From an uncultured bacterium (GTDB lineage Bacteria > Acidobacteriota > Thermoanaerobaculia > Multivoradales > JAHZIX01), in assembly GCA_965368975.1 (NCBI GenBank), contig CBDUPA010000022.1, forward strand, positions 32,001 through 96,000: a stretch of DNA of 64,000 bases, read 5' to 3'. Numbering within the stretch: position 1 is the stretch's first letter; each line of letters begins with the position of its first letter. The translations under genes were made by a program, and so were the position numbers. Under the pieces are notes generated by a model that did no database searches, had not been told where the DNA came from, and saw only the letters and a list, made by a program, of their open reading frames with translations. Positions 1 to 64,000 of this stretch are shown piece after piece.

Positions 1-473
1 CCGCGGTCGCCGGCCTTCAGCACCTCGGCGCACGCGACGCCCTCGGGGTAGCGCAGCTCTTTCTGCTCGATGATCATCGGCCGCCGTAGCGGGATCATCA
101 TCACCACGCCCATCACGCCGCCGGCGGCGGCGATCAGCGTCGTTTCCCAGTAGTTGAACGTGTCCCACAGGTTGAGCAGGACGATCGCCGGCACCGTGAA
201 GATGATGCCGGCGGCCAGGGACTCGCCGGAACTGGCGATGGTGTGCACAATGTTGTTCTCGAGAATCGTGCCGCGCTTCAGGATGCCGCGCAGGACGCCC
301 ATCGAGATCACCGACGCAGGGATGGCGGCCGATACGGTCATGCCGGCGTACAGGCCGACATAGATGTTGGCCGCACACATGATCAGGCTGAGCACGAGGC
401 CCAAGAAGATCGCTTGGAACGTCAACTCGGGCAGATTCTTCTCCGCCGGAACATAGGGCTGGATTTCAGGCAT
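1..473 (-). CDS. OPT family oligopeptide transporter (N-terminal part; runs off the window start)
   Basis: Own translation from ATG at 473: MPEIQPYVPAEKNLPELTFQAIFLG...AANIYVGLYAGMTVSAAIPA...ENNIVHTIASSGESLAAG...YPEGVACAEVL, typical OPT/YSL motifs. Not in the ORF track because its stop lies outside the window. Confidence 0.9.
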   Translation of the reverse strand, partial: MPEIQPYVPAEKNLPELTFQAIFLGLVLSLIMCAANIYVGLYAGMTVSAAIPASVISMGVLRGILKRGTILENNIVHTIASSGESLAAGIIFTVPAIVLLNLWDTFNYWETTLIAAAGGVMGVVMMIPLRRPMIIEQKELRYPEGVACAEVLKAGDR

Positions 474-571
474 ACGAGTCCCCAGAGTTAGGTAGGTTCA
501 ATTTGAGCAAGGCTGACGCAGAAGTATAGCCAATCGCCTGGGTCCACACCAATTGCGGTACAGTCCAAGAT

Positions 572-1935
572 ATGGACCGTGTTTCCCGTGCCTTGGCTCG
601 GCGGCAGCCGGCGGCTCGTTGGGACCTGTGGTTGCCGCTGGCCGGTGCGCTGATCACCGTTGCGTTGTTGGTGCTGGCGGTGCTGGCGGATCAGGCGTTG
701 CGGCAGCGTCGAGACCTCGCCCTCGATGGCGCCTTCCTGCGCCTCGCGCACCGCCTGGAGATCGAGTTGCGTGAGACACCGCCCGCCGAGGCTAGTCCCG
801 TGCTCGATCGCTTTCTCCGAGAGTCGCAGGAAGACGCCGAAGCGCCGACGTACAACCTGGTACAGGCCCTGGCTCTGCTGGACGGCCAAGGACTCGCGAC
901 GCACAGGGCAGGCCCTCTGGACGCAGCCGCAACCCGGCACGACGAGCCCGGGCGCGACATCCTGTTGTTTCTGGGGCGCTTGTGGGCTCTGGAACGACTC
1001 GGCCAGGGTGCCAGCGAGGGACATCAACTCCTGCCGCCGGCCAGACGTGGACTGGGGCAAGGAGGGCTGGTTCAGCTTGGCCACCCGGCTGTGCGTACCC
1101 TGCGCGTGATCGAGACGGCAGCGGCCCGCGGACGCCCGCTCAGTGAACTGTTGCTGCTGCCGGCTGCCGCGGTGGCCAGTGCCGCGGTCCTGGCTCTCGC
1201 CGTCCTTGGGGGGCGGCTGCTGCGACGCCAACAAGAGGTTGCACGGCAGGAAGCATCCCGACGGCGGCTGGAAGGGCTCGGACGCGCTGGCGCCGGACTG
1301 GCGCACCAGCTGCGCACACCCCTGGCGACCCTGAAGGGGACCTGCCAATTGCTCGCCGAAGATCTCCAGGAGGTCGATACCGAGCGTCAGGAGCTTCGCC
1401 TACAGCGTGTCCTGGGGGAAGTGGATCGCATGGAAGCGCTGCTCGGTCAGTTGCTCGACTACGCTCGGCCTCCAGCACCCGAAGCGCGCGACTTCGAGCT
1501 GAAGCCTCTGTGCGACCGGATCGTCGAGGCGGAACTCGACGGTGAGACTGTGAGGGTCGACGTGCCCGCGGGCTTGCAGGTGTGCGCGGATCCGCAGCAT
1601 GTGCGGCAGATTCTGGACAACTTGCTGCAGAATGCGATGCAGGCGGTGGCTCTGCGTGCCTCGATGGCTTCGACGAGGGGGACTCGCGGAGTCGAGCTGG
1701 CGGCACGGCGGGTGGCGGGAGGGGTCGAGATTCGTATCGCGGACGCGGGCGACGGGCCGGGGGACGACCCCGAACATCTCTTCGAGCCCTACGTCACCGG
1801 GCGCGCTGCCGGCACAGGGCTCGGCCTACCGATCGCGCGGGCCCTGGCCGAGGCGAACGGTGGCAGTCTGCATCTGCAGTCTCGGGAAGAAGGTGGCACC
1901 GTGGCCGTGCTGATGCTGCCGGCGGGAGAGGCGTG

Positions 1936-1936
<1 letters not shown>
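572..1936 (+). CDS. Membrane sensor histidine kinase (NtrB/ZraS-like)
   Basis: Two TM segments, H-box [10 protein letters not shown]-box NLLQNA, G-boxes DAGDG and GTGLGL. Confidence 0.9.
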
Positions 1937-3269
<1,333 letters not shown>

Positions 3270-3273
<4 letters not shown>

Positions 3274-4139
3274 TCACCCAGCTGTCGCTGGAAGGCTGCC
3301 AGGTGGTTCTGCGTGGCGAAGATCAAGCGGTCGAAGACGGCTCTGAAGTCCGCGTCGTCCGTGTAGGTGTGAGATGACCGCAGGTCCGCGAGATCCATCT
3401 CCTCGATCACCACGCCGACTTTCAGCGCCTCGGTCGGGGAGACTTTGCCGCGGGCCACCAGGTCGGTGTAGAGCGCCGCGAGTTCAGGATCCTGGAAGAC
3501 ACCCTCGGTATCGTCGACGATCGGGTCGACCAGGCCGTAGCGCTCGACCAGCAGGCCGACCAGTTCCATGTGATGGACTTCAGAGCCGGCGATGCGGTGG
3601 AAGACTCGCAGGTTCCAGGTGCGTCCGAGTTCGCGGTACACGTCGCGGGCCAGCTTCTCTTCTTCCCGGTTGCGCAGAACCGCTGCCGTTTCCGTGACGT
3701 CCGGGGTGCCGATCGGCAGCTCGGCGAGTTCGCTCAGGACGGTCCGGGTGCAGCCGCCTCGTCCGCCACCGCCTCCGACGCCTGGGCCGCGGCCCGGTCC
3801 GCGGAACTGGCGAACGCCAGGAGCATTCGTACCCGGGCCGGCATTCGGGCCGTTGCCCGTCGGGTCACTGCCGTTCGGATTCGGGTTCGGGCAATTGGGG
3901 CAGGTTCCCGGGGCGTTGGGGCACTCCCCCGTGCCGTCACCCGGTGTCCCCGTCGGGTTGTTCGGACAGTCGCCCGTGCCGGGGCCATTGCCCGGGCCCG
4001 GACCGTTACCAGGGCCGCGCTGCGGGTTGTCGGCGCACGGCGGGTTGTCGCAGTTGGGGCCGGGGCCGGAACCCTGCTGAGCGGTGACGGGCAGCACGAG
4101 CAGTGCGAGGATCGCTGGGACGATGAAGATGCGTGACAT
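3270..4139 (-). CDS. Secreted DUF2202 (ferritin-like) protein with a Gly/Pro/Asn/Cys-rich N-terminal region
   Basis: Signal peptide [20 protein letters not shown]; C-terminal [10 protein letters not shown]...SEVHH...IEEMDL...NHLAAF ferritin-like motifs. Confidence 0.75.
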
Positions 4140-4196
4140 GGCGGGTCTCCGTTTCAATCGAGCCGGCGAGCCCATCTCGCGGCCAACTGTCTAGAG

Positions 4197-4212
4197 AGCA
4201 GCAATCGTGCCA
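4197..4212 (-). promoter_or_regulatory. Sigma54 -24/-12 promoter of the DUF2202 gene
   Basis: Minus strand reads TGGCACGATTGCTGCT (GG-N10-GC), about 57 bp upstream of the ATG at 4139. Confidence 0.75.
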
Positions 4213-4305
4213 GATGAGTTCTTGAGGGTTGTAGGCGGAAGCTCTTTTTTCTTATGGACTTACGGGAGGATGGAGATAGGTCTCTTGCTGGCAGTAGCTG
4301 CGGAA

Positions 4306-4341
4306 CTGCAGAGTTTGCAGGAGGCCCTGCAAGGATTGCAG
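4306..4341. promoter_or_regulatory. Twin palindromic enhancer (UAS) sites CTGCA-N5-TGCAG
   Basis: CTGCAGAGTTTGCAG (4306-4320) and CTGCAAGGATTGCAG (4327-4341), centres 21 bp apart, about 100-130 bp upstream of the sigma54 promoter. Confidence 0.65.
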
Positions 4342-4430
4342 ATCCACGGTGTGCGGTCATTGCCGGGTTGTTGTCCGAGAAACTGTCCGAGATGGGTCGA
4401 AGATGAGGGCCCAATCGCTGGTTCGAACAG

Positions 4431-5354
4431 CTATTCGATTTCACGGCTCTTGCTACCGTCGTGCTGCGGCGAGTCCCATGGCTGCAGCCATTGGTACAGC
4501 CAGTCCCGCGCCTCCCGGCTCAACGCTGGGTAGGCGGGGGCCAGCAAGGTTGCCAAGTTGATACCCTTCAGCTCGACGGGGCCAGGTCCCAGCTGGCGCA
4601 GGACGGCGTCCGGCACGGTGGATTCTTGCCACTCGGCGGCAGGGCGATCGGAGAGAGGCTCGGACCCTTCGAAGAAGGTTGCCACCGAGGCACATTGAGA
4701 TAGAGGCTCGGCTGTGGCCACGGCTTCCTGTGCCGGCTCGCCGGTGCTGCCCCGCAGCTTCCTCAGGTTGGCCAGCAGTTGTTCCTGAGTGCGGCCGCGC
4801 CAAGTGAAGATCAGGAAGGGGTTCTCGTCGAAGGCCTCCGCCAGGATGTAGTAGGTGGCGGCGATGTGCTTGCAGGGGTTGGCCCAGTCCGGGCAGGAGC
4901 ACTCGGTATCCAGATCCGCGTTGGAGCCGGGGAAGAGGTCGAGGCCACAGATCTCGAAGGCCTCTTCGATCTCCTGTGGCATCTCTCCGACGAGGAGTTT
5001 GGCTAGGAACAAGGCTTGCTGCGCCAGGACTGTTTCCACCCTGGTCCAGTCTTTCGAACGCAGTGGCCAGAGGTGGATCTCGACCTCGTAGGGCCTGGAC
5101 CTCGAGCCCTGGACCGCCGCGGTCACCATGCCCGGCTGTACCTGAAGGTCTATGACCTGTCCCTTGCGGGCGTACGTGCGCCCCCGTCCCAGGCGGGAGC
5201 CCATGTCGAACGATTCCAGTACCTCCACGAAGCGCTGAGACCACCAGGTTTCGCCGATAACTCCCCGCTGGCTCCTTGCCGAAATGCCCCCTGGAGCCGG
5301 GCGCGGACGTGTCTTGGGATAGTAGCTGGCAGATCGTCTGCGGCGGCGGCTCAT
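4431..5354 (-). CDS. SWIM zinc-finger protein (SNF2 partner)
   Basis: WWSQRF...RLGRGRTYARKG and SWIM motif CSCPDWANPCKHIAA. ATG at 5354 overlaps the SNF2 stop (ATGA). Confidence 0.88.
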   Translation of the reverse strand: MSRRRRRSASYYPKTRPRPAPGGISARSQRGVIGETWWSQRFVEVLESFDMGSRLGRGRTYARKGQVIDLQVQPGMVTAAVQGSRSRPYEVEIHLWPLRSKDWTRVETVLAQQALFLAKLLVGEMPQEIEEAFEICGLDLFPGSNADLDTECSCPDWANPCKHIAATYYILAEAFDENPFLIFTWRGRTQEQLLANLRKLRGSTGEPAQEAVATAEPLSQCASVATFFEGSEPLSDRPAAEWQESTVPDAVLRQLGPGPVELKGINLATLLAPAYPALSREARDWLYQWLQPWDSPQHDGSKSREIE

Positions 5355-8300
5355 GCTTCCTCCTCGGCCAGTGTGTCGGCGGAGAGCTCGATCACGGTGC
5401 GCAGCTCCTCCGTGGACAGCTCGGTCAGCCAACCTTCGCCGGCACCGACAACCTGCTCGGCCAGGGCCTTCTTGGTCTCGATCATCTGGTCGATCCGTTC
5501 TTCCAGGGTGCCCATGCACACCAGCTTGCGCACTTGTACGGTCTGTTTCTGCCCGATCCGGAAGGCGCGGTCGGTTGCCTGGTCTTCGACCGCGGGATTC
5601 CACCAGCGGTCGAAGTGGATGACGTGGCTCGCTGCCGTGAGATTGAGACCAGTGCCCCCGGCCTTGATCGAGAGCAGGAAGATCGGCGGTCCGTCCTCGC
5701 CCTGGAATCGTTCCACCATCCGGTCGCGCTCTTTCTTGCTGGTGCCGCCGTAGAGGAAGAGCACCTCGCGCCCGAAGCGCTGCTGCAAGTGCTCGCGCAG
5801 CAGGTGCCCCATTTGTGCGAACTGTGTGAACACCAAGGCACGGTCGCCTTCCGCCAGCACTTCCTCCAGAATCTCTTCCAGTCGGGTCAGCTTGAAGGAG
5901 CGGCCGTCGAGGGCGGAGCGGTCCTGCAGCAGTTGGGCAGGATGGTTGCATACCTGCTTGAGCTTGAGCATGGTGGCCAGCACGAGCCCCCTGCGTTCCA
6001 TACCGCTGGCGGATGCGATCTTCTCCAGCATGTCGTCCACCACCGCCTGGTAGAGCGTTGCCTGCTCGCGCGTCAGGTTGCAGGGCACCTTGATCTCCAG
6101 TTTTTCTGGCAGATCACGGAGGATGCGCTTGTCCGTCTTCAGCCGCCGCAAGATGAAGGGACCACAGAGTCGCCGCAACAACGCCGCCCGGTCGGGGTCG
6201 TGGTAGCGCTCCACCGGCACGGCGAAACGCTGGCGGAAGTCTCGCTGCGAACCGAGCAGTCCCGGGTTCAGGAATTGCATGATCGACCACAGCTCGCTCA
6301 GCCGGTTCTCGACCGGAGTGCCGGTCAGAGCCACTCGCCGGGACGCGCGGAAGCTGCGCACCGCTTGGGTCTGGCGCGCGGCGCTGTTCTTGATGTTCTG
6401 GGCTTCGTCGAGCACCAGCCGGTGCCACGTCAGTTCCGCGAGATGGTCACGGTCGCGAGCCACCAGCGCGTACGTGGTGATCACCAGGTCCGTCTTCGCG
6501 ACCTGGTCCGCGAGATCGCGGTCGTTCAGTCGGCCGGAGCCGTGGTGCACGTAGACGACCAGGTGAGGAGCGAAGCGGGCGGCCTCCCGCTGCCAGTTGC
6601 CGGCCACGGACATCGGACAGACCAGGAGCGTCGGCCCCACGGGTGCGTGCTTGCGCTGCGCCGGCAGCCGCTCGCGGACCAGCAGCGCGAGAAGCTGAAT
6701 GGTCTTGCCCAGGCCCATGTCGTCCGCCAGGCAGGCGCCGAGTCCGTGGTCTCCCAGGAAGGCCAGCCACGACAGGCCGCGTTGTTGGTAGGGCCGCAGC
6801 TTGCCCTTGAACCCCGCCGGCGTCTTGCACGCTCGTGGGCGGGACCGCCCGGTCAGCAGCTCACCGAGCTGGCCCTCGGCCTCTAGCGCCACCACCGGCA
6901 GGCCGGCCGGCGAGGGGGCGGCGCCCAAGCCCAGGCGCAGCAAGTCCACCGTGGTCGCCTGTCCTCCGCCGGCCTGCTGCTCCAGGAAGCGCAGTGCCTG
7001 CCCGATTTCGTCGGGTTTCACCTCGACCCAATGCCCACGTGTCCTGACCAGCGGTACCTTGAGAGCCGCGAGGTGTCGCAGCTCATCCAGGGACAGCTCC
7101 TCGTCGCCGAGCGCCACGGACCACTCGAAAGTACATATCCCTTGCTCGGTGAGCAGCCCAGAGGAGGTGCTGCTGTCACTGCTCGACTGAGCCCGCACCT
7201 TCATGCCCAGGCGGGCGTCCGGCTTCTTCCACCATGGCGGCACCAGCACGCCGAAGCCCGCCTGTTCGAGCAGCGGCGCGCCCTCGCTCAGAAAGCGCCA
7301 TGCCTCCTGTGTGGCAAGGGTCAGCGCGGATGGCTGTGCAGTGTGCAACGCGGTTTCCAGCTCCGGATACAGTCGACTTGCCCGCCCCAGCTCTGCGAGC
7401 AGGTACTCCTGAGGATTGTGCAACTGGCGTTCGAGGATGGTCAGGGCTCCGCGGCTGGTTTCCCAGACCCGCTCTACCGGAACCACCAGGCTCGGGTCGT
7501 GCCGTGCCTGCAACAGGAAGTCCACCTGCCAGTGGACGTCTGTCGCACTCGCTTCGTCGTGGTCTTCGTCCGGTGGACTGAGCCGGAAGCAGCAACGGAA
7601 AGGACCACTCGCACGTAGCGGTGCCGGGTTCAGCCAGGTGTCCAGCTGCCGGTGCAGGCGCTCGAGATCCGCGTCCTCGCCGTCTTCCAGAATGCCGTCC
7701 GGCGTCACCAGCGCTTCCAGCCAGGCTTCCACGGCGGGCACAGTCTTGGGCCGCCTGCCACGGCGCGCGGGCGCCAGTCGTTGTCCGGTCAATCCCTCGC
7801 GCGCCAGGCCGTCGACCAGCGCCGCCAGGAGGTCTTCCAGGATCTTGGTAGCGACAGGCAGCGGTATCTCGCCCCAACCCGCCGCGCGTATCTGCTGCTC
7901 CGGCTGCGAAAGGTCGGGTTCTAGCAACGCTCGGCCCAACGCCGGCAAGGCTTGGGACAATCGGTCCAGGCGATCCAGACAGTTTTCCTGCCACTGCCAG
8001 GGACGCCAGCAGGCCATCCAGTCTTCACCCCGTAGCTCGAGCGTCGGGGCCACCTGGCCTTGGGCCACTCCCTCCAGCGCCAACAGCGCCACCTCCGCCA
8101 GCACCCCCAACTCAGCGCCGAGCCTTGAGACTTCTAGCCCCTGCGGAGACGGATTCTCCACCGGCAGGGCGAGCAGGAACGCGAGTGCCCGGTCTGGCCG
8201 CAGGGCGAGCGCTGGCACCGTCCAGGGCGCCAAGCCGATGGCTTCTGCCTGCGCGCTGCCGTCACCGCGCAGGAGACGAGGAGAAGAGCACGGCCCCGCC

Positions 8301-8542
8301 TGGTGTGCTGGTAGCAGCAGGGTCGCCTCAGCTAGTAGATCTTCCGGTTGTGGTGGGAAATCCAGAGCTCGCAGGGCTTCTTCCAGGGTATCCGTGCCGC
8401 AGGCAAAGGGATGCGGCCGTGGTGCGACGGCGCCGGAGCGTTCGCCAGGAGTTGACGGCCCAGTGAACGGCAGCTGTGAATCCTCACCCCAGAGCAGCAA
8501 CTCTCCGAGTCTGAGAGACCAATTGGCGTGCAAGACCCGCAT
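5351..8542 (-). CDS. SNF2-family DEAD/DEAH helicase-like ATPase
   Basis: LRPYQ, LADDMGLGKT, LDEAQ, TGTPVEN, LRRLK, DRWWNPAVEDQATDRAFRIGQ. Confidence 0.95.
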   Translation of the reverse strand: MRVLHANWSLRLGELLLWGEDSQLPFTGPSTPGERSGAVAPRPHPFACGTDTLEEALRALDFPPQPEDLLAEATLLLPAHQAGPCSSPRLLRGDGSAQAEAIGLAPWTVPALALRPDRALAFLLALPVENPSPQGLEVSRLGAELGVLAEVALLALEGVAQGQVAPTLELRGEDWMACWRPWQWQENCLDRLDRLSQALPALGRALLEPDLSQPEQQIRAAGWGEIPLPVATKILEDLLAALVDGLAREGLTGQRLAPARRGRRPKTVPAVEAWLEALVTPDGILEDGEDADLERLHRQLDTWLNPAPLRASGPFRCCFRLSPPDEDHDEASATDVHWQVDFLLQARHDPSLVVPVERVWETSRGALTILERQLHNPQEYLLAELGRASRLYPELETALHTAQPSALTLATQEAWRFLSEGAPLLEQAGFGVLVPPWWKKPDARLGMKVRAQSSSDSSTSSGLLTEQGICTFEWSVALGDEELSLDELRHLAALKVPLVRTRGHWVEVKPDEIGQALRFLEQQAGGGQATTVDLLRLGLGAAPSPAGLPVVALEAEGQLGELLTGRSRPRACKTPAGFKGKLRPYQQRGLSWLAFLGDHGLGACLADDMGLGKTIQLLALLVRERLPAQRKHAPVGPTLLVCPMSVAGNWQREAARFAPHLVVYVHHGSGRLNDRDLADQVAKTDLVITTYALVARDRDHLAELTWHRLVLDEAQNIKNSAARQTQAVRSFRASRRVALTGTPVENRLSELWSIMQFLNPGLLGSQRDFRQRFAVPVERYHDPDRAALLRRLCGPFILRRLKTDKRILRDLPEKLEIKVPCNLTREQATLYQAVVDDMLEKIASASGMERRGLVLATMLKLKQVCNHPAQLLQDRSALDGRSFKLTRLEEILEEVLAEGDRALVFTQFAQMGHLLREHLQQRFGREVLFLYGGTSKKERDRMVERFQGEDGPPIFLLSIKAGGTGLNLTAASHVIHFDRWWNPAVEDQATDRAFRIGQKQTVQVRKLVCMGTLEERIDQMIETKKALAEQVVGAGEGWLTELSTEELRTVIELSADTLAEEEA

Positions 8543-8786
8543 TCCCGGTGCGTCCTTCCGAGCCCACCAGAAGATTTCTCGTCCTGAGTCGAGAAGATTC
8601 TGCTGGCGTTCGGTGTGAGTTCACTGCAGCAAGCAACTGCTTCGTGCGGTTGACATTTCTTCCAGGAGGAGAAGATAACATCATCCTGGCCATCGAGAAA
8701 TTGACACCGGCGGTCAAGTAGGTCGCGAAGTCCGAATGTCAGCGCTCGACCTTGCGCCATCGGCCAGAAGAGCGAGCAGCTCGACA

Positions 8787-10190
8787 TCAGGGGCCTCCCT
8801 TCGACCACTCTTCTACCTTCGCCCAAAGTCGGTTCTCTGCTTTCTCGGCTTTGTCCGGTTCCTCGTTGGATGCTTTGGTTAGGTTAGCGCGCTGGAAGTA
8901 GCGGTGGTGCCCGAGCCAGCACATCGCCTGCGCCGGGATACTGAGTAGCAGAAGCCAGACGACCGGCCTCCAGGAGCCAACATCCGGCAACTGCAGACCA
9001 TGCGCATGAAAACCGCCCACCAAGATGATCAGCGGGAAGGCACTTTCTGCCAGGTCCCGTACCCAAGGGCTGCGGCTCCCGAGCACGGCTGCTTTCCAGA
9101 CCGGAAGCAAGAGTAGGCTCAAAGCGAGCGCCCGAAGGTAGGGCAAGAGCAGGTCCACCTGCAACTCTTGCCCGGCAAGCAGCAGAAAGGCTGCCCAGAA
9201 GAACAACAGCGACAGCAGTGCGCCAAGCGCGTTCATTGATGTTAGCCACAGTCCGTCCACAAATGCGCAGTTTGCCCGCTCGCGTCGTGTGAGCGGATAG
9301 AGCAAGCTCGTCTTGAACTCGAGCCGCCCTACCGAAGCCAAGCTTCCCAGCAAGACTGCCACGAGAAAAACGACCTGCAAGGGCTGCGGTGGCTCCTGGA
9401 AACACAAGCGTGCCGCCCTCTGCCAGGAAGCGGGCTCTGTGTCGTCGATCAGACTGGCCAGGCCCAAGAAGATGAGCGGGGTCAGGAAGGGCATGAGAAA
9501 GTAGCCCTGCCAGCGTCCTGAGCGCTGATTCTCGAAGCGGAGAATGCTCAACCAGTGGCGCAATCTCTCGGGTGTTTCCGTGGTCCGGTGGCGACGGTTG
9601 GCTCGATTCAAGGTCGTGACTGAATGCTCGGTCGCGGTCAAGATGCGCCGCGGTGGTGTCGTTGCGGCAGTGAAATAGCTGAACATGGCGAGGTAGCAGC
9701 AGAACAAACTGAGCCACAACATGTTCATCCAGTCCGCCTGCCAGAGTTGCACTTCTGCCGCGAGTACGAGAACTACGAGCAGGCCGAAGTTTGCGGTCTT
9801 CAGGGTGCGTTGGAATCTGTGTCTGGGGGTGATGTTCGAGCTGAAGCCGAGCCAGAAAGCGCAGAGTTGGGCGACGTATATGTAGAGCGCGGTTAGCAGG
9901 TCTGCCAGGAGAAAGAGCGGCAGCGTCGCGATCAGAAGCAAGAGACTGGACACCCGCAGCACTTGCCAGATGAAGAACCGTTCCGAGGTCGGCAACACCA
10001 AGGTGAAGCTGGATTGGAACACCGTTCGGAGGCTTTCTGCCAGGAAGATCCCATAGAGAGAGGCGCCCAGGACAAGAACGAGACTCGCTACTTTGTCGCT
10101 TAGTCCAAGAAGAATTATGAAGATTGGCCAGATCAAGATGACGCCCAGATCCGGAAGGTACAGGCGCCAAAACAGGGCTTGTCGCTTCAT
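8787..10190 (-). CDS. Multi-pass membrane protein, probable ABC permease
   Basis: Many hydrophobic helices; coupled to the upstream ABC ATPase by an ATGA overlap. Confidence 0.65.
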   Translation of the reverse strand: MKRQALFWRLYLPDLGVILIWPIFIILLGLSDKVASLVLVLGASLYGIFLAESLRTVFQSSFTLVLPTSERFFIWQVLRVSSLLLLIATLPLFLLADLLTALYIYVAQLCAFWLGFSSNITPRHRFQRTLKTANFGLLVVLVLAAEVQLWQADWMNMLWLSLFCCYLAMFSYFTAATTPPRRILTATEHSVTTLNRANRRHRTTETPERLRHWLSILRFENQRSGRWQGYFLMPFLTPLIFLGLASLIDDTEPASWQRAARLCFQEPPQPLQVVFLVAVLLGSLASVGRLEFKTSLLYPLTRRERANCAFVDGLWLTSMNALGALLSLLFFWAAFLLLAGQELQVDLLLPYLRALALSLLLLPVWKAAVLGSRSPWVRDLAESAFPLIILVGGFHAHGLQLPDVGSWRPVVWLLLLSIPAQAMCWLGHHRYFQRANLTKASNEEPDKAEKAENRLWAKVEEWSKGGP

Positions 10191-11137
10191 GGCGATCCCG
10201 GCAAGTCGACAGGCGTTGCGTTCTCGACGTCGTCTCGATACCTCAGCGGAGAATCGATCAGACCCAGCAAGATCCGTTCGAGCGAGGCAGGACGTTCGAC
10301 GACGTCAACCCGATAGGTCTTCTGGAACCTCTCCAGATCCGCCTTCTCGCGTTGCACCAACAACTGGACCCTTGTGTCTACGCCGTCCTGGTGCACGACA
10401 TACGGCTCCCGAAATCTCTGTATCGGTTTGTTCGAAGACGCGGATCGCGCCACGACCCATTCCACGTAGCGCTCCTGAAGTTCGTCCACCGGCGCGTCCT
10501 CGCGAACGTAGCCGTGCTTCAGGCAAACGACACGATCGATGATCTTCTCGATGTCGTGCAGGCCATGTGACGAGATGACCACCGTCGTTTCCTGCTCGCG
10601 TACCGTCTCGAGCAGATACTCCAGCGTCCGTTCGCGCACAACCGGGTCCATGTGGCTCACCGGTTCGTCGAGCAAGATGAGTTCTGGACGGTGGCACAGC
10701 GCCAGCATCAGTGCCAGCTTCTGTTGATTGCCGCCGGACAGCGTCTCGACCTTCGCGAACAGGTCGAGTTGAAGCTTGGCGCGCAGCTTCTCTTCCAGCT
10801 CGCGATCCCACGTGTTGTAGAAGCCGGCCACATAGTCCAAGTGCTGCTCTACCGTCAGCCAGCCCAGCAGCTGGATCTTCTGATCCAGCGCACCAATGCG
10901 CCGCAGCTGCTCGGCGCCGAGGTCCTGTACGGGCTTGCCCAGCGTGTGCGCAGACCCACCGTCCGGTACGAGCACGCCCGACATGAGGCGCAGTAGCGTC
11001 GTCTTTCCCGCGCCGTTGGCCCCGACTAGGCCGATCACGGAACCGCGCGGTAGCGAGAGGTTGACATCGTTTAGCGCCACCTTGCTGCCAAAGCACTTGA
11101 CGGCGAATTCCATTTCGACCACGGGTTCACGATGCAT
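10187..11137 (-). CDS. ABC transporter ATP-binding protein (YtrB-like), copy 2
   Basis: GANGAGKTT, LSGGNQQK, ILLDEP; GAGGAGG RBS before the ATG at 11137. Confidence 0.9.
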   Translation of the reverse strand: MHREPVVEMEFAVKCFGSKVALNDVNLSLPRGSVIGLVGANGAGKTTLLRLMSGVLVPDGGSAHTLGKPVQDLGAEQLRRIGALDQKIQLLGWLTVEQHLDYVAGFYNTWDRELEEKLRAKLQLDLFAKVETLSGGNQQKLALMLALCHRPELILLDEPVSHMDPVVRERTLEYLLETVREQETTVVISSHGLHDIEKIIDRVVCLKHGYVREDAPVDELQERYVEWVVARSASSNKPIQRFREPYVVHQDGVDTRVQLLVQREKADLERFQKTYRVDVVERPASLERILLGLIDSPLRYRDDVENATPVDLPGSP

Positions 11138-12503
11138 TGCCAACCTCCTCGGGCAGAGTAGGGTTCCGCCGGAGAGAAGCCGCCGCCAGGCGCCAGCCGT
11201 TGCGCAGGAGCAAGCGGGAGCTTCGTATCAGTAGGTACAGAGCCAGGATGAAAGGGAGAAAAGCCAGGATGAAGAAGCTGATCCTGTCGAACCAAAAGAG
11301 AAAGAGATAGGCCCCAACTCTCATGTAGAACAACGCTTGCCCGAAGAAGAAACTCTCGGGATTTACGTAGAAGAAGAGATGGAGGGCGAGCCACGCCAGG
11401 CTGAGGCTGTCCGCGGAGTACGTCTTCGCCAACTCCTGGAGTAGAGGTATCGTCGCGCTGGTCAGGATCACGAAGACCAGGAGGCCGACGGGAAAGGCTG
11501 TCCAGCCCAGGCCTTCTTGTCCTAGCCATAGGAGGCCCAAGAACGTCAGGTTGGAGAGCAGGGCCGACAGCACGAGCGAAATGCTCGCCGCCGCGTCCAT
11601 CGCGTCGTGGGTCTCGCGGGCGACTGGGTAGCGTAGGCTCAGCATCAGCTTGGGGAATCTGAGGCCCGCGAGAGTATTGATAGAGCCGATGGCGAGCGGG
11701 AGCAAGAGCTCCCAACTCGAGTTACTGTGAGCCGCCCAGCCGGAACCCCGATTGAGGAGCAGGAGCAAGCCGGCGAAGATAAACGGTGCGACGGCGAACG
11801 GTAGCCACCAAAACGAGGAGCCAAACTCGAAAAATGCCAGGCGCAGCCAGTGGCGCCACGTGGCCTTGGAAGGGCGCGGTGTGCACAGCATCGGAACTCG
11901 ATGGTAGGGCAGCTCGGTTTTCCGGCGCGAGTTTCGAGAGCGGCCTGCTTCGATCTCTTCACGGAGTTTGGTGCGTCGCAAGGTCCAAAAGAACAACACC
12001 AGCACTGGGATAGAAAAGAGCAATGCCAGCGCTCCCTGTTGCCAAGGTGTCCCCGGGACCGCTTCGAGCGGCGGGCGCTCCGGATCGATGAAGATCGCCG
12101 GGATCATTGCGACGACGATGCGCTTCTCGGCTTGCCGCAGCCAGGAAGCGATCGTCATGCCGCACACCAGCGCCAGCCATTCGAAGCTGACCAGCCAAAA
12201 GGCCGTGCCGACTCCCTGCATCAAGGCGATCAAGACAAAGCTGGGCAGCAGGAAAGCGCAACTGCCCAGGACGGCCTGCCGCCAGATGCGACGCTCGGCG
12301 CGCGGCAGCAGCCACGAGAAGTAAGCGCGACGTACGGTAGTTGTTGCCGCTCCCAGTGCATCGCCTAGCAAGTAGGCGCTGACCAACAAACTCACCTGGA
12401 CTCCCAGAGAGAAGAAGCCCCGCAGCAGTAGCAGCCAGGTCAGAACCTGGAGGCAGAGCGCTATGATCAAGGGGATGAGGACTGATTTCCGCGTTGGCAT
12501 CAT
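11127..12503 (-). CDS. Multi-pass membrane protein, probable ABC permease
   Basis: Many TM helices; lies between two ABC ATPases and overlaps both. Confidence 0.65.
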   Translation of the reverse strand: MMPTRKSVLIPLIIALCLQVLTWLLLLRGFFSLGVQVSLLVSAYLLGDALGAATTTVRRAYFSWLLPRAERRIWRQAVLGSCAFLLPSFVLIALMQGVGTAFWLVSFEWLALVCGMTIASWLRQAEKRIVVAMIPAIFIDPERPPLEAVPGTPWQQGALALLFSIPVLVLFFWTLRRTKLREEIEAGRSRNSRRKTELPYHRVPMLCTPRPSKATWRHWLRLAFFEFGSSFWWLPFAVAPFIFAGLLLLLNRGSGWAAHSNSSWELLLPLAIGSINTLAGLRFPKLMLSLRYPVARETHDAMDAAASISLVLSALLSNLTFLGLLWLGQEGLGWTAFPVGLLVFVILTSATIPLLQELAKTYSADSLSLAWLALHLFFYVNPESFFFGQALFYMRVGAYLFLFWFDRISFFILAFLPFILALYLLIRSSRLLLRNGWRLAAASLRRNPTLPEEVGNAS

Positions 12504-13390
12504 CAGATCTTCTCCAGCAGGTGCAGGAGAGTCCGCTCGAGACTCAGATGCCGCTCGATCACATCGACTCGATACCGCTCGCGGAAAGCTTGTGGCTCGG
12601 CACCCGTGCGCACGATCAGGCTGGCTCGGTTGTTCGCTCGCGTGATGTGCTCGACGTACGGCTCCGTGAAGACTTCAGGCAGCTCCGACTCTGTGCCCGC
12701 CGCCGGGGCCACGACCCACTCGCGATACTGCTCCTGCAGCTCGTGGACCGGGCTGTTGAGCGTGATGCGTCCGAAGGCCATGCAGACGACGTGGTCCACT
12801 ACCTTCTCGACGTCGCGCAGCACGTGAGACGAGATGACGATCGTCGTTTCCTGTTCGCGCACAGCTTCCAGCAGGTACTCCAGGATCCTTTCTCGCACAA
12901 TCGGATCCATCGCGCTGACCGGCTCGTCGAGCAGGATCAACTCCGGGCGATGGCACAGCGCCAGCAGCAACGCCAGCTTTTGCCGGTTGCCGCCCGAGAG
13001 CGAGTCCACGTTGGCCACCTGGCTGAGTTCGAAGCGCTCCAGCAGCTGAGCTTCCAGGTCGCGGTCCCAATGGTCGTAGAAGCCGGCGACGTAGCGCAAG
13101 TGCTGCTCGACGGTCAGGAAATCCAGCAGTCGGATCTCCTGGTCCAGCGCGCCGATTCGATTCAGTCGAGCCGCGTCGAGACCGGAAGCCGGTACACCGA
13201 GCGTTGTCACTTCACCGAATGTAGGGATTAGCATGCCGGTGATCGAGCGCAGGAGCGTCGTCTTGCCGGCACCGTTGGCCCCGATCAGACCGACGATCGA
13301 TCCTTTGGGCAGCGACAAGGTGACTTCGTGCAGCGCGGTCGTTTCTTGAAACTTCTTCGTCAGCATGACGGTCTCGACGGGAGTGCTCAT
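12503..13390 (-). CDS. ABC transporter ATP-binding protein (YtrB-like), copy 1
   Basis: GANGAGKTT, LSGGNRQK, ILLDEP. Confidence 0.92.
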   Translation of the reverse strand: MSTPVETVMLTKKFQETTALHEVTLSLPKGSIVGLIGANGAGKTTLLRSITGMLIPTFGEVTTLGVPASGLDAARLNRIGALDQEIRLLDFLTVEQHLRYVAGFYDHWDRDLEAQLLERFELSQVANVDSLSGGNRQKLALLLALCHRPELILLDEPVSAMDPIVRERILEYLLEAVREQETTIVISSHVLRDVEKVVDHVVCMAFGRITLNSPVHELQEQYREWVVAPAAGTESELPEVFTEPYVEHITRANNRASLIVRTGAEPQAFRERYRVDVIERHLSLERTLLHLLEKI

Positions 13391-13782
13391 CGCGACTCTC
13401 CTTTCGACCCGGCATCCGCCAACATCGCCCCGAACACGCCCAGGGCCTCATCGCCGCCCAGGTCGAGTTCTGCCACCAACTGCACCGCCGGCTCGAGGCT
13501 GCCGCGCAACCGCTCGATCTGCTGTCCACGCCGGTCGTCGTCCGAGCGCTTCGCCACCACGGAGGGCAGCCCCTTGCGCCGTTCGATGTAGCCCTCCTCT
13601 TCGAGCAGGCTGTACGCCTTGCTCAGCGTCATCGGGTTGACCTTCAACTCGGCGGACAGCGAGCGCGTGGAAGGAATCTCGCTGCCTTCCGGCAGCTTTC
13701 CTGTATCGATGTGGAACTTGATCTGGTCCATGACTTGCCTGTAGACGGGAATGCCCGAGTGGGCGTCGACCACGATCAACAT
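13387..13782 (-). CDS. GntR-family regulator, YtrA subfamily
   Basis: Short GntR wHTH (PVYRQV...IPSTRSLSAELKVNPMTLSKAY) heading an ABC operon. Confidence 0.92.
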   Translation of the reverse strand: MLIVVDAHSGIPVYRQVMDQIKFHIDTGKLPEGSEIPSTRSLSAELKVNPMTLSKAYSLLEEEGYIERRKGLPSVVAKRSDDDRRGQQIERLRGSLEPAVQLVAELDLGGDEALGVFGAMLADAGSKGESR

Positions 13783-13881
13783 TGCCGCCGCCTGTCTCGA
13801 ACTGGGTTGGATGGATGCCTCATGGGTCCTCTCGATGTCGGTGCCGCGTCCGGCACAGGGTGCGAGTTCGCGCTGCGTGAG

Positions 13882-13947
13882 GGTGCATCATTCATGTAAT
13901 GCACCATGAGTATCTGTAAGCCGGGTGTATTTGTCAAGTAATACACC
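13882..13947 (-). promoter_or_regulatory. Sigma70 promoter with two YtrA-type palindromic operators
   Basis: GGTGCA-N12-TGCACC (13882-13905) and GGTGTA-N12-TACACC (13924-13947). Minus-strand TTGACA (13937-13932), 17 nt, GATACT (13914-13909). Confidence 0.75.
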
Positions 13948-14008
13948 TGCCTCTTCTGAGAATGCCGCTGAGGATGCCGCCGAGGAATCGAGCTGCCGAA
14001 ACGCCGAA

Positions 14009-14037
14009 ACCCCCGATCCGGAGGCTGGATCGAGGGT
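14009..14037 (-). terminator. Putative terminator hairpin after the aminopeptidase-amidase-membrane protein unit
   Basis: Minus-strand stem ACCCUCGAUCC/GGAUCGGGGGU followed by only a short U run. Confidence 0.45.
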
Positions 14038-14112
14038 CATAGTGGGACGCTAAAGAGGACTAGGAGTGAGGTTATGTGCCGCAGATGGCCGGTCCGTTGG
14101 ACTCAAGGCTCG

Positions 14113-14349
14113 TCAGTCGGCGGTGTGGGTGGTCCCTTGCGGTAGTGGCTTCGCTGGCTTCGACTGAGCAGCCTCATGAGCATCCTGCTCTCTCTCCCTT
14201 CTCTTCTCTTGACGGACCAGATACGCGCCAACCGCCATCAATATCCAGTCCAAATTAAAAGGAAAGTCTATTCTCACGGCCTTCAGCACCATGACCACCA
14301 ACAGGAGGATCATGCCGAAGATGGCGAGGAACTTGGCTCGAGAGTTCAT
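14113..14349 (-). CDS. Small two-TM membrane protein
   Basis: MNSRAKFLAIFGMILLLVVMVLKAV...WILMAVGAYLV followed by a charged tail; ATGA overlap with the amidase stop. Confidence 0.55.
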   Translation of the reverse strand: MNSRAKFLAIFGMILLLVVMVLKAVRIDFPFNLDWILMAVGAYLVRQEKRREREQDAHEAAQSKPAKPLPQGTTHTAD

Positions 14350-15176
14350 GGCAGCTCCCTCCCCACAAACCCCGTCCACAACCCATCCTCCACCAGCCCC
14401 CACTCCCGCTGAAACCGCCTCAATGCCGCATCACTCGCTTCCCCCCAAACCCCTCGACGCACCTCGTCCTCCTCCCCCCGCAGCACCCCGACGCCCACCA
14501 GTGCTCGCTGCCGCCCCTTGACAGTCAGGTACGGTGTCCACACGTCCGGCACCTCCCGCCCATAGATCCCCGACAGCACCCGCGCGAAGGGAAACCCCAA
14601 CACATCCTGCTTGTAGGTCGGGCAGAGATCGCTGTGCCCGTGGTGATGCTCCGGCCGGATGTGGGGAAACGCCGCGACGATCTCTTTGCCGACTTCGATC
14701 ATCATTTCGATCTGCTCTTCCGGCCACGGCGGGACGCGCAGGATCCACTTGCCGTTCGGGGTCGCGACACGGATCCAATCCTCTTCGGACGGGTAGCCGC
14801 GACGCGCGTAGCCGATGTGCACGGTTTCGATGCCGATGCACGTGCGTGCACCCTTGTCAGCGGCTCCCGTGTACGCTCGTCCATCCCAGCGCAGGCGCTG
14901 CTGCTTGCCGGCGTGCCACGAGCGATCCTCGAGCCGTACGTATCGATCGATGCCTTCGTGCCACGTCCGGCCGACGCCGTAGTGGGCGCTCGCTTGGCCC
15001 TTGCGCTCCGGCTCGGGACCACCGATGAGTCGTCGACATTCGGCGAGATCTTCCGTCGCCGTCCAGTGCCAGGTGACGCCGTGGGGACGGCTGCCGGTGG
15101 CCGCGGGCCAACCGACATCGACGGCGTGGCCGGCGGCGGGGTCGGTGGGCAGGAGGGTGTCTTCGCGGATCTCCAT
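14346..15176 (-). CDS. N-acetylmuramoyl-L-alanine amidase (Amidase_2) with C-terminal peptidoglycan-binding domain
   Basis: HWTA, ASAHY, SWHAG, IGIETV, HGHSDL...KQD; PG-binding motif GVWG...ALRRFQ...GLVEDG. Confidence 0.8.
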   Translation of the reverse strand: MEIREDTLLPTDPAAGHAVDVGWPAATGSRPHGVTWHWTATEDLAECRRLIGGPEPERKGQASAHYGVGRTWHEGIDRYVRLEDRSWHAGKQQRLRWDGRAYTGAADKGARTCIGIETVHIGYARRGYPSEEDWIRVATPNGKWILRVPPWPEEQIEMMIEVGKEIVAAFPHIRPEHHHGHSDLCPTYKQDVLGFPFARVLSGIYGREVPDVWTPYLTVKGRQRALVGVGVLRGEEDEVRRGVWGEASDAALRRFQREWGLVEDGLWTGFVGRELP

Positions 15177-15200
15177 GAGGTGCAGCTTACCTTCCGTGCG

Positions 15201-18026
15201 TCAGTTCTCGCGTTCCTGGCGCCGCTCTGCCGTGCGGAGCCGCCGGCGCACGTCGCGGAGAGTCTGCTCCAGCTCCTCTTCGTGCTCGCGCAGTTTCTCG
15301 TCGTCGTCGTCGGGTCTCGGCTGGAGTCGACGCAGGGACAGGATGGCGGTGCGCTGCAGGCGGCGCTGGGGTTCGTCGGCGGCGAGTTGGCGCAGGGTCG
15401 GCAGGGCGTCGAGGTCGCCGAGCAGGCCGAGGGCGCGGATGGCGGCGGTGCGGACTTGTAGGTGGCCGGCTTGGGCGGCGTCGACGAGGAGGTCGAGGAT
15501 GCGCGGGTCTTCTTTCTGCCGGCCGAGCACGGCGAGCAGGGAGAAGGCGGCTTGTTGTTCGAAGGGTCGTTCGGGGGACCTGGTCCGTGTGCCCGCCCGC
15601 TGCAGAGCCAGCTCGACGACAGCGGTGCGCGTTTCAGACTCGAGGGCGCCGGAGCGCACCAGCGAGGTGAGCGCGTGCAGCGCGCCGACGCGGATCTCGT
15701 CGTGCCAGCTGTCGACCTCCAGGGCGGCGTTGAGGGTGGGTAGGGCGGCTTCGCCGAGCACCATGGCCAGGCTGAGCATGGCTTCCTTCTGCACCTCGAA
15801 GCTGGCGTCGGCCGTGGTGGCCGGGGCGATGAGGGCTTGCAGCAGGGCGGTGGCTTGGGAGTCGGCGGGGAAGCCGCTCAGAGCCGTGGCAGCGGCGGCG
15901 CGGACCTTGGGGTGCTCCTGTTCCAGGGCAGTGGTCAGGACGGGCAGGGTGGACGCTTCGGCGAGCTGCCCCAGCGTACGGGCGGCGGCGGCGCGGACGC
16001 CGGAAACGGGGTCGCTGTCGACGGCTGTGGTGAGGGCGGCCAGCACAGCGGGGTTGGGTTCGACCAGCACCAACGCTTCGGCGGCATCGAGACGGTCGAG
16101 GGTGCCGGTGGCGTGACGAAGCTGGTGCAGCAGCAGGTTGGTGTCTTTGTCGAAGGTGACGCTGGCCAGCAGGTGACGGCCGGGGTCGAACAGCAGCATC
16201 TCGGGAGGTGCGGGCACCTCCATCGAGACGGTGGTGACGGCATCGGCGAAGCGCAAGGGCCGGCGTACCACCCGGCCGCCGGTATGAGCCTCGAGGTGTG
16301 TCTCGATGGGGAAGGGCGCGTCGGCTGCTCCGGCTTGAAGCTGACGAACGGTCCAGATGATGGTACCGGCCGAGCTGGACTCACCGGCGTCCGGGTCGGC
16401 CTCGGAGGTCGAGGCTCGGAACTCGGCGCGCACTTCCAGCTCGGGATGACCGGCGCGGTAGATCCAGCGATCGAAGAGAGCGGCGTGCCGCTTGCCCGTC
16501 TCGGCTTCGAGGACGTCGAGGAAGTCTTGCGTATCGACCGACTCAGCGGCGTAGCGCACGACGTAGCGACGCAGAACCCGGCGGAACCGATCGGCGCCCA
16601 ACTGCTGCCGCAGTACGTGCAACACCAGCGCACCCTTGAAGTAGGTGTGCCGGTCGTACAGGTCTTCCGGATGGGGGTAGCGACGGCTGATCACCGGCCG
16701 TTGGTAGGCATTGGCGGCTTCGGCCAGGTAGCCTTCCAGCAGCTGGCGCCGATGCAGGTCGAAGGCGGCGGTGCCAAAGCGATCCTCGATGTAGAGCGCC
16801 GCCAGGTAGGTGGTAAAGCCTTCGTTCAGCCACACCTCGGACCATTCGCGGCAGCTGACCCAGTTGCCGAGCCACTGGTGAGCCAGCTCGTGTACCAGCA
16901 GGGTTTCGTGACTGATTCGGTGGTCGAGCAGTGAGCGCTCTGTGTGCAGGGCACGGTCGGTGAGGGTCGTGGCGGAGATGTTCTCCATGCCGCCCCAGGG
17001 AAAGTCGCTGACCAGGATCTGAGCGTACTTGGCGAAGGGGTAGGGGGCGTCGAGGTAGTCGCTCAGGAAGCTCAGCATCTCGGGCATGGCGCCGAAGTTG
17101 CGTCGCCAGCCCTCTTCAGCCGCGGTGGGGTTGCTGGCGTCGAACCAAGGGTGGCCAAGAGGTAGGTAGTAGCTGAAGGGAAGGCGCCGTCCTCGATGCT
17201 CGAGGATCTCCCGCTGGACTTGGAAGCGGCCGACCGCGACGGTGAGGAGATAGGTCGGATGTGGTTCTTCTTGGCGCCAGTGGAAGATGTACCGTTGGCC
17301 GATGGCGGCAGCGCTCCTTGCGAGGCTCGATATTGTCGCATCTGGCGGGCCGGGTTCCGCGGTGATTTCGGGTTCCAGTGGAAGCACCGTGCGCAACTCT
17401 CCAGCCGCCAGGGCCACCTCGCCATCGTCGACGGTGATCCACATTTCGCTGCTGGTGCGGTCGTTGGGATAGTCGTGGAGCGGGATCCAATGGCGCGTCT
17501 GCTCGGCCGCCCCCTGCGACCACACCTGTCGGGGTTCGTCGCGGAAGTAGATGCCGAGCCGCGGCCGGGCGCGGTAGCGGATGCGCACGTCCAGCCATGT
17601 ACCGCGGTCGACGGGGTCCGCCCAGTCGAGGCGCAGGCGCTGCCCGTCGTTGCGGATGCCAGGCGGTGCTGGTAGGCCCTCGATCGTGGTGGCGAGGATC
17701 TCGAGATCCACCGCATCGAGTTCCAGGGTCGTCAGCTCGTCGGATAAGGCCTCGACGCTGAGGGTGACGTCGCCGTGGACGGTGCGGGTCTCATGCTCGA
17801 AGCGCACCCGCAAGGCCACGTGATGTAGGTCCCAATCACGGTCCGGTGGATAGTGCACCGGCGTCGAGAGAGCACTGAAGGCGGATGTCGGCCCCTCTAC
17901 TTCGGCGAGGGTTGCCGCGGCTACAGGTGAGACGGGCCAGCTCGAACACAAGAGCACGGTGAACGAGACAACTACGGACAAGGTCCACAGCACAGTCAGC
18001 CGAACGCGCGCACGGCGTTGGGGCAT
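15201..18026 (-). CDS. M1 family zinc aminopeptidase with HEAT repeats
   Basis: GGMEN, HELAHQW...WLNEGF, YFKG; C-terminal HEAT repeats; N-terminal signal-like segment. Confidence 0.92.
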   Translation of the reverse strand: MPQRRARVRLTVLWTLSVVVSFTVLLCSSWPVSPVAAATLAEVEGPTSAFSALSTPVHYPPDRDWDLHHVALRVRFEHETRTVHGDVTLSVEALSDELTTLELDAVDLEILATTIEGLPAPPGIRNDGQRLRLDWADPVDRGTWLDVRIRYRARPRLGIYFRDEPRQVWSQGAAEQTRHWIPLHDYPNDRTSSEMWITVDDGEVALAAGELRTVLPLEPEITAEPGPPDATISSLARSAAAIGQRYIFHWRQEEPHPTYLLTVAVGRFQVQREILEHRGRRLPFSYYLPLGHPWFDASNPTAAEEGWRRNFGAMPEMLSFLSDYLDAPYPFAKYAQILVSDFPWGGMENISATTLTDRALHTERSLLDHRISHETLLVHELAHQWLGNWVSCREWSEVWLNEGFTTYLAALYIEDRFGTAAFDLHRRQLLEGYLAEAANAYQRPVISRRYPHPEDLYDRHTYFKGALVLHVLRQQLGADRFRRVLRRYVVRYAAESVDTQDFLDVLEAETGKRHAALFDRWIYRAGHPELEVRAEFRASTSEADPDAGESSSAGTIIWTVRQLQAGAADAPFPIETHLEAHTGGRVVRRPLRFADAVTTVSMEVPAPPEMLLFDPGRHLLASVTFDKDTNLLLHQLRHATGTLDRLDAAEALVLVEPNPAVLAALTTAVDSDPVSGVRAAAARTLGQLAEASTLPVLTTALEQEHPKVRAAAATALSGFPADSQATALLQALIAPATTADASFEVQKEAMLSLAMVLGEAALPTLNAALEVDSWHDEIRVGALHALTSLVRSGALESETRTAVVELALQRAGTRTRSPERPFEQQAAFSLLAVLGRQKEDPRILDLLVDAAQAGHLQVRTAAIRALGLLGDLDALPTLRQLAADEPQRRLQRTAILSLRRLQPRPDDDDEKLREHEEELEQTLRDVRRRLRTAERRQEREN

Positions 18027-18107
18027 GCATCCTCCCGGAGAGAGCGTCAGGTCACGATAGCCGATCTACAACGACATCGTATTGTAACGCGACCCTCCGG
18101 TCCCGGC

Positions 18108-18683
18108 TCACACCAACAACACGCCCTCCAACACCAACAACTGCTGCTTCACATCCAAGCCGCCGCCGAAACCGGTCAGACTACCGTCGGCACCGATCAC
18201 ACGGTGGCAGGGGACGATGATCGAGATCGGGTTGGCGCCGTTGGCACCCCCGACGGCGCGCGCCGCGGTGGGACGACCGAGCGTACCCGCGACGCCCGCG
18301 GCGATGTCCTGGTAGCTGACCGTGGTGCCGTAGGGAATGCGGCTGAGCTGATCCCAGACCGCCTTCTGGAACTCAGTGCCGCGCGCCGCCAGCGGTAGAT
18401 CGAAGTCGCGGCGTTGTTTGCGGAAGTACTCGTCCAGCTGCGCGACCACGTGGGCGCAGCGCTCGGCGTCCGGGACCAGGCTGACCCGGTACTGCGTCTC
18501 CGCGTCCTCGACCATGCCTTCGAGCGTGCGATCCTGGTTCAGGAAACGCAGCTGGACGACGGCGCCGTGCTCGTCGACGACCAGGAACAGGTCGCCCACG
18601 GGTGAAGGCATGACGTGCGAGTACAAGGTCTCGGGCTGGGCGCCCTGCTTGGGCGGTGCGTTCTTGACGGTTCGGGCGTTCAT
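18108..18683 (-). CDS. ogt: Methylated-DNA-[protein]-cysteine S-methyltransferase
   Basis: GTEFQKAVW, ARAVGGANGANP, PCHRV active site. Confidence 0.92.
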   Translation of the reverse strand: MNARTVKNAPPKQGAQPETLYSHVMPSPVGDLFLVVDEHGAVVQLRFLNQDRTLEGMVEDAETQYRVSLVPDAERCAHVVAQLDEYFRKQRRDFDLPLAARGTEFQKAVWDQLSRIPYGTTVSYQDIAAGVAGTLGRPTAARAVGGANGANPISIIVPCHRVIGADGSLTGFGGGLDVKQQLLVLEGVLLV

Positions 18684-20233
18684 GCAGGGTCTCCGAGGGT
18701 TCTCCAGAGGTGGTAGGTGGCGAGGCTTCGGTAGGGGCTGAAGGGTTCCATGAGGCGCAAGGTCTCGTCCTTGTCCGGCCGCTCCTCGAGGTCGAAGAAG
18801 CGGCGCAGGGCTTCGTGTAGGCCGCTGTCACCCACCGGCACGCAGTCGGCGAAAGCGCAGGCGCGCAGCATGACGTAGTGGGTCGACCAGGGGCCGAAGC
18901 CGCGCCGGGCGAGCAGCGTGCGTTCGGCTTCCAGCGGGGGGCGCTCGGCGAGGCCTTCCGGGTTCAGTTCGCCGGCCACAACGGCACGGGCCAGGTCGAT
19001 CAGGTATTCCGCCTTGCGCTGCGAGAACTGCAGCGGTCGCAAGTCGTCGACGTCCAGCTGGGCGACCTCGGCGGGTGTCGGATGAGCGCGTGGCGGAGTG
19101 TCACGGCCGGGCAGGGTGCCGGCGCCTTGGGCGTCCACGTGGACGACCGGCCCTGCCAGCTCGATCAGGCGTCGACGCAGCAGGCTGGCGAAGCCGACGT
19201 TGAGCTGCTGGCCGACGATCGACCACACCATGCCTTCGAAGACGTCCGGCGTCTGCGGGATGCGCAATCCCGTGTGCCGCTCGAACAGACGGCGCAGCTT
19301 CGGTTTGCGGCTCAGCTGCGCGGCGAAGGCTTCAGCGTCGAAGTCGAGGCCGAGCATGCGCCAGGCGCAGCGATGCGCCGAGGCCATCTCGTGGGTGCTG
19401 AGCGGTCGGGGGTCGCTACCGCTGAGCCAGCCCGGCGTCACCGTGACGCGTAGGCGCAGTCCGTGCGCGGCGTCGCCCTCGAAGTCGAGACCGAGCAAGG
19501 CCGGGCGAGCCCTGGCGGAGTCCGAACGAAGCCAGACAATCCGCCGCGCCGACCGTCCGTCCGCCCACTCCGTGGGACTCTCGGGATCGCGACCGATGAG
19601 CGTCAGCGGGTCGTACTCGACATAGCCGTCCGGAAGTTCAAGGACGAAGCTGTGCGACCCGGGTGGCTCGCCTTCGTCACGACGCAGGCGCCGGTAGTCC
19701 CCCGGCGACAGGCCCGTCAGGCGCCGGAAGTTGGCGTGGAAGGTCGAACTGCTCTCGAAGCCCACCGCCGCGGCGACATCGAGCAGAGACTCGTCAGAGT
19801 CGAGCAACCGTCTGCGTGCCGCGTCGATACGCACGCGTTGCAGGAAGGCTGCCGGCGTCGTGTGTCCGCAGCGGCGGAACTCGGCGCTCAGCTTGGTATT
19901 GCCCATGCCTGCCATCTTCGCCAGTGCTTGCACGTCGGCAAAGATCTCCGGCGCCGCGCGTGCCGTGTCCCACAGGTCGCGCAGACGTTCGAGGTCCGGG
20001 TCGAAGTCGCGGTAGAAGTAATGTGGCCGGCAGCGCTTGCACGGTCGCAGTCCCGCGTCCTTGGCTGTGTCCTCGGCGTCGAAGAACTGCACGTTCTCCG
20101 GCTTTGGATTGCGCGCCGGGCACGAGGGTAAGCAGTAGATGCCGGTGGACAGGACCCCCACGATGAAGCGCCCGTCGTAGCTGGCGTCGCGGGCGTAGGC
20201 CCGCTCCAACATGTGTTCCCGCGTCAAGTTCAT
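18680..20233 (-). CDS. alkA: Ada-like Zn/AraC domain fused to AlkA 3-methyladenine glycosylase
   Basis: STGIYCLPSCPA...RPCKRCRP, AraC HTH, HhH-GPD glycosylase (IVGQQ, GFGPWS, PYRS). Confidence 0.88.
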   Translation of the reverse strand: MNLTREHMLERAYARDASYDGRFIVGVLSTGIYCLPSCPARNPKPENVQFFDAEDTAKDAGLRPCKRCRPHYFYRDFDPDLERLRDLWDTARAAPEIFADVQALAKMAGMGNTKLSAEFRRCGHTTPAAFLQRVRIDAARRRLLDSDESLLDVAAAVGFESSSTFHANFRRLTGLSPGDYRRLRRDEGEPPGSHSFVLELPDGYVEYDPLTLIGRDPESPTEWADGRSARRIVWLRSDSARARPALLGLDFEGDAAHGLRLRVTVTPGWLSGSDPRPLSTHEMASAHRCAWRMLGLDFDAEAFAAQLSRKPKLRRLFERHTGLRIPQTPDVFEGMVWSIVGQQLNVGFASLLRRRLIELAGPVVHVDAQGAGTLPGRDTPPRAHPTPAEVAQLDVDDLRPLQFSQRKAEYLIDLARAVVAGELNPEGLAERPPLEAERTLLARRGFGPWSTHYVMLRACAFADCVPVGDSGLHEALRRFFDLEERPDKDETLRLMEPFSPYRSLATYHLWRTLGDPA

Positions 20234-20344
20234 GCACGGAGCGTAGCGGACGTCGGGATCTTTTGTCTTCCGGATTTCTTCGCTGGATGTGATTGCCGGG
20301 AGTGTTGTGACTCGAGAACTAGGCTACCCGCGTACCGCCTCTTC

Positions 20345-21024
20345 TCATCCGAAGACCCGCTCCCAAGTTGCCCGCAAGCCACCTTCCAGCGCCTCGGCTC
20401 CGTACTTCCACGCCACGTACAAAGCCAGCACGGCGATGCCGCCAGCCAGGGGAGCGATCAGCAGGCCGCCAAGCAGGACCAAGCCGTCTTCTTCCAGCAA
20501 GCCACAGGCGAGCACGAAGATGACGAAGCTGGGGGCGGTGTTGGTGAGCGGGATGGGCAGGCTCATGGAGCAGGCCATCAGGATCACCACGATGCCGATC
20601 AGGGCATGAAAGGTACGGTGCTGGGCCATGCGGGTCAAGCGGGGGCGGACGAGGACTTCGGTGAAGCGGAAGAGGCTGCCGGCAGCGCCGAGGGTCGTCT
20701 TGAGAGTCTTGCCGCCGAGTTTGCGGCGGCGCGACCACTCGGGTAGGGACGGGGTGCTGCGGTGCAGGACCATCTGCACGCCGAGGACGATCATCATCAG
20801 GCCGAAGGGTGTGGCGTAGCCCGGAGCCGGCAGGGGTAGGGCGGCGGGCAGGGCGAGGATGGCGAGCAGCAGACCGAAGCCGCGCTCGCCGATGCGGTCG
20901 ACGAGATCACCGAGGGTGACGTCTTGTCCGTCGAGGGAGTCGACCAGGTCGGCCAGCTCGACGGACAGGCGCCGGTGCGATGAGGAGGAGGTCGGCTCGG
21001 CCTCGCTTTCCGCGCTGGCTGGGG

Positions 21025-21028
<4 letters not shown>
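20345..21028 (-). CDS. ExoD-family exopolysaccharide synthesis membrane protein
   Basis: [22 protein letters not shown] motifs; probable TTG start overlapping the thiC stop. Confidence 0.8.
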
Positions 21029-22779
<1,751 letters not shown>

Positions 22780-22836
22780 CAGGGTCTTCTCCTCGAATTG
22801 GATCGCCGAGACGGCAGATGAAGCCAGAACGATGCG

Positions 22837-24342
22837 CTAGGCGTCGCCGGAGGCCTCGCCTCCGGGTGAATCTTCGGAACTATAGCTCAGGGGTAGCACC
22901 AGCACGAGCGTGGTACCTCGTGGTCCGCTGTCACCGACGAACAGACGGCCGCCGTGCGCTTCGGCGATGCGTCGCGCGATGGCCAAGCCAAGGCCGGTGC
23001 CTTGCGTCTTGGTGGTGTAGAACGGCTCGAAGAGGTGGTCGCGCTGCGCGCCGTTGAGGCCGGGGCCGTTGTCGCGCAGTCTTAGCTGGATGGCGGCGCG
23101 GCCTTCGAGCTCGCTGCGTTGGCAGTCGGCCTGCAGCTCGACGTCGTCTTCGCAGGCGTCGAGGGCGTTCTCCAGAATGTTGCGTAGCACCTGGGTGAGG
23201 CGGCCGCGGTCGACCGGGAAGGGAGCGTCGCAGGCGCTGCCGGTGATATCGAGACGGCAGCAGCGGTCTTGACGGCGCGCCGCGAGCTGGTCCCAGGCTT
23301 CGAGCAGCAACTCCGGAAGCAGCTGGTCGCTGCGTTCGAGCGTGATCGGAGCAGCGTAGTTGCGCACGTCGCCGTAGAGCTGCTCCAGGTGATTGCCGGC
23401 CTGACCGATGCGCTCGACCAGCTGCCGTGCCTCGGGGTCCTCGACCTTGGCTTTGAGCAGGTCGAGGTACCAGCGCATAGCCTGCAGATCGCTACGACTC
23501 TCGTGCGCCAGCACGGTGAGCATCTGGCCGATGGTCGCCAGCCGTTCGGCGCGCAGGGCGCGATCCTGGGCCCCCTTGAGGCTGGTGATGTCGTGGCCGA
23601 CCACGAGCAGCGCCGAACCGTTCTCCAGGTCTGGTAGGCGCAGGCTCTGCCAGAGCAGCCAGGCGCGTGATCCGTCGCGGCGCTGGATCGGCCCCTGGTA
23701 GCCATGGGCTGGTAGCTCTTCGAGTACGTAGCGCAGATCCTGGCGATCGGATTCGGCCAGGTCTTTGGGTAGCAGCAACTCGACCAGGTCTTGGTTCACC
23801 GCTTCTTCGACGCTGTAGCCGGTGACCTTGCGGGCGTGCGGATTGAGGTAGTGGATCTGGTAGCCAGGCTTGAGAATGGCGATCATGCACGGCGCCGCTT
23901 CGACCAGCGCCTGGAAGACGGCGTCGCTGCTCTGTTTGGCGAGAAGCAGGCGACGGTGCTCGGCGAGGCGGTCGAGGGTGGCGCGCAGGGCGTCGGGGTG
24001 GACCGGCTTGAGCAAGTAGTCGGCGGCGCCTTGACGCAGGGCGACGAGGGCGCCGTCGAGGTCGGTGTAGCCGGTGATGATGACGACATCCGCCTGCGGC
24101 GCGCGCCGGCGTAGCCAGGGCAGCAGGTCTTCGGCGCGACCATCGGGCAGACGGCGATCGAGCAAGATGGTGGCGATGGCCGACCAGTCCTGGCGCTGGT
24201 GCACTTCGTCGACGCTGCCGGCGGTCTCGACCTTGTAGTCGTCGAGCTCCAGGATGTCGCGGAAGTTGGCGCGGGCATCGGCGTCGTCTTCGATGACCAG
24301 GATTCGATCGGGTAGGGCAGCGGGGCGCAGGGTCGTGTCCAT
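22837..24342 (-). CDS. Hybrid receiver-PAS-histidine kinase
   Basis: Receiver (VIEDD, LDRRLP), PAS domain, H-box LAHESR, NILENA, DNGPG, GTGLGL. Confidence 0.88.
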   Translation of the reverse strand: MDTTLRPAALPDRILVIEDDADARANFRDILELDDYKVETAGSVDEVHQRQDWSAIATILLDRRLPDGRAEDLLPWLRRRAPQADVVIITGYTDLDGALVALRQGAADYLLKPVHPDALRATLDRLAEHRRLLLAKQSSDAVFQALVEAAPCMIAILKPGYQIHYLNPHARKVTGYSVEEAVNQDLVELLLPKDLAESDRQDLRYVLEELPAHGYQGPIQRRDGSRAWLLWQSLRLPDLENGSALLVVGHDITSLKGAQDRALRAERLATIGQMLTVLAHESRSDLQAMRWYLDLLKAKVEDPEARQLVERIGQAGNHLEQLYGDVRNYAAPITLERSDQLLPELLLEAWDQLAARRQDRCCRLDITGSACDAPFPVDRGRLTQVLRNILENALDACEDDVELQADCQRSELEGRAAIQLRLRDNGPGLNGAQRDHLFEPFYTTKTQGTGLGLAIARRIAEAHGGRLFVGDSGPRGTTLVLVLPLSYSSEDSPGGEASGDA

Positions 24343-24350
24343 GGCTTGCC

Positions 24351-24797
24351 TCAGGTATCCGGAGTGCCGCTGCGGTGCTCGTGGCCGGTCCGGCGGCTCA
24401 GCTGGTAGACGGTGCTCAAGAGATCTTCCATATCCACGGGTTTGTAGCACACCGCGTCGATGCCACCGCCGAGTGTCGGCAGTCGTGCTTCGACGCCATA
24501 CGCGGTGACGATGACCGCGGCGGTGCCGGGACTCAGTTGCTTGAGTCGGTGGAAGAGGGTCAGTCCGTCCATGTGTGGCATCTTGAAGTCGAGCAGTGCC
24601 ACGTCATACGTGGTGCGGCTGGCCAGCTCTAGCGCCTCGAAGCCATCGCCAGCGGTGTCGACCCGGTAGTCGAGTTCGAGCAGGATGTCGCTCAGGTTGG
24701 CACACGCGTCCGGCTCGTCATCGACGATCAGGATGTGCGGCTGACGGTCGCAGCCACGCGAGGAGGAGCGCGAGCGGGCAGCCGGATCACGCGTCAT
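24351..24797 (-). CDS. Single-domain response regulator
   Basis: ILIVDDE, LLDFKMP, VTAY, YKP. Confidence 0.85.
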   Translation of the reverse strand: MTRDPAARSRSSSRGCDRQPHILIVDDEPDACANLSDILLELDYRVDTAGDGFEALELASRTTYDVALLDFKMPHMDGLTLFHRLKQLSPGTAAVIVTAYGVEARLPTLGGGIDAVCYKPVDMEDLLSTVYQLSRRTGHEHRSGTPDT

Positions 24798-26118
24798 GGC
24801 GAGACCGATTCCTGTCAGGTGCCGGCGTGGGGTCGAGCGCGGCTGTGGCCGGCAAGCGTACCGTGAAGGTGGCGCCCTGACCGGGCACGCTGGTGACCTG
24901 CAGCTGACCTTGGTGTTTCTCCAGGATGCCGCGGCACAGTGCCAGTCCCAAGCCGATACCGCGCGCCTTGGTGGTGAAGAGTGGTTCGAGAATGCGCGGG
25001 AGTTCTGGCTCCGGGATGCCGGGGCCGTCATCGATGACCTGCACCTCGACGCTGGTCCCGGTATCGCCGCCCGGAACCCGCGCACGCACTTGTAGGTGGC
25101 CGCCCGCGGTCATGGCTTCCCGAGCGTTGCGGATCAAGTTGGCGAAGACGATCACCAGCTGAGCCGGATCGGCCTTCACCGCGGGGAGGTCGGGTGGTAG
25201 GTCGAGGGTCAGCTGCAGGCCGTTCGTGGGCGGCGTGTCGGACTCGGGCAGCAGGCCTTCCTGTCCGAGCACCTGGTTGAGCAGGTGGTGTAGCTGGACG
25301 GGCTCAAGGCTCGGCATCGGCATACGCGCGAAGTTGGACAGCGCGGTGATCACCTCGTCGGCAGCGCGCACTTGGCGCTCGATGCGTTCCAGGTGCTCTT
25401 CCACCTTGGCTGCTGCTGGCTCGCGCGCACGGCGTAGGTAATAGGCCGACGTCTTGATCACGTTGAGCGGATTGCGCAGCTCGTGCGCCAGTCCACCGGC
25501 CATCTGACCGATGGCCGCCAGCCGCTCGGTTCGTTGTTGTTGCGCCGCGCGCGCCCACTGATAACTGGTTTCGATGATGATCAGGTCCAGATCCAGCCGC
25601 TTGTTCAGCGACACGACGGTTGAAGACAGATCGTCGGGGCTGGCTTGCCACGCTGCGTGCAGTCGCTGGCACAGCCCCTGGCGCAGGCGGGCCAGGGCAG
25701 CCAGGGCGTAGATCTGGTCGAGGCCGATCTCGCTGTGGCGCAGCCCGACGCGCCAGCGTCGGCGGATGTAGTCGTCGCTATCGCCGCTGCCCAGCAATTC
25801 GTCGAGCCACACGCGCAGGGAGCCTTTGAGTCGCTCGATCTGCACCGCGCCGCCGGTCAGCACCTGACGCGTGGCGGTATGCCGCTCGATCTCGGCATAG
25901 AAATCGTCGATCAGGTCCGGGATGTGCGGTTGCAGGAGCTGGTACGCACTGTGCACCCGCTGCGCATCCTCGGCGCTGTAGCCGATGTACTTCTGCAGCT
26001 CGGCAATGCGTTGCACGGGAGGCTCAGCTGATCCCTGGTGGTGGCTCGATCCCTGGTCGGGACTTGGGACCGGGACGGGACTCGGAGCCTGATGGGCACT
26101 GTCCATAGGTGACGCCAT
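24787..26118 (-). CDS. Globin-coupled (protoglobin) sensor histidine kinase
   Basis: N-terminal DDFY...IERLK..L..WL...RWRVGLRHSEIGL globin pattern; LAHELRNPL, NLIRNA, GIGLGL; no TM segment. Confidence 0.85.
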   Translation of the reverse strand: MASPMDSAHQAPSPVPVPSPDQGSSHHQGSAEPPVQRIAELQKYIGYSAEDAQRVHSAYQLLQPHIPDLIDDFYAEIERHTATRQVLTGGAVQIERLKGSLRVWLDELLGSGDSDDYIRRRWRVGLRHSEIGLDQIYALAALARLRQGLCQRLHAAWQASPDDLSSTVVSLNKRLDLDLIIIETSYQWARAAQQQRTERLAAIGQMAGGLAHELRNPLNVIKTSAYYLRRAREPAAAKVEEHLERIERQVRAADEVITALSNFARMPMPSLEPVQLHHLLNQVLGQEGLLPESDTPPTNGLQLTLDLPPDLPAVKADPAQLVIVFANLIRNAREAMTAGGHLQVRARVPGGDTGTSVEVQVIDDGPGIPEPELPRILEPLFTTKARGIGLGLALCRGILEKHQGQLQVTSVPGQGATFTVRLPATAALDPTPAPDRNRSRHDA

Positions 26119-26268
26119 GTTGAGTCGCGATGGAGAAGCCGTTGCAGGTGGGAAGCTCCCCGAAGTGCCGCACGCGCACTCCCTACGTGGAGGTCCGGCT
26201 CGTCAGGGTGGCAGGAAGCCTATCACGCGCGCCCTTTCTACAGTACTGACGAACTACGATGACTTGAC

Positions 26269-28452
26269 TCAGGCTGCCGGGCGCTTCTCTCTTCCGGTCT
26301 CGGTTTCGCGCTGCTGGAGGGCTCGCCGGGTCTGATCGAGCGCCGCGTGCATCGCCGCGCGTTCCTCGTCGCTCAGCGTATCGCCGCCGAAGCTCTCGCG
26401 CAGGTAGAAGCGGATCACCCGCGCGGCCGGTTCATGGGCTTGCGGAAACCGCTCGCCTGTCCGTTGCTGCAAATCGAGCGGAGCGGTCGCATCGCTGATC
26501 TCGAGGCCGCGCCGTTGCAGCAGGCGGCGCAACTCCTGGAAAGCGCGGGTCGCGTCGCCGCTGCCACGCCGCTGCAGCCACAGAGCCAGCAAGATGATCG
26601 CGGTCACCAGTGCGAAGCCGCCGACCAGCAGCCATGGCGAGAGCGCTTCACCGCCTTTCTCCACCGGCGTCGGATCCTGCGCCGCGGCTGTCTCTTGGCT
26701 GTCGGTGGATGCGTCGTCGCTACGCAGGGAGGCGGTGAGTTCCAGGAACCAGTTGCGCAATCCCCAGAGGAACGAGATCTGGTCCTGCAGGCCGAAGGTG
26801 AGGATGTAGCGATCCCAGTGGAAGTTGAGGTACTCGGTGATCTGGCGCAGCATCGTCAGCTGGATCTGGCTGACGCCGGTGGGTCGACCGCCGGGCGGGG
26901 TCGGATCGTACTGCTGCCAGCCGACACCCGGCAGGTACGCCTCGACCCAGGCGTGGGCGTTGCGCTGGCGCACGGTGTAGTCGCGCGTCAGGCGGTTGTA
27001 CTCGGCGCCCAGGAAGCCGCTGATCAGGCGGGCCGGGATGCCCTCGGATCGCAGCATCAGGACCATCGACGAGGCGAACAGCTCGCAGTGGCCGGTGCGG
27101 TAGGTGAAGAGGAAGTCTTCGATCGGGTTGTCGTTGATGTCGCCGACGAAGTCCGTGCTGTAGTTGTAGTTCTGGATCAGGTGCGTTTCGAGGTCGAAGG
27201 CTTGCTGGGCGGCGCTGCCCTCGCCCATCACCTCGGCGGCCAGCTCGGCCATCGCCGGGGTCAGGCCCGTGAGATCGAGCGTCGGCTCGTCGGGGTCGTC
27301 GAGCTTCGGCATGACGGCGGTGAGGTTGACCTCGTCTTGCAGCCACACGCGGTAGTTGAGCGGCCCTCGATAGTTGGTCCACTTGTAAATGGCGCCGCCT
27401 TCATCCTGCGCCAGGATCGGCATTAGCAGTTCCATGCGCGTGGCTTTGACCGGTACCGGCACGGCGCGGCTGCGGATCGGCAGCAGCCAGACGTTGACCC
27501 AGGGGCCTTCGTCGACATCGCCGAGCCGCAGGTCGCTGGTGAGCTGGAACTGGCCACGGTAGTTGGTCAGCGTAGTGTCGCGTACTTCGGCGCGCTGCCA
27601 GCGCCGCTGGCCGGGGTGGTAGATGTCGTGCGTACCGCCTTTGAACCGGATGTCGGCGTTCTCGGGTCGGTTCTCGTCGAACTCCAGGCGCATCACGACT
27701 TCCGGGTTGTCGCGCAGGCCACCGATCGAGTTGAGCGTCACCTCGTCGCTGAAGCCCGTCGAGCGAATCTGCGTGCCGGTGCCGGTACGCATGCCGACGT
27801 AGGGGTTGCTGATGCGTGGGAACAGCGTGAACAGTGGCACCGAGAGGATCGAGGCGACGATCAGCCAGGCGCTGAGTGCGGTTGCCAGTCGCGGTGGCCC
27901 GGTGACGGTCACGGGTGCGTCGGCGTCGAGGCTTTCGAGGGTGCGCGCCTGCGCGTGGCGGGTCAGCAGGACCAGGCCGATGGCCGCGAATATCAGCAGG
28001 TACAGGACGATGCTCGGGTGGACGCTGGTGCCGACGCCGGCCAAGAACAGGAAGAAGACCGGCAGCAGGGTGAAGGACTCGTCGCGCCGCTTGCCGAGCG
28101 CGAACAGTTTGACGATAACGGTGAACATGCACACGTGCACCATCGACTGCACCAGTTGGCCGCGGAAGGCGGAGAACAGCAGGTCGATGCCCAGCACCGG
28201 CAGGTACGCCAGGCCGAGCACGTTGAGCACCCAGGTGGGCAGCTGGCTGTAAATGCCGTGCCGGGAGCGCTGCAGGAAGACGGCGACCAGGATCAGATAG
28301 AGCCCGAGCAGCGGCCACAGGAGTACGCTGTTGAGTGGCAGCGGCAAGGGAGCCAGCAGCGCCAGGATGCCGAGCAGCAGGTAGCGCTCCTGGCGCAGAC
28401 TCTGGAGCGCAGTCGCGGCGGTCGTCGGCTCGATCTTCGGCTCACGGCTCAT
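26269..28452 (-). CDS. DUF3488/transglutaminase-like membrane protein (TgpA-like)
   Basis: N-terminal TM helices; GHCELFAS, AHAWVE and YDPT form the catalytic triad. Confidence 0.88.
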   Translation of the reverse strand: MSREPKIEPTTAATALQSLRQERYLLLGILALLAPLPLPLNSVLLWPLLGLYLILVAVFLQRSRHGIYSQLPTWVLNVLGLAYLPVLGIDLLFSAFRGQLVQSMVHVCMFTVIVKLFALGKRRDESFTLLPVFFLFLAGVGTSVHPSIVLYLLIFAAIGLVLLTRHAQARTLESLDADAPVTVTGPPRLATALSAWLIVASILSVPLFTLFPRISNPYVGMRTGTGTQIRSTGFSDEVTLNSIGGLRDNPEVVMRLEFDENRPENADIRFKGGTHDIYHPGQRRWQRAEVRDTTLTNYRGQFQLTSDLRLGDVDEGPWVNVWLLPIRSRAVPVPVKATRMELLMPILAQDEGGAIYKWTNYRGPLNYRVWLQDEVNLTAVMPKLDDPDEPTLDLTGLTPAMAELAAEVMGEGSAAQQAFDLETHLIQNYNYSTDFVGDINDNPIEDFLFTYRTGHCELFASSMVLMLRSEGIPARLISGFLGAEYNRLTRDYTVRQRNAHAWVEAYLPGVGWQQYDPTPPGGRPTGVSQIQLTMLRQITEYLNFHWDRYILTFGLQDQISFLWGLRNWFLELTASLRSDDASTDSQETAAAQDPTPVEKGGEALSPWLLVGGFALVTAIILLALWLQRRGSGDATRAFQELRRLLQRRGLEISDATAPLDLQQRTGERFPQAHEPAARVIRFYLRESFGGDTLSDEERAAMHAALDQTRRALQQRETETGREKRPAA

Positions 28453-29609
28453 GCCGCCTCCCGCGTCGCCCTATCGAGGCCGAGGCGCAGTACCGGGGAT
28501 CGCTCGTCGCTGCTGCGCGGTGCCTCGCCGGCCTCGGTGTCTGGTTCCACCAGCGCCAGGGCTTCCAGCACGGCCATCCGTTGACGCGTGCCAGCAGAGA
28601 AGGGTAGGCGCACACGGCGGGTCACCAGCTCCAGCTCGAAGCCAGCATCCAGGTAGGCGTCTGCGGCGGTTGCGGCCTCGCTCACCAGGCGCTCGAAGCG
28701 CTGCAGGTCGTCGCCGTCGCACCAGCGGCCGTGGTTGTCGAACAAGGTGGGATCGACGTGGTTGTCGAACAGGATGGCGATGCGCCGGCCTTCCTCGGCT
28801 TCCCTTTCCTGGTACACCAGGTCGCCGGTGCGAGCGCTCCGCTTCCAGTGGATGTTGCGCGGATCGTCGCCCTCGCGGAAGCCGCGTAGCTCGTGCAGGT
28901 CGTGCCCCCAACCCCGCTGTTGGCGGCTGCTGGGGCCGACGTCCGTGTCTTGGGGGCGCGCTTCGGTGCCGGCCGGGAACAGTTCCGGATAGACCAGCAG
29001 TTCGGTCTCGGTGCGGTAGAGCTGCCCCTTCTGGAACAGGCCGAAGGGGAACAGACTGGTGACGCGCACGCCGCGCAGCCGCTGCCGGCCGCGCCGCCGG
29101 AAGACGCAGGGCACCGAGCCTTGAAGCTCCGTGCGCGTGGCTAGCCGTGAGACGAACCAGGGGGAACTGCTGCTGCTGTCGTCGTCGAAGGAGCGCTTCT
29201 TCGTCGCGGGCTTGCCCGTCTTGCTCGATCTCTTGGTTTTTGCGCTGGTTGCCGTCGATTCACTGACCGCCTGCAGCAGCAGGAACCAGCGTGGCCACCA
29301 GCGGGCACGGTTGTGCAGGTGCAGGCCGAGCCGGAAGGGGCGGTTGGCGAACAGCTCGACCGGGGCTTCCACCTCCACCTGCAAGCCGCGCACGTTGCTG
29401 CGCGACACGAAGCCGGAGACGGCGAGCAGGCCGAGCAGCAGAGCCAGCACCATGAACAGGGTGTTGTTGCCGGTGTTGGTGGCCGCCAAGGCGACCAGGA
29501 AGATCAGGCCGATATAGATGATGCCGAAGCGCGTGCCTCGGATCGCCGAGGGCCGCGACCGAAAGCGGCGTCGCCGGAGGTCCGGAAGACGAAGTCTGAA
29601 CTGGGTCAC
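28449..29609 (-). CDS. DUF58 domain protein
   Basis: NTGNN, FPFGLF, LRGFREGDDPRNIHWKRSAR; probable GTG start at 29609. Confidence 0.85.
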   Translation of the reverse strand: MTQFRLRLPDLRRRRFRSRPSAIRGTRFGIIYIGLIFLVALAATNTGNNTLFMVLALLLGLLAVSGFVSRSNVRGLQVEVEAPVELFANRPFRLGLHLHNRARWWPRWFLLLQAVSESTATSAKTKRSSKTGKPATKKRSFDDDSSSSSPWFVSRLATRTELQGSVPCVFRRRGRQRLRGVRVTSLFPFGLFQKGQLYRTETELLVYPELFPAGTEARPQDTDVGPSSRQQRGWGHDLHELRGFREGDDPRNIHWKRSARTGDLVYQEREAEEGRRIAILFDNHVDPTLFDNHGRWCDGDDLQRFERLVSEAATAADAYLDAGFELELVTRRVRLPFSAGTRQRMAVLEALALVEPDTEAGEAPRSSDERSPVLRLGLDRATREAA

Positions 29610-29628
29610 GGCCGGCTCCTGACCGGCC

Positions 29629-30678
<1,050 letters not shown>

Positions 30679-30728
30679 GTCCTGAGTGTACGGACGCCGG
30701 GGCGCCAGAGTTTGTCGAAAGGGACGTC

Positions 30729-31376
30729 TTATTCGCTGCCGGCGGTGGCGGGGAACTCCGGATACAGCGGGTAGTCGCTGGCCGGCACGTTGCCGCGCAC
30801 CTCGACGTAGAACATGTGGTTGGCCGGGTCGTAGGCGATGTTCTCGAGCTTGTGGCTGAGCTGGGTATCCATGCCCTTGAGCAACTGCGAGGTGTCGACG
30901 GTGTGGTGGAAGCGGGCGATCTCGTTCTCTGCGCGGTCCGTCTGTACGATGTCGAGGGTCAGCTGTGGCAGCGCCTCGTTGTTGGTGTTCTGCAGCAGGA
31001 TGTCGAGCAGCACGTCGTAGCCGGTCGGCTCGGCCATTGTTGCCTCGGGCATCGCTGCGGCGTCGCCCTCGGGGGCCGCGTCGGTGGGCAGTTCGTCCGC
31101 GGTGTCCTGGGTCTCACCTTCGACGACCATCTCGTCCCCGGCTTCACCGTCGGTGACCTCCATGTCGGCGGCGTCCAGTTCGGTCGGGTCCGGCTGCGGC
31201 TCCTCGTGCGGCATCGCGACCAGGCCGCTCGGGTTGACCTGGACCACGTATTTGGCGCGCATCTTGGCGACGCGCTGCACCGGGTCTTCCGGCTGGCAGG
31301 CGGTCAGCGGAAGCAGCAGCAGCAGGGCCAGAGTCCAGAGAGTCGAACGGTGGGTGATCTTCGCAAGCTTGGGCAT
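30729..31376 (-). CDS. Putative lipoprotein, unknown function
   Basis: Lipobox LTAC after a hydrophobic stretch; acidic low-complexity insert. Confidence 0.65.
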
Positions 31377-31488
31377 AGCGATCTCCTTCTTGGCAAGCTT
31401 TCTTGGGCAGAAAGCCCCGGGATGACAGAACCAGGGTGGGTGGGGGGAGCCGGAACCCGTCGGGTGCCGGAGAACTAGGCAAACTATA

Positions 31489-32229
31489 TCAGTGCCTGTC
31501 CAGGACCTCTTCCGGGGTCCCGCGCGCCACCAGCCGCCCGCGGTCCAGGCACAGAACTTCGTCGCATAGCTCGCGCACCTCGTCCGGATCGTGCGACACC
31601 CACAGCATCGGGATCGACAGCTCGTGGCGCACGCGCTGGATCAGCGGCAGCAGGCGCCGGCGCAGGGGGTGGTCTATGGAGGCCAGGGGTTCGTCGAGCA
31701 GCAGCAGGCGCGGGCCGGAGCACAGCGCGCGGCCGAGGGCGACGCGCTGGCGCTCACCGCCAGAGAGGGTCGTGACGCTACGGTCCAGCAAGGGCTCCAG
31801 CTCCAGCAAGCCACACACCGTCCGCAGCTGCGCGGCCGGGTCGAGACCGCGCGCGCGGGCGCGGCGGGCGCCGCTGAGCAGGTTGCGGCGCACGTCCAGG
31901 TGCGGGAAGAGCAGGCCGTCCTGCGGAACATAGCCGATGCCGCGGTGTTCGGGCGGCAGGCGCACGGGAGAGGGGGCTTGGGTGTCGAGCCAAACGTCGG
32001 TACCCAGCAAGATGTGTCCGCGCGCTGCCGCGTCGAGGCCGGCGACCGCACGCAACGCGGTGGTTTTGCCGCAGCCCGACGCACCGAACAGTGCCGTGAC
32101 CTGCCGCTCGGCACGGAAGTCGAGATGCAGCTCGAAGCGGTCGAGGGGTCGCCGCAGCCGCACGTCGAGCACGGGCACGTCGTTCGACAACACCTCAATG
32201 GCCGGTATCTCTGTGGACGAAGGCGTCAT
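31489..32229 (-). CDS. modC: Molybdate ABC transporter ATPase
   Basis: [21 protein letters not shown]; operon context. Confidence 0.85.
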
Positions 32230-33002
32230 AGATGTCTCGACTCTTCAGTCTTCTGAGAGGCGGCCTTCTGAGAGCCTGCTTGCAACAAGGTCGCTCGCTG
32301 GCGGCGGACCAGGTACTCGGACGACAGGATCGCCACCAGGCCGAGAACCAAGGACACGATCAACAGCACCGCCGCCTGCCGCTCGTCGCCTACCTGCTGG
32401 GCGGTGTAGATGCCCGAGGCCAGCGTCTGCGTGCGGCCGGGGATGTTGCCCGCGACGATCATGGTGGCGCCGAACTCGCCGACCGCGCGCGTGAAGCCGA
32501 GGATGGCGGCGGCCAGCAGACCGGGCGTGGCCAGCGGCAGGGTGAAGCGCAGGAAGACGCGCAGCGGTCCGTGGCCGAGCGTGCGCGCCATACTCTCGAG
32601 CCGCGGGTCGACGCCCTCGAAGGCGACGCGCGCGGTGCGCACCACCAGCGGCGTCGCCATGATCGCCGACGCCAGCACCGCGGCCTTCCAGGTCAGCAGC
32701 AGGCCGAGGTCGAAACCCAGGCGGCGCTCGCCCAAGGGGCCATCGGCAGCCAGCAGCGACAGCAGCAGGTAGCCGACCGCAGTCGGGGGCAACACCAGCG
32801 GCAGGCCCACCAGCGCCGACACCAGCGCCTTGCCGCGGAACCGGTAGCGCGCCAGCGCGTAGGCGAGCAGCGTTCCGGGCGGCACCACCAGCAGCGTCGC
32901 GACGGTGGCGATGCGCAGCGTCATAGCCAGGGCGGGCCATATCTCAGCTGACAGGCCGAGGGCGGCGAACACGCTGGCACAAAGGAGGGTGGTCGAAGGC
33001 AT
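32226..33002 (-). CDS. modB: Molybdate ABC transporter permease
   Basis: [29 protein letters not shown]. Confidence 0.9.
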
Positions 33003-33062
33003 GGAAGCCGAGTCTATCCGCAGGGTAGCCACCTGGGGCTACCTGCCCCGGATCTTGCCGCG

Positions 33063-33863
33063 CTACTGGGGTGGCAGCACTTCGAAGCCGTGGGCGCGCA
33101 GGATCGAGGCCGCGTCGTGGTGTAGGAAGTCGAGGAAGGTCGCTGCCAGATCCGCTCGCGGACTGCGCGCGAGGACGGCGACATCGTAGCGGATCTCCGG
33201 CGTCAGCTCGGGCGGGATCTCCAGCAAAACGCGCACGCGCTGGTCACCACGATGCGTCGCGACCGCGTCCGTGCGGTACACGATGCCGAGGATCTTGGGT
33301 TGCGCAACCACCTGTGCCAGGGCCGCGCGGACATCGGCCATGGGTAGCACGCGCGCTTCGACCGCCCGCCAGAGTGACGCTTCGCCGTGTCGGACCGCCT
33401 GCAGCGTCTCGCGGGCGTAGATACCCGCCGGCACAGCGTCTGGATGGCCGAGCGCCAGGAACTCGAAGTCGAGCCCGGCCAGTTCGTCGAGTCGCTCCAG
33501 CCGCCAGGGGGCGTCCACGTGTGCCACCACTACCAGGCGGTTGCCCAGCAGCGCGCGTCGCGAGCCCGGGACCAGCAGCGCCTCGGTGTCGAGTTCGTCG
33601 AGCCAGCGTGGATGCGCCGAGATGATCACGTCCGCCGCTGCCGGCCGGGCTTGCAGCTGGCGCGCCAAGACGTTGGAACCGGCGAAGTTGAACTCGAGTC
33701 GCTCGGGACCAGGCCATTCGGCCGCTGCCTCGGTCAGTGCGTCGCGCAAGCTGGCGGCGGCGAAAACGCTCAGCGTGGCGTCGCTTGCCAAGTTGGGAGT
33801 TGGCGCGCCGCAGCTCGCCAGCAGGATCACCAGGCCGACGAGCCAGCTCAGTCTAGTCAACAC
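33063..33863 (-). CDS. modA: Molybdate-binding lipoprotein
   Basis: Lipobox LASC; FAAASL, FAGS, VPAGIYA, GIVYRTD. Confidence 0.88.
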   Translation of the reverse strand: MLTRLSWLVGLVILLASCGAPTPNLASDATLSVFAAASLRDALTEAAAEWPGPERLEFNFAGSNVLARQLQARPAAADVIISAHPRWLDELDTEALLVPGSRRALLGNRLVVVAHVDAPWRLERLDELAGLDFEFLALGHPDAVPAGIYARETLQAVRHGEASLWRAVEARVLPMADVRAALAQVVAQPKILGIVYRTDAVATHRGDQRVRVLLEIPPELTPEIRYDVAVLARSPRADLAATFLDFLHHDAASILRAHGFEVLPPQ

Positions 33864-33897
33864 CGTCTGGACAACACCGTCTGGACAGCACCGTCTA
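33861..33897. repeat. 14-bp tandem repeat (CACCGTCTGGACAR x2 plus partial) filling the GT2-modA gap
   Basis: caccgtctggacaa caccgtctggacag caccgtcta. Confidence 0.7.
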
Positions 33898-34611
33898 AGC
33901 GCCGCCGCGGAACCAGACGTTGAAACGCAGGATCGACCAGATCGCCGCGAAACCGTCCTTCCAGCCGATCTTCTTGCCCTCGGCGTAGGTGCGTCCGTGG
34001 TACGAGATGGGGACCTCGTAGATGCGCGCCCGGCGCTGCGCGAAGCGGGCGGTGAGCTCGGGCTCGATGCCGAAGCGATTGGAGACCAGCGTCACGCCAT
34101 CGAGCAACTCACGACGGAACACCTTGTAGCAGGTCTCCATGTCCGACAGGTTCAGATTGGTGAACATGTTGGACAGCGTGGTCAGGAAGCGGTTGCCCAA
34201 GTAGTGCCAGAAGTAGAGCACCCGGTGCGGCCCACCGAGGAAGCGCGAGCCGAAGACTACGTCCGCGATGTTGTCGTCGATCGGCTGCAGCAGCACCAGG
34301 TACTCGCACGGGTCGTATTCCAGGTCGGCGTCCTGGATCAACACCACTTCGCCGGTGGCGGCCGTGAAGCCGGTGCGCAGCGCCGCGCCCTTGCCCTGGT
34401 TGACCTCGTGCTCGATGTAGGTGAAGGCGATGTCGCCCTGCTCCTGCAGCCGGCGCAGCAGGTCGCGTGTGCCGTCCACGGAACCATCGTCGACCAGGAT
34501 CAGCTCTTGTTGCCAACCCTTGGGCATGGGGGCTTGTCGCACACGCTCGAGGATCTCTTCGACGGTGTCGCGCTCGTTGTAGACCGGGATGACGATGGAC
34601 AGCTTGGACAT
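33895..34611 (-). CDS. GT2 glycosyltransferase (DPM1-like)
   Basis: [40 protein letters not shown]. Confidence 0.92.
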
Positions 34612-34637
34612 AATGAATTTACCGGGGACGTGGCCGG

Positions 34638-34768
34638 ATGCTACTGACGCCTCCGAGCGAAGTCAAACCGTACTCAGTACCTATTCAGTACCGGCAGCGG
34701 CGGCCGTGACGCCCTGTGAACAAACACTGAGACGCCTGCTTGACGGTGCCGGATGTTTGGGCTAGCCT
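34638..34768. promoter_or_regulatory. Divergent sigma70 promoters (GT2 / recA) flanking an inverted pair of CTCAGT-N4-RTTCAS boxes
   Basis: Plus strand TTGACG(34740)-17-TAGCCT(34763); minus strand TTGACT(34666)-17-TAGCAT(34643). Boxes at 34673-34688 (+) and 34716-34731 (-). Confidence 0.55.
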
Positions 34769-34864
34769 CCAAGGCATTCCCGTCTTGTTCCCGCCCCTCC
34801 GGCCCCGGCGTCGAGAGGCCTTCCGCGGACGAGACAGCACCATTCTGAAGGAGTCCCCACTCTC

Positions 34865-35923
<1,059 letters not shown>

Positions 35924-35952
35924 TTGCGGAGGCTGAGAAGCCCTCTCCCGGT

Positions 35953-35979
35953 CCCCTCTTCCGTGCAACGGAAGAGGGG
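35953..35979 (+). terminator. Strong hairpin after recA
   Basis: CCCCTCTTCCGT-GCA-ACGGAAGAGGGG; no U tail, so it may be a stabiliser or pause site. Confidence 0.5.
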
Positions 35980-36009
35980 CGCTCGACCTGCTAGAATCCC
36001 CGGCACATC

Positions 36010-38028
36010 ATGAGAAACCTTCGAGCGCGTTGCTTCCTCGCCCTGCTGGGTGCCGTACTTCTCACGCTTCCTGCGCTGGCCCAGCCCGCCCAGTCCTTCG
36101 AGCCTCCCCAGCCCACCCAGGCCAGCCAGTCCCCCCAGGCCAGCCAGCCTACCCAGCCCCTCGACCTCGGCGTCGAAGCCAAGGGCGCTGTCCTCGCCGG
36201 AGCACAGCTGCACCTCACCGTCAGCGCCAGCCGCCCGGCCGAGGTCGAAGTGCTGGTTGACGGCACGCCCAAGGGCACCTTCTCGCTCGCCGCCGGTGCC
36301 AACGACCTGCAGGTCGAGGACGCGCGGCCGAGTGCCGGTGAGCACGAAATCGTCGTGCGATCCGTGGCTTCGGCGGGTGGTAGCACGGAGGCGTTGACCA
36401 CCGTCAGCACCCTGCCCGGCTGGATCTCCATCCTGCCGCCGCTGGTCGCCATCGCGCTGGCGCTGATCTTCAAGGAAGTGCTGGTCGCGCTCTTCGCCGG
36501 GGTGTTTCTGGGCGCACTGGCGCTCTTCGGTTGGGACCCCTTCGCCGCCTTCGGCCGTCTCGTCGACCTCTTCGTCAGTAACGCGCTGGCCGACGGGGAC
36601 CACGCCAAGATCCTGATCTTCTCGACGTTGCTCGGTGGCATGGCGGCCGTCATGAGCCGTAGTGGTGGCACCCGCGGCATCGTCGAGTTGCTGCGACCGC
36701 TGGCCACCAACCCACAACGCGGGCAACTGGCCACCTGGGCGATGGGCGTGATGATCTTCTTCGACGACTACGCCAACACCCTGATCGTCGGCAACACCAT
36801 GCGGCCGGTGACCGACCGCCTCAAGATCAGCCGCGAAAAGCTCGCCTACATCGTCGACTCCACCGCTGCCCCGGTTGCTAGCGTCTTTCCGATCTCCACC
36901 TGGATCGGCTTCGAAGTCGGCCTGATCGCGGGTGCTTTCGCGACGCTCGATCTCAGCTTCGACGCCTACGGGATCTTCCTGGAGTCGATCCCCTACCGCT
37001 TCTATCCCATCCTGGCGCTCGTGCTCGGCTTCACCATCGCCGCCAGCCGTCGTGACTTCGGTCCCATGCTGCACGCCGAGCGTCGTGCCGCCCGGCACGG
37101 CAAGGTGATCGGCGACGGTGACACGCCCTTGGCCTCCTACAGCGGTGACGTCTTGGAGCCACCCGACGGCAAGCCCCACCTGGCGCGCAACGCCTTGGTG
37201 CCGATCCTCACCGTCATCGGCGTCACCCTGCTCGGCCTCTATCGCACCGGCGCCGCCGCGCTCGATCCGGCCGACTACGCCGACAAGAGCACCTTCCGCT
37301 GGGTCAGTGATGTTTTCTCCAACTCCAGCAGCTACGATGTCCTGCTGTGGGCCAGCCTGAGCGGCGCCCTGGTGGCATTGCTGCTGCCGCTGTTCGGCAA
37401 GGTGCTCAGCCTCAAGCAGGGTCTCGACGCGTTGGTCGAAGGCTTCAAGTCGATGTTGCTGGCCGTCGTCGTGCTGCTGCTCGCCTGGTCGATCGGCGAC
37501 GTCTGCGACCAGTTGCACACCGCCGACTTCCTGGTCGACCTCACCCGCGGCGTTCTGTCTCCGGTCGCGCTACCGATCCTCGTCTTCCTGATCTCGGCCG
37601 CCGTCGCCTTCGCCACCGGCACCAGCTGGGCCACCATGAGCATCCTGATCCCGCTGGTGATCCCGATGCTGCACGCGCTGGCCCTCGACGCTGGTTATGT
37701 GGTCGGCGAGGCCGGCTACATGAACCTGCTGCTCGGCACTGTTTCGTCAGTGCTCGCGGGTAGTGTCTGGGGCGATCACTGCTCGCCCATCTCGGACACC
37801 ACCATCCTCTCCAGCATGGGCTCCGGCTGCGACCACATCGCCCATGTCCGAACCCAGCTACCGTATGCCCTCAGCGTCGGCGTGCTCGGCATGCTGATCG
37901 GCGATCTGCCGGCCGCCTTCGGTCTCAGCCCCTGGATCTCACTGCTGATCGGCATCGTGGTGATCGTCGCGGTGGTGCGCATCCTGGGCAAGCCGAGTTC
38001 CGGCGAGAGCGAGCCCGAAGCCGCTTGA
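36010..38028 (+). CDS. NhaC/MleN-family Na+/H+ antiporter-like transporter with extra N-terminal extracytoplasmic domain
   Basis: FFDDYAN, SREKLAYIVDSTAAP, GTSW, GDHCSPISDTT, HVRTQLPY. Confidence 0.88.
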   Translation: MRNLRARCFLALLGAVLLTLPALAQPAQSFEPPQPTQASQSPQASQPTQPLDLGVEAKGAVLAGAQLHLTVSASRPAEVEVLVDGTPKGTFSLAAGANDLQVEDARPSAGEHEIVVRSVASAGGSTEALTTVSTLPGWISILPPLVAIALALIFKEVLVALFAGVFLGALALFGWDPFAAFGRLVDLFVSNALADGDHAKILIFSTLLGGMAAVMSRSGGTRGIVELLRPLATNPQRGQLATWAMGVMIFFDDYANTLIVGNTMRPVTDRLKISREKLAYIVDSTAAPVASVFPISTWIGFEVGLIAGAFATLDLSFDAYGIFLESIPYRFYPILALVLGFTIAASRRDFGPMLHAERRAARHGKVIGDGDTPLASYSGDVLEPPDGKPHLARNALVPILTVIGVTLLGLYRTGAAALDPADYADKSTFRWVSDVFSNSSSYDVLLWASLSGALVALLLPLFGKVLSLKQGLDALVEGFKSMLLAVVVLLLAWSIGDVCDQLHTADFLVDLTRGVLSPVALPILVFLISAAVAFATGTSWATMSILIPLVIPMLHALALDAGYVVGEAGYMNLLLGTVSSVLAGSVWGDHCSPISDTTILSSMGSGCDHIAHVRTQLPYALSVGVLGMLIGDLPAAFGLSPWISLLIGIVVIVAVVRILGKPSSGESEPEAA

Positions 38029-38091
38029 CTGCGGGCTGGACGGATTCTGTCCAGCTCGCTTGCCCATCTTGCCCGTCATTGAGCAGCGCCG

Positions 38092-39009
38092 TCAGGCGGA
38101 GCGGCGGTAGGCGCCGGGCCCGACGCCGTACGTCTTCTTGAACGCGCGGTGGAAGGCGGCTTCACTGTGATACCCCACTGTGGCGGCGATCATGCCCGTA
38201 CTCTGATCGCTACGCAGCAGCTCCCGGGCGTGGCGCATCCGCAGCTGTGTCAGGTACTGCATGGGCGTGGACGTCATGAGTTCGTGGAACTTCATGGCAA
38301 AGGCTGTGCGCGACATCGCGGCTTCTTGGGCCAGTGCCTCGACTGTCCAGGCGTTCCCGGGGTCCTTGTGCATGGCCTGTAGGCCACGGCCGACTTGCGG
38401 GTGCGCGATCGCGGAGAGGACGGGTACCGCGGCACCGGCGTGATCGGCATAGTGACGGATCACCTGGATGAAGAGAATCTCCGACAGGCGGCGGGAGATG
38501 GCGTTCGAACCAGGTCGCCCAGAGCCAGCCTCTTGGCTGATGAAGCGCGTCAGGTTGTCGATCCAGCTGAAGTCGTAGCTGGAGGTTGCTCTGACCGTGA
38601 TCAGGCCCGGCAGTGCCTGCAGTAACGGGTGCGTCGCGTCCTTGTCGAATCCAAAGTACCCGCACACCATCCGCGTAGCCGGACCTTCGCCTCCCCAACG
38701 CAAGCAGCCGTCGTCACTCAGCGTGCCCTCGTCGAGAACCTCTGACAGCGGTCGCGGTGGCGCATCGACATGGGACCTCAGCCAGTGGCCGTTACCGTGA
38801 GGGATCAGAACCAGGTCTCCCTTGCTCAGCACGTCCGTGTCGCCGGTGTCCGGCACGGTGACGTGGCACGGGCCCTGGACGATGACGTGGAAGCGACAGA
38901 CGTTGCTGTCCGCTGGGACGTCGATCGACCAGGGTGCACCATAGACGGTGCAGAAGTAGAGGCTTCCCTGCATTTCGAGGTGGTCGAGAATGTCACTCAG
39001 AACGTCCAT
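38092..39009 (-). CDS. AraC-family regulator with cupin_6 domain
   Basis: MDVLSDIL, FHVIVQG, MSRTAFA...GYHSEAAFHRAFK. Confidence 0.92.
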   Translation of the reverse strand: MDVLSDILDHLEMQGSLYFCTVYGAPWSIDVPADSNVCRFHVIVQGPCHVTVPDTGDTDVLSKGDLVLIPHGNGHWLRSHVDAPPRPLSEVLDEGTLSDDGCLRWGGEGPATRMVCGYFGFDKDATHPLLQALPGLITVRATSSYDFSWIDNLTRFISQEAGSGRPGSNAISRRLSEILFIQVIRHYADHAGAAVPVLSAIAHPQVGRGLQAMHKDPGNAWTVEALAQEAAMSRTAFAMKFHELMTSTPMQYLTQLRMRHARELLRSDQSTGMIAATVGYHSEAAFHRAFKKTYGVGPGAYRRSA

Positions 39010-39196
39010 GGTCGAGATTCTATACCATTCCAATTCGGAGTGAGAAACTGAACGGTGAAGCAAGAATACTGCATTCATGAGCATTCATCATTCTGAATGA
39101 GTGCGGGATAGTTCTCTTCGCCGGGGCCGCACAGGTTCCGGCCCAGAAACCAGGCCGGCTGGTGCTACAGCAGGCCGTTCCAAGGAGAACAGAAGC

Positions 39197-39715
39197 ATGT
39201 CCAAGAACCTCGTCGGATCGTTCATCGTGCTTGTCTTGCTATGTGCGGGTGTCCTGGGTTCCGCCCCGGCCGTCCACGCTGCCGGTCCGCAGCACGCGCT
39301 CAACCTGTCAGCGGGCCTCACCGCCAAAGGAGCGCCACTAGCGCTGCGCGGGTATGACCCCGTCTCGTACTTCGTTCACCAGGAGCCGCAGCTCGGTACC
39401 GCTGACCACTCCGTGCAGTACCAAGGTGCCACCTACCGCTTCGCATCCAGGGAGAACCTGCGCCGCTTCGAGCAGAGCCCTGAGCGCTACTTGCCGCAGT
39501 ACGGCGGCTTCTGTGCCTATGGCGTGTCGGTCGGTGCCAAGTTCGACGGTGATCCCCTCGTCTGGCGGGTGGTCGATGGCAAGCTCTACCTGAACCTCAA
39601 CAACGACATCCAGCAGGCCTGGAATGCTGACGTCGCCGGCGCTATCGGCAAGGCCGACGGCAACTGGCCGAAGATCCGCGACGCTGCGCCGGAAACGCTG
39701 AAGCCACAAGGCTGA
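39197..39715 (+). CDS. Secreted YHS-domain protein
   Basis: GYDPVSYF, YRFAS, PQYGGFCAYG, DGKLYLN; AAGGAG RBS. Confidence 0.88.
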   Translation: MSKNLVGSFIVLVLLCAGVLGSAPAVHAAGPQHALNLSAGLTAKGAPLALRGYDPVSYFVHQEPQLGTADHSVQYQGATYRFASRENLRRFEQSPERYLPQYGGFCAYGVSVGAKFDGDPLVWRVVDGKLYLNLNNDIQQAWNADVAGAIGKADGNWPKIRDAAPETLKPQG

Positions 39716-39727
39716 ATGCCCGCCCCC

Positions 39728-39751
39728 GTGGTGACCTGACCAGGTCACCAC
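39728..39751 (+). terminator. Hairpin between the YHS and M4 peptidase genes
   Basis: GTGGTGACCTG-AC-CAGGTCACCAC followed by TTCCATTTCC. Confidence 0.45.
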
Positions 39752-39814
39752 TTCCATTTCCAAAACATCGACACTTCGAAATACCTGGCTCCTGGTGAGC
39801 CGAAAGGAATCTCT

Positions 39815-42406
39815 ATGTCCGTTCGAAACCTCATTTCAACCTTGGTGCTGGCAACGGGACTGCTGGTGGTCAGCACTGCACCGGCCGCAGAGCGATCTCT
39901 GAGCAAGGAGCCGCCGGCCAGTACCCACGAGATCCTCAGCGAGGACGCCAACGGTGTTCCAACCTTCGTCCGCGGCGCGCTCGGCTTACTGGACCCGGCT
40001 GGTCAGCGCGCCGTCGAAGGCGAGGCCTTCCTACAAGCCTATTCGCAGGAGATGCTCGGCGCGACCGGCATCGAGAGCTACCAGTTGCGTAAGGAAGTGC
40101 AGGACGCCGAAGGCCTCGTTCATCTGCGCTACGACCAGCGCCTGCATGGGTTGCGAGCCGTCGGCGCTCAGCTGATCGTGCACGCGGATGCCGTGACCGG
40201 CGAAGTCTACGCGGTGAACGGCCACTTCGCCTCCTCCGGCGATCAGAGCGCCAACGCCAAGCTCATGGCCACCGATGCCTTGGGCCGTGCGCTCGAGAAG
40301 GCGGGCCTGAGCGGTGGAGAGTTGCAGGGTACGCCCGAGCTGGTCTACGTTCATACGACTTCCAATTCCTGGCGTCTCGCCTGGCGTGGACGCTACCTGT
40401 TCACGTCCGGTACTGAGGCCGAAGGCACCCAGAGTCTGGACGACATCTTCGCCGACGCCTCCAGCGGCGCCCTGCTGGCGATCCACCCACTATTTCACGA
40501 CGTCAAGAGCTGGCAGACTTACCGATCCTTCCGCGAGTCGGCGGATGATTTCCCGGACCCATTCGGTCCCTGGTTGCTGCCGGGGCAGCTGTTGTGCACG
40601 GACGATCAGTCGTGCAGTGACGCTATCGCACAGGCGACGCACGACAACGTCAGTACCTCTTACGACTACTACTACCAGGTGCACGGTCGTGATTCCTACG
40701 ACAATGCTGGTGCCACGATCCGGTTCAGTGTCGGGTTCGGGTTTGACCCGTTTGCTGCTTTCTGGCGTCCAGACTTGCAGCAGGTCGTGTTCGGAGACGG
40801 TGATTCGCCCGTGCACACTCTGTGGAATCCCTTTGGCCTAGCGCTCGATATCGTGGCCCACGAACTGACCCACGCGGTGACCGAGAACGAGTCGGCCTTG
40901 ATCTACTTCGGTGAGTCCGGTGCGCTCAACGAGAGTCTGTCGGACATCTTCGCGGCGAGCATCGAGGCCTGGGACGAAGGTGGCAACCCGACGATCTACC
41001 TCCTGGCTGAGGATGTCTTCACGCCTCCGATCTCCGGAGATGCTCTGCGTTACATGAGTGATCCGGAGCTGGATCGTTTCAACTTCCTCGCCGATCCCGA
41101 GAGCGAGAACTACTCGCGTGACTTCTATCCAGATCGCTTCCAGGGAGCTGGCGACAATGGTGGCGTCCACTTCAACTCCGGCATCTCCAATCTCGCCTTC
41201 TACCTGCTGGCGGAGGGGGGATCCCATCCGCGAGGCAAGAGTGCGGTGCAGGTGCCGGCGTTGTCCATGACCACCGCGGCGCGCATCTTCTACCGTGCCC
41301 AGACCACCTACCTTGCCCCGTCGTCGACCTTCGAGGATGCACGCTTCGCCACGGCCCAGGCAGCCGAAGATCTCTTCGGTACTGGCAGTCCGCAGGTCGA
41401 GGCCGTGCACGACGCCTGGTGTGCCGTCGGTGTTCCCGGATGTGCGACGGATGCCGAGCCCCCGACCGTCAGCTTCCAGGCCAGTTGCACGGGCTTGACC
41501 TGTGCCTTCACCACGGCCCAAACCGGCGGAACTTCCACAGTCACCGGCTTCACTTGGACCTTCCCCGGCGGTGCGACCGCCTCCGGTGCCAACCCGAGCT
41601 TCTTCTTCCCGGGCTACGGCACCTATAGCGTGACCGTCGATGTCGTCGATGCTGCCGGTCAGGCGGGTTCGTCCACCGATACCGTGACGGTGACGCCGCC
41701 GACGGGGACCATCGATCCCAAGATCGGCAACTGGTACAACCCACAGCGCAACGGTAACGGCATTGATGTGTGGCGTACCAGTGACGGTCGCTACGGACTT
41801 GCCTGGTACACCTATGAGGTCGATGGCACACCGATCTGGTACCAGAGTGATGTGGTCGCCAAGACCGCCGTGAGCTGGCAGGCGACACTCAAGCAGGCCA
41901 CGTGGGATGGCACCTCCGCCACCCTGACTGCCGTCGGTTCCGTCCGTCTCGATCTCTCGAATCCCAACGAAGCCTGGTTCTCCTGGACGCTCAATGGCGA
42001 GTCTGGCGGAGAACGCCTTGAGTTCCTTTTCGGCGGTGGTGGTCGCGACGGAGCCTGGTACGCACCGTCAGAACCCGGTTGGGGGATCGAGGTCGCCGAG
42101 CAGAGCGGTACCCTCGGAGCCGCGGTCACCTTCTATGAAGGCGGCCAGCCGCGCTGGGTCAGTGGCAGTGCGGCGGCTGGTTCGGACGTTACGGTGCCGC
42201 TGTCCTGGCGCACCGGCACGGGTCTTTGCCCATCCTGCACCGGCGGGGGCACGACGCCACCGGCGAGTGTACCCGCGGGCAGCGTGCAGCTGCAGATCGC
42301 CGGCAGCGCCTCGACCACCGGTACCGCGACCACGAGCGTCATCACGCCCAGTGGTGCCACCTGGAATCGTGGTCCCGTCGCGATCCAGTTGCTGACCGCG
42401 CCCTGA
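39815..42406 (+). CDS. Secreted M4 (thermolysin-like) metalloprotease with PKD and duplicated C-terminal domain
   Basis: Signal peptide and propeptide, HELTH, NESLSD, GGVHFNSG; PKD (WTFPGG...GTYSVTV); two G.WY.P...G.GI repeats. Confidence 0.9.
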   Translation: MSVRNLISTLVLATGLLVVSTAPAAERSLSKEPPASTHEILSEDANGVPTFVRGALGLLDPAGQRAVEGEAFLQAYSQEMLGATGIESYQLRKEVQDAEGLVHLRYDQRLHGLRAVGAQLIVHADAVTGEVYAVNGHFASSGDQSANAKLMATDALGRALEKAGLSGGELQGTPELVYVHTTSNSWRLAWRGRYLFTSGTEAEGTQSLDDIFADASSGALLAIHPLFHDVKSWQTYRSFRESADDFPDPFGPWLLPGQLLCTDDQSCSDAIAQATHDNVSTSYDYYYQVHGRDSYDNAGATIRFSVGFGFDPFAAFWRPDLQQVVFGDGDSPVHTLWNPFGLALDIVAHELTHAVTENESALIYFGESGALNESLSDIFAASIEAWDEGGNPTIYLLAEDVFTPPISGDALRYMSDPELDRFNFLADPESENYSRDFYPDRFQGAGDNGGVHFNSGISNLAFYLLAEGGSHPRGKSAVQVPALSMTTAARIFYRAQTTYLAPSSTFEDARFATAQAAEDLFGTGSPQVEAVHDAWCAVGVPGCATDAEPPTVSFQASCTGLTCAFTTAQTGGTSTVTGFTWTFPGGATASGANPSFFFPGYGTYSVTVDVVDAAGQAGSSTDTVTVTPPTGTIDPKIGNWYNPQRNGNGIDVWRTSDGRYGLAWYTYEVDGTPIWYQSDVVAKTAVSWQATLKQATWDGTSATLTAVGSVRLDLSNPNEAWFSWTLNGESGGERLEFLFGGGGRDGAWYAPSEPGWGIEVAEQSGTLGAAVTFYEGGQPRWVSGSAAAGSDVTVPLSWRTGTGLCPSCTGGGTTPPASVPAGSVQLQIAGSASTTGTATTSVITPSGATWNRGPVAIQLLTAP

Positions 42407-42583
42407 GTCTCGAACGAAGGCCGGTTGAATTGGGGCGGAGCCCAGGGAGTCCTCTTGCTGGGTTCCGTCCCTACCAGGCGGATTGTCGTGACGGGTCAAA
42501 ACAATGGCGTTGACCGTCAAGACGTGGGCATGGGGTTTCGGCACACTGAGCTTGCTTTCAACAACTCTCGAAAGGAGCAAGCC

Positions 42584-43078
42584 ATGAACCACCCAGACAG
42601 CCGTAACCACCGGAGCCTGGAGGAACGTCGCATGAGACCTCGATCCGTCTTCGTCTACCTTCTACTGGCGGGACTTTTGCTCCTGGGAATCGGGGTCGGT
42701 ATCTTGGTCATGCCCCAGGCCTTCTTTGCCAGCAACGGCATCACCCTTGCCGAGGATCCCAGCCTGCTGTCAGAAGTGCGGGCTCCCGGTGGCATGCTCA
42801 CCGCCTGCGCTCTGGTCCTCCTCTTTGCGGCTTTCCGCCCGGCGCGAGAGGATGTACGACTGCTCGCGCTTCGGCTCACGGTCCTGGTCTACGGTTCCTT
42901 CGGCCTCGCACGCCTGCTCGGCATGGCTCTCGACGGCATTCCCGCCAGCGGTGTCGTTGCAGCAGCCGTGATCGAGTTGGTCGTGGCGGGGCTCGGTTTG
43001 GTGCTGCTGTCTCGGCAGGTCGTCGTCAAAGCTCGCCGCAACGGTACGACCGCGGAGTCAGTCCCGTCCAGCGCTTGA
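42584..43078 (+). CDS. DUF4345-like membrane protein
   Basis: SLLSEVRAPGG, ARLLGMALDGIP; four TMs; AAGGAG RBS. Confidence 0.7.
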   Translation: MNHPDSRNHRSLEERRMRPRSVFVYLLLAGLLLLGIGVGILVMPQAFFASNGITLAEDPSLLSEVRAPGGMLTACALVLLFAAFRPAREDVRLLALRLTVLVYGSFGLARLLGMALDGIPASGVVAAAVIELVVAGLGLVLLSRQVVVKARRNGTTAESVPSSA

Positions 43079-43151
43079 AGCCGAGGTTCCGGGTGCTTTG
43101 CTCTTCGTGCCCCGGCTTCGATAGGTTAGGGGCCAGAATGAGAGGTCGAGC

Positions 43152-43631
43152 GTGAATCCCGGATCCGTGGTTGCACTGGTTCCCTTGGCGGGGATCCTGC
43201 TGATTTCCGGACTCTTGGTCTACGGTCGGCCGCCCCGCGCATGGAAAACCAGTAGCCATGAGCGGTTGATTGTCTGGGCTCTACTCGCCGTCGCGGTGCA
43301 GTGCCTCCACTTCGTCGAGGAGTTCGTGACCGGCTTCTACGTCCACTACCCGCGACTCCTCGGCCTCGACCCGTGGACCCCGTCCTTCTTCGTCGCCTTC
43401 AATCTTGGCTGGATCGCGATTTGGTGCTTGGCCGTGGCAGGCTTGCAGCGAGAGATGCGTGTTGCGCTCGTACCGATCTGGTTCCTGGCACTGGCGTCAG
43501 TAGTCAATGCGGTGGCGCATCCGGGAATGGCGGTGGCGGTTGAGGGGTACTTTCCGGGGTTGTGGACGTCGCCGGTGTGCGGGGTGGTGGGAGTGGTGTT
43601 GGTGCTGCAGCTAAGGGCAGTGGCTGAGTAG
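43152..43631 (+). CDS. HXXEE-domain membrane protein
   Basis: HFVEE, NAVAH, YFPGLWTS. Confidence 0.75.
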   Translation: MNPGSVVALVPLAGILLISGLLVYGRPPRAWKTSSHERLIVWALLAVAVQCLHFVEEFVTGFYVHYPRLLGLDPWTPSFFVAFNLGWIAIWCLAVAGLQREMRVALVPIWFLALASVVNAVAHPGMAVAVEGYFPGLWTSPVCGVVGVVLVLQLRAVAE

Positions 43632-43694
43632 TTACCGGATTGGGATTTCGACGGTCTTTTTTCTGGTCTATAATTTGGTCGAGGAGAGCTATCC

Positions 43695-43961
43695 ATGGTC
43701 ACCAAGCCTTTGTCCGACGTCAAGACGCACTTGCCACAGATTCTCAACGAAGTCGAGTCCTTCGGAGAAGGGATTTTGGTTACCCGCTCGGGTCGACCAG
43801 CAGGTGTCATCTTGTCCGTGGATGAGTACGAGGGATTGATCGAAACGCTGGAGATCCTGTCGGATCCAGAACTCGCGCAGAGTGTCCGCCGAGGCATTGC
43901 GCAGGCCGAAGCGGGCGAGGTGATCTCGCACGAGGATCTGTGGCGTGAGCTGGAGGGTTGA
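43695..43961 (+). CDS. Phd/YefM-family antitoxin
   Basis: LSDVKTHL...ILVTRSGRPAGVILSVDEYE..ETLEILSDP; TATAAT at 43669. Confidence 0.9.
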   Translation: MVTKPLSDVKTHLPQILNEVESFGEGILVTRSGRPAGVILSVDEYEGLIETLEILSDPELAQSVRRGIAQAEAGEVISHEDLWRELEG

Positions 43962-44223
43962 CTATTCGCCAGAGGCGGTTCGAGCCATCCGCAAGCTCGA
44001 TCCACAGATTCGCCGGAGAGTTCGAAAAGGTATAGAACAGCTACAGGTCGAGCCGCTGCGCGGAAAGCCACTACAGTTCGAGTTCAAGGGGCTGCGCTCT
44101 TGGCGAACCGGGGATTTTCGGATTGTGTATTCCGTTCAAGATCATGTGCTTCGAATTTTGATTGTCACGGTGGGGCACCGTCGAGAGGTGTACCAGAAGC
44201 TGCGGACAAAGTTGCGGAGCTAA
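43945..44223 (+). CDS. RelE/ParE-family toxin
   Basis: GKPL...RSWRTGDFRIVY...VGHRREVY; overlaps the antitoxin. Confidence 0.88.
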   Translation: MSWRVDYSPEAVRAIRKLDPQIRRRVRKGIEQLQVEPLRGKPLQFEFKGLRSWRTGDFRIVYSVQDHVLRILIVTVGHRREVYQKLRTKLRS

Positions 44224-44242
44224 GACCGAGGAGATTCTGGTG

Positions 44243-45157
44243 ATGGCGATTCCTACGTATCAAGAGTTGATGCTGCCTCTGTTGCGTCTGTCAGGAGATG
44301 GCAAAGTTCATGGGCTCCGAGACGCAATCATCTGGCTCGCAAACGAGTTCGCGCTTTCTCCGGAAGAGCGTCGACTGCGTCTACCGAGTGGTGAGAAGAC
44401 AGTTCTTGGGAACCGGGCAGGTTGGGCCCGAACCCACCTCAAGAATGCAGGGCTTCTTGCTTATCCTGCTCAAGGTCAGTTGGTAATCACCGATCGTGGC
44501 CGGAAAGTGCTCGCCAAGGATCCGAAGAAAGTCGACAACCAATTACTGAGTCAGTTTCCTGAGTATCGTGCGTTCATGTCTCGCAATTCAGATGTGGACC
44601 CCAATGCAGGTACTTCCGAGGTTACGAGATCTGAGACCCAAACTCCGGAGGAGGAAATGGAGGCTGCATTTCAATCCCTTCGTGAAGGGCTGGCGGCAGA
44701 CTTGCTGCAGGCTGTCAAGGATGGATCTCCAGCGTTCTTCGAGTCTTTGGTTGTCGATCTCTTGGTAAAGATGGGCTACGGCGGAACCCGAAAAGACGCC
44801 GGTGAAGCTATCGGCGGCAATGATGACGAGGGTATCGATGGAACTATCAAGGAGGATCGGCTGGGATTAGATGTCATCTATTTACAAGCTAAGCGTTGGG
44901 AGGGGGCTGTTGGTAGGCCCGAGGTCCAGAAGTTTGCAGGTGCGCTTCAAGGACAGAAAGCCAAGAAGGGTGTCTTCTTGACGACTTCCAGATTCACTCA
45001 AGGGGCTCAGGACTATGTAAGGCACCTGGATTCCAAGATCATTCTGATCGATGGTCGGCGGCTGACGGAGTTGATGATCGACTTCGGAGTTGGAGTAACG
45101 ACTGTCCAGACATACGAGCTCAAGAGCGTCGACTCAGACTACTTCGCGGAAGGTTGA
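44243..45157 (+). CDS. mrr: Mrr type IV (methyl-directed) restriction endonuclease
   Basis: MAIPTYQELMLPLL, NRAGWARTHL, FFESLVVDLL..MGY, GIDG...QAKRW, LIDG. Confidence 0.92.
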   Translation: MAIPTYQELMLPLLRLSGDGKVHGLRDAIIWLANEFALSPEERRLRLPSGEKTVLGNRAGWARTHLKNAGLLAYPAQGQLVITDRGRKVLAKDPKKVDNQLLSQFPEYRAFMSRNSDVDPNAGTSEVTRSETQTPEEEMEAAFQSLREGLAADLLQAVKDGSPAFFESLVVDLLVKMGYGGTRKDAGEAIGGNDDEGIDGTIKEDRLGLDVIYLQAKRWEGAVGRPEVQKFAGALQGQKAKKGVFLTTSRFTQGAQDYVRHLDSKIILIDGRRLTELMIDFGVGVTTVQTYELKSVDSDYFAEG

Positions 45158-45238
45158 GCAGGCTTAAAGAAGGCTGCGATGACAGTACATATCCGTGGTT
45201 AGAGTTTCTGAGAGACTGGATGTTGGAAGGGAGAGATT

Positions 45239-45871
45239 ATGGGCAAGAACAAAGCTGAGAATGAGACTGAGCGACTGGGTGGGTATTGCATTCATTGCGA
45301 AAGCCCGTCGTCATTCTTTCTTTATCGTAGCGACCATTTTGATTTGCGTGGAGTTCCTTATGTGTACCGGTTTGCATCATGTGATAGGTGCAGCGGTCCT
45401 GCCGTTTTCTGGGCTGAGCACGCTGAGGGCTACGATGAAGAGGATCTAGCGCTCCATCGTGTTTTTCCTCGGCACCGGGCTTCTCTGGCATGCGCGCTTC
45501 CTAAGATTGCAGAGCAGTCCTTCAACGAAGCTATGCGCTGTGAAGAAGCCAAGGCGTGGCTAGCTGCGGTGGTTATGGTAGGTAGGACTCTTGAAGCTGT
45601 GTGTCAAGAGCACTTTTCGCAGGAGAAGGGGCTTACTATCTTCAAGGGTATTGAGCTTCTATTCAAGGAAGGTCTGATCAGTGAGCAATTGAAGTCTTGG
45701 GCTGATGAACTGCGCATCCTTCGAAACATCGGGGCTCATGCAACAGATGTTGATGTTGATGAGAAGGATGCTAAAGAAGCAATCGATTTCCTTAGAGCGA
45801 TTCTGGAAAATCTGTATGATTTGACCCCGAAATTTGAAAGCTTCAAGGCTAGACGAGCGATAGCTAAGTGA
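45239..45871 (+). CDS. DUF4145 (HEPN-like) protein with N-terminal Zn ribbon
   Basis: CIHC...CDRC; GRTLEAVC, LRILRNIGAH (Rx4H); AT-rich codon usage. Confidence 0.75.
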   Translation: MGKNKAENETERLGGYCIHCESPSSFFLYRSDHFDLRGVPYVYRFASCDRCSGPAVFWAEHAEGYDEEDLALHRVFPRHRASLACALPKIAEQSFNEAMRCEEAKAWLAAVVMVGRTLEAVCQEHFSQEKGLTIFKGIELLFKEGLISEQLKSWADELRILRNIGAHATDVDVDEKDAKEAIDFLRAILENLYDLTPKFESFKARRAIAK

Positions 45872-45892
45872 GGGGTTCAGCGGAGCTATCCC

Positions 45893-46423
45893 TCACCCGC
45901 CCCGACGCTTGAACGACCAGGTAAACACAAACCGCGACACCTCCGTCCCATCCGCCATCCGCCCGACGGACACCGCCGAGGCCTTCGCCTTCTCCCCAGT
46001 CCGTAAAGTTTCCTGAATCGCCGCTGCCAGCTTCGGTCCGTCTTCACAGGTGAACGTGACCGTCGACGTACCCTTCTTGCCGAACGTCGCCTCGACGTTG
46101 ACGATCAGCATGCCCACCTTCTGCGGTGCGGCATCGACCAGGATTCCGGCGATGGCTCCCGTCGACAGCTCGGCGGCCATGGCCTGGACGGCGAAGTACA
46201 TGGACTGGAACGGGTTCTTGGTCCGCCAGCCGTAGGGGACGGTCGCTTCGCAGCGGTTTTCGTCCAGGGTGCGCACGCGCAGGCCGGCGAAGAGGGCGGC
46301 GGGGAGTTTGGTCAGGAAGAAGAGGCGGATCAGGACGGGACTGAGCAGGCCCTTGCGGGTCTTGGCGGCTTTGGGGTGCTGGAGGGTCTTGCTGGGATCG
46401 AACGTGATGGGGGCTTCGGACAT
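45893..46423 (-). CDS. DUF4442 / hotdog-fold thioesterase-like protein
   Basis: KLPAALFAG, WRTKNPFQSMYFA, AAELSTG. Confidence 0.75.
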   Translation of the reverse strand: MSEAPITFDPSKTLQHPKAAKTRKGLLSPVLIRLFFLTKLPAALFAGLRVRTLDENRCEATVPYGWRTKNPFQSMYFAVQAMAAELSTGAIAGILVDAAPQKVGMLIVNVEATFGKKGTSTVTFTCEDGPKLAAAIQETLRTGEKAKASAVSVGRMADGTEVSRFVFTWSFKRRGG

Positions 46424-46444
46424 GGGGCTCCTCGGAACCGATCC

Positions 46445-47167
46445 TCAACTCAGGCCTTCGGCGGCTCCAGTGTGGACCTGGCCTTCCAGGTAGTCGTGGA
46501 ATCGGGCCTCGCCGTCGGCCTGAAACTCGACGAACACCATGCCGACGCCGCGCACGGACTCTCGACCGCCGGTGGTGTGCCGCACGACGCGGGCTTCGCC
46601 ACGGACCGGCTGGTTGTCGCCGGGCAGACTGAACTCGAAGTTGACCTGCGAGCCGAGGGGGAAGAACTCGGTGCTGCGCACCAGCATACCGGTGGTGGAG
46701 AGGTTCTCCGTCTGCACCATTGCCATGCTCGGACCGTCCGCGAGCTGGACCTGCAGGTTGGCCATGAAGCGCATCGCAAGGCGGGGAGCGACGCGCAGCA
46801 GGCTGGCAACCTCTTTTTGCAGCCGCTCCGCGGTCTGGTTGATCGACAGCGCGCGGTTCGCGCCCTTGCCGATATAGAAGCGGGCCTCGTCGATCAGCTC
46901 GTCCTCGGTGAGCACGACAAGCGGCGTCTGGCGGCACTTCGAAGCCTCGGAACGCAAGGCGTCGAGGAACTCCTGCAGCGACGTGTCCGGCAAGGGGTAG
47001 CGGACGATCAGAGCGCTGAAGGGGACTAGCGTCAGCAGTTCGAGGGCGGCGGTGCCGCGCGGGAAGCGGTCGACCTCCCATTCCGCGGGTTCGAAGAGTG
47101 GGGAGACCTTGTCGAAGGTCGTGGTGTCGACACCGACGACCAGCAGATTTCGCTTGTTGATCTTCAT
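46445..47167 (-). CDS. Degenerate receiver plus PilZ domain protein
   Basis: RVAPR (RxxxR) and NLSTTG (NxSxxG), GEARVVR, GVGMVF; the receiver-like N-terminus lacks the canonical Asp. Confidence 0.75.
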   Translation of the reverse strand: MKINKRNLLVVGVDTTTFDKVSPLFEPAEWEVDRFPRGTAALELLTLVPFSALIVRYPLPDTSLQEFLDALRSEASKCRQTPLVVLTEDELIDEARFYIGKGANRALSINQTAERLQKEVASLLRVAPRLAMRFMANLQVQLADGPSMAMVQTENLSTTGMLVRSTEFFPLGSQVNFEFSLPGDNQPVRGEARVVRHTTGGRESVRGVGMVFVEFQADGEARFHDYLEGQVHTGAAEGLS

Positions 47168-47434
47168 GGTGGAGCGTTCGTCAGGAGGGCGTAAACAGTC
47201 AACTGCGCATTTCTCACTCTACCATACGGTGTGGACTTGTCCGCGGTTGCGAACTGCTTGAGACCTGCGACGCAAGGGTGCTTCCGTGGTGCCTTCGTGC
47301 GTGCTATGGTGCGCTGCCGGGCTACATCGTCCCGCCTCCGCTCTCGCCCGACTCAACCTTCCTGAAGACTCGACCAGCCCTCGCCCGACGACGTGATGGC
47401 TGACCCTGCCCAATGCACTCCGGAGACTGTACTC

Positions 47435-49255
47435 ATGGCTCTCGAAAGGCGCGAAGACCTTCGCAATCTCGCCATCATCGCCCACGTCGATCACGGCAAA
47501 ACGACGCTGGTGGACGCCCTGCTGTGGCAGAGCGGTATTTTTCGCGACAACCAGGAGGTGGCCGAGCGAGTGATGGACTCGATCGACCTGGAGCGCGAGC
47601 GCGGCATCACGATCATGGCCAAGAATACGTCCATCCGTTACCGCGACAGCCTGATCAACATCGTCGATACTCCGGGGCACGCCGACTTCGGCGGCGAGGT
47701 GGAGCGGACGCTGAAGCTGGTCGACGGCGTGCTGCTGCTTGTCGACTCCAGTGAAGGGCCGCTGCCGCAGACTCGCTTCGTGCTGCGCAAAGCGCTGGAG
47801 CTCGGGCTGCCGCCGATCGTCGTGGTCAACAAGATCGACCGGCCCGACGCGCGTCCGGCGGAGGTGCTGGACGAGGTCTACGACTTGTTCATCGACCTCG
47901 ACGCGCACGAGGACCAGCTCGACTTCCCTGTGCTCTTCACCAATGCTCGTGAGGGCAAGTGCCGGCTGACGGCGGACGGCGAGGAGACGACGCTGGAGCC
48001 GTTGATGGAGGAAATCCTGCGCACCGTGCCGGCGCCGACCTACGATCCGGAGATACCACTGCAAATGCTGGTGACGACGCTCGACTACGACGACTATGTC
48101 GGCCGCCTGGCGGTGGGACGCGTGGTCAGCGGCAACCTCAAGCGCGGCCAGGAGGTAGCGCGCTGCCGTCTGGACGGCGAGGTGGAGCGGGTGAAGGTGA
48201 CTGGCCTGTTTGGCCACCAGGGACTCAAGCGCGTGGCGGTGGAGACGGCGGGCCCCGGCGATATCGTGGCAGTGACCGGACTCGATGACATCTTTATTGG
48301 CGAGACGCTGGCCGACCTCGACGATCCGCGGCCGCTGCCGGTGATCCGGGTCGACGAACCGACCATCGCCGTCCACATCGGCATCAATGACTCGCCGCTG
48401 TCCGGCCGGGACGGCCAGCACGTGACGTCGCGCAAGCTGCGCGAGCGGCTGATCAAGGAAACGCTGGGCAACGTCGCGATCAAGGTCGAAGACACCGATT
48501 CGCCAGACACCTTCAAGGTCTCCGGCCGCGGCGAGCTGCAGCTGGCGATCCTGATCGAGATGATGCGGCGCGAAGGTTTCGAGATGAGCGTCGGCAAGCC
48601 GGAGATCCTGACTCGGCGCATCGACGGCAAGCTCCACGAGCCGATGGAATTGCTGGTGGTCGACTGCCCGGAGGAGTTTATCGGCGCGGTGACCCAGAAA
48701 CTGGGCACGCGCCGCGGTCGCATGACCAAGATGAGCAACCATGGCTCGGGGCGCGTGCGCATCGAGTTTCGGCTGCCGTCGCGCGGCCTGATCGGCTTCC
48801 GCAACGAGTTCCTCACCGACACCAGGGGCACCGGCCTGATGCACCAGCTGTTCGACGGCTTCGACCCGTGGCAGGGTGACATCGTACGCCGGGCCTCGGG
48901 GGCCCTGATCTCCGACCGTGCCGGCAAGGTGACGGCCTACGCGGTGGAGAACTTGCAGCCGCGAGGTGTTCTCTTCGCCGGACCCGGCACCGAAGTGTAT
49001 GAGGGCATGATCGTCGGCGAACACAACCGTCCGAGCGACCTCGACGTCAATATCACCAAAGAGAAGCGACTGACCAACATGCGTGCCTCGAGCGCAGACG
49101 AGTTGGTGCGCTTGACGCCGCCGACGGTACTCAGCCTGGAGCAGGCGCTGGAGCTGATCGAGGACGACGAGTTGGTCGAGGTGACGCCGACCTCTTTCCG
49201 GCTGCGCAAGCGCACGCTGCGTGCCGCGTTCCGTAAGAGCAAGAGCAAGGGCTGA
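47435..49255 (+). CDS. typA: Translational GTPase TypA/BipA
   Basis: [55 protein letters not shown]. Confidence 0.97.
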
Positions 49256-49456
49256 GCGGCGAACCGCAGGCAAGTGTCCCGGTAGAGAGCTGTTGGCGCA
49301 CAAACTTGGTGAGGTGGTAAGAAGCGCTGGTATGCCTCGCCAGCGTACAGTACAATCGACAACGGCCTGCCCTCTCGGCAAGCTTTTTGTTGTTGGGTTC
49401 CGCCGAACCCCGTCATTTGCAGCACCCGTGTGCTAGGGAAGAGGAGTACCAGACCG

Positions 49457-50917
49457 TTGGCCATCCGTAGACTCAAGCGTGCCGTTAAATCGCCGATCCA
49501 GCCGGTTCCTCGCGAGCAACCGCTGCCGGCTAGCTTCTATCAAGAGTTCGCCTACATTCTGCAGGGTGATCCGGTCAGCAATGTGCTGAACATGCCGCAG
49601 GGGGCGATTCTCGGGGGGCAGGTCAATCTGCGGGCGCTGGAAGGCACCTTCGCGGAGATGATCCGGCGCCACGAGTCCCTGCGCTGCCACTTCGAGCCGC
49701 AGGAGAGCGGGCCGTTGCTACAGAAGCTGGAGGACCGCGGCAGCTACTACCTGCCGGTGATCGACATCAGCGCCCTGCCGCAGGAAGTGCGCGAACAGGA
49801 GCGCCAGCGCCTGAGCGCGGCCTTCGCCGGTTTCCCGATGAACCTGCACACCGGGCCGCTGTTCATCACCACTGCCATCCTGCTCGGTCAGGACGCGGCA
49901 GCTCCGGGGGGCAGTCCTGGTCCCAACAAGGTGCTGGTGCTGATGAACTTGCACCACGCGTTCGGCGACGGATGGTCGATGACCGTGCTCAACCAGGAGC
50001 TGGTGACCATCTATCGCGCGCTGTCCAAGGGCCGGCCGTCGCCGCTGGCACCGCCGCGTTTGCAATTCGCCGACTACGCGGCCTGGCTGCGCCGGCGCAT
50101 GGACGAAGGCAAGCTGGACCCGCACCGCAAGTTCTGGCACGAGAACCTGAGTGGCGAGCGCGAATGGCCGCGCTTGCCCTACGACCGCCCGCGGACCGAC
50201 GACATCGGTGCCCAGGTGCACAGCACGTCGCTGCAGTTCGATCCCGACACGGCGAACGACATCCGCACCTTCAGTCGCAAGCTCGGCTGCACGGTGCCGA
50301 TCACGTTGCTGTCCGGTGTGCATGCCTTGCTCAACGGCTACAGCGGCCAGGAGGACGTCATCGTCGCCTGGGTGACGGCGGCGCGCAACCGTCCCGAGCT
50401 GGCCGGCATGATTGGCCTGTTCATGAACACCGTGGCGGTACGCGCCGACATCGGCGGCGACCCCACGTTCGAAGATCTGGCGGTGCGTGTGCGCAAGGCG
50501 TCGCTGGCCGCTTACGACCACCAAGAGATGCCCTACGTCACGCTGCTCCAGGAGTTGTTCCCGGACCGCAAGCTGGCGCGTACGCTGCTGACTCCGGTGG
50601 TCTTCAACATGCTGTCGTTCGCACCGCCGCCAGGTTCGGTCGGTGCGGGCACGCCGATGGACCTGGACGTCACCATGGAGATGGTGGGTTTGGGTGCCCA
50701 GGAGCAGGCGAAGTTCGACCTCACCTTCACCTGCATGGAATCGCCCTCGGTCATTGCGCTCAGTCTGTCCACCGCCGCCGCTCTCTTCGACAAAGAGACC
50801 GCGGAGGCGATTCGCGACGACTACCAGGATCTGATGAACCGGGCCATCGCCAATCCGGCCTTGCCGATGAGTGAGTTGACCAGCGGACTGCGCCTGCGCA
50901 GCCCGTCGAAGCAGTAA
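49457..50917 (+). CDS. Stand-alone NRPS condensation domain
   Basis: PLPASFYQE (C1), RRHESLR (C2), intact HHAFGDGWS (C3), QFADYAAW, LPYDRPR, IGLFMNT, AKFDL. No A or PCP domain. TTG start after GAGGAG (alternative GTG at 49430). Confidence 0.9.
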   Translation: MAIRRLKRAVKSPIQPVPREQPLPASFYQEFAYILQGDPVSNVLNMPQGAILGGQVNLRALEGTFAEMIRRHESLRCHFEPQESGPLLQKLEDRGSYYLPVIDISALPQEVREQERQRLSAAFAGFPMNLHTGPLFITTAILLGQDAAAPGGSPGPNKVLVLMNLHHAFGDGWSMTVLNQELVTIYRALSKGRPSPLAPPRLQFADYAAWLRRRMDEGKLDPHRKFWHENLSGEREWPRLPYDRPRTDDIGAQVHSTSLQFDPDTANDIRTFSRKLGCTVPITLLSGVHALLNGYSGQEDVIVAWVTAARNRPELAGMIGLFMNTVAVRADIGGDPTFEDLAVRVRKASLAAYDHQEMPYVTLLQELFPDRKLARTLLTPVVFNMLSFAPPPGSVGAGTPMDLDVTMEMVGLGAQEQAKFDLTFTCMESPSVIALSLSTAAALFDKETAEAIRDDYQDLMNRAIANPALPMSELTSGLRLRSPSKQ

Positions 50918-50978
50918 CCACATTCATGGTGGAATCCCCGCGGATTCCGCTGTCGATACGTTCGCGAGGGGAAGACCC

Positions 50979-52199
50979 ATGACTGAATTGCACCGCTTCC
51001 GCAACAGTGCCAAGGGCATGAAGTTGCTTGGCCCTTCCTTCGAGGAAGCAACCCGCAACGGCCTGATGGACATCGTTGCCCGCGACCTGGGCAACGATCA
51101 CATGCTGTCGGACGATGGCCTCGATTTCATCAATCTGTCGTGCTGCAACTATCTCGGCCTGCACAATCACCCGAAGGTGCTGGAATCCACCATCAAGGCC
51201 GTGCAGGAGTCGAACACTCTGACGCTCGGCTTTTCCCGCATGCGCATCCGTCTGAGCCACCTCGACCGCGCCGAGCGCGAAATGTCGGAGGTCTTCGGCT
51301 GCAACTGCCTGCTGGTGCAGTCGGCCAGTGTTGCGGCGCTGGCGGTGCTGCCGATGATGGCGGCCGGCGTGATCGGCACCGGCGAGCCGCCGGTGATGGT
51401 CTACGACAAGCACAGCCACTTCTGCATGAACCTCACCAAGCCGGTGTGCGCTGACGAGACCGAGGTGCTGACCTGCCCGCACAACGACTTCGACTTCCTC
51501 GAGGACGTGTGCAAGAAGCACAAGAACGTGGTCTATGTCGGTGACGGCGTCTATAGCATGGGCGGTCGGACCGTGCTCGAGAAGCTCAAGGAGCTGCAAG
51601 ACAAGTACGGCCTGTGGCTGTATCTGGACGATTCGCATGCCTTGTCGCTGTACGGCGAGAACGGCGAAGGCTTCGTGCGCGCTCACCTGAAGGAAGAGGA
51701 CGAACGTACGGTGATCGTCGGCTCGCTGGCCAAGGGCTTCGGCGCTTCCGGCGGCGTGGTGATGATCCACAAGAAGTGGGTGCCCAAGTTGATGACGCCG
51801 TTCGGTGGTCCGAGCGTCTGGTCGACGCAGCTGAATGTGCCGAGTTGCGGTGCCGTTCTGGGCTCGCTCGAGGTGCACCGTTCTCCGGAGCTGCAGGAGC
51901 TGCAGGGCAAGTTGCAGGCCAACCTCAAGACCTTCGACGACCATATCGAGACCCCGGGCAAGGGCACGCCGTTCCCAGTGCGCGTGATCCAGATTGGTGA
52001 CGGCGAGCGGGCGGCCGAGCTGTCCGGTGAGTTGCTGCGCCGCGGCTTCTACACGTCGGCCGTGTTCTTCCCGATCGTTGCCCGTGGCAAGGCCGGTCTG
52101 CGTGCCATGCTGCGCGCCAACAACAAGACTGAGGACATCATCCGCTTCGTCGAAACCGTCAAGGACGTGGTCGGCGACGAGATCGTCAGCGCCGCCTGA
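50979..52199 (+). CDS. PLP-dependent alpha-oxoamine synthase (AONS/KBL family, KtmB-like), copy 1
   Basis: NYLGL, HSHFCM, DGVYSMGG, LDDSH, SLAKGFG (PLP lysine), FFPIVARG. Confidence 0.85.
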   Translation: MTELHRFRNSAKGMKLLGPSFEEATRNGLMDIVARDLGNDHMLSDDGLDFINLSCCNYLGLHNHPKVLESTIKAVQESNTLTLGFSRMRIRLSHLDRAEREMSEVFGCNCLLVQSASVAALAVLPMMAAGVIGTGEPPVMVYDKHSHFCMNLTKPVCADETEVLTCPHNDFDFLEDVCKKHKNVVYVGDGVYSMGGRTVLEKLKELQDKYGLWLYLDDSHALSLYGENGEGFVRAHLKEEDERTVIVGSLAKGFGASGGVVMIHKKWVPKLMTPFGGPSVWSTQLNVPSCGAVLGSLEVHRSPELQELQGKLQANLKTFDDHIETPGKGTPFPVRVIQIGDGERAAELSGELLRRGFYTSAVFFPIVARGKAGLRAMLRANNKTEDIIRFVETVKDVVGDEIVSAA

Positions 52200-52246
52200 G
52201 CGCGCGCTGACGGCGGTCCACCAGAACCGCGATTCGCCAGCAGCTC

Positions 52247-52300
52247 GAGGGCCGCGGCGCCGTGAACTGAACCTCTCGCGCCCGGCCCCTTTTCGTTTTC
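52247..52300 (+). terminator. Possible terminator between oxoamine synthase 1 and the aldolase
   Basis: Imperfect stem GGGCCGCGGCGC...GCGCCCGGCCC followed by CTTTTCGTTTT; large loop. Confidence 0.35.
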
Positions 52301-52367
52301 ACTTTCCCTTGTTTGTCAATCCCCTCCTGGAGGAGGGTTCTGCAGAAGGGTCCCGAGGAGACCTGCC

Positions 52368-53249
52368 ATGTTGTTGTACCGCGACATCCTTCTGACGTCC
52401 GCACAGACGCCTGAGCGTTTCGTCAAGGCCAAGGAGGTCAAACCCGACCTCTGCCTGGTCAACTGCGAAGACCCGATTCCCCAATTCGAAGAGGACAAGG
52501 CGCGCGCCCGCAAGGTGTCGCTCGAGTGGCTCCAGCAAGAACACGAGGAGCCACCGTACGGCATCATGATCAACTGCCTGCGCACGCGCTTTGGCTTCCA
52601 GGACGTGCTGGCGTTGCAAGAGAGCGGCGCCAGACCCGAATACATCCTGATGGCCAAGGTGGAAGATCCGGAGGAGATCCGCATCGTCCACGAGATGTTG
52701 TCGCCGGTGATCCAGCCGCTGCGCCTGGGCATGATCGTCGAGTCGCTGCGCGGTGTCTGGGCACTGCACGAGATCGTGCACGCGGCCCCCAGCGTTGCTG
52801 GGCTGGTCCTCGGTGCGGCCGACTACGCCAACAACCTTGGCGTCGACGTCAATCCGGAGAGCCTGGCTCCCATCCGAGCCCGCATGGGTATGGCGGCGGC
52901 CAGCGCCGGCATTGCCTGCTGGGATGCGCCCTACTTCCACTACCAGGATCTCGACGGTCTGCGAGAGGAGTGTCGGCGCGCCCGGGCCTTCGGTTTCACC
53001 GGCAAGACGACGATCCACCCGAGCCACTGCAAGATCATCGAAGAAGAGTTCAAGCCCTCGTCGCGCGCCATCGACTTCGCCAAGCGAGTCGTGGCCGCGT
53101 GCGAAGAGCGCCGCGGTGGCATCGCGGTGGTCGACGGTCAGATGGTCGGCCGCCCCTTCGTCGCCAATGCTCGACGGGTGCTGGCGGCGGCCGGCGAGCC
53201 GATCCCCCCTACTCAGCAGGGAGATACCCCGCAGGGAGAGACAGCATGA
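52368..53249 (+). CDS. CitE/HpcH-family acyl-CoA aldolase/lyase (KtmA/RipC-like)
   Basis: PERF, CED, AKVE, IVES, GAADY, GFTGKTTIHPS, VDGQMV. Confidence 0.85.
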   Translation: MLLYRDILLTSAQTPERFVKAKEVKPDLCLVNCEDPIPQFEEDKARARKVSLEWLQQEHEEPPYGIMINCLRTRFGFQDVLALQESGARPEYILMAKVEDPEEIRIVHEMLSPVIQPLRLGMIVESLRGVWALHEIVHAAPSVAGLVLGAADYANNLGVDVNPESLAPIRARMGMAAASAGIACWDAPYFHYQDLDGLREECRRARAFGFTGKTTIHPSHCKIIEEEFKPSSRAIDFAKRVVAACEERRGGIAVVDGQMVGRPFVANARRVLAAAGEPIPPTQQGDTPQGETA

Positions 53250-53776
53250 AGAACCCCGTCGCCGCTCACAAGCAGGTGGGCGACAAGCGCTACCGCGAGG
53301 TGTCCGGCCTCTACTTCGACGACTTCGAGGTCGGCGACGTGTTCGAACATCGTCCCGGGCGTACCGTCACCAATACCGACAACATCTGGGGCTCGCTGCT
53401 GGCGATGAACCCGCACCCGCTGCACATCGACGCGGCCTACTGTGAGCACACCGAGTTCGGCGAGCTGCTGGTGTCCAGCCTGGTCACGTTCTCGATCGTC
53501 AATGCCATGACTGTCACCAGCACCAGCTTCAAGGCGATCGCCAACCTGGGCTGGGACAAGGTACGCTTGACCGGGCCGGTCTTCGCGGGTGACACGTTGT
53601 ACGCCGAGTCCGAAGTGCTGAGCAAGCGCGAGTCCAAATCGCGTCCCGGCCAGGGCATTGTCACCGTGCGCACGCGTGGCCTGAAGCAGGACGGCAGCGA
53701 GATCATGCACTTCGAGCGCACGTTCCTGGTGCCAGTGCGCGGCAGTGAGACCGTCGAGTCCAAGGCTGGTTATTGA
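53246..53776 (+). CDS. MaoC-family acyl-CoA dehydratase (KtmC/RipB-like)
   Basis: GLYFDDFEVGDVFEHRPGRT..TDN, NPHPLH, ANLGW, PVFAGDTL, KRESKSRP. True start is the ATG at 53246 (ATGA overlap), not 52526. Confidence 0.88.
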   Translation: MKNPVAAHKQVGDKRYREVSGLYFDDFEVGDVFEHRPGRTVTNTDNIWGSLLAMNPHPLHIDAAYCEHTEFGELLVSSLVTFSIVNAMTVTSTSFKAIANLGWDKVRLTGPVFAGDTLYAESEVLSKRESKSRPGQGIVTVRTRGLKQDGSEIMHFERTFLVPVRGSETVESKAGY

Positions 53777-53787
53777 TGGGGGAGTTG

Positions 53788-54783
53788 ATGCGAGCGATCG
53801 AAGTCACCGAACCCGGGGGGCCGGAGGTTCTGCAGATCCAGGATGTGCCGATGCCGGAGCCCGGCCCCGGCCAGCTGCGCGTACGTATTCGAGCGGCAGC
53901 GCTCAACTACGCTGACACCTTGCAGCGCAAGGGGCTGCTCAGTGCGCCGGGCGACAACCAGCGCCTGGGGATCGAGCTGGCCGGCACCATCGACGCCATC
54001 GGGGACGGTGCCACGGACGTCGACGGCGGCGCCTGGAAGGTGGGGGAGCGGGTGTTCGCCATCATCACCGCCGGTGCCTATGCCGAATACGCGCTGACAG
54101 AGGCGGCGCTGACCCAGCGCATGCCCGAGAACTGGGACTATCCCGAGGCCGCCGCGGCACCGGAAGCCTTCTACGTGGCCAACGAGACGCTCTTTCACGT
54201 CGGTGGCCTGCAGCGCGGTGACAGCGCGCTGATCCATGCCGGCAGCAGTGGCATGGGAACCGGCTTGCTGCAGCTGGCGCACGTCAAAGGCATCACCGTG
54301 CTGACCACCTCGGGCAGCCCGGAAAAGCGTGCCCGCCTCGAGGAGCTCGGTGCCGACCTGGTTATCGACTACAAGAACCAGGACTACCTGGAAGCTGTCC
54401 GGGAGTTCACCGACGGTGCCGGCGTCGACCTGGTGCTCGACATGGTCGGCCAGCGCTACCTGGGCAAGAACCTGCAGGCGCTCAAGCCCGATGGTCGGTT
54501 GATCCAGATCGGTCTGCTCGAGGGCTACGATCCGGGCGAGCTGGATCTGCTGCTGCTGGTCATGAACCGTCTGATCGTCCGCGGCTGGGCCATGCGTGGC
54601 CAGTCCAACGACGACAAGCGTCAGATCGTGCGTCGTTTCCGTGACCAGGTATTGCCGCGTTTTGCTGCCGGCGAGATCCGGCCGGTGGTCGACTCCACCT
54701 TCCCGCTCGAAGACGCCGCGGGTGCGCACCGCCACCTGGAGTCGCACCGGCACTTCGGCAAGATCGTGCTGACTGTCGACTGA
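53788..54783 (+). CDS. NAD(P)H MDR enone/quinone oxidoreductase (PIG3/QOR-like; KtmF-like role inferred)
   Basis: PGGPEVL, LNYAD, GAYAEY, HAGSSGMG, HFGKIVL; no catalytic Zn cysteines. Confidence 0.88.
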   Translation: MRAIEVTEPGGPEVLQIQDVPMPEPGPGQLRVRIRAAALNYADTLQRKGLLSAPGDNQRLGIELAGTIDAIGDGATDVDGGAWKVGERVFAIITAGAYAEYALTEAALTQRMPENWDYPEAAAAPEAFYVANETLFHVGGLQRGDSALIHAGSSGMGTGLLQLAHVKGITVLTTSGSPEKRARLEELGADLVIDYKNQDYLEAVREFTDGAGVDLVLDMVGQRYLGKNLQALKPDGRLIQIGLLEGYDPGELDLLLLVMNRLIVRGWAMRGQSNDDKRQIVRRFRDQVLPRFAAGEIRPVVDSTFPLEDAAGAHRHLESHRHFGKIVLTVD

Positions 54784-54842
54784 CCCGGAACTCGGAGTTT
54801 GCATCTCGTCAATTCCGATTCGTGATGGAGTGAGGCCGGACC

Positions 54843-56078
54843 ATGAGTGGCTTGCATCGTTTTCGCAATAGTGCCAAGGCTATGGCGCTGACCGCGCCGT
54901 CGTTTCAGCAGGTCCGTGACCACGGTCTCGTCGGCCTGAGCGTCGAGAACCTCGGTGGTGACCTTCTGCGCGGCGCCGACGGCACCGAGTTCACCAGCTT
55001 CTCGTTCTACTCCTACCTCGGGTTGGAGAACCACCCGAAGGTCATCGAGGGTGCTATCGACGCTTTGCGTCGCGTCGGTATGTTCCGCATGCCGATGTCA
55101 CGCATGCGCGCCAACTTCGACCTCGTTGAGCAGATCGAGGCTGACCTCTCCGAGCTGTGGCGCTGTAACCTGGTACTCACCTCGTCGGCCAGCAACGCCG
55201 CGCTCGGGGTCCTGCCGCTGATGGCCGCCGGCCTGATTGGTGAGGGCGAAGCGCCCGTGATGGTGTTCGACGGGCACAGCCACTTCTGCATGAACCTGGC
55301 CAAGCCCGTGTGCGCCGACGAGACCGAGGTGCTCACCTGCCCGCACAACGACTTCGATTTTCTGGAAGACGTGTGCAAGAAGCACGAGCACGTCGCCTAC
55401 GTCGGGGACGGCGTCTACAGCATGGGCGGTGCCTCGGCGCTCGATGAATTGCTGCGCTTGCAGGACAAGTACGGTCTCTACCTCTACTTCGACGACACCC
55501 ACTCCGTGTCCCTCTACGGTGAGTTCGGCGAAGGCTTCGTGCGTGCCCGCACCGAGGACCTGCACGAGCGCACCATCATCGCTGCGTCCCTCGGCAAGGG
55601 TTTCGGTGCCTCGGGTGGGGCCATTCTGATGCACCAGCGTCACGCCCAGGCCCTCTTGACACCTTATGGCGGCCCGGTGGTCTGGTCGCAGAGCCTCAAT
55701 GTTCCGTCATTGGGCGCCATCGTTGGTTCGATCGAGGTCCACCGCACGCCCGAGCTAGCTGAGTTGCAGCAGAAGCTGCGTCGCAACATCGAACTCTTCG
55801 ATCGTCAGATCGGCACACCGCAACAGGGCGGTCCGTTCCCGGTGCGCGTCATTCGTATCGGTGCCGCCGAGGAAGCCGCCGAGATCTCCGGTGAATTGCT
55901 GCGTCGTGGCTTCTACTGCTCCGCCGTCTTCTTCCCGATCGTCGCTCGCGGCCAGGCAGGCCTCCGCGCCATGCTGCGCGCCAACCAGAGCGAAGAGCAG
56001 ATCGTCCGCTTCTGCGACACGGTCAAGGACGTGGTGGGAGAAGAGCGGTTGCAGGAGCTGAGCACGCCGTCTGCCTGA
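54843..56078 (+). CDS. PLP-dependent alpha-oxoamine synthase (KtmB-like), copy 2
   Basis: Paralogue of 50979-52199: LHRFRNSAK, SYLGL, HSHFCM, FDDTH, SLGKGFG. Confidence 0.85.
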   Translation: MSGLHRFRNSAKAMALTAPSFQQVRDHGLVGLSVENLGGDLLRGADGTEFTSFSFYSYLGLENHPKVIEGAIDALRRVGMFRMPMSRMRANFDLVEQIEADLSELWRCNLVLTSSASNAALGVLPLMAAGLIGEGEAPVMVFDGHSHFCMNLAKPVCADETEVLTCPHNDFDFLEDVCKKHEHVAYVGDGVYSMGGASALDELLRLQDKYGLYLYFDDTHSVSLYGEFGEGFVRARTEDLHERTIIAASLGKGFGASGGAILMHQRHAQALLTPYGGPVVWSQSLNVPSLGAIVGSIEVHRTPELAELQQKLRRNIELFDRQIGTPQQGGPFPVRVIRIGAAEEAAEISGELLRRGFYCSAVFFPIVARGQAGLRAMLRANQSEEQIVRFCDTVKDVVGEERLQELSTPSA

Positions 56079-56206
56079 TCTCCTGCTTGGCCCCCTTTTT
56101 TGCCACTTAGCGCGTCTTCATATAGAGAGACATCGAGTCGGAGCCGTCGTGCCGCAAGTACTTCAAGCGCACGCTCTCCCGCTCGGGCGAAAGGAGGTGA
56201 GCGCGA

Positions 56207-56296
56207 ATGAACACGGTTTTGGCGTTGCAGGATCTGAGTGATGGTCGCGATGACACGCAGCAGCTGTCGTCGCTGATCAGCCTGAATTGTTGCTGA
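56207..56296 (+). CDS. lanA: Class III lanthipeptide precursor, 29 aa: MNTVLALQDLSDGRDDTQQLSSLISLNCC
   Basis: Below the ORF-track size cut-off. Perfect SD AAGGAGGTGA (56191-56200); leader VLALQ (LxLQ motif); core S-x2-S-x2/3-C; directly upstream of LanKC. Confidence 0.88.
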   Translation: MNTVLALQDLSDGRDDTQQLSSLISLNCC

Positions 56297-56328
56297 GCTC
56301 AGCACCGGCTTGATCTTACGCAAAGACA

Positions 56329-56376
56329 GCTTCGGGCGCTTCGCGTCCGCGTCGCGCCCGGAGCAGTATTCTTTCT
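56329..56376 (+). terminator. Stem-loop between precursor and lanKC (attenuator or stabiliser)
   Basis: GCTTCGGGCGC...GCGCCCGGAGC followed by AGTATTCTTTCT. Confidence 0.5.
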
Positions 56377-56426
56377 CGATAGCACAACAGCCCGCTGGCG
56401 CTGGGCACTGACCTTTTGGATGCACC

Positions 56427-59132
56427 ATGGCACTCGCGATAGAGCGGCGACTGAAGCGCGGCATGTTCGCCTTCACAGTCGTCGATCGAAGATACTTTGA
56501 AGATCTCGCACGTTATCAACCGGCCGATCGCACGTTTCAAGACCTGATCGAGGCTCATCTGCCGCCAGCTTGGAGCTGCCGGCGGGAGGAGATCTGGCTC
56601 AAGGTGGTTCCGCCGGAGCGGCCGCTGCCGGCACAGGGGTTCAAGATTCACCTCTCGGCCACCTCGCGTTCCAGCCGAGACACTCTGGGGCGGGTACTGC
56701 CCCTGCTGCTGGAAGGCGAACTGGCTTTCAAAGTCGTGGCCGACGATTTTCTGCTCGACTTCTTGAATTCCAAGAACGGCTCTCGATCCTCCTCCGGCAA
56801 GTTCATCACCATTTACTTGCCCGAGGCGGAGATCGGACTGGACTTGTTGCCTCGACTGGAGCAGGAGGTTGGCGAGGCGGCGGCGCCGTACATCTTGACC
56901 GACCGGCGCTACGGGGACAGTCGGGCGGTCTTCTATCGCTACGGCGGCATCCGACCGCACTTCCGGCTCAATCTCTTCGGTGAGAAGGAGCCACTGCTGC
57001 GCCTACCGGACGGCAGCCAGGTCCTCGACGAGCGGGCCCCTGTGTTCAGCTGTCCACCGGGCATCGAGGATCCGTTTCAGCCGCCGCAGGTCACGAGATC
57101 GGAAGCCGCGGACGACACCGATCTGCTGCGGGGACGCTACCGGGTGCTCGAGGCACTGCAGTTCGCGAACTCCGGGGGAGTCTACGCCGGGATCGACGTT
57201 ACGACGGGGCAGAAGGTCGTGATCAAAGAGGCGCGGCCCTACGTCAGCGTGCGTCGCGGCTCGGATCTGGACGCCGTGGCGATCCTGGACAAGGAAGCGC
57301 GGGTTCTGGAGCGCTTGCAACCACTGTTGTGCGTGCCTCGCTTGCTCGATCGCTTTGAACATTGGGAGCACTCCTTCCTGGTCGAGGAGTACATCGAGGG
57401 CCGAACCCTGTCCTCGTACCGAGCCCTCGACGATGTCGGCCTGCTGGTGCAGCCGCGCCTGACAGCTCAGCGGGTCGCAAGCTTCTGTCGCCGCTTCGCG
57501 CGGCTCGGTCTCAATCTGTTGCGGGCTGTGCGCGCGTGTCACGATCTCGGTGTGCTCCTGGGGGATCTTTCGCCATCGAACGTGCTGGTCGACCTGGAAA
57601 CCCTGGATGTGACGCTGATCGATTTCGAAGGCGCCTTCCTGGACGGCGACCACCGTGGCCAGGAGATGGCGGCGGTGACCGGCGGGTTCGTGTCGCCGCG
57701 CCGGATTCAGGGGCAGGCACCGGTGCCCGAGGACGACTACTACTCGCTCGGGTCCGTCCTCTACAGTCTGATCCTGCCGATCCAGGCCTTCTTCCCCTTG
57801 CAGCCGGAGGCGCAGCGGACGATGTACCAGGCGATCGAGCACGATCTCGACCTCCCGGCGGAGGTCGGGGCGGGGCTCTTCGCGCTGCTGGACGGTGAGC
57901 CGGAGCGGGCGCGTGATCACCTGGAAGCGCTCCTGCGACTGCCGCCGCGGCCGACGGCCTGGTGCCCACGACCGCTGACGCCACCGGACGCGGCCCTGCA
58001 GCAGCAAGCCGAGTGCACCCTGCAAGCGATCGTCCGCGACCTGCAGGCGTGCGCCGACTTCGAGCGCGACGATCGCCTGTGGCCGGCGGACTACCGCGTC
58101 TTCACCACCAATCCGCTCAACCTGGCGTACGGTGCTACCGGTATCGCCCTGTTCCAGCATGCCGTCACTGGCCGGCTCGACGAACGCGTCAGGGGCTGGT
58201 TGTTGCAGCACCTACCGTCGTCCAGGACCTGCCCGCCGGGCTTGTTCGTGGGCATGGCGGGCATTGCCTGTGGCTTGACCGAGCTCGGACTGCCAGACGC
58301 AGCCCGTGATGTCCTGGAGGGGGCCTGGCAGTCGCCGTTGCGCGACGAAGGTTTCGACCTCTTCTATGGTCTCGCGGGCTTGGGGCTGGCGCATCTGTAC
58401 TTCTGGCACACCTATCGGGAACCGCGCTTCCTGGCTCGCGCTCGGTACGCGGCGCAGCGGCTCGAGCAGGCCGCGGTCCAGGCGGACATCGGTTGTTACT
58501 GGACCAACGTCGATGGTCACCAGTACTACGGCTATGCCCACGGTGGCAGTGGTGTCGCGCTCTTCCTGCTGCGCTTGCACGAAGCGACCGGCGACGTGAT
58601 GCCGCTCGCGCTCGGCCGTCGGGCGCTGGAGCACGAGATGTCGGCGGCGGTGCGGCGTGAGGGGCAGGCAGGCTGGTGGCGCGCGCCGGACCACCCTCTG
58701 CTGTCTCCGTACTGGCGCTACGGGGCCGCGGGAGTCGGTAGCGTGTTGATCCGCTACTACCAAGCCTTGGGCGACGAGCGCACCTTGCGTCTGGCCGAGG
58801 AGGCCGCCGTCTATGCCGCCTCCCGCTACTCGGTCTACCCAGGCCAGCTCTTGGGCCTCGCCGGCATGGGCGAGTTCCTACTCGACTTGTTTCTCGCCAC
58901 CGGCGATTCACGCTATCACCACCAGGCCTGGGACCTGGTGCGAAGTGTGCTGCACTTTCGGGTCGAGACTCCTCATGGCATCTCGTTTCCGGGTGAGGAG
59001 TTGATCCGCTTGAGCACGGACTTCGCCACAGGTAGCGCCGGTATCGGCATGTTCTTGGAGCGTTGTTTACGGCCACGGCATCGCTTTCTCCTGGACTTGC
59101 CAGCACACAGAAAGGTACCTGGCGATGCTTGA
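56427..59132 (+). CDS. lanKC: Class III lanthipeptide synthetase (lyase-kinase-cyclase)
   Basis: Lyase QGFKIHLSA, SGKFITIY, FYRYGG; kinase NSGGVY, IKEARP, GDLSPSN, IDFE; LanC-like YAHGGSG, YWRYGAAG, STDFATGSAG with no visible Zn-ligand cysteines. Confidence 0.93.
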   Translation: MALAIERRLKRGMFAFTVVDRRYFEDLARYQPADRTFQDLIEAHLPPAWSCRREEIWLKVVPPERPLPAQGFKIHLSATSRSSRDTLGRVLPLLLEGELAFKVVADDFLLDFLNSKNGSRSSSGKFITIYLPEAEIGLDLLPRLEQEVGEAAAPYILTDRRYGDSRAVFYRYGGIRPHFRLNLFGEKEPLLRLPDGSQVLDERAPVFSCPPGIEDPFQPPQVTRSEAADDTDLLRGRYRVLEALQFANSGGVYAGIDVTTGQKVVIKEARPYVSVRRGSDLDAVAILDKEARVLERLQPLLCVPRLLDRFEHWEHSFLVEEYIEGRTLSSYRALDDVGLLVQPRLTAQRVASFCRRFARLGLNLLRAVRACHDLGVLLGDLSPSNVLVDLETLDVTLIDFEGAFLDGDHRGQEMAAVTGGFVSPRRIQGQAPVPEDDYYSLGSVLYSLILPIQAFFPLQPEAQRTMYQAIEHDLDLPAEVGAGLFALLDGEPERARDHLEALLRLPPRPTAWCPRPLTPPDAALQQQAECTLQAIVRDLQACADFERDDRLWPADYRVFTTNPLNLAYGATGIALFQHAVTGRLDERVRGWLLQHLPSSRTCPPGLFVGMAGIACGLTELGLPDAARDVLEGAWQSPLRDEGFDLFYGLAGLGLAHLYFWHTYREPRFLARARYAAQRLEQAAVQADIGCYWTNVDGHQYYGYAHGGSGVALFLLRLHEATGDVMPLALGRRALEHEMSAAVRREGQAGWWRAPDHPLLSPYWRYGAAGVGSVLIRYYQALGDERTLRLAEEAAVYAASRYSVYPGQLLGLAGMGEFLLDLFLATGDSRYHHQAWDLVRSVLHFRVETPHGISFPGEELIRLSTDFATGSAGIGMFLERCLRPRHRFLLDLPAHRKVPGDA

Positions 59133-61566
59133 GCAAGGCTTGCGCACCGGACTACGTCTGATGACTCGGCAGCGAGGTTTCGCCACTGCCTTGATCCTCA
59201 CACTGGCACTGGGCGTCGGTGGGGTCACGGCTTTCTTCGCCGTGCTCTACGGCGCCGCGCTGCGGCCGTTGCCGTACCCTCGGTCCGGCGAGCTCGTCTT
59301 GTTCCAGTGGCAAGGGCCTGGAGGGGGGGCTTCCTATGCCACCAGCGAGGGGCGCTTCCGCGCCTGGCAGGCGCAGCCGTCGCCGTTCGCCGCGCTGGCC
59401 GCGCACCAGCTCAAGAGCGCGGGGCAGACCGTTGGAGATCCAGGAGGGGAGCCACGCTATGTCCAGACGCTGAAGGTCTCGACGAGCTTCTTCGAGACCT
59501 TGGCAGTGGCACCTTTCTTGGGCCGGGTGTTCTTGCCGAACGATGGCTATGCCGGGGCGTCCTGCTCGGTCGTGGTGGCTCATGACTTTTGGCGCCATGA
59601 TCTCGCTGAACAATGGCCTGCCGAGGTGCGGGTGGGTGGCGAGCACTGCCAAGTGGTCGGCGTCATGCCCACGGACTTCCGCTTTGCTCCCGCGGCGCAG
59701 CTTTGGGTACCGCAGCGTGCGGGGGGTAGGAGCGAGAGCGGGGCCAACCTCTATGCCGTTCTGGGACGGCTGGCCGAGGGGTTCGACCGACGCCAGGCAG
59801 AAAATGCAGTCAATGCGATGGGGAGAGCCGTTGCGGCCAGCGAGCCGCGGGTGGCCGAGACGGAGCGAATCCGTCTGCTCAGTCTCGAGGAGCGCTTGCG
59901 CGGTGCAGGGCGCGCTCGTCTGTGGCCGTTGGCCCTCGCTGGAGGGCTGGTGCTGTTCGTTTGCCTGCTCAATCTGTCGCATCTCTTGGTGGCGTACGTC
60001 GGGTGCCGCCAGCAGTCCCTCAGCCTGCGGCGGGTGCTCGGAGCTCCTTGGACGCGCATCGGGACCGGGATTCTCGCCGAACTGACGCTGCCGACGCTGA
60101 CCGGGATCGGGCTCGGGCTGGTCCTCGCATCCGCGGTCCTGGCGTGGGTCTCGAAGACGGGCGCTCTGGCACTCTCAGCGGTCGCGGTGGTGTCGTTGGG
60201 GTGGGTCGAATTTGCCTTCGCTGCCTGGATCACGGTTCTGTGCATGGGCTTGGTGGTCACGGTCTTGGTTGTGCGCATGGCTCGACGCGAGAGCTCCTCC
60301 GCCTTGCGTCCAGAAGCCGCGCACCGCTCCTGTACTCGCATCGTCGGGCGGCCGCTGGCTCGCAGACTGGTGGCTATCCAGGTCGCGTGCTCGTTGGCCG
60401 TTCTCTTCACGACTTTCTTGTTCTATGGCAACCTGCAGCGTCTCGGCCGAGTCGATCTGGGGTTCGATACGGCAGGTGTCTGGACCTTTCAGGCTCCACG
60501 AGAGGCGGTGGCGTCGACGGCCGGCAACCAACGCTTCACCGAGGCGGTGATCGAGCGCTTGCAGCTCCTGCCGGGAGTCACGGCGGTGGCCACGACGACC
60601 AGTCTGCCGACAGAACTCGGGCTCAACATTCCCGCGGAAGTCGAGAGCGGGCAGGTGCTCGACGCGGCTTCCGTCGAGTTACGGGCCGTGAGTCCGGACT
60701 ACTTCCGAGCCTTGAGTATTCGCATCGAGCAGGGCCGTGGACTGGATCCCCTCGACCAGGCAGGGACATCGCCGGTCGCCGTGGTCAACGAAGCCTTCCA
60801 GCGGCGCTTCTGGGGCCGGGGGCCGGAGAGGGACGCGCCCAGTGCTGTCGGTCAGCGTCTGCGGTTGGCGCGAGGTCTGGGGCCTCTCAGCGACGCGCCG
60901 CGGGAGGTCGTGGGCATCGCGGCGGACGTCCGTACCGCTGGCCCGGCCGTGCCAGTGCCGGCGATTGTCTATGTGCCTCGGCCGCAGCTGCCAGAGGCCC
61001 TCCAGGAGCTGATCGATCAGGCTTTCCCAGTCTCGTTTGTGGTCCGTCTCGAGAACGAGCGCACCCTCGATCCTCGCCGCGTGCGGGCCCTGGTCCGCGA
61101 CGTGGAACCCTGGCAGGCGCTCACCGCCCATCGCGGTATGGCTGAGGTGGTGCAGGGAGCCCTGAGCGGGCACCGGCTCCATGCCCTGCTAGCAGTCTTG
61201 TTCGGCTTTTTGGGACTGTCGCTGTCGTCGCTGGGCATCTTCGGGGTCACCCATGCTGACGTGGTCCTGCGCACCCGGGAGTTCGGAGTACGTAAGGCCA
61301 TTGGGGCCTGTGAGAACAGTGTGCTCCGCCTCGTTCTGGGTACAGTCCTCGGACGGACGCTGGCCGCCATTGTGGTCGGACTACCTCTGTGCGGCGCCGT
61401 CTTCCGTGGACTCGGAAGCCTGGTCGTCTTCGACGATGACTGGCTCGCTGCGCTTGGCGGCGCAGCCTTGTGCGTTCTCGCCGTCGCCGTTCTGGCGGCT
61501 GTGGTCCCCGCGTGGCGTGCTGCGCGTCTGGACCCTCTGTGCGCTCTGCGCTCCGAGGAGAGCTGA
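59125..61566 (+). CDS. Duplicated MacB/FtsX ABC permease (ADOP-like)
   Basis: LTLALGVG...RPLPYP, GRVF, VVGVMP, VDLGFD, REFGVRKAIGA, PAWRAARLDP..ALR; overlaps the lanKC stop. Confidence 0.85.
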   Translation: MLEQGLRTGLRLMTRQRGFATALILTLALGVGGVTAFFAVLYGAALRPLPYPRSGELVLFQWQGPGGGASYATSEGRFRAWQAQPSPFAALAAHQLKSAGQTVGDPGGEPRYVQTLKVSTSFFETLAVAPFLGRVFLPNDGYAGASCSVVVAHDFWRHDLAEQWPAEVRVGGEHCQVVGVMPTDFRFAPAAQLWVPQRAGGRSESGANLYAVLGRLAEGFDRRQAENAVNAMGRAVAASEPRVAETERIRLLSLEERLRGAGRARLWPLALAGGLVLFVCLLNLSHLLVAYVGCRQQSLSLRRVLGAPWTRIGTGILAELTLPTLTGIGLGLVLASAVLAWVSKTGALALSAVAVVSLGWVEFAFAAWITVLCMGLVVTVLVVRMARRESSSALRPEAAHRSCTRIVGRPLARRLVAIQVACSLAVLFTTFLFYGNLQRLGRVDLGFDTAGVWTFQAPREAVASTAGNQRFTEAVIERLQLLPGVTAVATTTSLPTELGLNIPAEVESGQVLDAASVELRAVSPDYFRALSIRIEQGRGLDPLDQAGTSPVAVVNEAFQRRFWGRGPERDAPSAVGQRLRLARGLGPLSDAPREVVGIAADVRTAGPAVPVPAIVYVPRPQLPEALQELIDQAFPVSFVVRLENERTLDPRRVRALVRDVEPWQALTAHRGMAEVVQGALSGHRLHALLAVLFGFLGLSLSSLGIFGVTHADVVLRTREFGVRKAIGACENSVLRLVLGTVLGRTLAAIVVGLPLCGAVFRGLGSLVVFDDDWLAALGGAALCVLAVAVLAAVVPAWRAARLDPLCALRSEES

Positions 61567-61579
61567 GAGCGGGGAGGGG

Positions 61580-63094
61580 TTACGACCCCGAGCGCGGGGG
61601 CGGTGGCGGCAGCTTCGGTGGCGGTGGTAGGTCGTCTGCTTCGCTCGCCGCTGGCGGTGGCGGAAGCTCTGGCGCCGCCGGGGCGGCTGGTGGAGGCGCC
61701 ATCGGAGGGGGAGGTGGTGGCGCCGGTGCCGCTGGGATCGGTGCCGCAGGAGGTGGTGCCGCAGGAGGCGGTGCCGCAGGAGGCGGTGCAACTGGAGGCG
61801 GTGCAACTGGCCGTGCCGCTGGCGGTGCAACCGGCGGCGGACCCAGGCGGGCTGGACTCGGGCGGGGCCCAGCCGGACGGCGGCGGGTGAGTAGGACGAT
61901 GACGACGATCAACAGCACCAGGGCTACAACGCCACCGATCAGGAGTCCTTGCTTGCCGCCGAGCTTGGCCAGCAGGCCGGTGTCGGCCGCGGAGTCCGCG
62001 CCGGGGGGTTGGCCGGTGCCGTTGTCGGGCGTCCTCTCTCCGGCTGGGTCTCCACCCGCTTGAGGTGTCGCCGGATCGAGCGCCTCCGCCTCGGAGCCGG
62101 CTGGGTCGGTGGTGCCGTCGGTAGTCGTGCCGTCTTCGCTCCCCGTCACGCTTCCATCTGGATCAGGGACGCGGCGGATCGTGTCCGGCATCACGCGGAT
62201 GGTCGGCGGTTCTGCCGGGGGGATTGTCGGTGGGGGTGGTGAGCTGCGCGGAGCTCGACGGTTCGGGGGAGGTGGGCTCGCGGGTGGCACAGTGACCGGC
62301 GGCGGTGACGGCTGAGATTCCGAGCGGTTCGGTCGACGCGCGGGTGGTTGGGCAGTCCCGGACCCGGACGAAGACGTCGTTCCCTGCCGGCGATCACGGC
62401 TGGCCGTGGCGGCGAAGGCTTCGAGGTCGGGCGCGGCTTCTTCCAGGATGCGGTCGAGCAGTTCCCGGTGGCGCTTGCGGCGGAAGGCCGAGAAGACGCT
62501 GTCGGAATCGAGAGGGTTGTCGAGGGCCTCGCTGCGGCTCTCGTCGCGGTCGTCACGGTTCCAGGTCCGTTCGTAGCGGCGACGGAAGATGTAGTCAGCG
62601 CTGGCGGTCTCGATAACCAGGATCTCCAGGGTCATGCGCTGCTCCCGCCGCTGGTGACGGTAGCCGCGCACGATGCCGGTGAGCACGTAGGGCACGCCCA
62701 GCCGCTGGCCCAGGCGTGCGCCCAGGCTGGGATCGACGGCCACGCGCTCGGCCGGGATGCCCAGTTCCGCCAACGCGCTGCGGACCGCGGTCCGACTCGC
62801 TGGCACCATGCTGTCGAGCTGCGACAAGGTGCTGTGCAGCGCTGCCTCGCTGTGCTCTTCGAGGTCGGACAAGCTCTCCCCGGAAGCGTTGACGATCTCG
62901 ACGACCGCCACCTGGATCTGCGCCGCTGCCGGTGCTGCTGCTAGAAGCGCTGCCAGCAGCACAGCCAGCCCAGTCGAGACCAACAAAGCGAGCAGGCTGA
63001 GGGTCGAAGGATGCAGAGTGCCCCTCCGAGGCGTGAGGATCCGGGGTGTCCCCGGTGCTGGCGGTTCCGGTGGTGAAGGGGCCAGATGGAACAT
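61580..63094 (-). CDS. Single-pass protein: CsgG/TolB-N-like extracytoplasmic domain, Pro-rich linker, TM, Pro/Ala-rich tail
   Basis: Signal-like hydrophobic N-terminus; VAVVEI...ARLGQRLGVPYVLTGIV; TM LLIGGVVALVLLIVVIVLL; repeated APPPA. Confidence 0.6.
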   Translation of the reverse strand: MFHLAPSPPEPPAPGTPRILTPRRGTLHPSTLSLLALLVSTGLAVLLAALLAAAPAAAQIQVAVVEIVNASGESLSDLEEHSEAALHSTLSQLDSMVPASRTAVRSALAELGIPAERVAVDPSLGARLGQRLGVPYVLTGIVRGYRHQRREQRMTLEILVIETASADYIFRRRYERTWNRDDRDESRSEALDNPLDSDSVFSAFRRKRHRELLDRILEEAAPDLEAFAATASRDRRQGTTSSSGSGTAQPPARRPNRSESQPSPPPVTVPPASPPPPNRRAPRSSPPPPTIPPAEPPTIRVMPDTIRRVPDPDGSVTGSEDGTTTDGTTDPAGSEAEALDPATPQAGGDPAGERTPDNGTGQPPGADSAADTGLLAKLGGKQGLLIGGVVALVLLIVVIVLLTRRRPAGPRPSPARLGPPPVAPPAARPVAPPPVAPPPAAPPPAAPPPAAPIPAAPAPPPPPPMAPPPAAPAAPELPPPPAASEADDLPPPPKLPPPPPRSGS

Positions 63095-63161
63095 GCGCGC
63101 GAACTCCCTGGATGTCGAGAGAGCCGCCGGAGGTTCACTCCGGCGGCAAGGTAACGGGATC

Positions 63162-64000
63162 TCAGACGTCGGTCGACGAGTCGTCGACGCGCGCCGGTGC
63201 CAGGCGGTCTCCCAGGTCTTCGATGCGCCGCGGCGTCGCGAGGATCGCGCGGTAGAGGTCGAGGACCAGGTAGACGGTGAGGAAGGTCAGGTAGGCGAAG
63301 AGGGGCATCAGGCCGATGTTGAGCAGATCGCCACCGGGCATCGGGAGGACACCGAAAGCCTGTCCCATGAAGGCGAAGTACTCACCATCGAATACCTGCA
63401 GCATCAGCTTGACGGCCGTGAACAGCGCGATCGCGGATCCGACGCCGAAGCCGACAGGTACCAGGCGTAGACCCAACTTGGCCAGGAAGGCGATGATGCC
63501 GAGCGCTTCGTCACCGGCGCTGGTGTCACCGCTGACCTCGACGTTGACGGTGCGTGGTTGCAGCGCGCAGCCGCAGACGAAGAGCAAGAACAGGAAGAGG
63601 CCGAAGGCGGTACCGATCATCGCGAAGTCGATGCTGTCGGTGACCTCTCGTTGCTTGAAGCCAGCGTAGCTCAGGACCACGAGGGCCGCGATGCCGCCAC
63701 TGACCGAGAGCAGGGCGAAGACGTCCAGGAAGCTGCGGGAACTGAGCCTGCTCGGCGACCCGCTGATGAGGCTGGCACCGCTGTGCAGGAAGCGGGCGGC
63801 AGCGAAATGCAGAACGAAGCCCAGCGGCAAGGTGAGGAAGATGGCCATCACCACGGCTTCGAAGGTCTCGACCTTGATGGCGAAGATGATCTGGGTCAGC
63901 ACCAGGACGATCACCGCCAGGGCGAAGGCGATGTGCCCGAGGTTGCTCAGCAGGCTGTTGACGCCGTGTAGCAGATTCTCCGACAACATCCCGCGCAGGC
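63162..64000 (-). CDS. Multi-pass membrane protein (C-terminal part; start probably beyond the window)
   Basis: About six hydrophobic helices; the frame stays open to the window edge. Confidence 0.6.
   Translation of the reverse strand, partial: LRGMLSENLLHGVNSLLSNLGHIAFALAVIVLVLTQIIFAIKVETFEAVVMAIFLTLPLGFVLHFAAARFLHSGASLISGSPSRLSSRSFLDVFALLSVSGGIAALVVLSYAGFKQREVTDSIDFAMIGTAFGLFLFLLFVCGCALQPRTVNVEVSGDTSAGDEALGIIAFLAKLGLRLVPVGFGVGSAIALFTAVKLMLQVFDGEYFAFMGQAFGVLPMPGGDLLNIGLMPLFAYLTFLTVYLVLDLYRAILATPRRIEDLGDRLAPARVDDSSTDV

Follow-up and report, generated by a model that had tools for sequence, protein, structure and literature searches.

Two adjoining gene sets, for a ketone-bridged pseudopeptide and a ring-bridged ribosomal peptide, suggest neighbours rather than a hybrid pathway in an acidobacterial genome

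Does a run of nine co-oriented genes, in which enzymes of the kind that build carbonylmethylene pseudodipeptides are followed directly by a class III lanthipeptide cluster, encode one hybrid product or two products that are merely neighbours? The run lies in an acidobacterial genome, within a window of 64,000 nucleotides (the whole stretch of DNA analysed), and an earlier note on this DNA had proposed a hybrid locus, with two co-located products as its fallback. Comparison with relatives favours the fallback: it suggests that two small sets of natural-product genes lie side by side, the first making a pseudopeptide bridged by a ketone and the second a ribosomal peptide bridged by rings, rather than a hybrid pathway. 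The open reading frame list, Pfam and NCBIfam recover all nine genes that the note had listed, on the + strand, in the order it gave and straight after typA. The features are as follows, with NCBIfam cut-offs of 342 for NF005697, 297 for TIGR02824, 22 for NF038154 and 575 for NF038151.

47393..49255, + strand: typA/bipA GTPase (Pfam GTP_EFTU, BipA_C, EFG_C), a housekeeping gene at the upstream edge of the locus
49430..50917, + strand: stand-alone NRPS condensation (C) domain (PF00668, 229 bits, profile positions 4-445 of 456)
50979..52199, + strand: AONS1, PLP-dependent alpha-oxoamine synthase, KtmB-like amino-acid C-acyltransferase, PRK07505-type (NF005697, 479 bits)
52368..53249, + strand: CitE/HpcH-family aldolase-lyase, KtmA-like (PF03328, 72.7 bits)
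53246..53776, + strand: MaoC-type (R)-hydratase/dehydratase, KtmC-like (PF01575 and PF19315)
53773..54783, + strand: PIG3-type MDR-family NAD(P)H oxidoreductase, KtmF-like (TIGR02824, 345 bits; ADH_N, ADH_zinc_N)
54843..56078, + strand: AONS2, second alpha-oxoamine synthase, PRK07505-type (NF005697, 504 bits)
56207..56296, + strand: class III lanthipeptide precursor, 29 aa, MNTVLALQDLSDGRDDTQQLSSLISLNCC (NF038154, 25.4 bits)
56329..56364, + strand: GC-rich hairpin with an 11-bp stem, then a U-rich stretch; candidate attenuator (folding)
56427..59132, + strand: class III lanthionine synthetase LanKC with lyase, kinase and cyclase domains (NF038151, 722 bits; RamC_N, Pkinase, LANC_like)
59125..61566, + strand: ADOP-type duplicated MacB/FtsX permease (MacB_PCD and FtsX in Pfam; TIGR03434, 508 bits)
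61580..63094, - strand: convergent gene for a proline-rich, membrane-anchored protein (open reading frame and translation), which marks the downstream edge and matched no Pfam family

The run begins where conserved synteny ends. In four genomes of the same family typA is 72-76% identical and syntenic together with two upstream genes, synteny stops at the 3' end of typA, and the orthologues of the genes that follow typA in those relatives lie here on another contig (C10, 96.5-109.2 kb).

All four carbonylmethylene-pseudodipeptide enzyme families of the ketomemicin pathway of Actinomycetota (ktmA-F) are present among the upstream genes. The available part of the ketomemicin literature assigns aldolase activity to KtmA, PLP-dependent C-acyltransferase activity to KtmB, dehydratase activity to KtmC and dehydrogenase activity to KtmF, and describes the products as NRPS-independent. 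The earlier identification of this enzyme set is borne out by homology to a ktmA-F-like Streptomyces locus (L046), where the gene order (aldolase, AONS, MaoC, PGM1-type ATP-grasp, a 387-aa protein, MDR) agrees with the ktmA-F functions; identities to its proteins are 46% for AONS2, 31% for CitE, 60% for MaoC and 27% for MDR. Unlike the ketomemicin cluster, the present locus is without an ATP-grasp ligase (KtmD) and an amidinotransferase (KtmE), and it has a stand-alone NRPS C domain, a second AONS and an acidobacterial host.

A survey of 44 cassette loci, gathered with an AONS alignment from Acidobacteriota, Myxococcota, Mycobacterium, Streptomyces, Pseudomonadota and Brevibacillus, found the full AONS-CitE-MaoC-MDR set in 23. 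CitE homologues adjoin AONS in 37 of the 44, MaoC homologues (49-71% identical) occur in 38 and MDR homologues in 25. Judged by sequence comparison, the set is a widespread, portable unit conserved by itself, and its amide-bond-forming partner appears to differ from lineage to lineage: an ATP-grasp protein in L046 and L023, NRPS modules in G021, L022, L019 and L038, and a RiPP-type LanB-N-like protein in nine loci. At the present locus AONS2 appears to be a lineage-specific duplicate of AONS1; the two are 62% identical, and are sisters (SH-aLRT 94) on a branch of their own in the 44-row tree. Against the full-length AONS genes in the 44 loci, AONS1 shows 44-52% identity, and the Asp/His/Lys positions of the PLP site are invariant in the alignment, both copies included.

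The C domain measures 495 aa from the first GTG and 486 aa from 49457, the start given in the earlier note, which is probably the true one because it fits a 93%-identical, 486-aa protein in another assembly. Its catalytic HHxxxDG motif is intact, as HHAFGDG. It falls in one clade (SH-aLRT 99) with the C domains of L019, L021, L022, L027 and L018, other Acidobacteriota C domains that sit beside the same cassette, and none of its own-genome paralogues among the best 25 joins that clade; identity is 37-40% to the cassette-adjacent C domains versus at most 34% to the best own-genome paralogues. The C domain thus appears to belong with the cassette, and nothing tied to LanKC groups with it in the tree, a placement that tells against the hybrid of the earlier note.

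The closest arrangement is found in NRPS-linked cassettes of Acidobacteriota and Myxococcota, of which no description turned up in the literature searched. Two of them, L022 and G021, have the same order of C domain, AONS, CitE, MaoC and MDR, with C domains of one clade. In these cassettes, however, the C domain closes an A-T-C or C-A-T-C-A-T-C synthetase or belongs to a C-C protein beside a separate A-T protein, and A-T domains accompany the cassette-type C domain in each of the relatives checked (L022, L019, G021, L038). Here the C domain is free-standing: the window contains neither an A nor a T domain, and the nearest NRPS genes on the contig are 73 kb off. Of the cassette-type C domains seen, this one alone lacks A-T domains, which counts against a reading of the locus as two units and leaves the C domain with no evident donor; the genome has at least 241 A-domain matches, and none stood out as a candidate for a partner in trans. 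The C domain also sits on a long branch (1.04, versus 0.06-0.58 for the other clade members), which could reflect a changed function.

These features could also mean that the upstream genes (49.4-56.1 kb) are an orphaned remnant, a cassette and terminal C domain cut from an NRPS by rearrangement, whose genes are open yet yield no finished product, or only free pseudodipeptides without the C-domain step, so that the lanthipeptide unit alone would be fully functional. The synteny breakpoint right after typA, with the relatives' downstream orthologues on C10, is in keeping with such an event, as are the lack of A-T domains, the distance to the nearest NRPS genes and the long branch of the C domain. 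A remnant is nevertheless fairly unlikely, given that all six frames are intact with a third-position GC of 0.82-0.86, similar to that of other genes in the window, that the catalytic motif of the C domain and the PLP-site positions of AONS1 and AONS2 are preserved, and that the AONS copies are both still open at their present divergence. The 93%-identical lone C domain of equal length in another assembly indicates, moreover, that the stand-alone form has been kept through about 7% protein divergence.

The downstream genes (56.2-61.6 kb) form a class III lanthipeptide unit, as had been claimed, with NF038154 and NF038151 both above their cut-offs; LanKC scores 568 against the class IV model, under its cut-off of 650, and the CHG motif is absent from its cyclase part. 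In the precursor, the leader motif reads VLALQ and the core follows the pattern S-x-x-S-x-x-C. Precursors with an M..(I/V)L.LQ leader lie upstream of LanKC in 23 of 28 relatives' loci, and a homologous permease adjoins LanKC in 17 of 29; the permease here, with a TIGR03434 score under the cut-off of 622, is presumed to be an exporter or immunity protein. From these neighbourhoods, LanKC, precursor and permease appear to be a self-contained unit in relatives. The leader type, the Ser/Ser/Cys core, the three-domain LanKC and the neighbouring FtsX-type permease are all shared with class III clusters of the same order, from which this one differs in its precursor, the shortest seen in the comparison, which has one motif only and ends in Cys-Cys, and in its LanKC, for which identity to the relatives found does not exceed 43%.

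In the hybrid alternative, the class III peptide would carry a unit that the upstream genes make, the ribosomal peptide replacing the NRPS partner in this lineage; for example, the lone C domain could acylate the matured core peptide at its N-terminal amine, with alkylsuccinyl-CoA or another acyl-CoA as the source of the group. In favour of this reading, the nine genes are co-oriented with gaps of at most 168 bp, and AONS2 is not parted from the precursor by any significant terminator; the C domain, alone among its relatives in standing without A-T domains, therefore needs some other partner; and the cassette takes various amide-forming partners elsewhere, including the RiPP-type LanB-N-like protein. 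Acylated class III peptides are also known: the lipolanthines (microvionin, nocavionin, goadvionins), with a class III synthetase and short core, offer a precedent for N-terminal acylation. According to the available parts of that literature, however, avionin formation in lipolanthines depends on MicD, a flavin-dependent Cys decarboxylase, and in goadvionins a dedicated acyltransferase links the polyketide and peptide parts. Neither a MicD-type decarboxylase nor a goadvionin-type acyltransferase is present at this locus; the LanD-type flavoprotein that is the lipolanthine hallmark is absent, the only PF02441 match of the genome being on contig C3, and Pfam detects no GNAT or PKS at the locus. 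The single-motif precursor, taken earlier as a pointer to an acylated hybrid, loses that meaning, since L065 and L130, LanKC loci that stand by themselves with no cassette, have similar short, CC-ended, single-motif precursors.

Enzymology argues in the same direction. AONS enzymes require a free alpha-amino acid and C domains a thioester donor. A ribosomal peptide could, on this established enzymology, serve only as acceptor, and the two AONS genes would therefore have no role in a hybrid.

The distribution of the two halves tells most directly against the hybrid headline of the earlier note, which had made their never occurring together in relatives part of its test. LanKC is found in none of the 44 cassette loci or of eight further cassette places, and cassette genes in none of 29 LanKC loci. 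Among 300 genomes of the order, 12 have the AONS type, 28 have LanKC and six have both, which adjoin in this genome only; in the five others they are always on different contigs, and in two of those five each of the genes lies over 150 kb inside its contig. The gene identities, family memberships and synteny statistics are established. A hybrid is decidedly unlikely, and is retained because no convincing terminator separates the halves; since the missing adjacency concerns relatives no closer than about 50% (AONS) and 43% (LanKC) identity, a recent lineage-specific hybrid is conceivable. A purely catabolic role for CitE and MaoC in itaconate or citramalyl-CoA degradation (RipC/RipB-like), unrelated to a natural product, is very improbable: RipC (219 bits for CitE) and RipB/Ich (249 bits for MaoC) are the best NCBIfam models, but both scores fall under the curated cut-offs (375 and 340), no CoA-transferase gene is among the nine genes, and CitE and MaoC are both linked to AONS in 36 of the 44 loci, including the ktm-like Streptomyces locus and several NRPS loci.

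The locus is thus probably, though by no means certainly, two adjoining biosynthetic units that share a gene run but are independent in their chemistry, the first a variant of the ketomethylene-pseudopeptide pathway whose form, with a C domain and twin AONS, is most likely new. What follows is proposed for the substrates, the sequence of steps, the donor of the C domain and the separateness of the two products. By analogy with KtmA, KtmC and KtmF, the CitE-like aldolase, MaoC dehydratase and MDR reductase would convert a 2-oxo acid and a CoA ester to a 2-alkylsuccinyl-CoA, and each AONS would join such a CoA ester to an amino acid by decarboxylative condensation to give an amino-ketone (ketomethylene) pseudodipeptide, the substrates of AONS1 and AONS2 probably being different. 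The lone C domain would then acylate the free amine of the pseudodipeptide, standing in for the ATP-grasp ligase KtmD. The acyl or peptidyl group would come from a thioester that the locus itself does not supply, be it bound to a carrier protein of one of the many NRPSs of the genome or an acyl-CoA. In this proposed role the C domain would resemble the stand-alone C domains of the VibH type, which couple an acyl donor on a carrier protein to the amine of a free small molecule. A precedent for the logic of an amino-ketone followed by N-acylation is dynaplanin, for which the available account describes an amino-ketone made by the AONS-type DynZ and proposes N-acylation by DynY with acyl-ACP or acyl-CoA. 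DynY is, however, a GNAT and not a C domain, and the acyl-CoA in that account is phenylacetyl-CoA rather than an alkylsuccinyl-CoA from an aldolase, dehydratase and reductase set. The second unit would be an ordinary, compact class III lanthipeptide cluster, in which LanKC dehydrates Ser of the SSLISLNCC core to form a labionin or lanthionine ring, the permease serves product export or immunity, and a protease encoded elsewhere cleaves off the leader.

Transcription signals are compatible with a single run. In gene order the gaps measure 61, 168, -4, -4, 59, 128, 130 and -8 bp by reading frame coordinates, in agreement with the internal gaps of 60-170 bp reported earlier; the MaoC start and the CitE stop share 4 nt, as do the MDR start and the MaoC stop, and the permease start and the LanKC stop share 8 nt. 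A consensus scan for sigma-70-type promoters found no promoter-like site in 47-64 kb, and the 128-bp gap between AONS2 and the precursor is unremarkable in its folding (z = -0.24), so that co-transcription of the nine co-oriented genes is possible. For the possible terminators of the earlier note, a consensus scan of 47-64 kb gives six sites versus 8.9 expected, all within genes and none in an intergenic gap. A strong hairpin lies just past the precursor. The region around it (56290-56385) folds at -40 kcal/mol (z = -3.24), with none of 200 shuffles as good, and the hairpin, between precursor and LanKC, is a candidate attenuator. The precursor also has a strong ribosome-binding site of its own, AAGGAGGTG, directly upstream; this site and the hairpin that follows the gene are local signals counted for two separate units.

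The nine co-oriented genes that the earlier note had placed directly 3' of typA were confirmed by an ORF listing together with Pfam and NCBIfam scans.

Genes of the run and its two edges (positions in the window; the nine genes from the C domain to the permease share one orientation)
47393-49255: typA, directly upstream of the nine-gene run
49430-50917: stand-alone NRPS condensation (C) domain (PF00668, 229 bits)
50979-52199: AONS1, a PRK07505-type alpha-oxoamine synthase (NF005697, 479 bits against a cut-off of 342)
52368-53249: CitE/HpcH protein (PF03328, 72.7 bits)
53246-53776: MaoC hydratase (PF01575)
53773-54783: PIG3-type MDR reductase (TIGR02824, above cut-off)
54843-56078: AONS2, a second alpha-oxoamine synthase (NF005697, 504 bits against a cut-off of 342)
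56207-56296: 29-aa class III precursor (NF038154, above cut-off)
56427-59132: LanKC (NF038151, 722 bits, cut-off 575; class IV model, 568 bits, cut-off 650)
59125-61566: ADOP/FtsX permease (MacB_PCD and FtsX)
61580-63094: proline-rich membrane protein, a convergent gene that ends the run

The intergenic gaps are, in gene order, 61, 168, -4, -4, 59, 128, 130 and -8 nt. Pfam scans found no adenylation or carrier domain in the window's called genes, and the genes outside the run are unrelated housekeeping and regulatory genes. A stretch of low GC content (44000-45900; 0.52-0.53, compared with about 0.65 in flanking sequence) encodes an Mrr-type restriction endonuclease at 44162-45157 and, at 45239-45871, a DUF4145 protein, and is probably a small acquired defence islet.

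Judged from sequence, the C domain and twin-AONS cassette, that is, the six genes up to AONS2, is a new form of the ketomethylene pathway, and the three genes that follow are a lanthipeptide unit of known kind. That these are two independent units is the reading we consider reasonably probable. CitE, MaoC and MDR would produce an alkylsuccinyl-CoA, which AONS1 and AONS2 may join to one or two different amino acids to yield ketomethylene pseudodipeptides, compounds of a class that resists hydrolysis and mimics protease substrates. The C domain would N-acylate the free amine using a thioester donor supplied in trans, thereby taking the role of the ATP-grasp ligase in ketomemicin loci and of the terminal NRPS C domain in relatives. 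Independently, LanKC would mature the 29-aa precursor and the permease would export the product. The biosynthesis of dynaplanin (DynZ and the acyltransferase DynY), as outlined in the accessible text of its description, offers a published model of an AONS step followed by N-acylation.

Homology bears out the description of CitE, MaoC, MDR and AONS as Ktm-like in the earlier note. The ketomemicin pathway of Kawata et al. 2017 is said to run through aldol addition, dehydration and reduction to alkylsuccinyl-CoA, and to end in a PLP-dependent Claisen condensation that brings in an amino acid. The gene order of a Streptomyces locus, L046 (aldolase, AONS, MaoC, PGM1-type ATP-grasp, 387-aa protein, MDR), matches the ktmA-F functions as quoted in the Salinispora ketomemicin paper and a 2026 review, which supports the Ktm-like reading; the accessible text of the genome announcement of the L046 strain gives an antiSMASH match to ketomemicin, with the scaffold not stated. 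The window's locus has in common with the ktm pathway a KtmA-type aldolase of HpcH/CitE fold (31% identical to the L046 aldolase), a KtmC-type MaoC dehydratase (60% identical), the PLP-dependent AONS, here in two copies (45-46% identical and in the same family tree), and a KtmF-type dehydrogenase, for which the L046 gene at the ktmF position shares the Pfam families of the window's MDR at 27% identity. The same MDR is 45-49% identical to acidobacterial cassette MDRs. Unlike the ktm pathway, the nine genes include, by Pfam and NCBIfam, neither a KtmD ATP-grasp peptide ligase, which is present in L046 and in the Mycobacterium locus L023, nor a KtmE amidinotransferase. In the accessible text of the literature searched, the ketomethylene route described so far is ATP-grasp based and found in Actinomycetota only, and the titles and abstract openings of the ketomemicin papers listed mention no NRPS- or RiPP-linked form. 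Nor was a description of NRPS-linked or RiPP-enzyme-linked ketomethylene forms found in the searchable literature, most subscription journals lying outside it.

When one genome per species was scanned with an alignment built from four AONS homologues, 44 loci were recovered, from Acidobacteriota, Myxococcota, Mycobacterium, Streptomyces, Micromonosporaceae, Pseudomonadota and Brevibacillus; AONS2 alone as the query in the same kind of genome scan recovered no relatives. When neighbours were counted by tblastn with the window's proteins, a CitE homologue was found beside AONS in 37 of the 44 loci, MaoC in 38 and MDR in 25, and the full set of AONS, CitE, MaoC and MDR in 23; a C domain adjoins AONS in 10 and LanKC in none, flanks of 8 kb or more being available to the left and right of AONS in 29 of the 44. 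The same four-enzyme cassette is found across at least five phyla, coupled to varying amide-forming partners, namely ATP-grasp ligases, NRPS C domains and LanB-N-like proteins. AONS, CitE and MaoC stand together, with no match to MDR, in loci of several non-tuberculous Mycobacterium genomes (L023-L025, L031, L037, L048, L060) and in loci of Actinomycetota MAGs (L028, L030, L059), and an ATP-grasp_4 protein lies directly 3' of MaoC in L023. In L018, from an uncultured Acidobacteriota MAG, the AONS gene sits between repeated NRPS modules (897-20881) with CitE, MaoC and MDR absent within 10 kb of it, which suggests that AONS of this family can also serve NRPS lines without nearby alkylsuccinyl-CoA genes. 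A DUF3326 protein, with no homologue in the window's genome, is encoded directly 5' of the cassette AONS in the acidobacterial loci L019 (2228-3547) and L021 (11977-14247).

The two synthases of the window are a lineage-specific duplication. AONS1 and AONS2 are 62% identical to one another, each is 44-52% identical to the full-length AONS of the 44 loci, and the two are sisters in the AONS tree (SH-aLRT 94). The Asp, His, Ser and Lys positions that we take, by analogy to BioF, to form the PLP site are invariant in both copies in the alignment, and extra AONS copies are also present in L021. Together, the C domain and twin AONS make up a compact form of about 6.6 kb (49430-56078), heterologous expression of which could show how an NRPS-type C domain handles a free amino-ketone.

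The C-domain phylogeny indicates that the lone C domain belongs with the cassette and not with the lanthipeptide. In a tree of 46 rows (the window's domain, 20 from related loci and the 25 best paralogues from its own genome), inferred by a quick method with no bootstrap and with a long branch (1.04) for the window's domain, that domain falls in a seven-row clade (SH-aLRT 99), of which five members are cassette-adjacent acidobacterial C domains and none is one of those 25 best paralogues. Its HHxxxDG motif is intact as HHAFGDG. In G021, a genome of the same order, the cassette is directly 3' of a C-A-T-C-A-T-C synthetase, and in L022 an A-T-C protein is followed by AONS, CitE, MaoC and MDR, the gene order of the window; a C-C protein adjoins the cassette in L019, where the A-T protein is separate, and in L021, where no A-T protein is seen and the locus ends just past the C-C gene. 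The window shares with the NRPS-linked cassettes of Acidobacteriota and Myxococcota a C domain of the cassette-adjacent clade; the A-T domains that accompany the cassette in G021, L022 and L019 are absent from its locus.

The 7.1-Mb genome is exceptionally rich in NRPS genes: its C-domain matches of more than 300 aa number at least 192 over 26 contigs, contig C19 alone accounting for 30, and none is near the locus, the nearest NRPS or A-domain matches (C22:43-8484) being 73 kb upstream on the same contig. As for an A-T partner acting in trans, the genome's best matches to the A-T proteins of L019 and L022 reach 38-44% identity and are scattered across many contigs, with none standing out. A 93%-identical protein of 486 aa in another assembly (P0002) suggests that the stand-alone C domain is maintained and that its real start is at 49457. 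That the six genes are an orphaned remnant of an NRPS cluster seems rather unlikely.

The lanthipeptide half is, to all appearances, an ordinary self-contained unit. LanKC consists of lyase, kinase and cyclase domains, matched by RamC_N, Pkinase and LANC_like, and its residues 600-901 contain no CHG motif, presumably the zinc-ligand motif of cyclase domains in classes IV, II and I. As in class III lanthipeptide clusters, the cyclase is without zinc-ligand motifs, and the precursor combines an LxLQ-type leader with a Ser-x-x-Ser-x(2-5)-Cys core. A strong ribosome-binding site precedes the precursor, and a significant hairpin 3' of it (56329-56364, z = -3.24) may act as an attenuator, setting how much precursor is made relative to enzyme. 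Across 300 genomes of the order, LanKC (E <= 1e-50) was found in at least 28, in a search that scored three kinase-like candidates per genome and may have missed some LanKC genes, and cassette-type AONS (E <= 1e-60) in 12. Within flanks of up to about 9 kb on each side, an FtsX-type permease homologue lies beside LanKC in 17 of 29 loci of relatives, and in 23 of 28 the 2 kb upstream of it hold between one and four precursors whose leader reads M..(I/V)L.LQ and whose core is rich in Ser and Cys; L065 and L130, both without a cassette, encode short precursors with a single motif and a CC(T/G) end. A metagenome scan with LanKC returned one locus, with only a 25%-identical match to the kinase domain, and nothing related on class III lanthipeptides of Acidobacteria was found in the searchable literature, judged by title. 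Small and easy to test, the unit adds a class III member from a phylum that has been little studied. Peptidase genes in the vicinity encode, in order, an M1 aminopeptidase (window 15201-18026, minus strand), an M4 thermolysin-like protease (window 39815-42406, plus strand), and, just beyond the window at C22:96.4-103.2 kb (locus L154), a fused PmbA/TldD protein of 1185 aa (3456-7013, minus strand) and an S9 prolyl-oligopeptidase-family protein (7698-10199, minus strand). Any one of these could remove the leader peptide; none was linked to LanKC in relatives, as far as checked.

Beside two co-located products, the earlier note had proposed one hybrid product of all nine genes. A true hybrid of both halves is improbable, and the same small chance attaches to its fuller version, in which a cassette that lost its NRPS was captured by a class III cluster and the lone C domain caps the labionin peptide with an acyl or pseudopeptide unit made by the cassette. 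In keeping with a hybrid, all nine genes run in the same direction, the 128 nt between AONS2 and the precursor show no significant structure (z = -0.24), consensus scans, crude and built for sigma-70 promoters, detected no promoter- or terminator-like site in the gaps, and the A-T partner of the C domain's relatives has been lost here. Moreover, synteny with four genomes of the same family stops right at the 3' end of typA (49255); in G001, G002 and G005, three of these four, the genes next after typA match best to a mid-contig region elsewhere in the window's genome (C10:96.5-109.2 kb). The locus thus lies at a rearrangement breakpoint, which makes a recent fusion of two modules conceivable. 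However, the adjacency of the two halves is not repeated in relatives, at any of the 44 cassette loci or the 29 LanKC loci, a lack of co-occurrence that the earlier note had named as part of what would count against the hybrid, and relatives of the C domain are never beside LanKC in the loci examined. An AONS takes a free alpha-amino acid as substrate, and a C domain depends on a thioester donor. The only place for a ribosomal peptide would therefore be that of acceptor, with nothing for the AONS genes to contribute to the hybrid. The hallmarks of lipolanthines, as given in the accessible text of published descriptions, are also missing: the locus has no LanD-type flavin-dependent Cys decarboxylase for avionin formation, the single PF02441 match in the genome being at C3:223386-223898, and dedicated acyl-chain genes and an acyltransferase linked to LanKC are likewise absent, with no PKS, FAS or GNAT among the nine genes. 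If true, the proposal would be the first case in which an NRPS C domain joins the parts of a lanthipeptide hybrid, an idea of high interest that is currently unsupported; no literature on a combination of ketomethylene and lanthipeptide was found within the same searchable scope. A catabolic role for CitE and MaoC, such as in itaconate breakdown, has next to no probability and was rejected.

A TTGCCA-N15-TATAGA sequence at 56100-56126, noticed by eye, fails the scan criteria and is not counted as evidence. Synteny, which ends at typA, did not delimit an inserted island or fix the edges of the locus.

The wider distribution of the two halves agrees with two independent units. Six genomes of the order carry both (the window's genome, G021, G620, G647, G679 and G680), and only in the window's genome are they on the same contig. 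In G021 and G647, both genes are more than 150 kb from contig ends and so are clearly unlinked; G620, G679 and G680 have short contigs, where adjacency across a contig end is possible and the sequenced flanks show no partner. At the 29 LanKC loci of relatives, there was no match to the C domain, AONS, CitE, MaoC or MDR. Cassette AONS was found in none of five same-family genomes. One of the five, G002, does encode a LanKC, accompanied by an ABC ATPase and a permease, in a location that has no relation to typA. The nine-gene juxtaposition is unique among the 44 plus 8 cassette loci and 29 LanKC loci examined, but the evidence points to a coincidence of neighbourhood.

A third conserved form of the cassette is found in L029, L032, L033 (= G426:C51), L036, L039, L041, L043, L045 and L047, hosted by MAGs of Thermoanaerobaculia and Pseudomonadota. 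Its order is AONS, MDR, a protein of about 470 aa, MaoC, CitE, a 458-aa protein and a LanB-N-like protein (PF04738), with an aldo-keto reductase added in three loci. The approximately 470-aa and 458-aa proteins match no Pfam family, and the pair in G426 has no NCBIfam match either. All AONS genes of this form group in a single clade (SH-aLRT 99), and the pairing of ketomethylene chemistry with a RiPP- or PEARL-type enzyme seems to be a greater novelty than the locus in the window.

Follow-up and report, generated by a model that had tools for sequence, protein, structure and literature searches.

Positions 50979-56078 on the + strand of the window, the whole 64,000-nucleotide stretch of DNA that was analysed, carry two alpha-oxoamine synthases, a CitE/RipC-like aldolase, a MaoC/RipB-like dehydratase and a PIG3-type reductase. 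All are intact by the ORF list, Pfam and NCBIfam, as an earlier note on this DNA had claimed for its CitE-like, MaoC, MDR and AONS-family genes. A stand-alone NRPS condensation (C) domain precedes them on the same strand, and the gaps from the C domain through the second synthase are 61, 168, -4, -4 and 59 bp. The overlapping or near-abutting junctions that the note described from aldolase to dehydratase to reductase are borne out by the sequence. The aldolase and dehydratase genes share an ATGA start/stop overlap, and the listed TTG start of the reductase at 53773 overlaps the preceding stop by 4 nt, with an in-frame ATG at 53776 giving TGATG. Four terminator-like sites were found in 49200-61800, where 7.0 are expected from shuffles; all four lie within genes and none in an intergenic gap. 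The stand-alone C domain upstream and a class III lanthipeptide operon downstream had been missed in the earlier reading.

The cassette enzymes

The first synthase, AONS1 (50979..52199, + strand), is a KtmB-like PLP-dependent alpha-oxoamine synthase of 406 aa in the canonical position, with the C domain before it and the aldolase after it. AONS2 (54843..56078, + strand), a second KtmB-like enzyme of 411 aa, is 62% identical to AONS1 in the alignment and is its sister in the tree with a support of 100. AONS2 is a lineage-specific paralogue, added 3' of the reductase. AONS1 and AONS2 pass the cut-off of 342 for the NCBIfam subfamily PRK07505 with 478.8 and 504.2 bits. The enzyme at the KtmB position of the Streptomyces locus L038 passes it too (516.5 bits); identity between the window synthase and this L038 enzyme is 46%. 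Scores on the bioF model (158.5 and 137.9; cut-off 426.45) and on the Kbl model (126.4 and 121.2; cut-off 460) all fall below the cut-offs. Both synthases keep an S-L-x-K-G-F-G stretch with an invariant Lys, presumably the PLP-binding Lys, and a D-D-x-H stretch that we take to be the D-x-x-H motif. Most likely the two paralogues would differ in the amino acid that they load, or else form a heterodimer.

PRK07505-like membership does not by itself imply a KtmB-like enzyme. The counter-example is Alb29 of albogrisin biosynthesis (PDB 8XHA), the nearest solved chain to AONS2 at 323.9 bits, where the best Kbl chain reaches 108 bits. Alb29 resembles the window enzymes as a natural-product alpha-oxoamine synthase whose amino-acid substrate is larger than glycine or alanine. 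According to the available part of its description, it condenses L-glutamate with simple, ordinary acyl-CoAs (PMC11906848).

The KtmA-like aldolase (52368..53249, + strand) has an HpcH/CitE fold (Pfam HpcH_HpaI, 72.7 bits), and the KtmC-like MaoC dehydratase (53246..53776, + strand) matches Pfam MaoC_dehydratas and MC_hydratase. Their best-named NCBIfam relatives are RipC and RipB, respectively, with 218.9 bits on RipC_Ccl (cut-off 375) and 245.1 bits on RipB_Ich (cut-off 340). The nearest solved chain to the aldolase is 3qll, a "citrate lyase" (162 bits), which we take to be RipC. The third partner is a KtmF-like MDR enoyl/enone reductase (53773..54783, + strand; Pfam ADH_N plus ADH_zinc_N). 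It passes the PIG3 subfamily model with 344.7 bits against a cut-off of 296.8, and the L038 MDR, at 185, falls under it. Identities to L038 are 31% for the aldolase (to the aldolase-position HSP), 60% for the dehydratase and 27% for the reductase, which is 45-50% identical to its counterparts in acidobacterial cassettes.

Related loci and the condensation domain

The cassette was compared across 124 loci, many of them short and including at least four pairs of identical sequence in both collections; the counts are not independent. Of the 55 well-flanked loci, with at least 4 kb on each side, 50 have an aldolase within 6 kb of the synthase, 46 a dehydratase, 46 both and 31 an MDR. The hosts of these loci belong to Acidobacteriota, Myxococcota, Mycobacterium, Streptomyces and Proteobacteria. 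L038, from Streptomyces sp. I05A-00742, has the order aldolase, synthase, MaoC, PGM1-type ATP-grasp, unnamed gene and MDR, which agrees with ktmA-F as given in the available part of a 2024 survey (bioRxiv 10.1101/2024.10.29.620863). The accessible text on this genome lists a ketomemicin-related cluster by antiSMASH (PMC7317104).

The C-domain protein of the window (49430..50917, + strand; 495 aa, GTG start) matches Pfam Condensation with 229.4 bits. The match is full-length, covering residues 31-484 and profile positions 4-445 of 456, and the HHxxxDG catalytic motif is intact as HHAFGDG. In 11/124 loci the synthase is preceded on its own strand by a C domain less than 400 bp away; in another arrangement, seen in 6/124, the C domain is convergent and directly follows the MDR. 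The order in L014 is A-T-C followed by the cassette, and in L007/L018, L010 and L011 multimodular NRPSs have a terminal C domain just before the synthase. These NRPS-coupled cassettes of Acidobacteriota and Myxococcota (L014, L007/L018 and L011 of Pyxidicoccus fallax), themselves uncharacterised, share with the window the order synthase, aldolase, dehydratase, reductase and a C domain directly before the synthase. Most of them carry donor-supplying A and T domains, however, whereas in the window the C domain stands by itself and there is a second synthase. In L060, as in the window, the cassette follows a complete stand-alone C protein, here of 541 aa; of NRPS parts, the 10-kb contig of L060, truncated on its upstream side, shows this C protein only. 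Other loci, for example L059 and L009, have the cassette with no C domain in the scanned flanks. Elsewhere the cassette is linked to ATP-grasp genes or to a Lant_dehydr_N (LanB-like) protein.

The window C domain falls in a 13-row clade with cassette-flanking C domains (SH-aLRT 100; recovered in the FastTree and IQ-TREE analyses too), including those of L014, L018, L010, L060 and L082. None of the 21 other C domains of its own genome falls in this clade. Five of ten synthase-adjacent C domains lie outside it, and the window C domain has a long branch (0.9-1.05) and an atypical composition. Because it belongs to a clade that flanks this cassette in other genomes, the C domain is probably an amide-forming partner replacing the ATP-grasp ligase.

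The Pfam scan of the window covered 63 ORFs (15 + 48), taking only ORFs of at least 200 aa before 47.5 kb. It found no ATP-grasp or amidinotransferase family, consistent with the earlier claim that KtmD and KtmE are absent from the window. Searched against the whole genome by tblastn, the L038 protein in the KtmD position gave no match at 1e-5, and the one in the KtmE position gave one 30%-identical match on another contig (C26). The latter query is not named by Pfam itself. Thus the description of the cassette as lacking its ligase and amidinotransferase holds for the amidinotransferase; for the ligase it overlooks the C domain 61 bp upstream of AONS1. Since no PP-binding or AMP-binding family was found in the scanned ORFs, nor in the 10.5 kb to the contig end, the C domain has no donor visible nearby, and we infer that it is used as a stand-alone enzyme. 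It would stand in for KtmD, transferring an acyl group from a thioester donor, supplied in trans, to the free amine of the pseudodipeptide. Candidate donors are acyl-CoAs, and acyl or aminoacyl groups bound to carriers of the many NRPS systems of the genome, which has at least 150 PP-binding matches elsewhere.

The adjoining class III lanthipeptide operon

A short gene, lanA (56207..56296, + strand), begins 128 bp downstream of AONS2, with a strong GGAGG-type ribosome-binding site, AAAGGAGGTG, 7 nt before its ATG. The encoded class III lanthipeptide precursor, MNTVLALQDLSDGRDDTQQLSSLISLNCC, has 29 aa; its V-L-x-L-Q stretch is taken here to be the class III (LxLQ-type) leader motif and its S-x-x-S-x-x-C stretch the Ser/Ser/Cys core. 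Directly downstream lies a LanKC (56427..59132, + strand) with RamC_N lyase, kinase and LanC-like cyclase domains (Pfam RamC_N, Pkinase, LANC_like). It passes the class III model NF038151 with 721.8 bits (cut-off 575) and stays under the class IV cut-off (568.4; cut-off 650). Small ORFs with a like leader stretch are found just upstream of LanKC homologues in G357 and G352. The start of a duplicated MacB/FtsX-type permease (59125..61566, + strand; two stretches each of Pfam MacB_PCD and FtsX) overlaps the LanKC stop by 8 nt. The permease is ADOP-like, with 508.5 bits on TIGR03434 ADOP, under the cut-off of 622.3.

The interval between lanA and LanKC (56297..56426, + strand) folds into a hairpin, followed by a U-rich stretch, with an MFE of -54.5 kcal/mol. 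Its z is -3.22, and 0/200 shuffles fold as well; this hairpin looks attenuator-like. The spacer between AONS2 and lanA has no notable structure (z = -0.42). The operon is like known class III systems in its LanKC and in the short precursor with an LxLQ-type leader directly upstream. It differs in the unusually short precursor, with a core of roughly 9 aa, in its acidobacterial host and in directly adjoining a pseudopeptide cassette. Together LanA, LanKC and the permease would make an ordinary class III lanthipeptide, and the module may share a transcript with the cassette. Among 41 relatives, 7 have LanKC homologues and 2 the synthase; in G357 LanKC and the cassette are both present, on separate contigs. 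Because the occurrence of LanKC in relatives is independent of that of the cassette, the lanthipeptide genes are read as a separate neighbouring module, not as a hybrid with the cassette.

Proposed pathway and alternatives

The region 49430-56078 of this Thermoanaerobaculia-class acidobacterium fairly probably encodes a ketomemicin-type pathway to a carbonylmethylene (psi[COCH2]) pseudopeptide, its steps being assigned by homology to KtmA/C/B/F. The aldolase would join a 2-oxo acid and malonyl-CoA to alkylmalyl-CoA, which the MaoC enzyme would dehydrate to an alkylfumaryl-type CoA ester. Decarboxylative condensation of this ester with an amino acid by the alpha-oxoamine synthase, and reduction of the enone by the MDR, would then give H2N-Xaa-psi[COCH2]-Yaa-OH. 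The underlying chemistry of KtmA, KtmC, KtmB and KtmF was reportedly described by Kawata et al. 2017.

As in the ketomemicin clusters (ktmA-F) of Micromonospora, Streptomyces and Salinispora, the aldolase, PLP C-acyltransferase, MaoC dehydratase and MDR dehydrogenase are all present and translationally linked, and the synthase shares its NCBIfam subfamily with the KtmB-position enzyme of L038. The window differs in having a duplicated synthase, a stand-alone NRPS C domain instead of an ATP-grasp ligase and amidinotransferase, and the order synthase-aldolase-dehydratase-reductase-synthase rather than A-B-C-D-E-F. The host differs as well: it is acidobacterial, and its relatives in the same order and class are Acidobacteriota / Thermoanaerobaculia MAGs, which supports the note's proposal of a non-actinomycete. 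In the available part of the 2024 survey (bioRxiv 10.1101/2024.10.29.620863), ktm homologues are confined to Actinomycetota and all six genes are required. On sequence grounds the cassette, whose product is a prediction, is a variant of the known ketomemicin type, new in form. A soil acidobacterium would have an enzyme set for ketone-linked pseudopeptide scaffolds known from actinomycete protease-inhibitor-like compounds, and it departs from the usual set in a doubled key enzyme, a condensation enzyme in the ligase's place and an adjoining lanthipeptide operon.

Four other explanations were weighed. That the genes are catabolic or housekeeping, with RipB/RipC degrading itaconate or citramalate and BioF/Kbl serving biotin or threonine metabolism, is very remote. 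RipC (citramalyl-CoA lyase) and RipB (enoyl-CoA hydratase) are the best-named relatives, have the same folds and catalyse the proposed aldol and dehydration steps in the opposite direction. But all the RipC, RipB, bioF and Kbl scores lie under the equivalog cut-offs, no CoA-transferase family was found among the scanned window ORFs, and the aldolase and dehydratase are linked to a PLP synthase and biosynthetic genes, in other loci to NRPS, ATP-grasp and LanB-like genes. The distribution is also patchy, with the cassette in 3/401 genomes of the phylum and 0/5 of the same family. Family scores, conserved synteny and the ktmA-F-ordered L038 thus uphold the note's choice of a ktm type over this set. 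It is improbable, if less so, that the synthases take ordinary acyl-CoAs and yield an alpha-aminoketone or derived heterocycle instead of a carbonylmethylene pseudopeptide. Alb29, the nearest solved relative, speaks for such use. The linkage of synthase, aldolase and dehydratase is a signature of the ktm route and counts against it; aldolase and dehydratase accompany the synthase in 46/55 loci and are translationally coupled in the window.

If the ketomemicin-type route operates, its products may still be only free pseudodipeptides, one per synthase paralogue, with the C domain a relic of an NRPS-coupled ancestor or serving an unrelated NRPS. This is unlikely. The absence of a nearby A or T domain, the cassette-only loci and the long branch of the C domain are in its favour; the intact motif and full-length match, the distance of 61 bp from AONS1 in the same orientation, the clade of cassette-flanking C domains and the second stand-alone C protein with a cassette in L060 all argue for a functional partner. 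A joint product of the nine genes at 49430-61566, with the pseudopeptide unit attached to the very short LanA lanthipeptide through the C domain or an unrecognised enzyme, is quite improbable. Its logic is comparable to that of lipolanthines or pheganomycin, and a RiPP/pseudopeptide product of a twin-synthase cassette and a lanthipeptide would be without described precedent. Against it stand the independent distribution of LanKC and synthase and the count of LanKC in 0/124 cassette loci. The pseudodipeptide would also have a free carboxylate with no ATP-dependent ligase to activate it, a step of which, from NRPS chemistry, the C domain should be incapable. The nine same-strand genes with short gaps, the unstructured AONS2-lanA spacer and the cassette found elsewhere with a LanB-like protein, which shows that it can be combined with RiPP-type enzymes, are consistent with such a joint product.

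Gene organization of the cassette and its neighbors

Nine plus-strand genes with short or negative spacers lie directly 3' of a housekeeping GTPase gene (typA/bipA, 47393-49255), as judged from open reading frames and Pfam and NCBIfam matches. The run begins with a stand-alone NRPS condensation (C) domain protein of 495 aa (49430-50917). It continues with a PLP alpha-oxoamine synthase (AONS1, 50979-52199), a CitE/HpcH-like aldolase (52368-53249), a MaoC dehydratase (53246-53776), an MDR reductase (53773-54783) and a second synthase (AONS2, 54843-56078). The last three genes are a 29-aa ORF, LanA (56207-56296), a class III lanthionine synthetase, LanKC (56427-59132), and a duplicated MacB/FtsX permease (59125-61566). 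The intact CitE-like, MaoC, MDR and AONS-family genes that the earlier note placed at 50979-56078 are present by the same ORF, Pfam and NCBIfam criteria, as are the overlapping or near-abutting junctions it described from aldolase to reductase: an ATGA overlap, then TGATG where the reductase is taken to start at the ATG at 53776. That range holds the cassette genes but omitted the flanking C domain and lanthipeptide genes.

A scan of 49200-61800 called four terminator-like sites, every one within a gene, and none in the intergenic gaps. The cassette and lanthipeptide genes may therefore be co-transcribed. No sigma-70-like promoters were found in the same interval, against 0.8 expected. The AONS1-aldolase spacer (52200-52367, 168 bp) has a G+C-rich stretch followed by T-runs that the terminator scan did not call.

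The source genome (7.13 Mb in 59 contigs, 99.3% complete; the window is G000:C22:32001-96000) belongs to a non-actinomycete host, as predicted; its relatives G357 (same order) and G397 (same class) are Acidobacteriota/Thermoanaerobaculia. Genes for an Mrr-type restriction endonuclease (Mrr_N + Mrr_cat) and, after it, a DUF4145/HEPN-like protein lie at 44162-45871. No other stretch of the window is low in G+C (0.52 vs about 0.65), and from this composition the pair is probably a small islet of acquired defence genes.

A ketomemicin-type cassette and its relatives

Subfamily scores assign the cassette to the ketomemicin type rather than to RipB/RipC with BioF/Kbl. AONS1 and AONS2 passed the PRK07505 model (478.8 and 504.2 bits; cut-off 342) and fell below the cut-offs of bioF (158.5 and 137.9; cut-off 426) and Kbl (126.4 and 121.2; cut-off 460). 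The aldolase and dehydratase are likewise below those of RipC (218.9; cut-off 375) and RipB (245.1; cut-off 340). Among solved structures 8xha comes closest to AONS2 (323.9 bits); the best Kbl chain scores 108 bits. According to PMC11906848, 8XHA is Alb29, an albogrisin-pathway synthase using L-Glu and simple acyl-CoAs. Since Alb29 takes simple acyl-CoAs, PRK07505 membership alone leaves the acyl substrate unfixed; for the window synthases it is fixed by linkage to the aldolase and dehydratase.

Four aligned synthases (A1), used as the query against species-representative genomes, yielded 44 loci. One of these, L038 from Streptomyces sp. I05A-00742, has the order aldolase, synthase, MaoC, PGM1-type ATP-grasp (PreAtp-grasp + PGM1_C), an unnamed 387-aa gene and MDR. 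This is the ktmA-F order given in bioRxiv 10.1101/2024.10.29.620863, and the strain's genome announcement (PMC7317104) lists a ketomemicin-related cluster by antiSMASH. The L038 synthase scores 516.5 bits against PRK07505. The window proteins are identical to those of L038 at 31% (aldolase, identified there from a tblastn HSP), 46% (synthase), 60% (dehydratase) and 27% (MDR). The L038 protein in the KtmE position matched no Pfam family, even at E 0.05.

The enzymology of the known ketomemicin pathway, whose reaction order reportedly comes from Ogasawara 2016 and Kawata 2017, is the same as that of the window cassette. The known pathway however uses an ATP-grasp ligase and an amidinotransferase, and the window has a stand-alone C domain in their place. 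The earlier interpretation held in part: the ketomemicin type, the non-actinomycete host and the absence of an ATP-grasp ligase and an amidinotransferase stand, but its reading of the cassette as ligase-less overlooks the C domain, a probable amide-forming partner, and it left out the neighboring lanthipeptide genes. That the cassette makes a ketomemicin-type building block is proposed with moderately high confidence.

The window proteins were mapped by tblastn onto these 44 loci and 80 metagenome loci, giving 124 that were not de-duplicated and include at least four pairs of the same sequence. In the 55 well-flanked loci (4 kb or more to each side of the synthase) an aldolase lies within 6 kb of the synthase in 50, a dehydratase in 46, both in 46, and an MDR in 31. 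Within 10 kb, C domains were found in 15 of the 55 and adenylation domains in 13; a KtmD-like ATP-grasp is nearby in three. Five well-flanked loci (L010, L048, L089, L101, L102) have neither aldolase nor dehydratase. The recorded hosts include Acidobacteriota (Thermoanaerobaculia, Holophagales), Pyxidicoccus, Myxococcus, Archangium, several Mycobacterium species, Streptomyces, Micromonosporaceae, Alpha- and other Proteobacteria, Rheinheimera and Brevibacillus.

Among the classic pharmacophores of protease inhibitors are carbonylmethylene (ketomethylene) dipeptide isosteres, and to our knowledge their biosynthesis has been described for the actinomycete ketomemicins only. The phylum, the stand-alone C domain in place of ATP-grasp ligase and amidinotransferase, and the duplicated synthase are new here. 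Also new is the wider picture: the window and the 124 loci point to the four-gene cassette as a portable module for building blocks, spread over Acidobacteriota, Myxococcota, Mycobacterium, Proteobacteria and Brevibacillus and combined with no fewer than three kinds of amide-forming partner, namely ATP-grasp ligases, NRPS terminal C domains and a LanB-like/ATP-grasp-like set. A 2024 survey of ketomemicin clusters required all six genes and found Actinomycetota only (bioRxiv 10.1101/2024.10.29.620863); the ketomemicin-like cluster types in its Figures S17 and S18 may overlap the architectures found here. No description of an NRPS-coupled or acidobacterial version was found in the full-text literature, a scope that takes in few subscription journals.

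Several other arrangements were seen. Several non-tuberculous Mycobacterium genomes (loci L016, L017, L021, L022, L027, L041, L052) have synthase, aldolase and dehydratase, and no MDR homologue was detected in their flanks with the window query. In L010 a PRK07505-type synthase gene lies between two multimodular NRPS genes, one with an embedded sulfotransferase domain, with no aldolase, dehydratase or MDR within 10 kb; the substrate of this synthase may be a thioester bound to an NRPS. A second recurrent architecture (L008/L019 from G397, L025, L028, L029, L031, L032, L033, L065, L072 and others) has the order synthase, MDR fusion, MaoC, aldolase, a 458-aa protein with no assigned family and a protein of ~700 aa with an N-terminal lantibiotic-dehydratase (LanB; Lant_dehydr_N) domain, which is found near the synthase in 12 of the 55 well-flanked loci. 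The ~470-aa C-terminal part fused to its MDR gives weak, sub-threshold ATP-grasp-like Pfam matches. Such an architecture may put the ketomethylene cassette to a RiPP- or PEARL-like use. A DUF3326 protein (~440 aa) is found directly 5' of the synthase in L012, L013, L070, L074 and L090, accompanied in L012 and L090 by a convergent C-C protein, a MarR-GNAT fusion and an A-T or C-A-T protein. The DUF3326-bearing acidobacterial cassettes look like a conserved larger cluster type.

The condensation domain and the twin synthases

The HHAFGDG motif is intact in the window C domain. In 11 of the 124 loci the synthase is preceded, at under 400 bp, by the end of a same-strand C domain, and in six a C domain is convergent, directly after the MDR gene. 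By Pfam, an A-T-C protein precedes the cassette in L014; multimodular NRPSs with a terminal C domain are found in L007/L018, L010 and L011 (Pyxidicoccus fallax); and C-C proteins of about 920 aa in L012, L013, L074, L090 and L107, with an A-T or C-A-T protein nearby in L012 and L090. L060 resembles the window: its cassette is preceded by a stand-alone C protein of 541 aa, which is complete.

In a tree of 63 C domains (IQ-TREE quick, LG+G4; root arbitrary) the window C domain, a row of long branch (0.9-1.05) and odd composition, falls in a 13-row clade with SH-aLRT support of 100. The first trees omitted L018, L019, L071, L077, L078 and L080, and L018 was restored in the 63-row tree; the clade was the same without L018 in IQ-TREE, and by FastTree. 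It includes five of the 10 synthase-adjacent C domains, all five MDR-convergent ones that passed the length filter and two other in-locus C domains. None of 21 sampled other C domains of the source genome fell within it.

The simplest reading is that the acceptor for C domains of this clade would be the pseudodipeptide's free amine. In ketomemicin biosynthesis this is the job of KtmD, and with moderate confidence the window C domain would act in KtmD's place. No A or T domain was found in the 63 scanned ORFs of the window, or in the 16 ORFs of the 10.5 kb to the contig end. The genome is extraordinarily NRPS-rich (116 Condensation and at least 150 PP-binding matches in 7.1 Mb), and it is therefore conceivable that its NRPSs supply the donor in trans. 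An acyl-CoA is the other option; starter C domains using CoA donors have precedents. Open frames in this genome reach about 14,800 aa.

AONS1 occupies the canonical position, with AONS2 added 3' of the reductase; both keep the catalytic Lys in alignment A1. Their identity is 62% to one another and no more than 55% to any other sequence found, and they are sisters with support of 100 in a FastTree phylogeny with six rows left out. Four of these (L071, L077, L078, L080) are apparently the same sequences as L019, L012, L031 and L033; the others are L018 and L019, hence the tree is without any G357 or G397 row. A tblastn search of the source genome with AONS2 at 1e-10 returned only the two window copies, so the tree was midpoint-rooted for want of an outgroup. 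It holds no BioF/Kbl rows, the separation from these resting on the NCBIfam and PDB scores. The sister placement and the identities point to a lineage-specific duplication. Two synthases per locus also occur in L013, L061 and L079. The obvious candidate readings of the twin synthases are differing amino-acid specificity or a heterodimer.

What the window offers is a minimal, expressible six-gene form of the cassette in which two synthases accompany a stand-alone C domain. These genes could yield new pseudopeptides and could reveal how a C domain takes a ketomethylene amine as acceptor.

The lanthipeptide genes

LanKC scores 721.8 against the class III model (cut-off 575) and below the cut-off for class IV. 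The LanA ORF, MNTVLALQDLSDGRDDTQQLSSLISLNCC, is without proline, and AAAGGAGGTG lies 7 nt before its ATG. In G357 and G352 small ORFs directly 5' of the LanKC homologues share a V/I-L-x-L-Q-x-L stretch and Ser/Cys-rich tails. A stable hairpin (z = -3.22) and then a U-rich stretch follow lanA, and the AONS2-lanA spacer is unstructured (z = -0.42). The literature search, within the text accessible to it, returned no description of an acidobacterial class III lanthipeptide locus of this sort.

Of 41 relatives, the source genome included, two have the synthase and seven have LanKC; none of five genomes in the same family has the synthase. In the phylum (401 genomes) three have the synthase and three have LanKC. 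G357 has both, on different contigs, and LanKC is near the synthase in none of the 55 well-flanked loci and none of the 124 overall. Because the distributions differ, the G357 contigs are separate and no cassette locus has LanKC, the two sets of genes are read as neighboring modules. A hybrid product, in which pseudopeptide and lanthipeptide are joined, is very improbable: the sole carboxyl of the pseudodipeptide is free, with no ATP-dependent ligase present, leaving the hybrid without a chemical route. Confidence in any link of the cassette to the lanthipeptide is low.

Peptidase genes were considered as further cluster parts. An M1 peptidase (15201-18026), an M4 peptidase (39815-42406) and the downstream TldD/PmbA and S9 peptidases were all rejected, as candidates 7.5 kb to >30 kb away and partly on the other strand. 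The last two, a TldD/PmbA metallopeptidase-domain protein of 1185 aa and an S9 prolyl-oligopeptidase-family protein of 833 aa, are encoded at 96455-103198 of contig C22, 3-10 kb 3' of the permease on the other strand. In the coordinates of L053 the same two genes are at 3455-7012 (-) and 7697-10198 (-).
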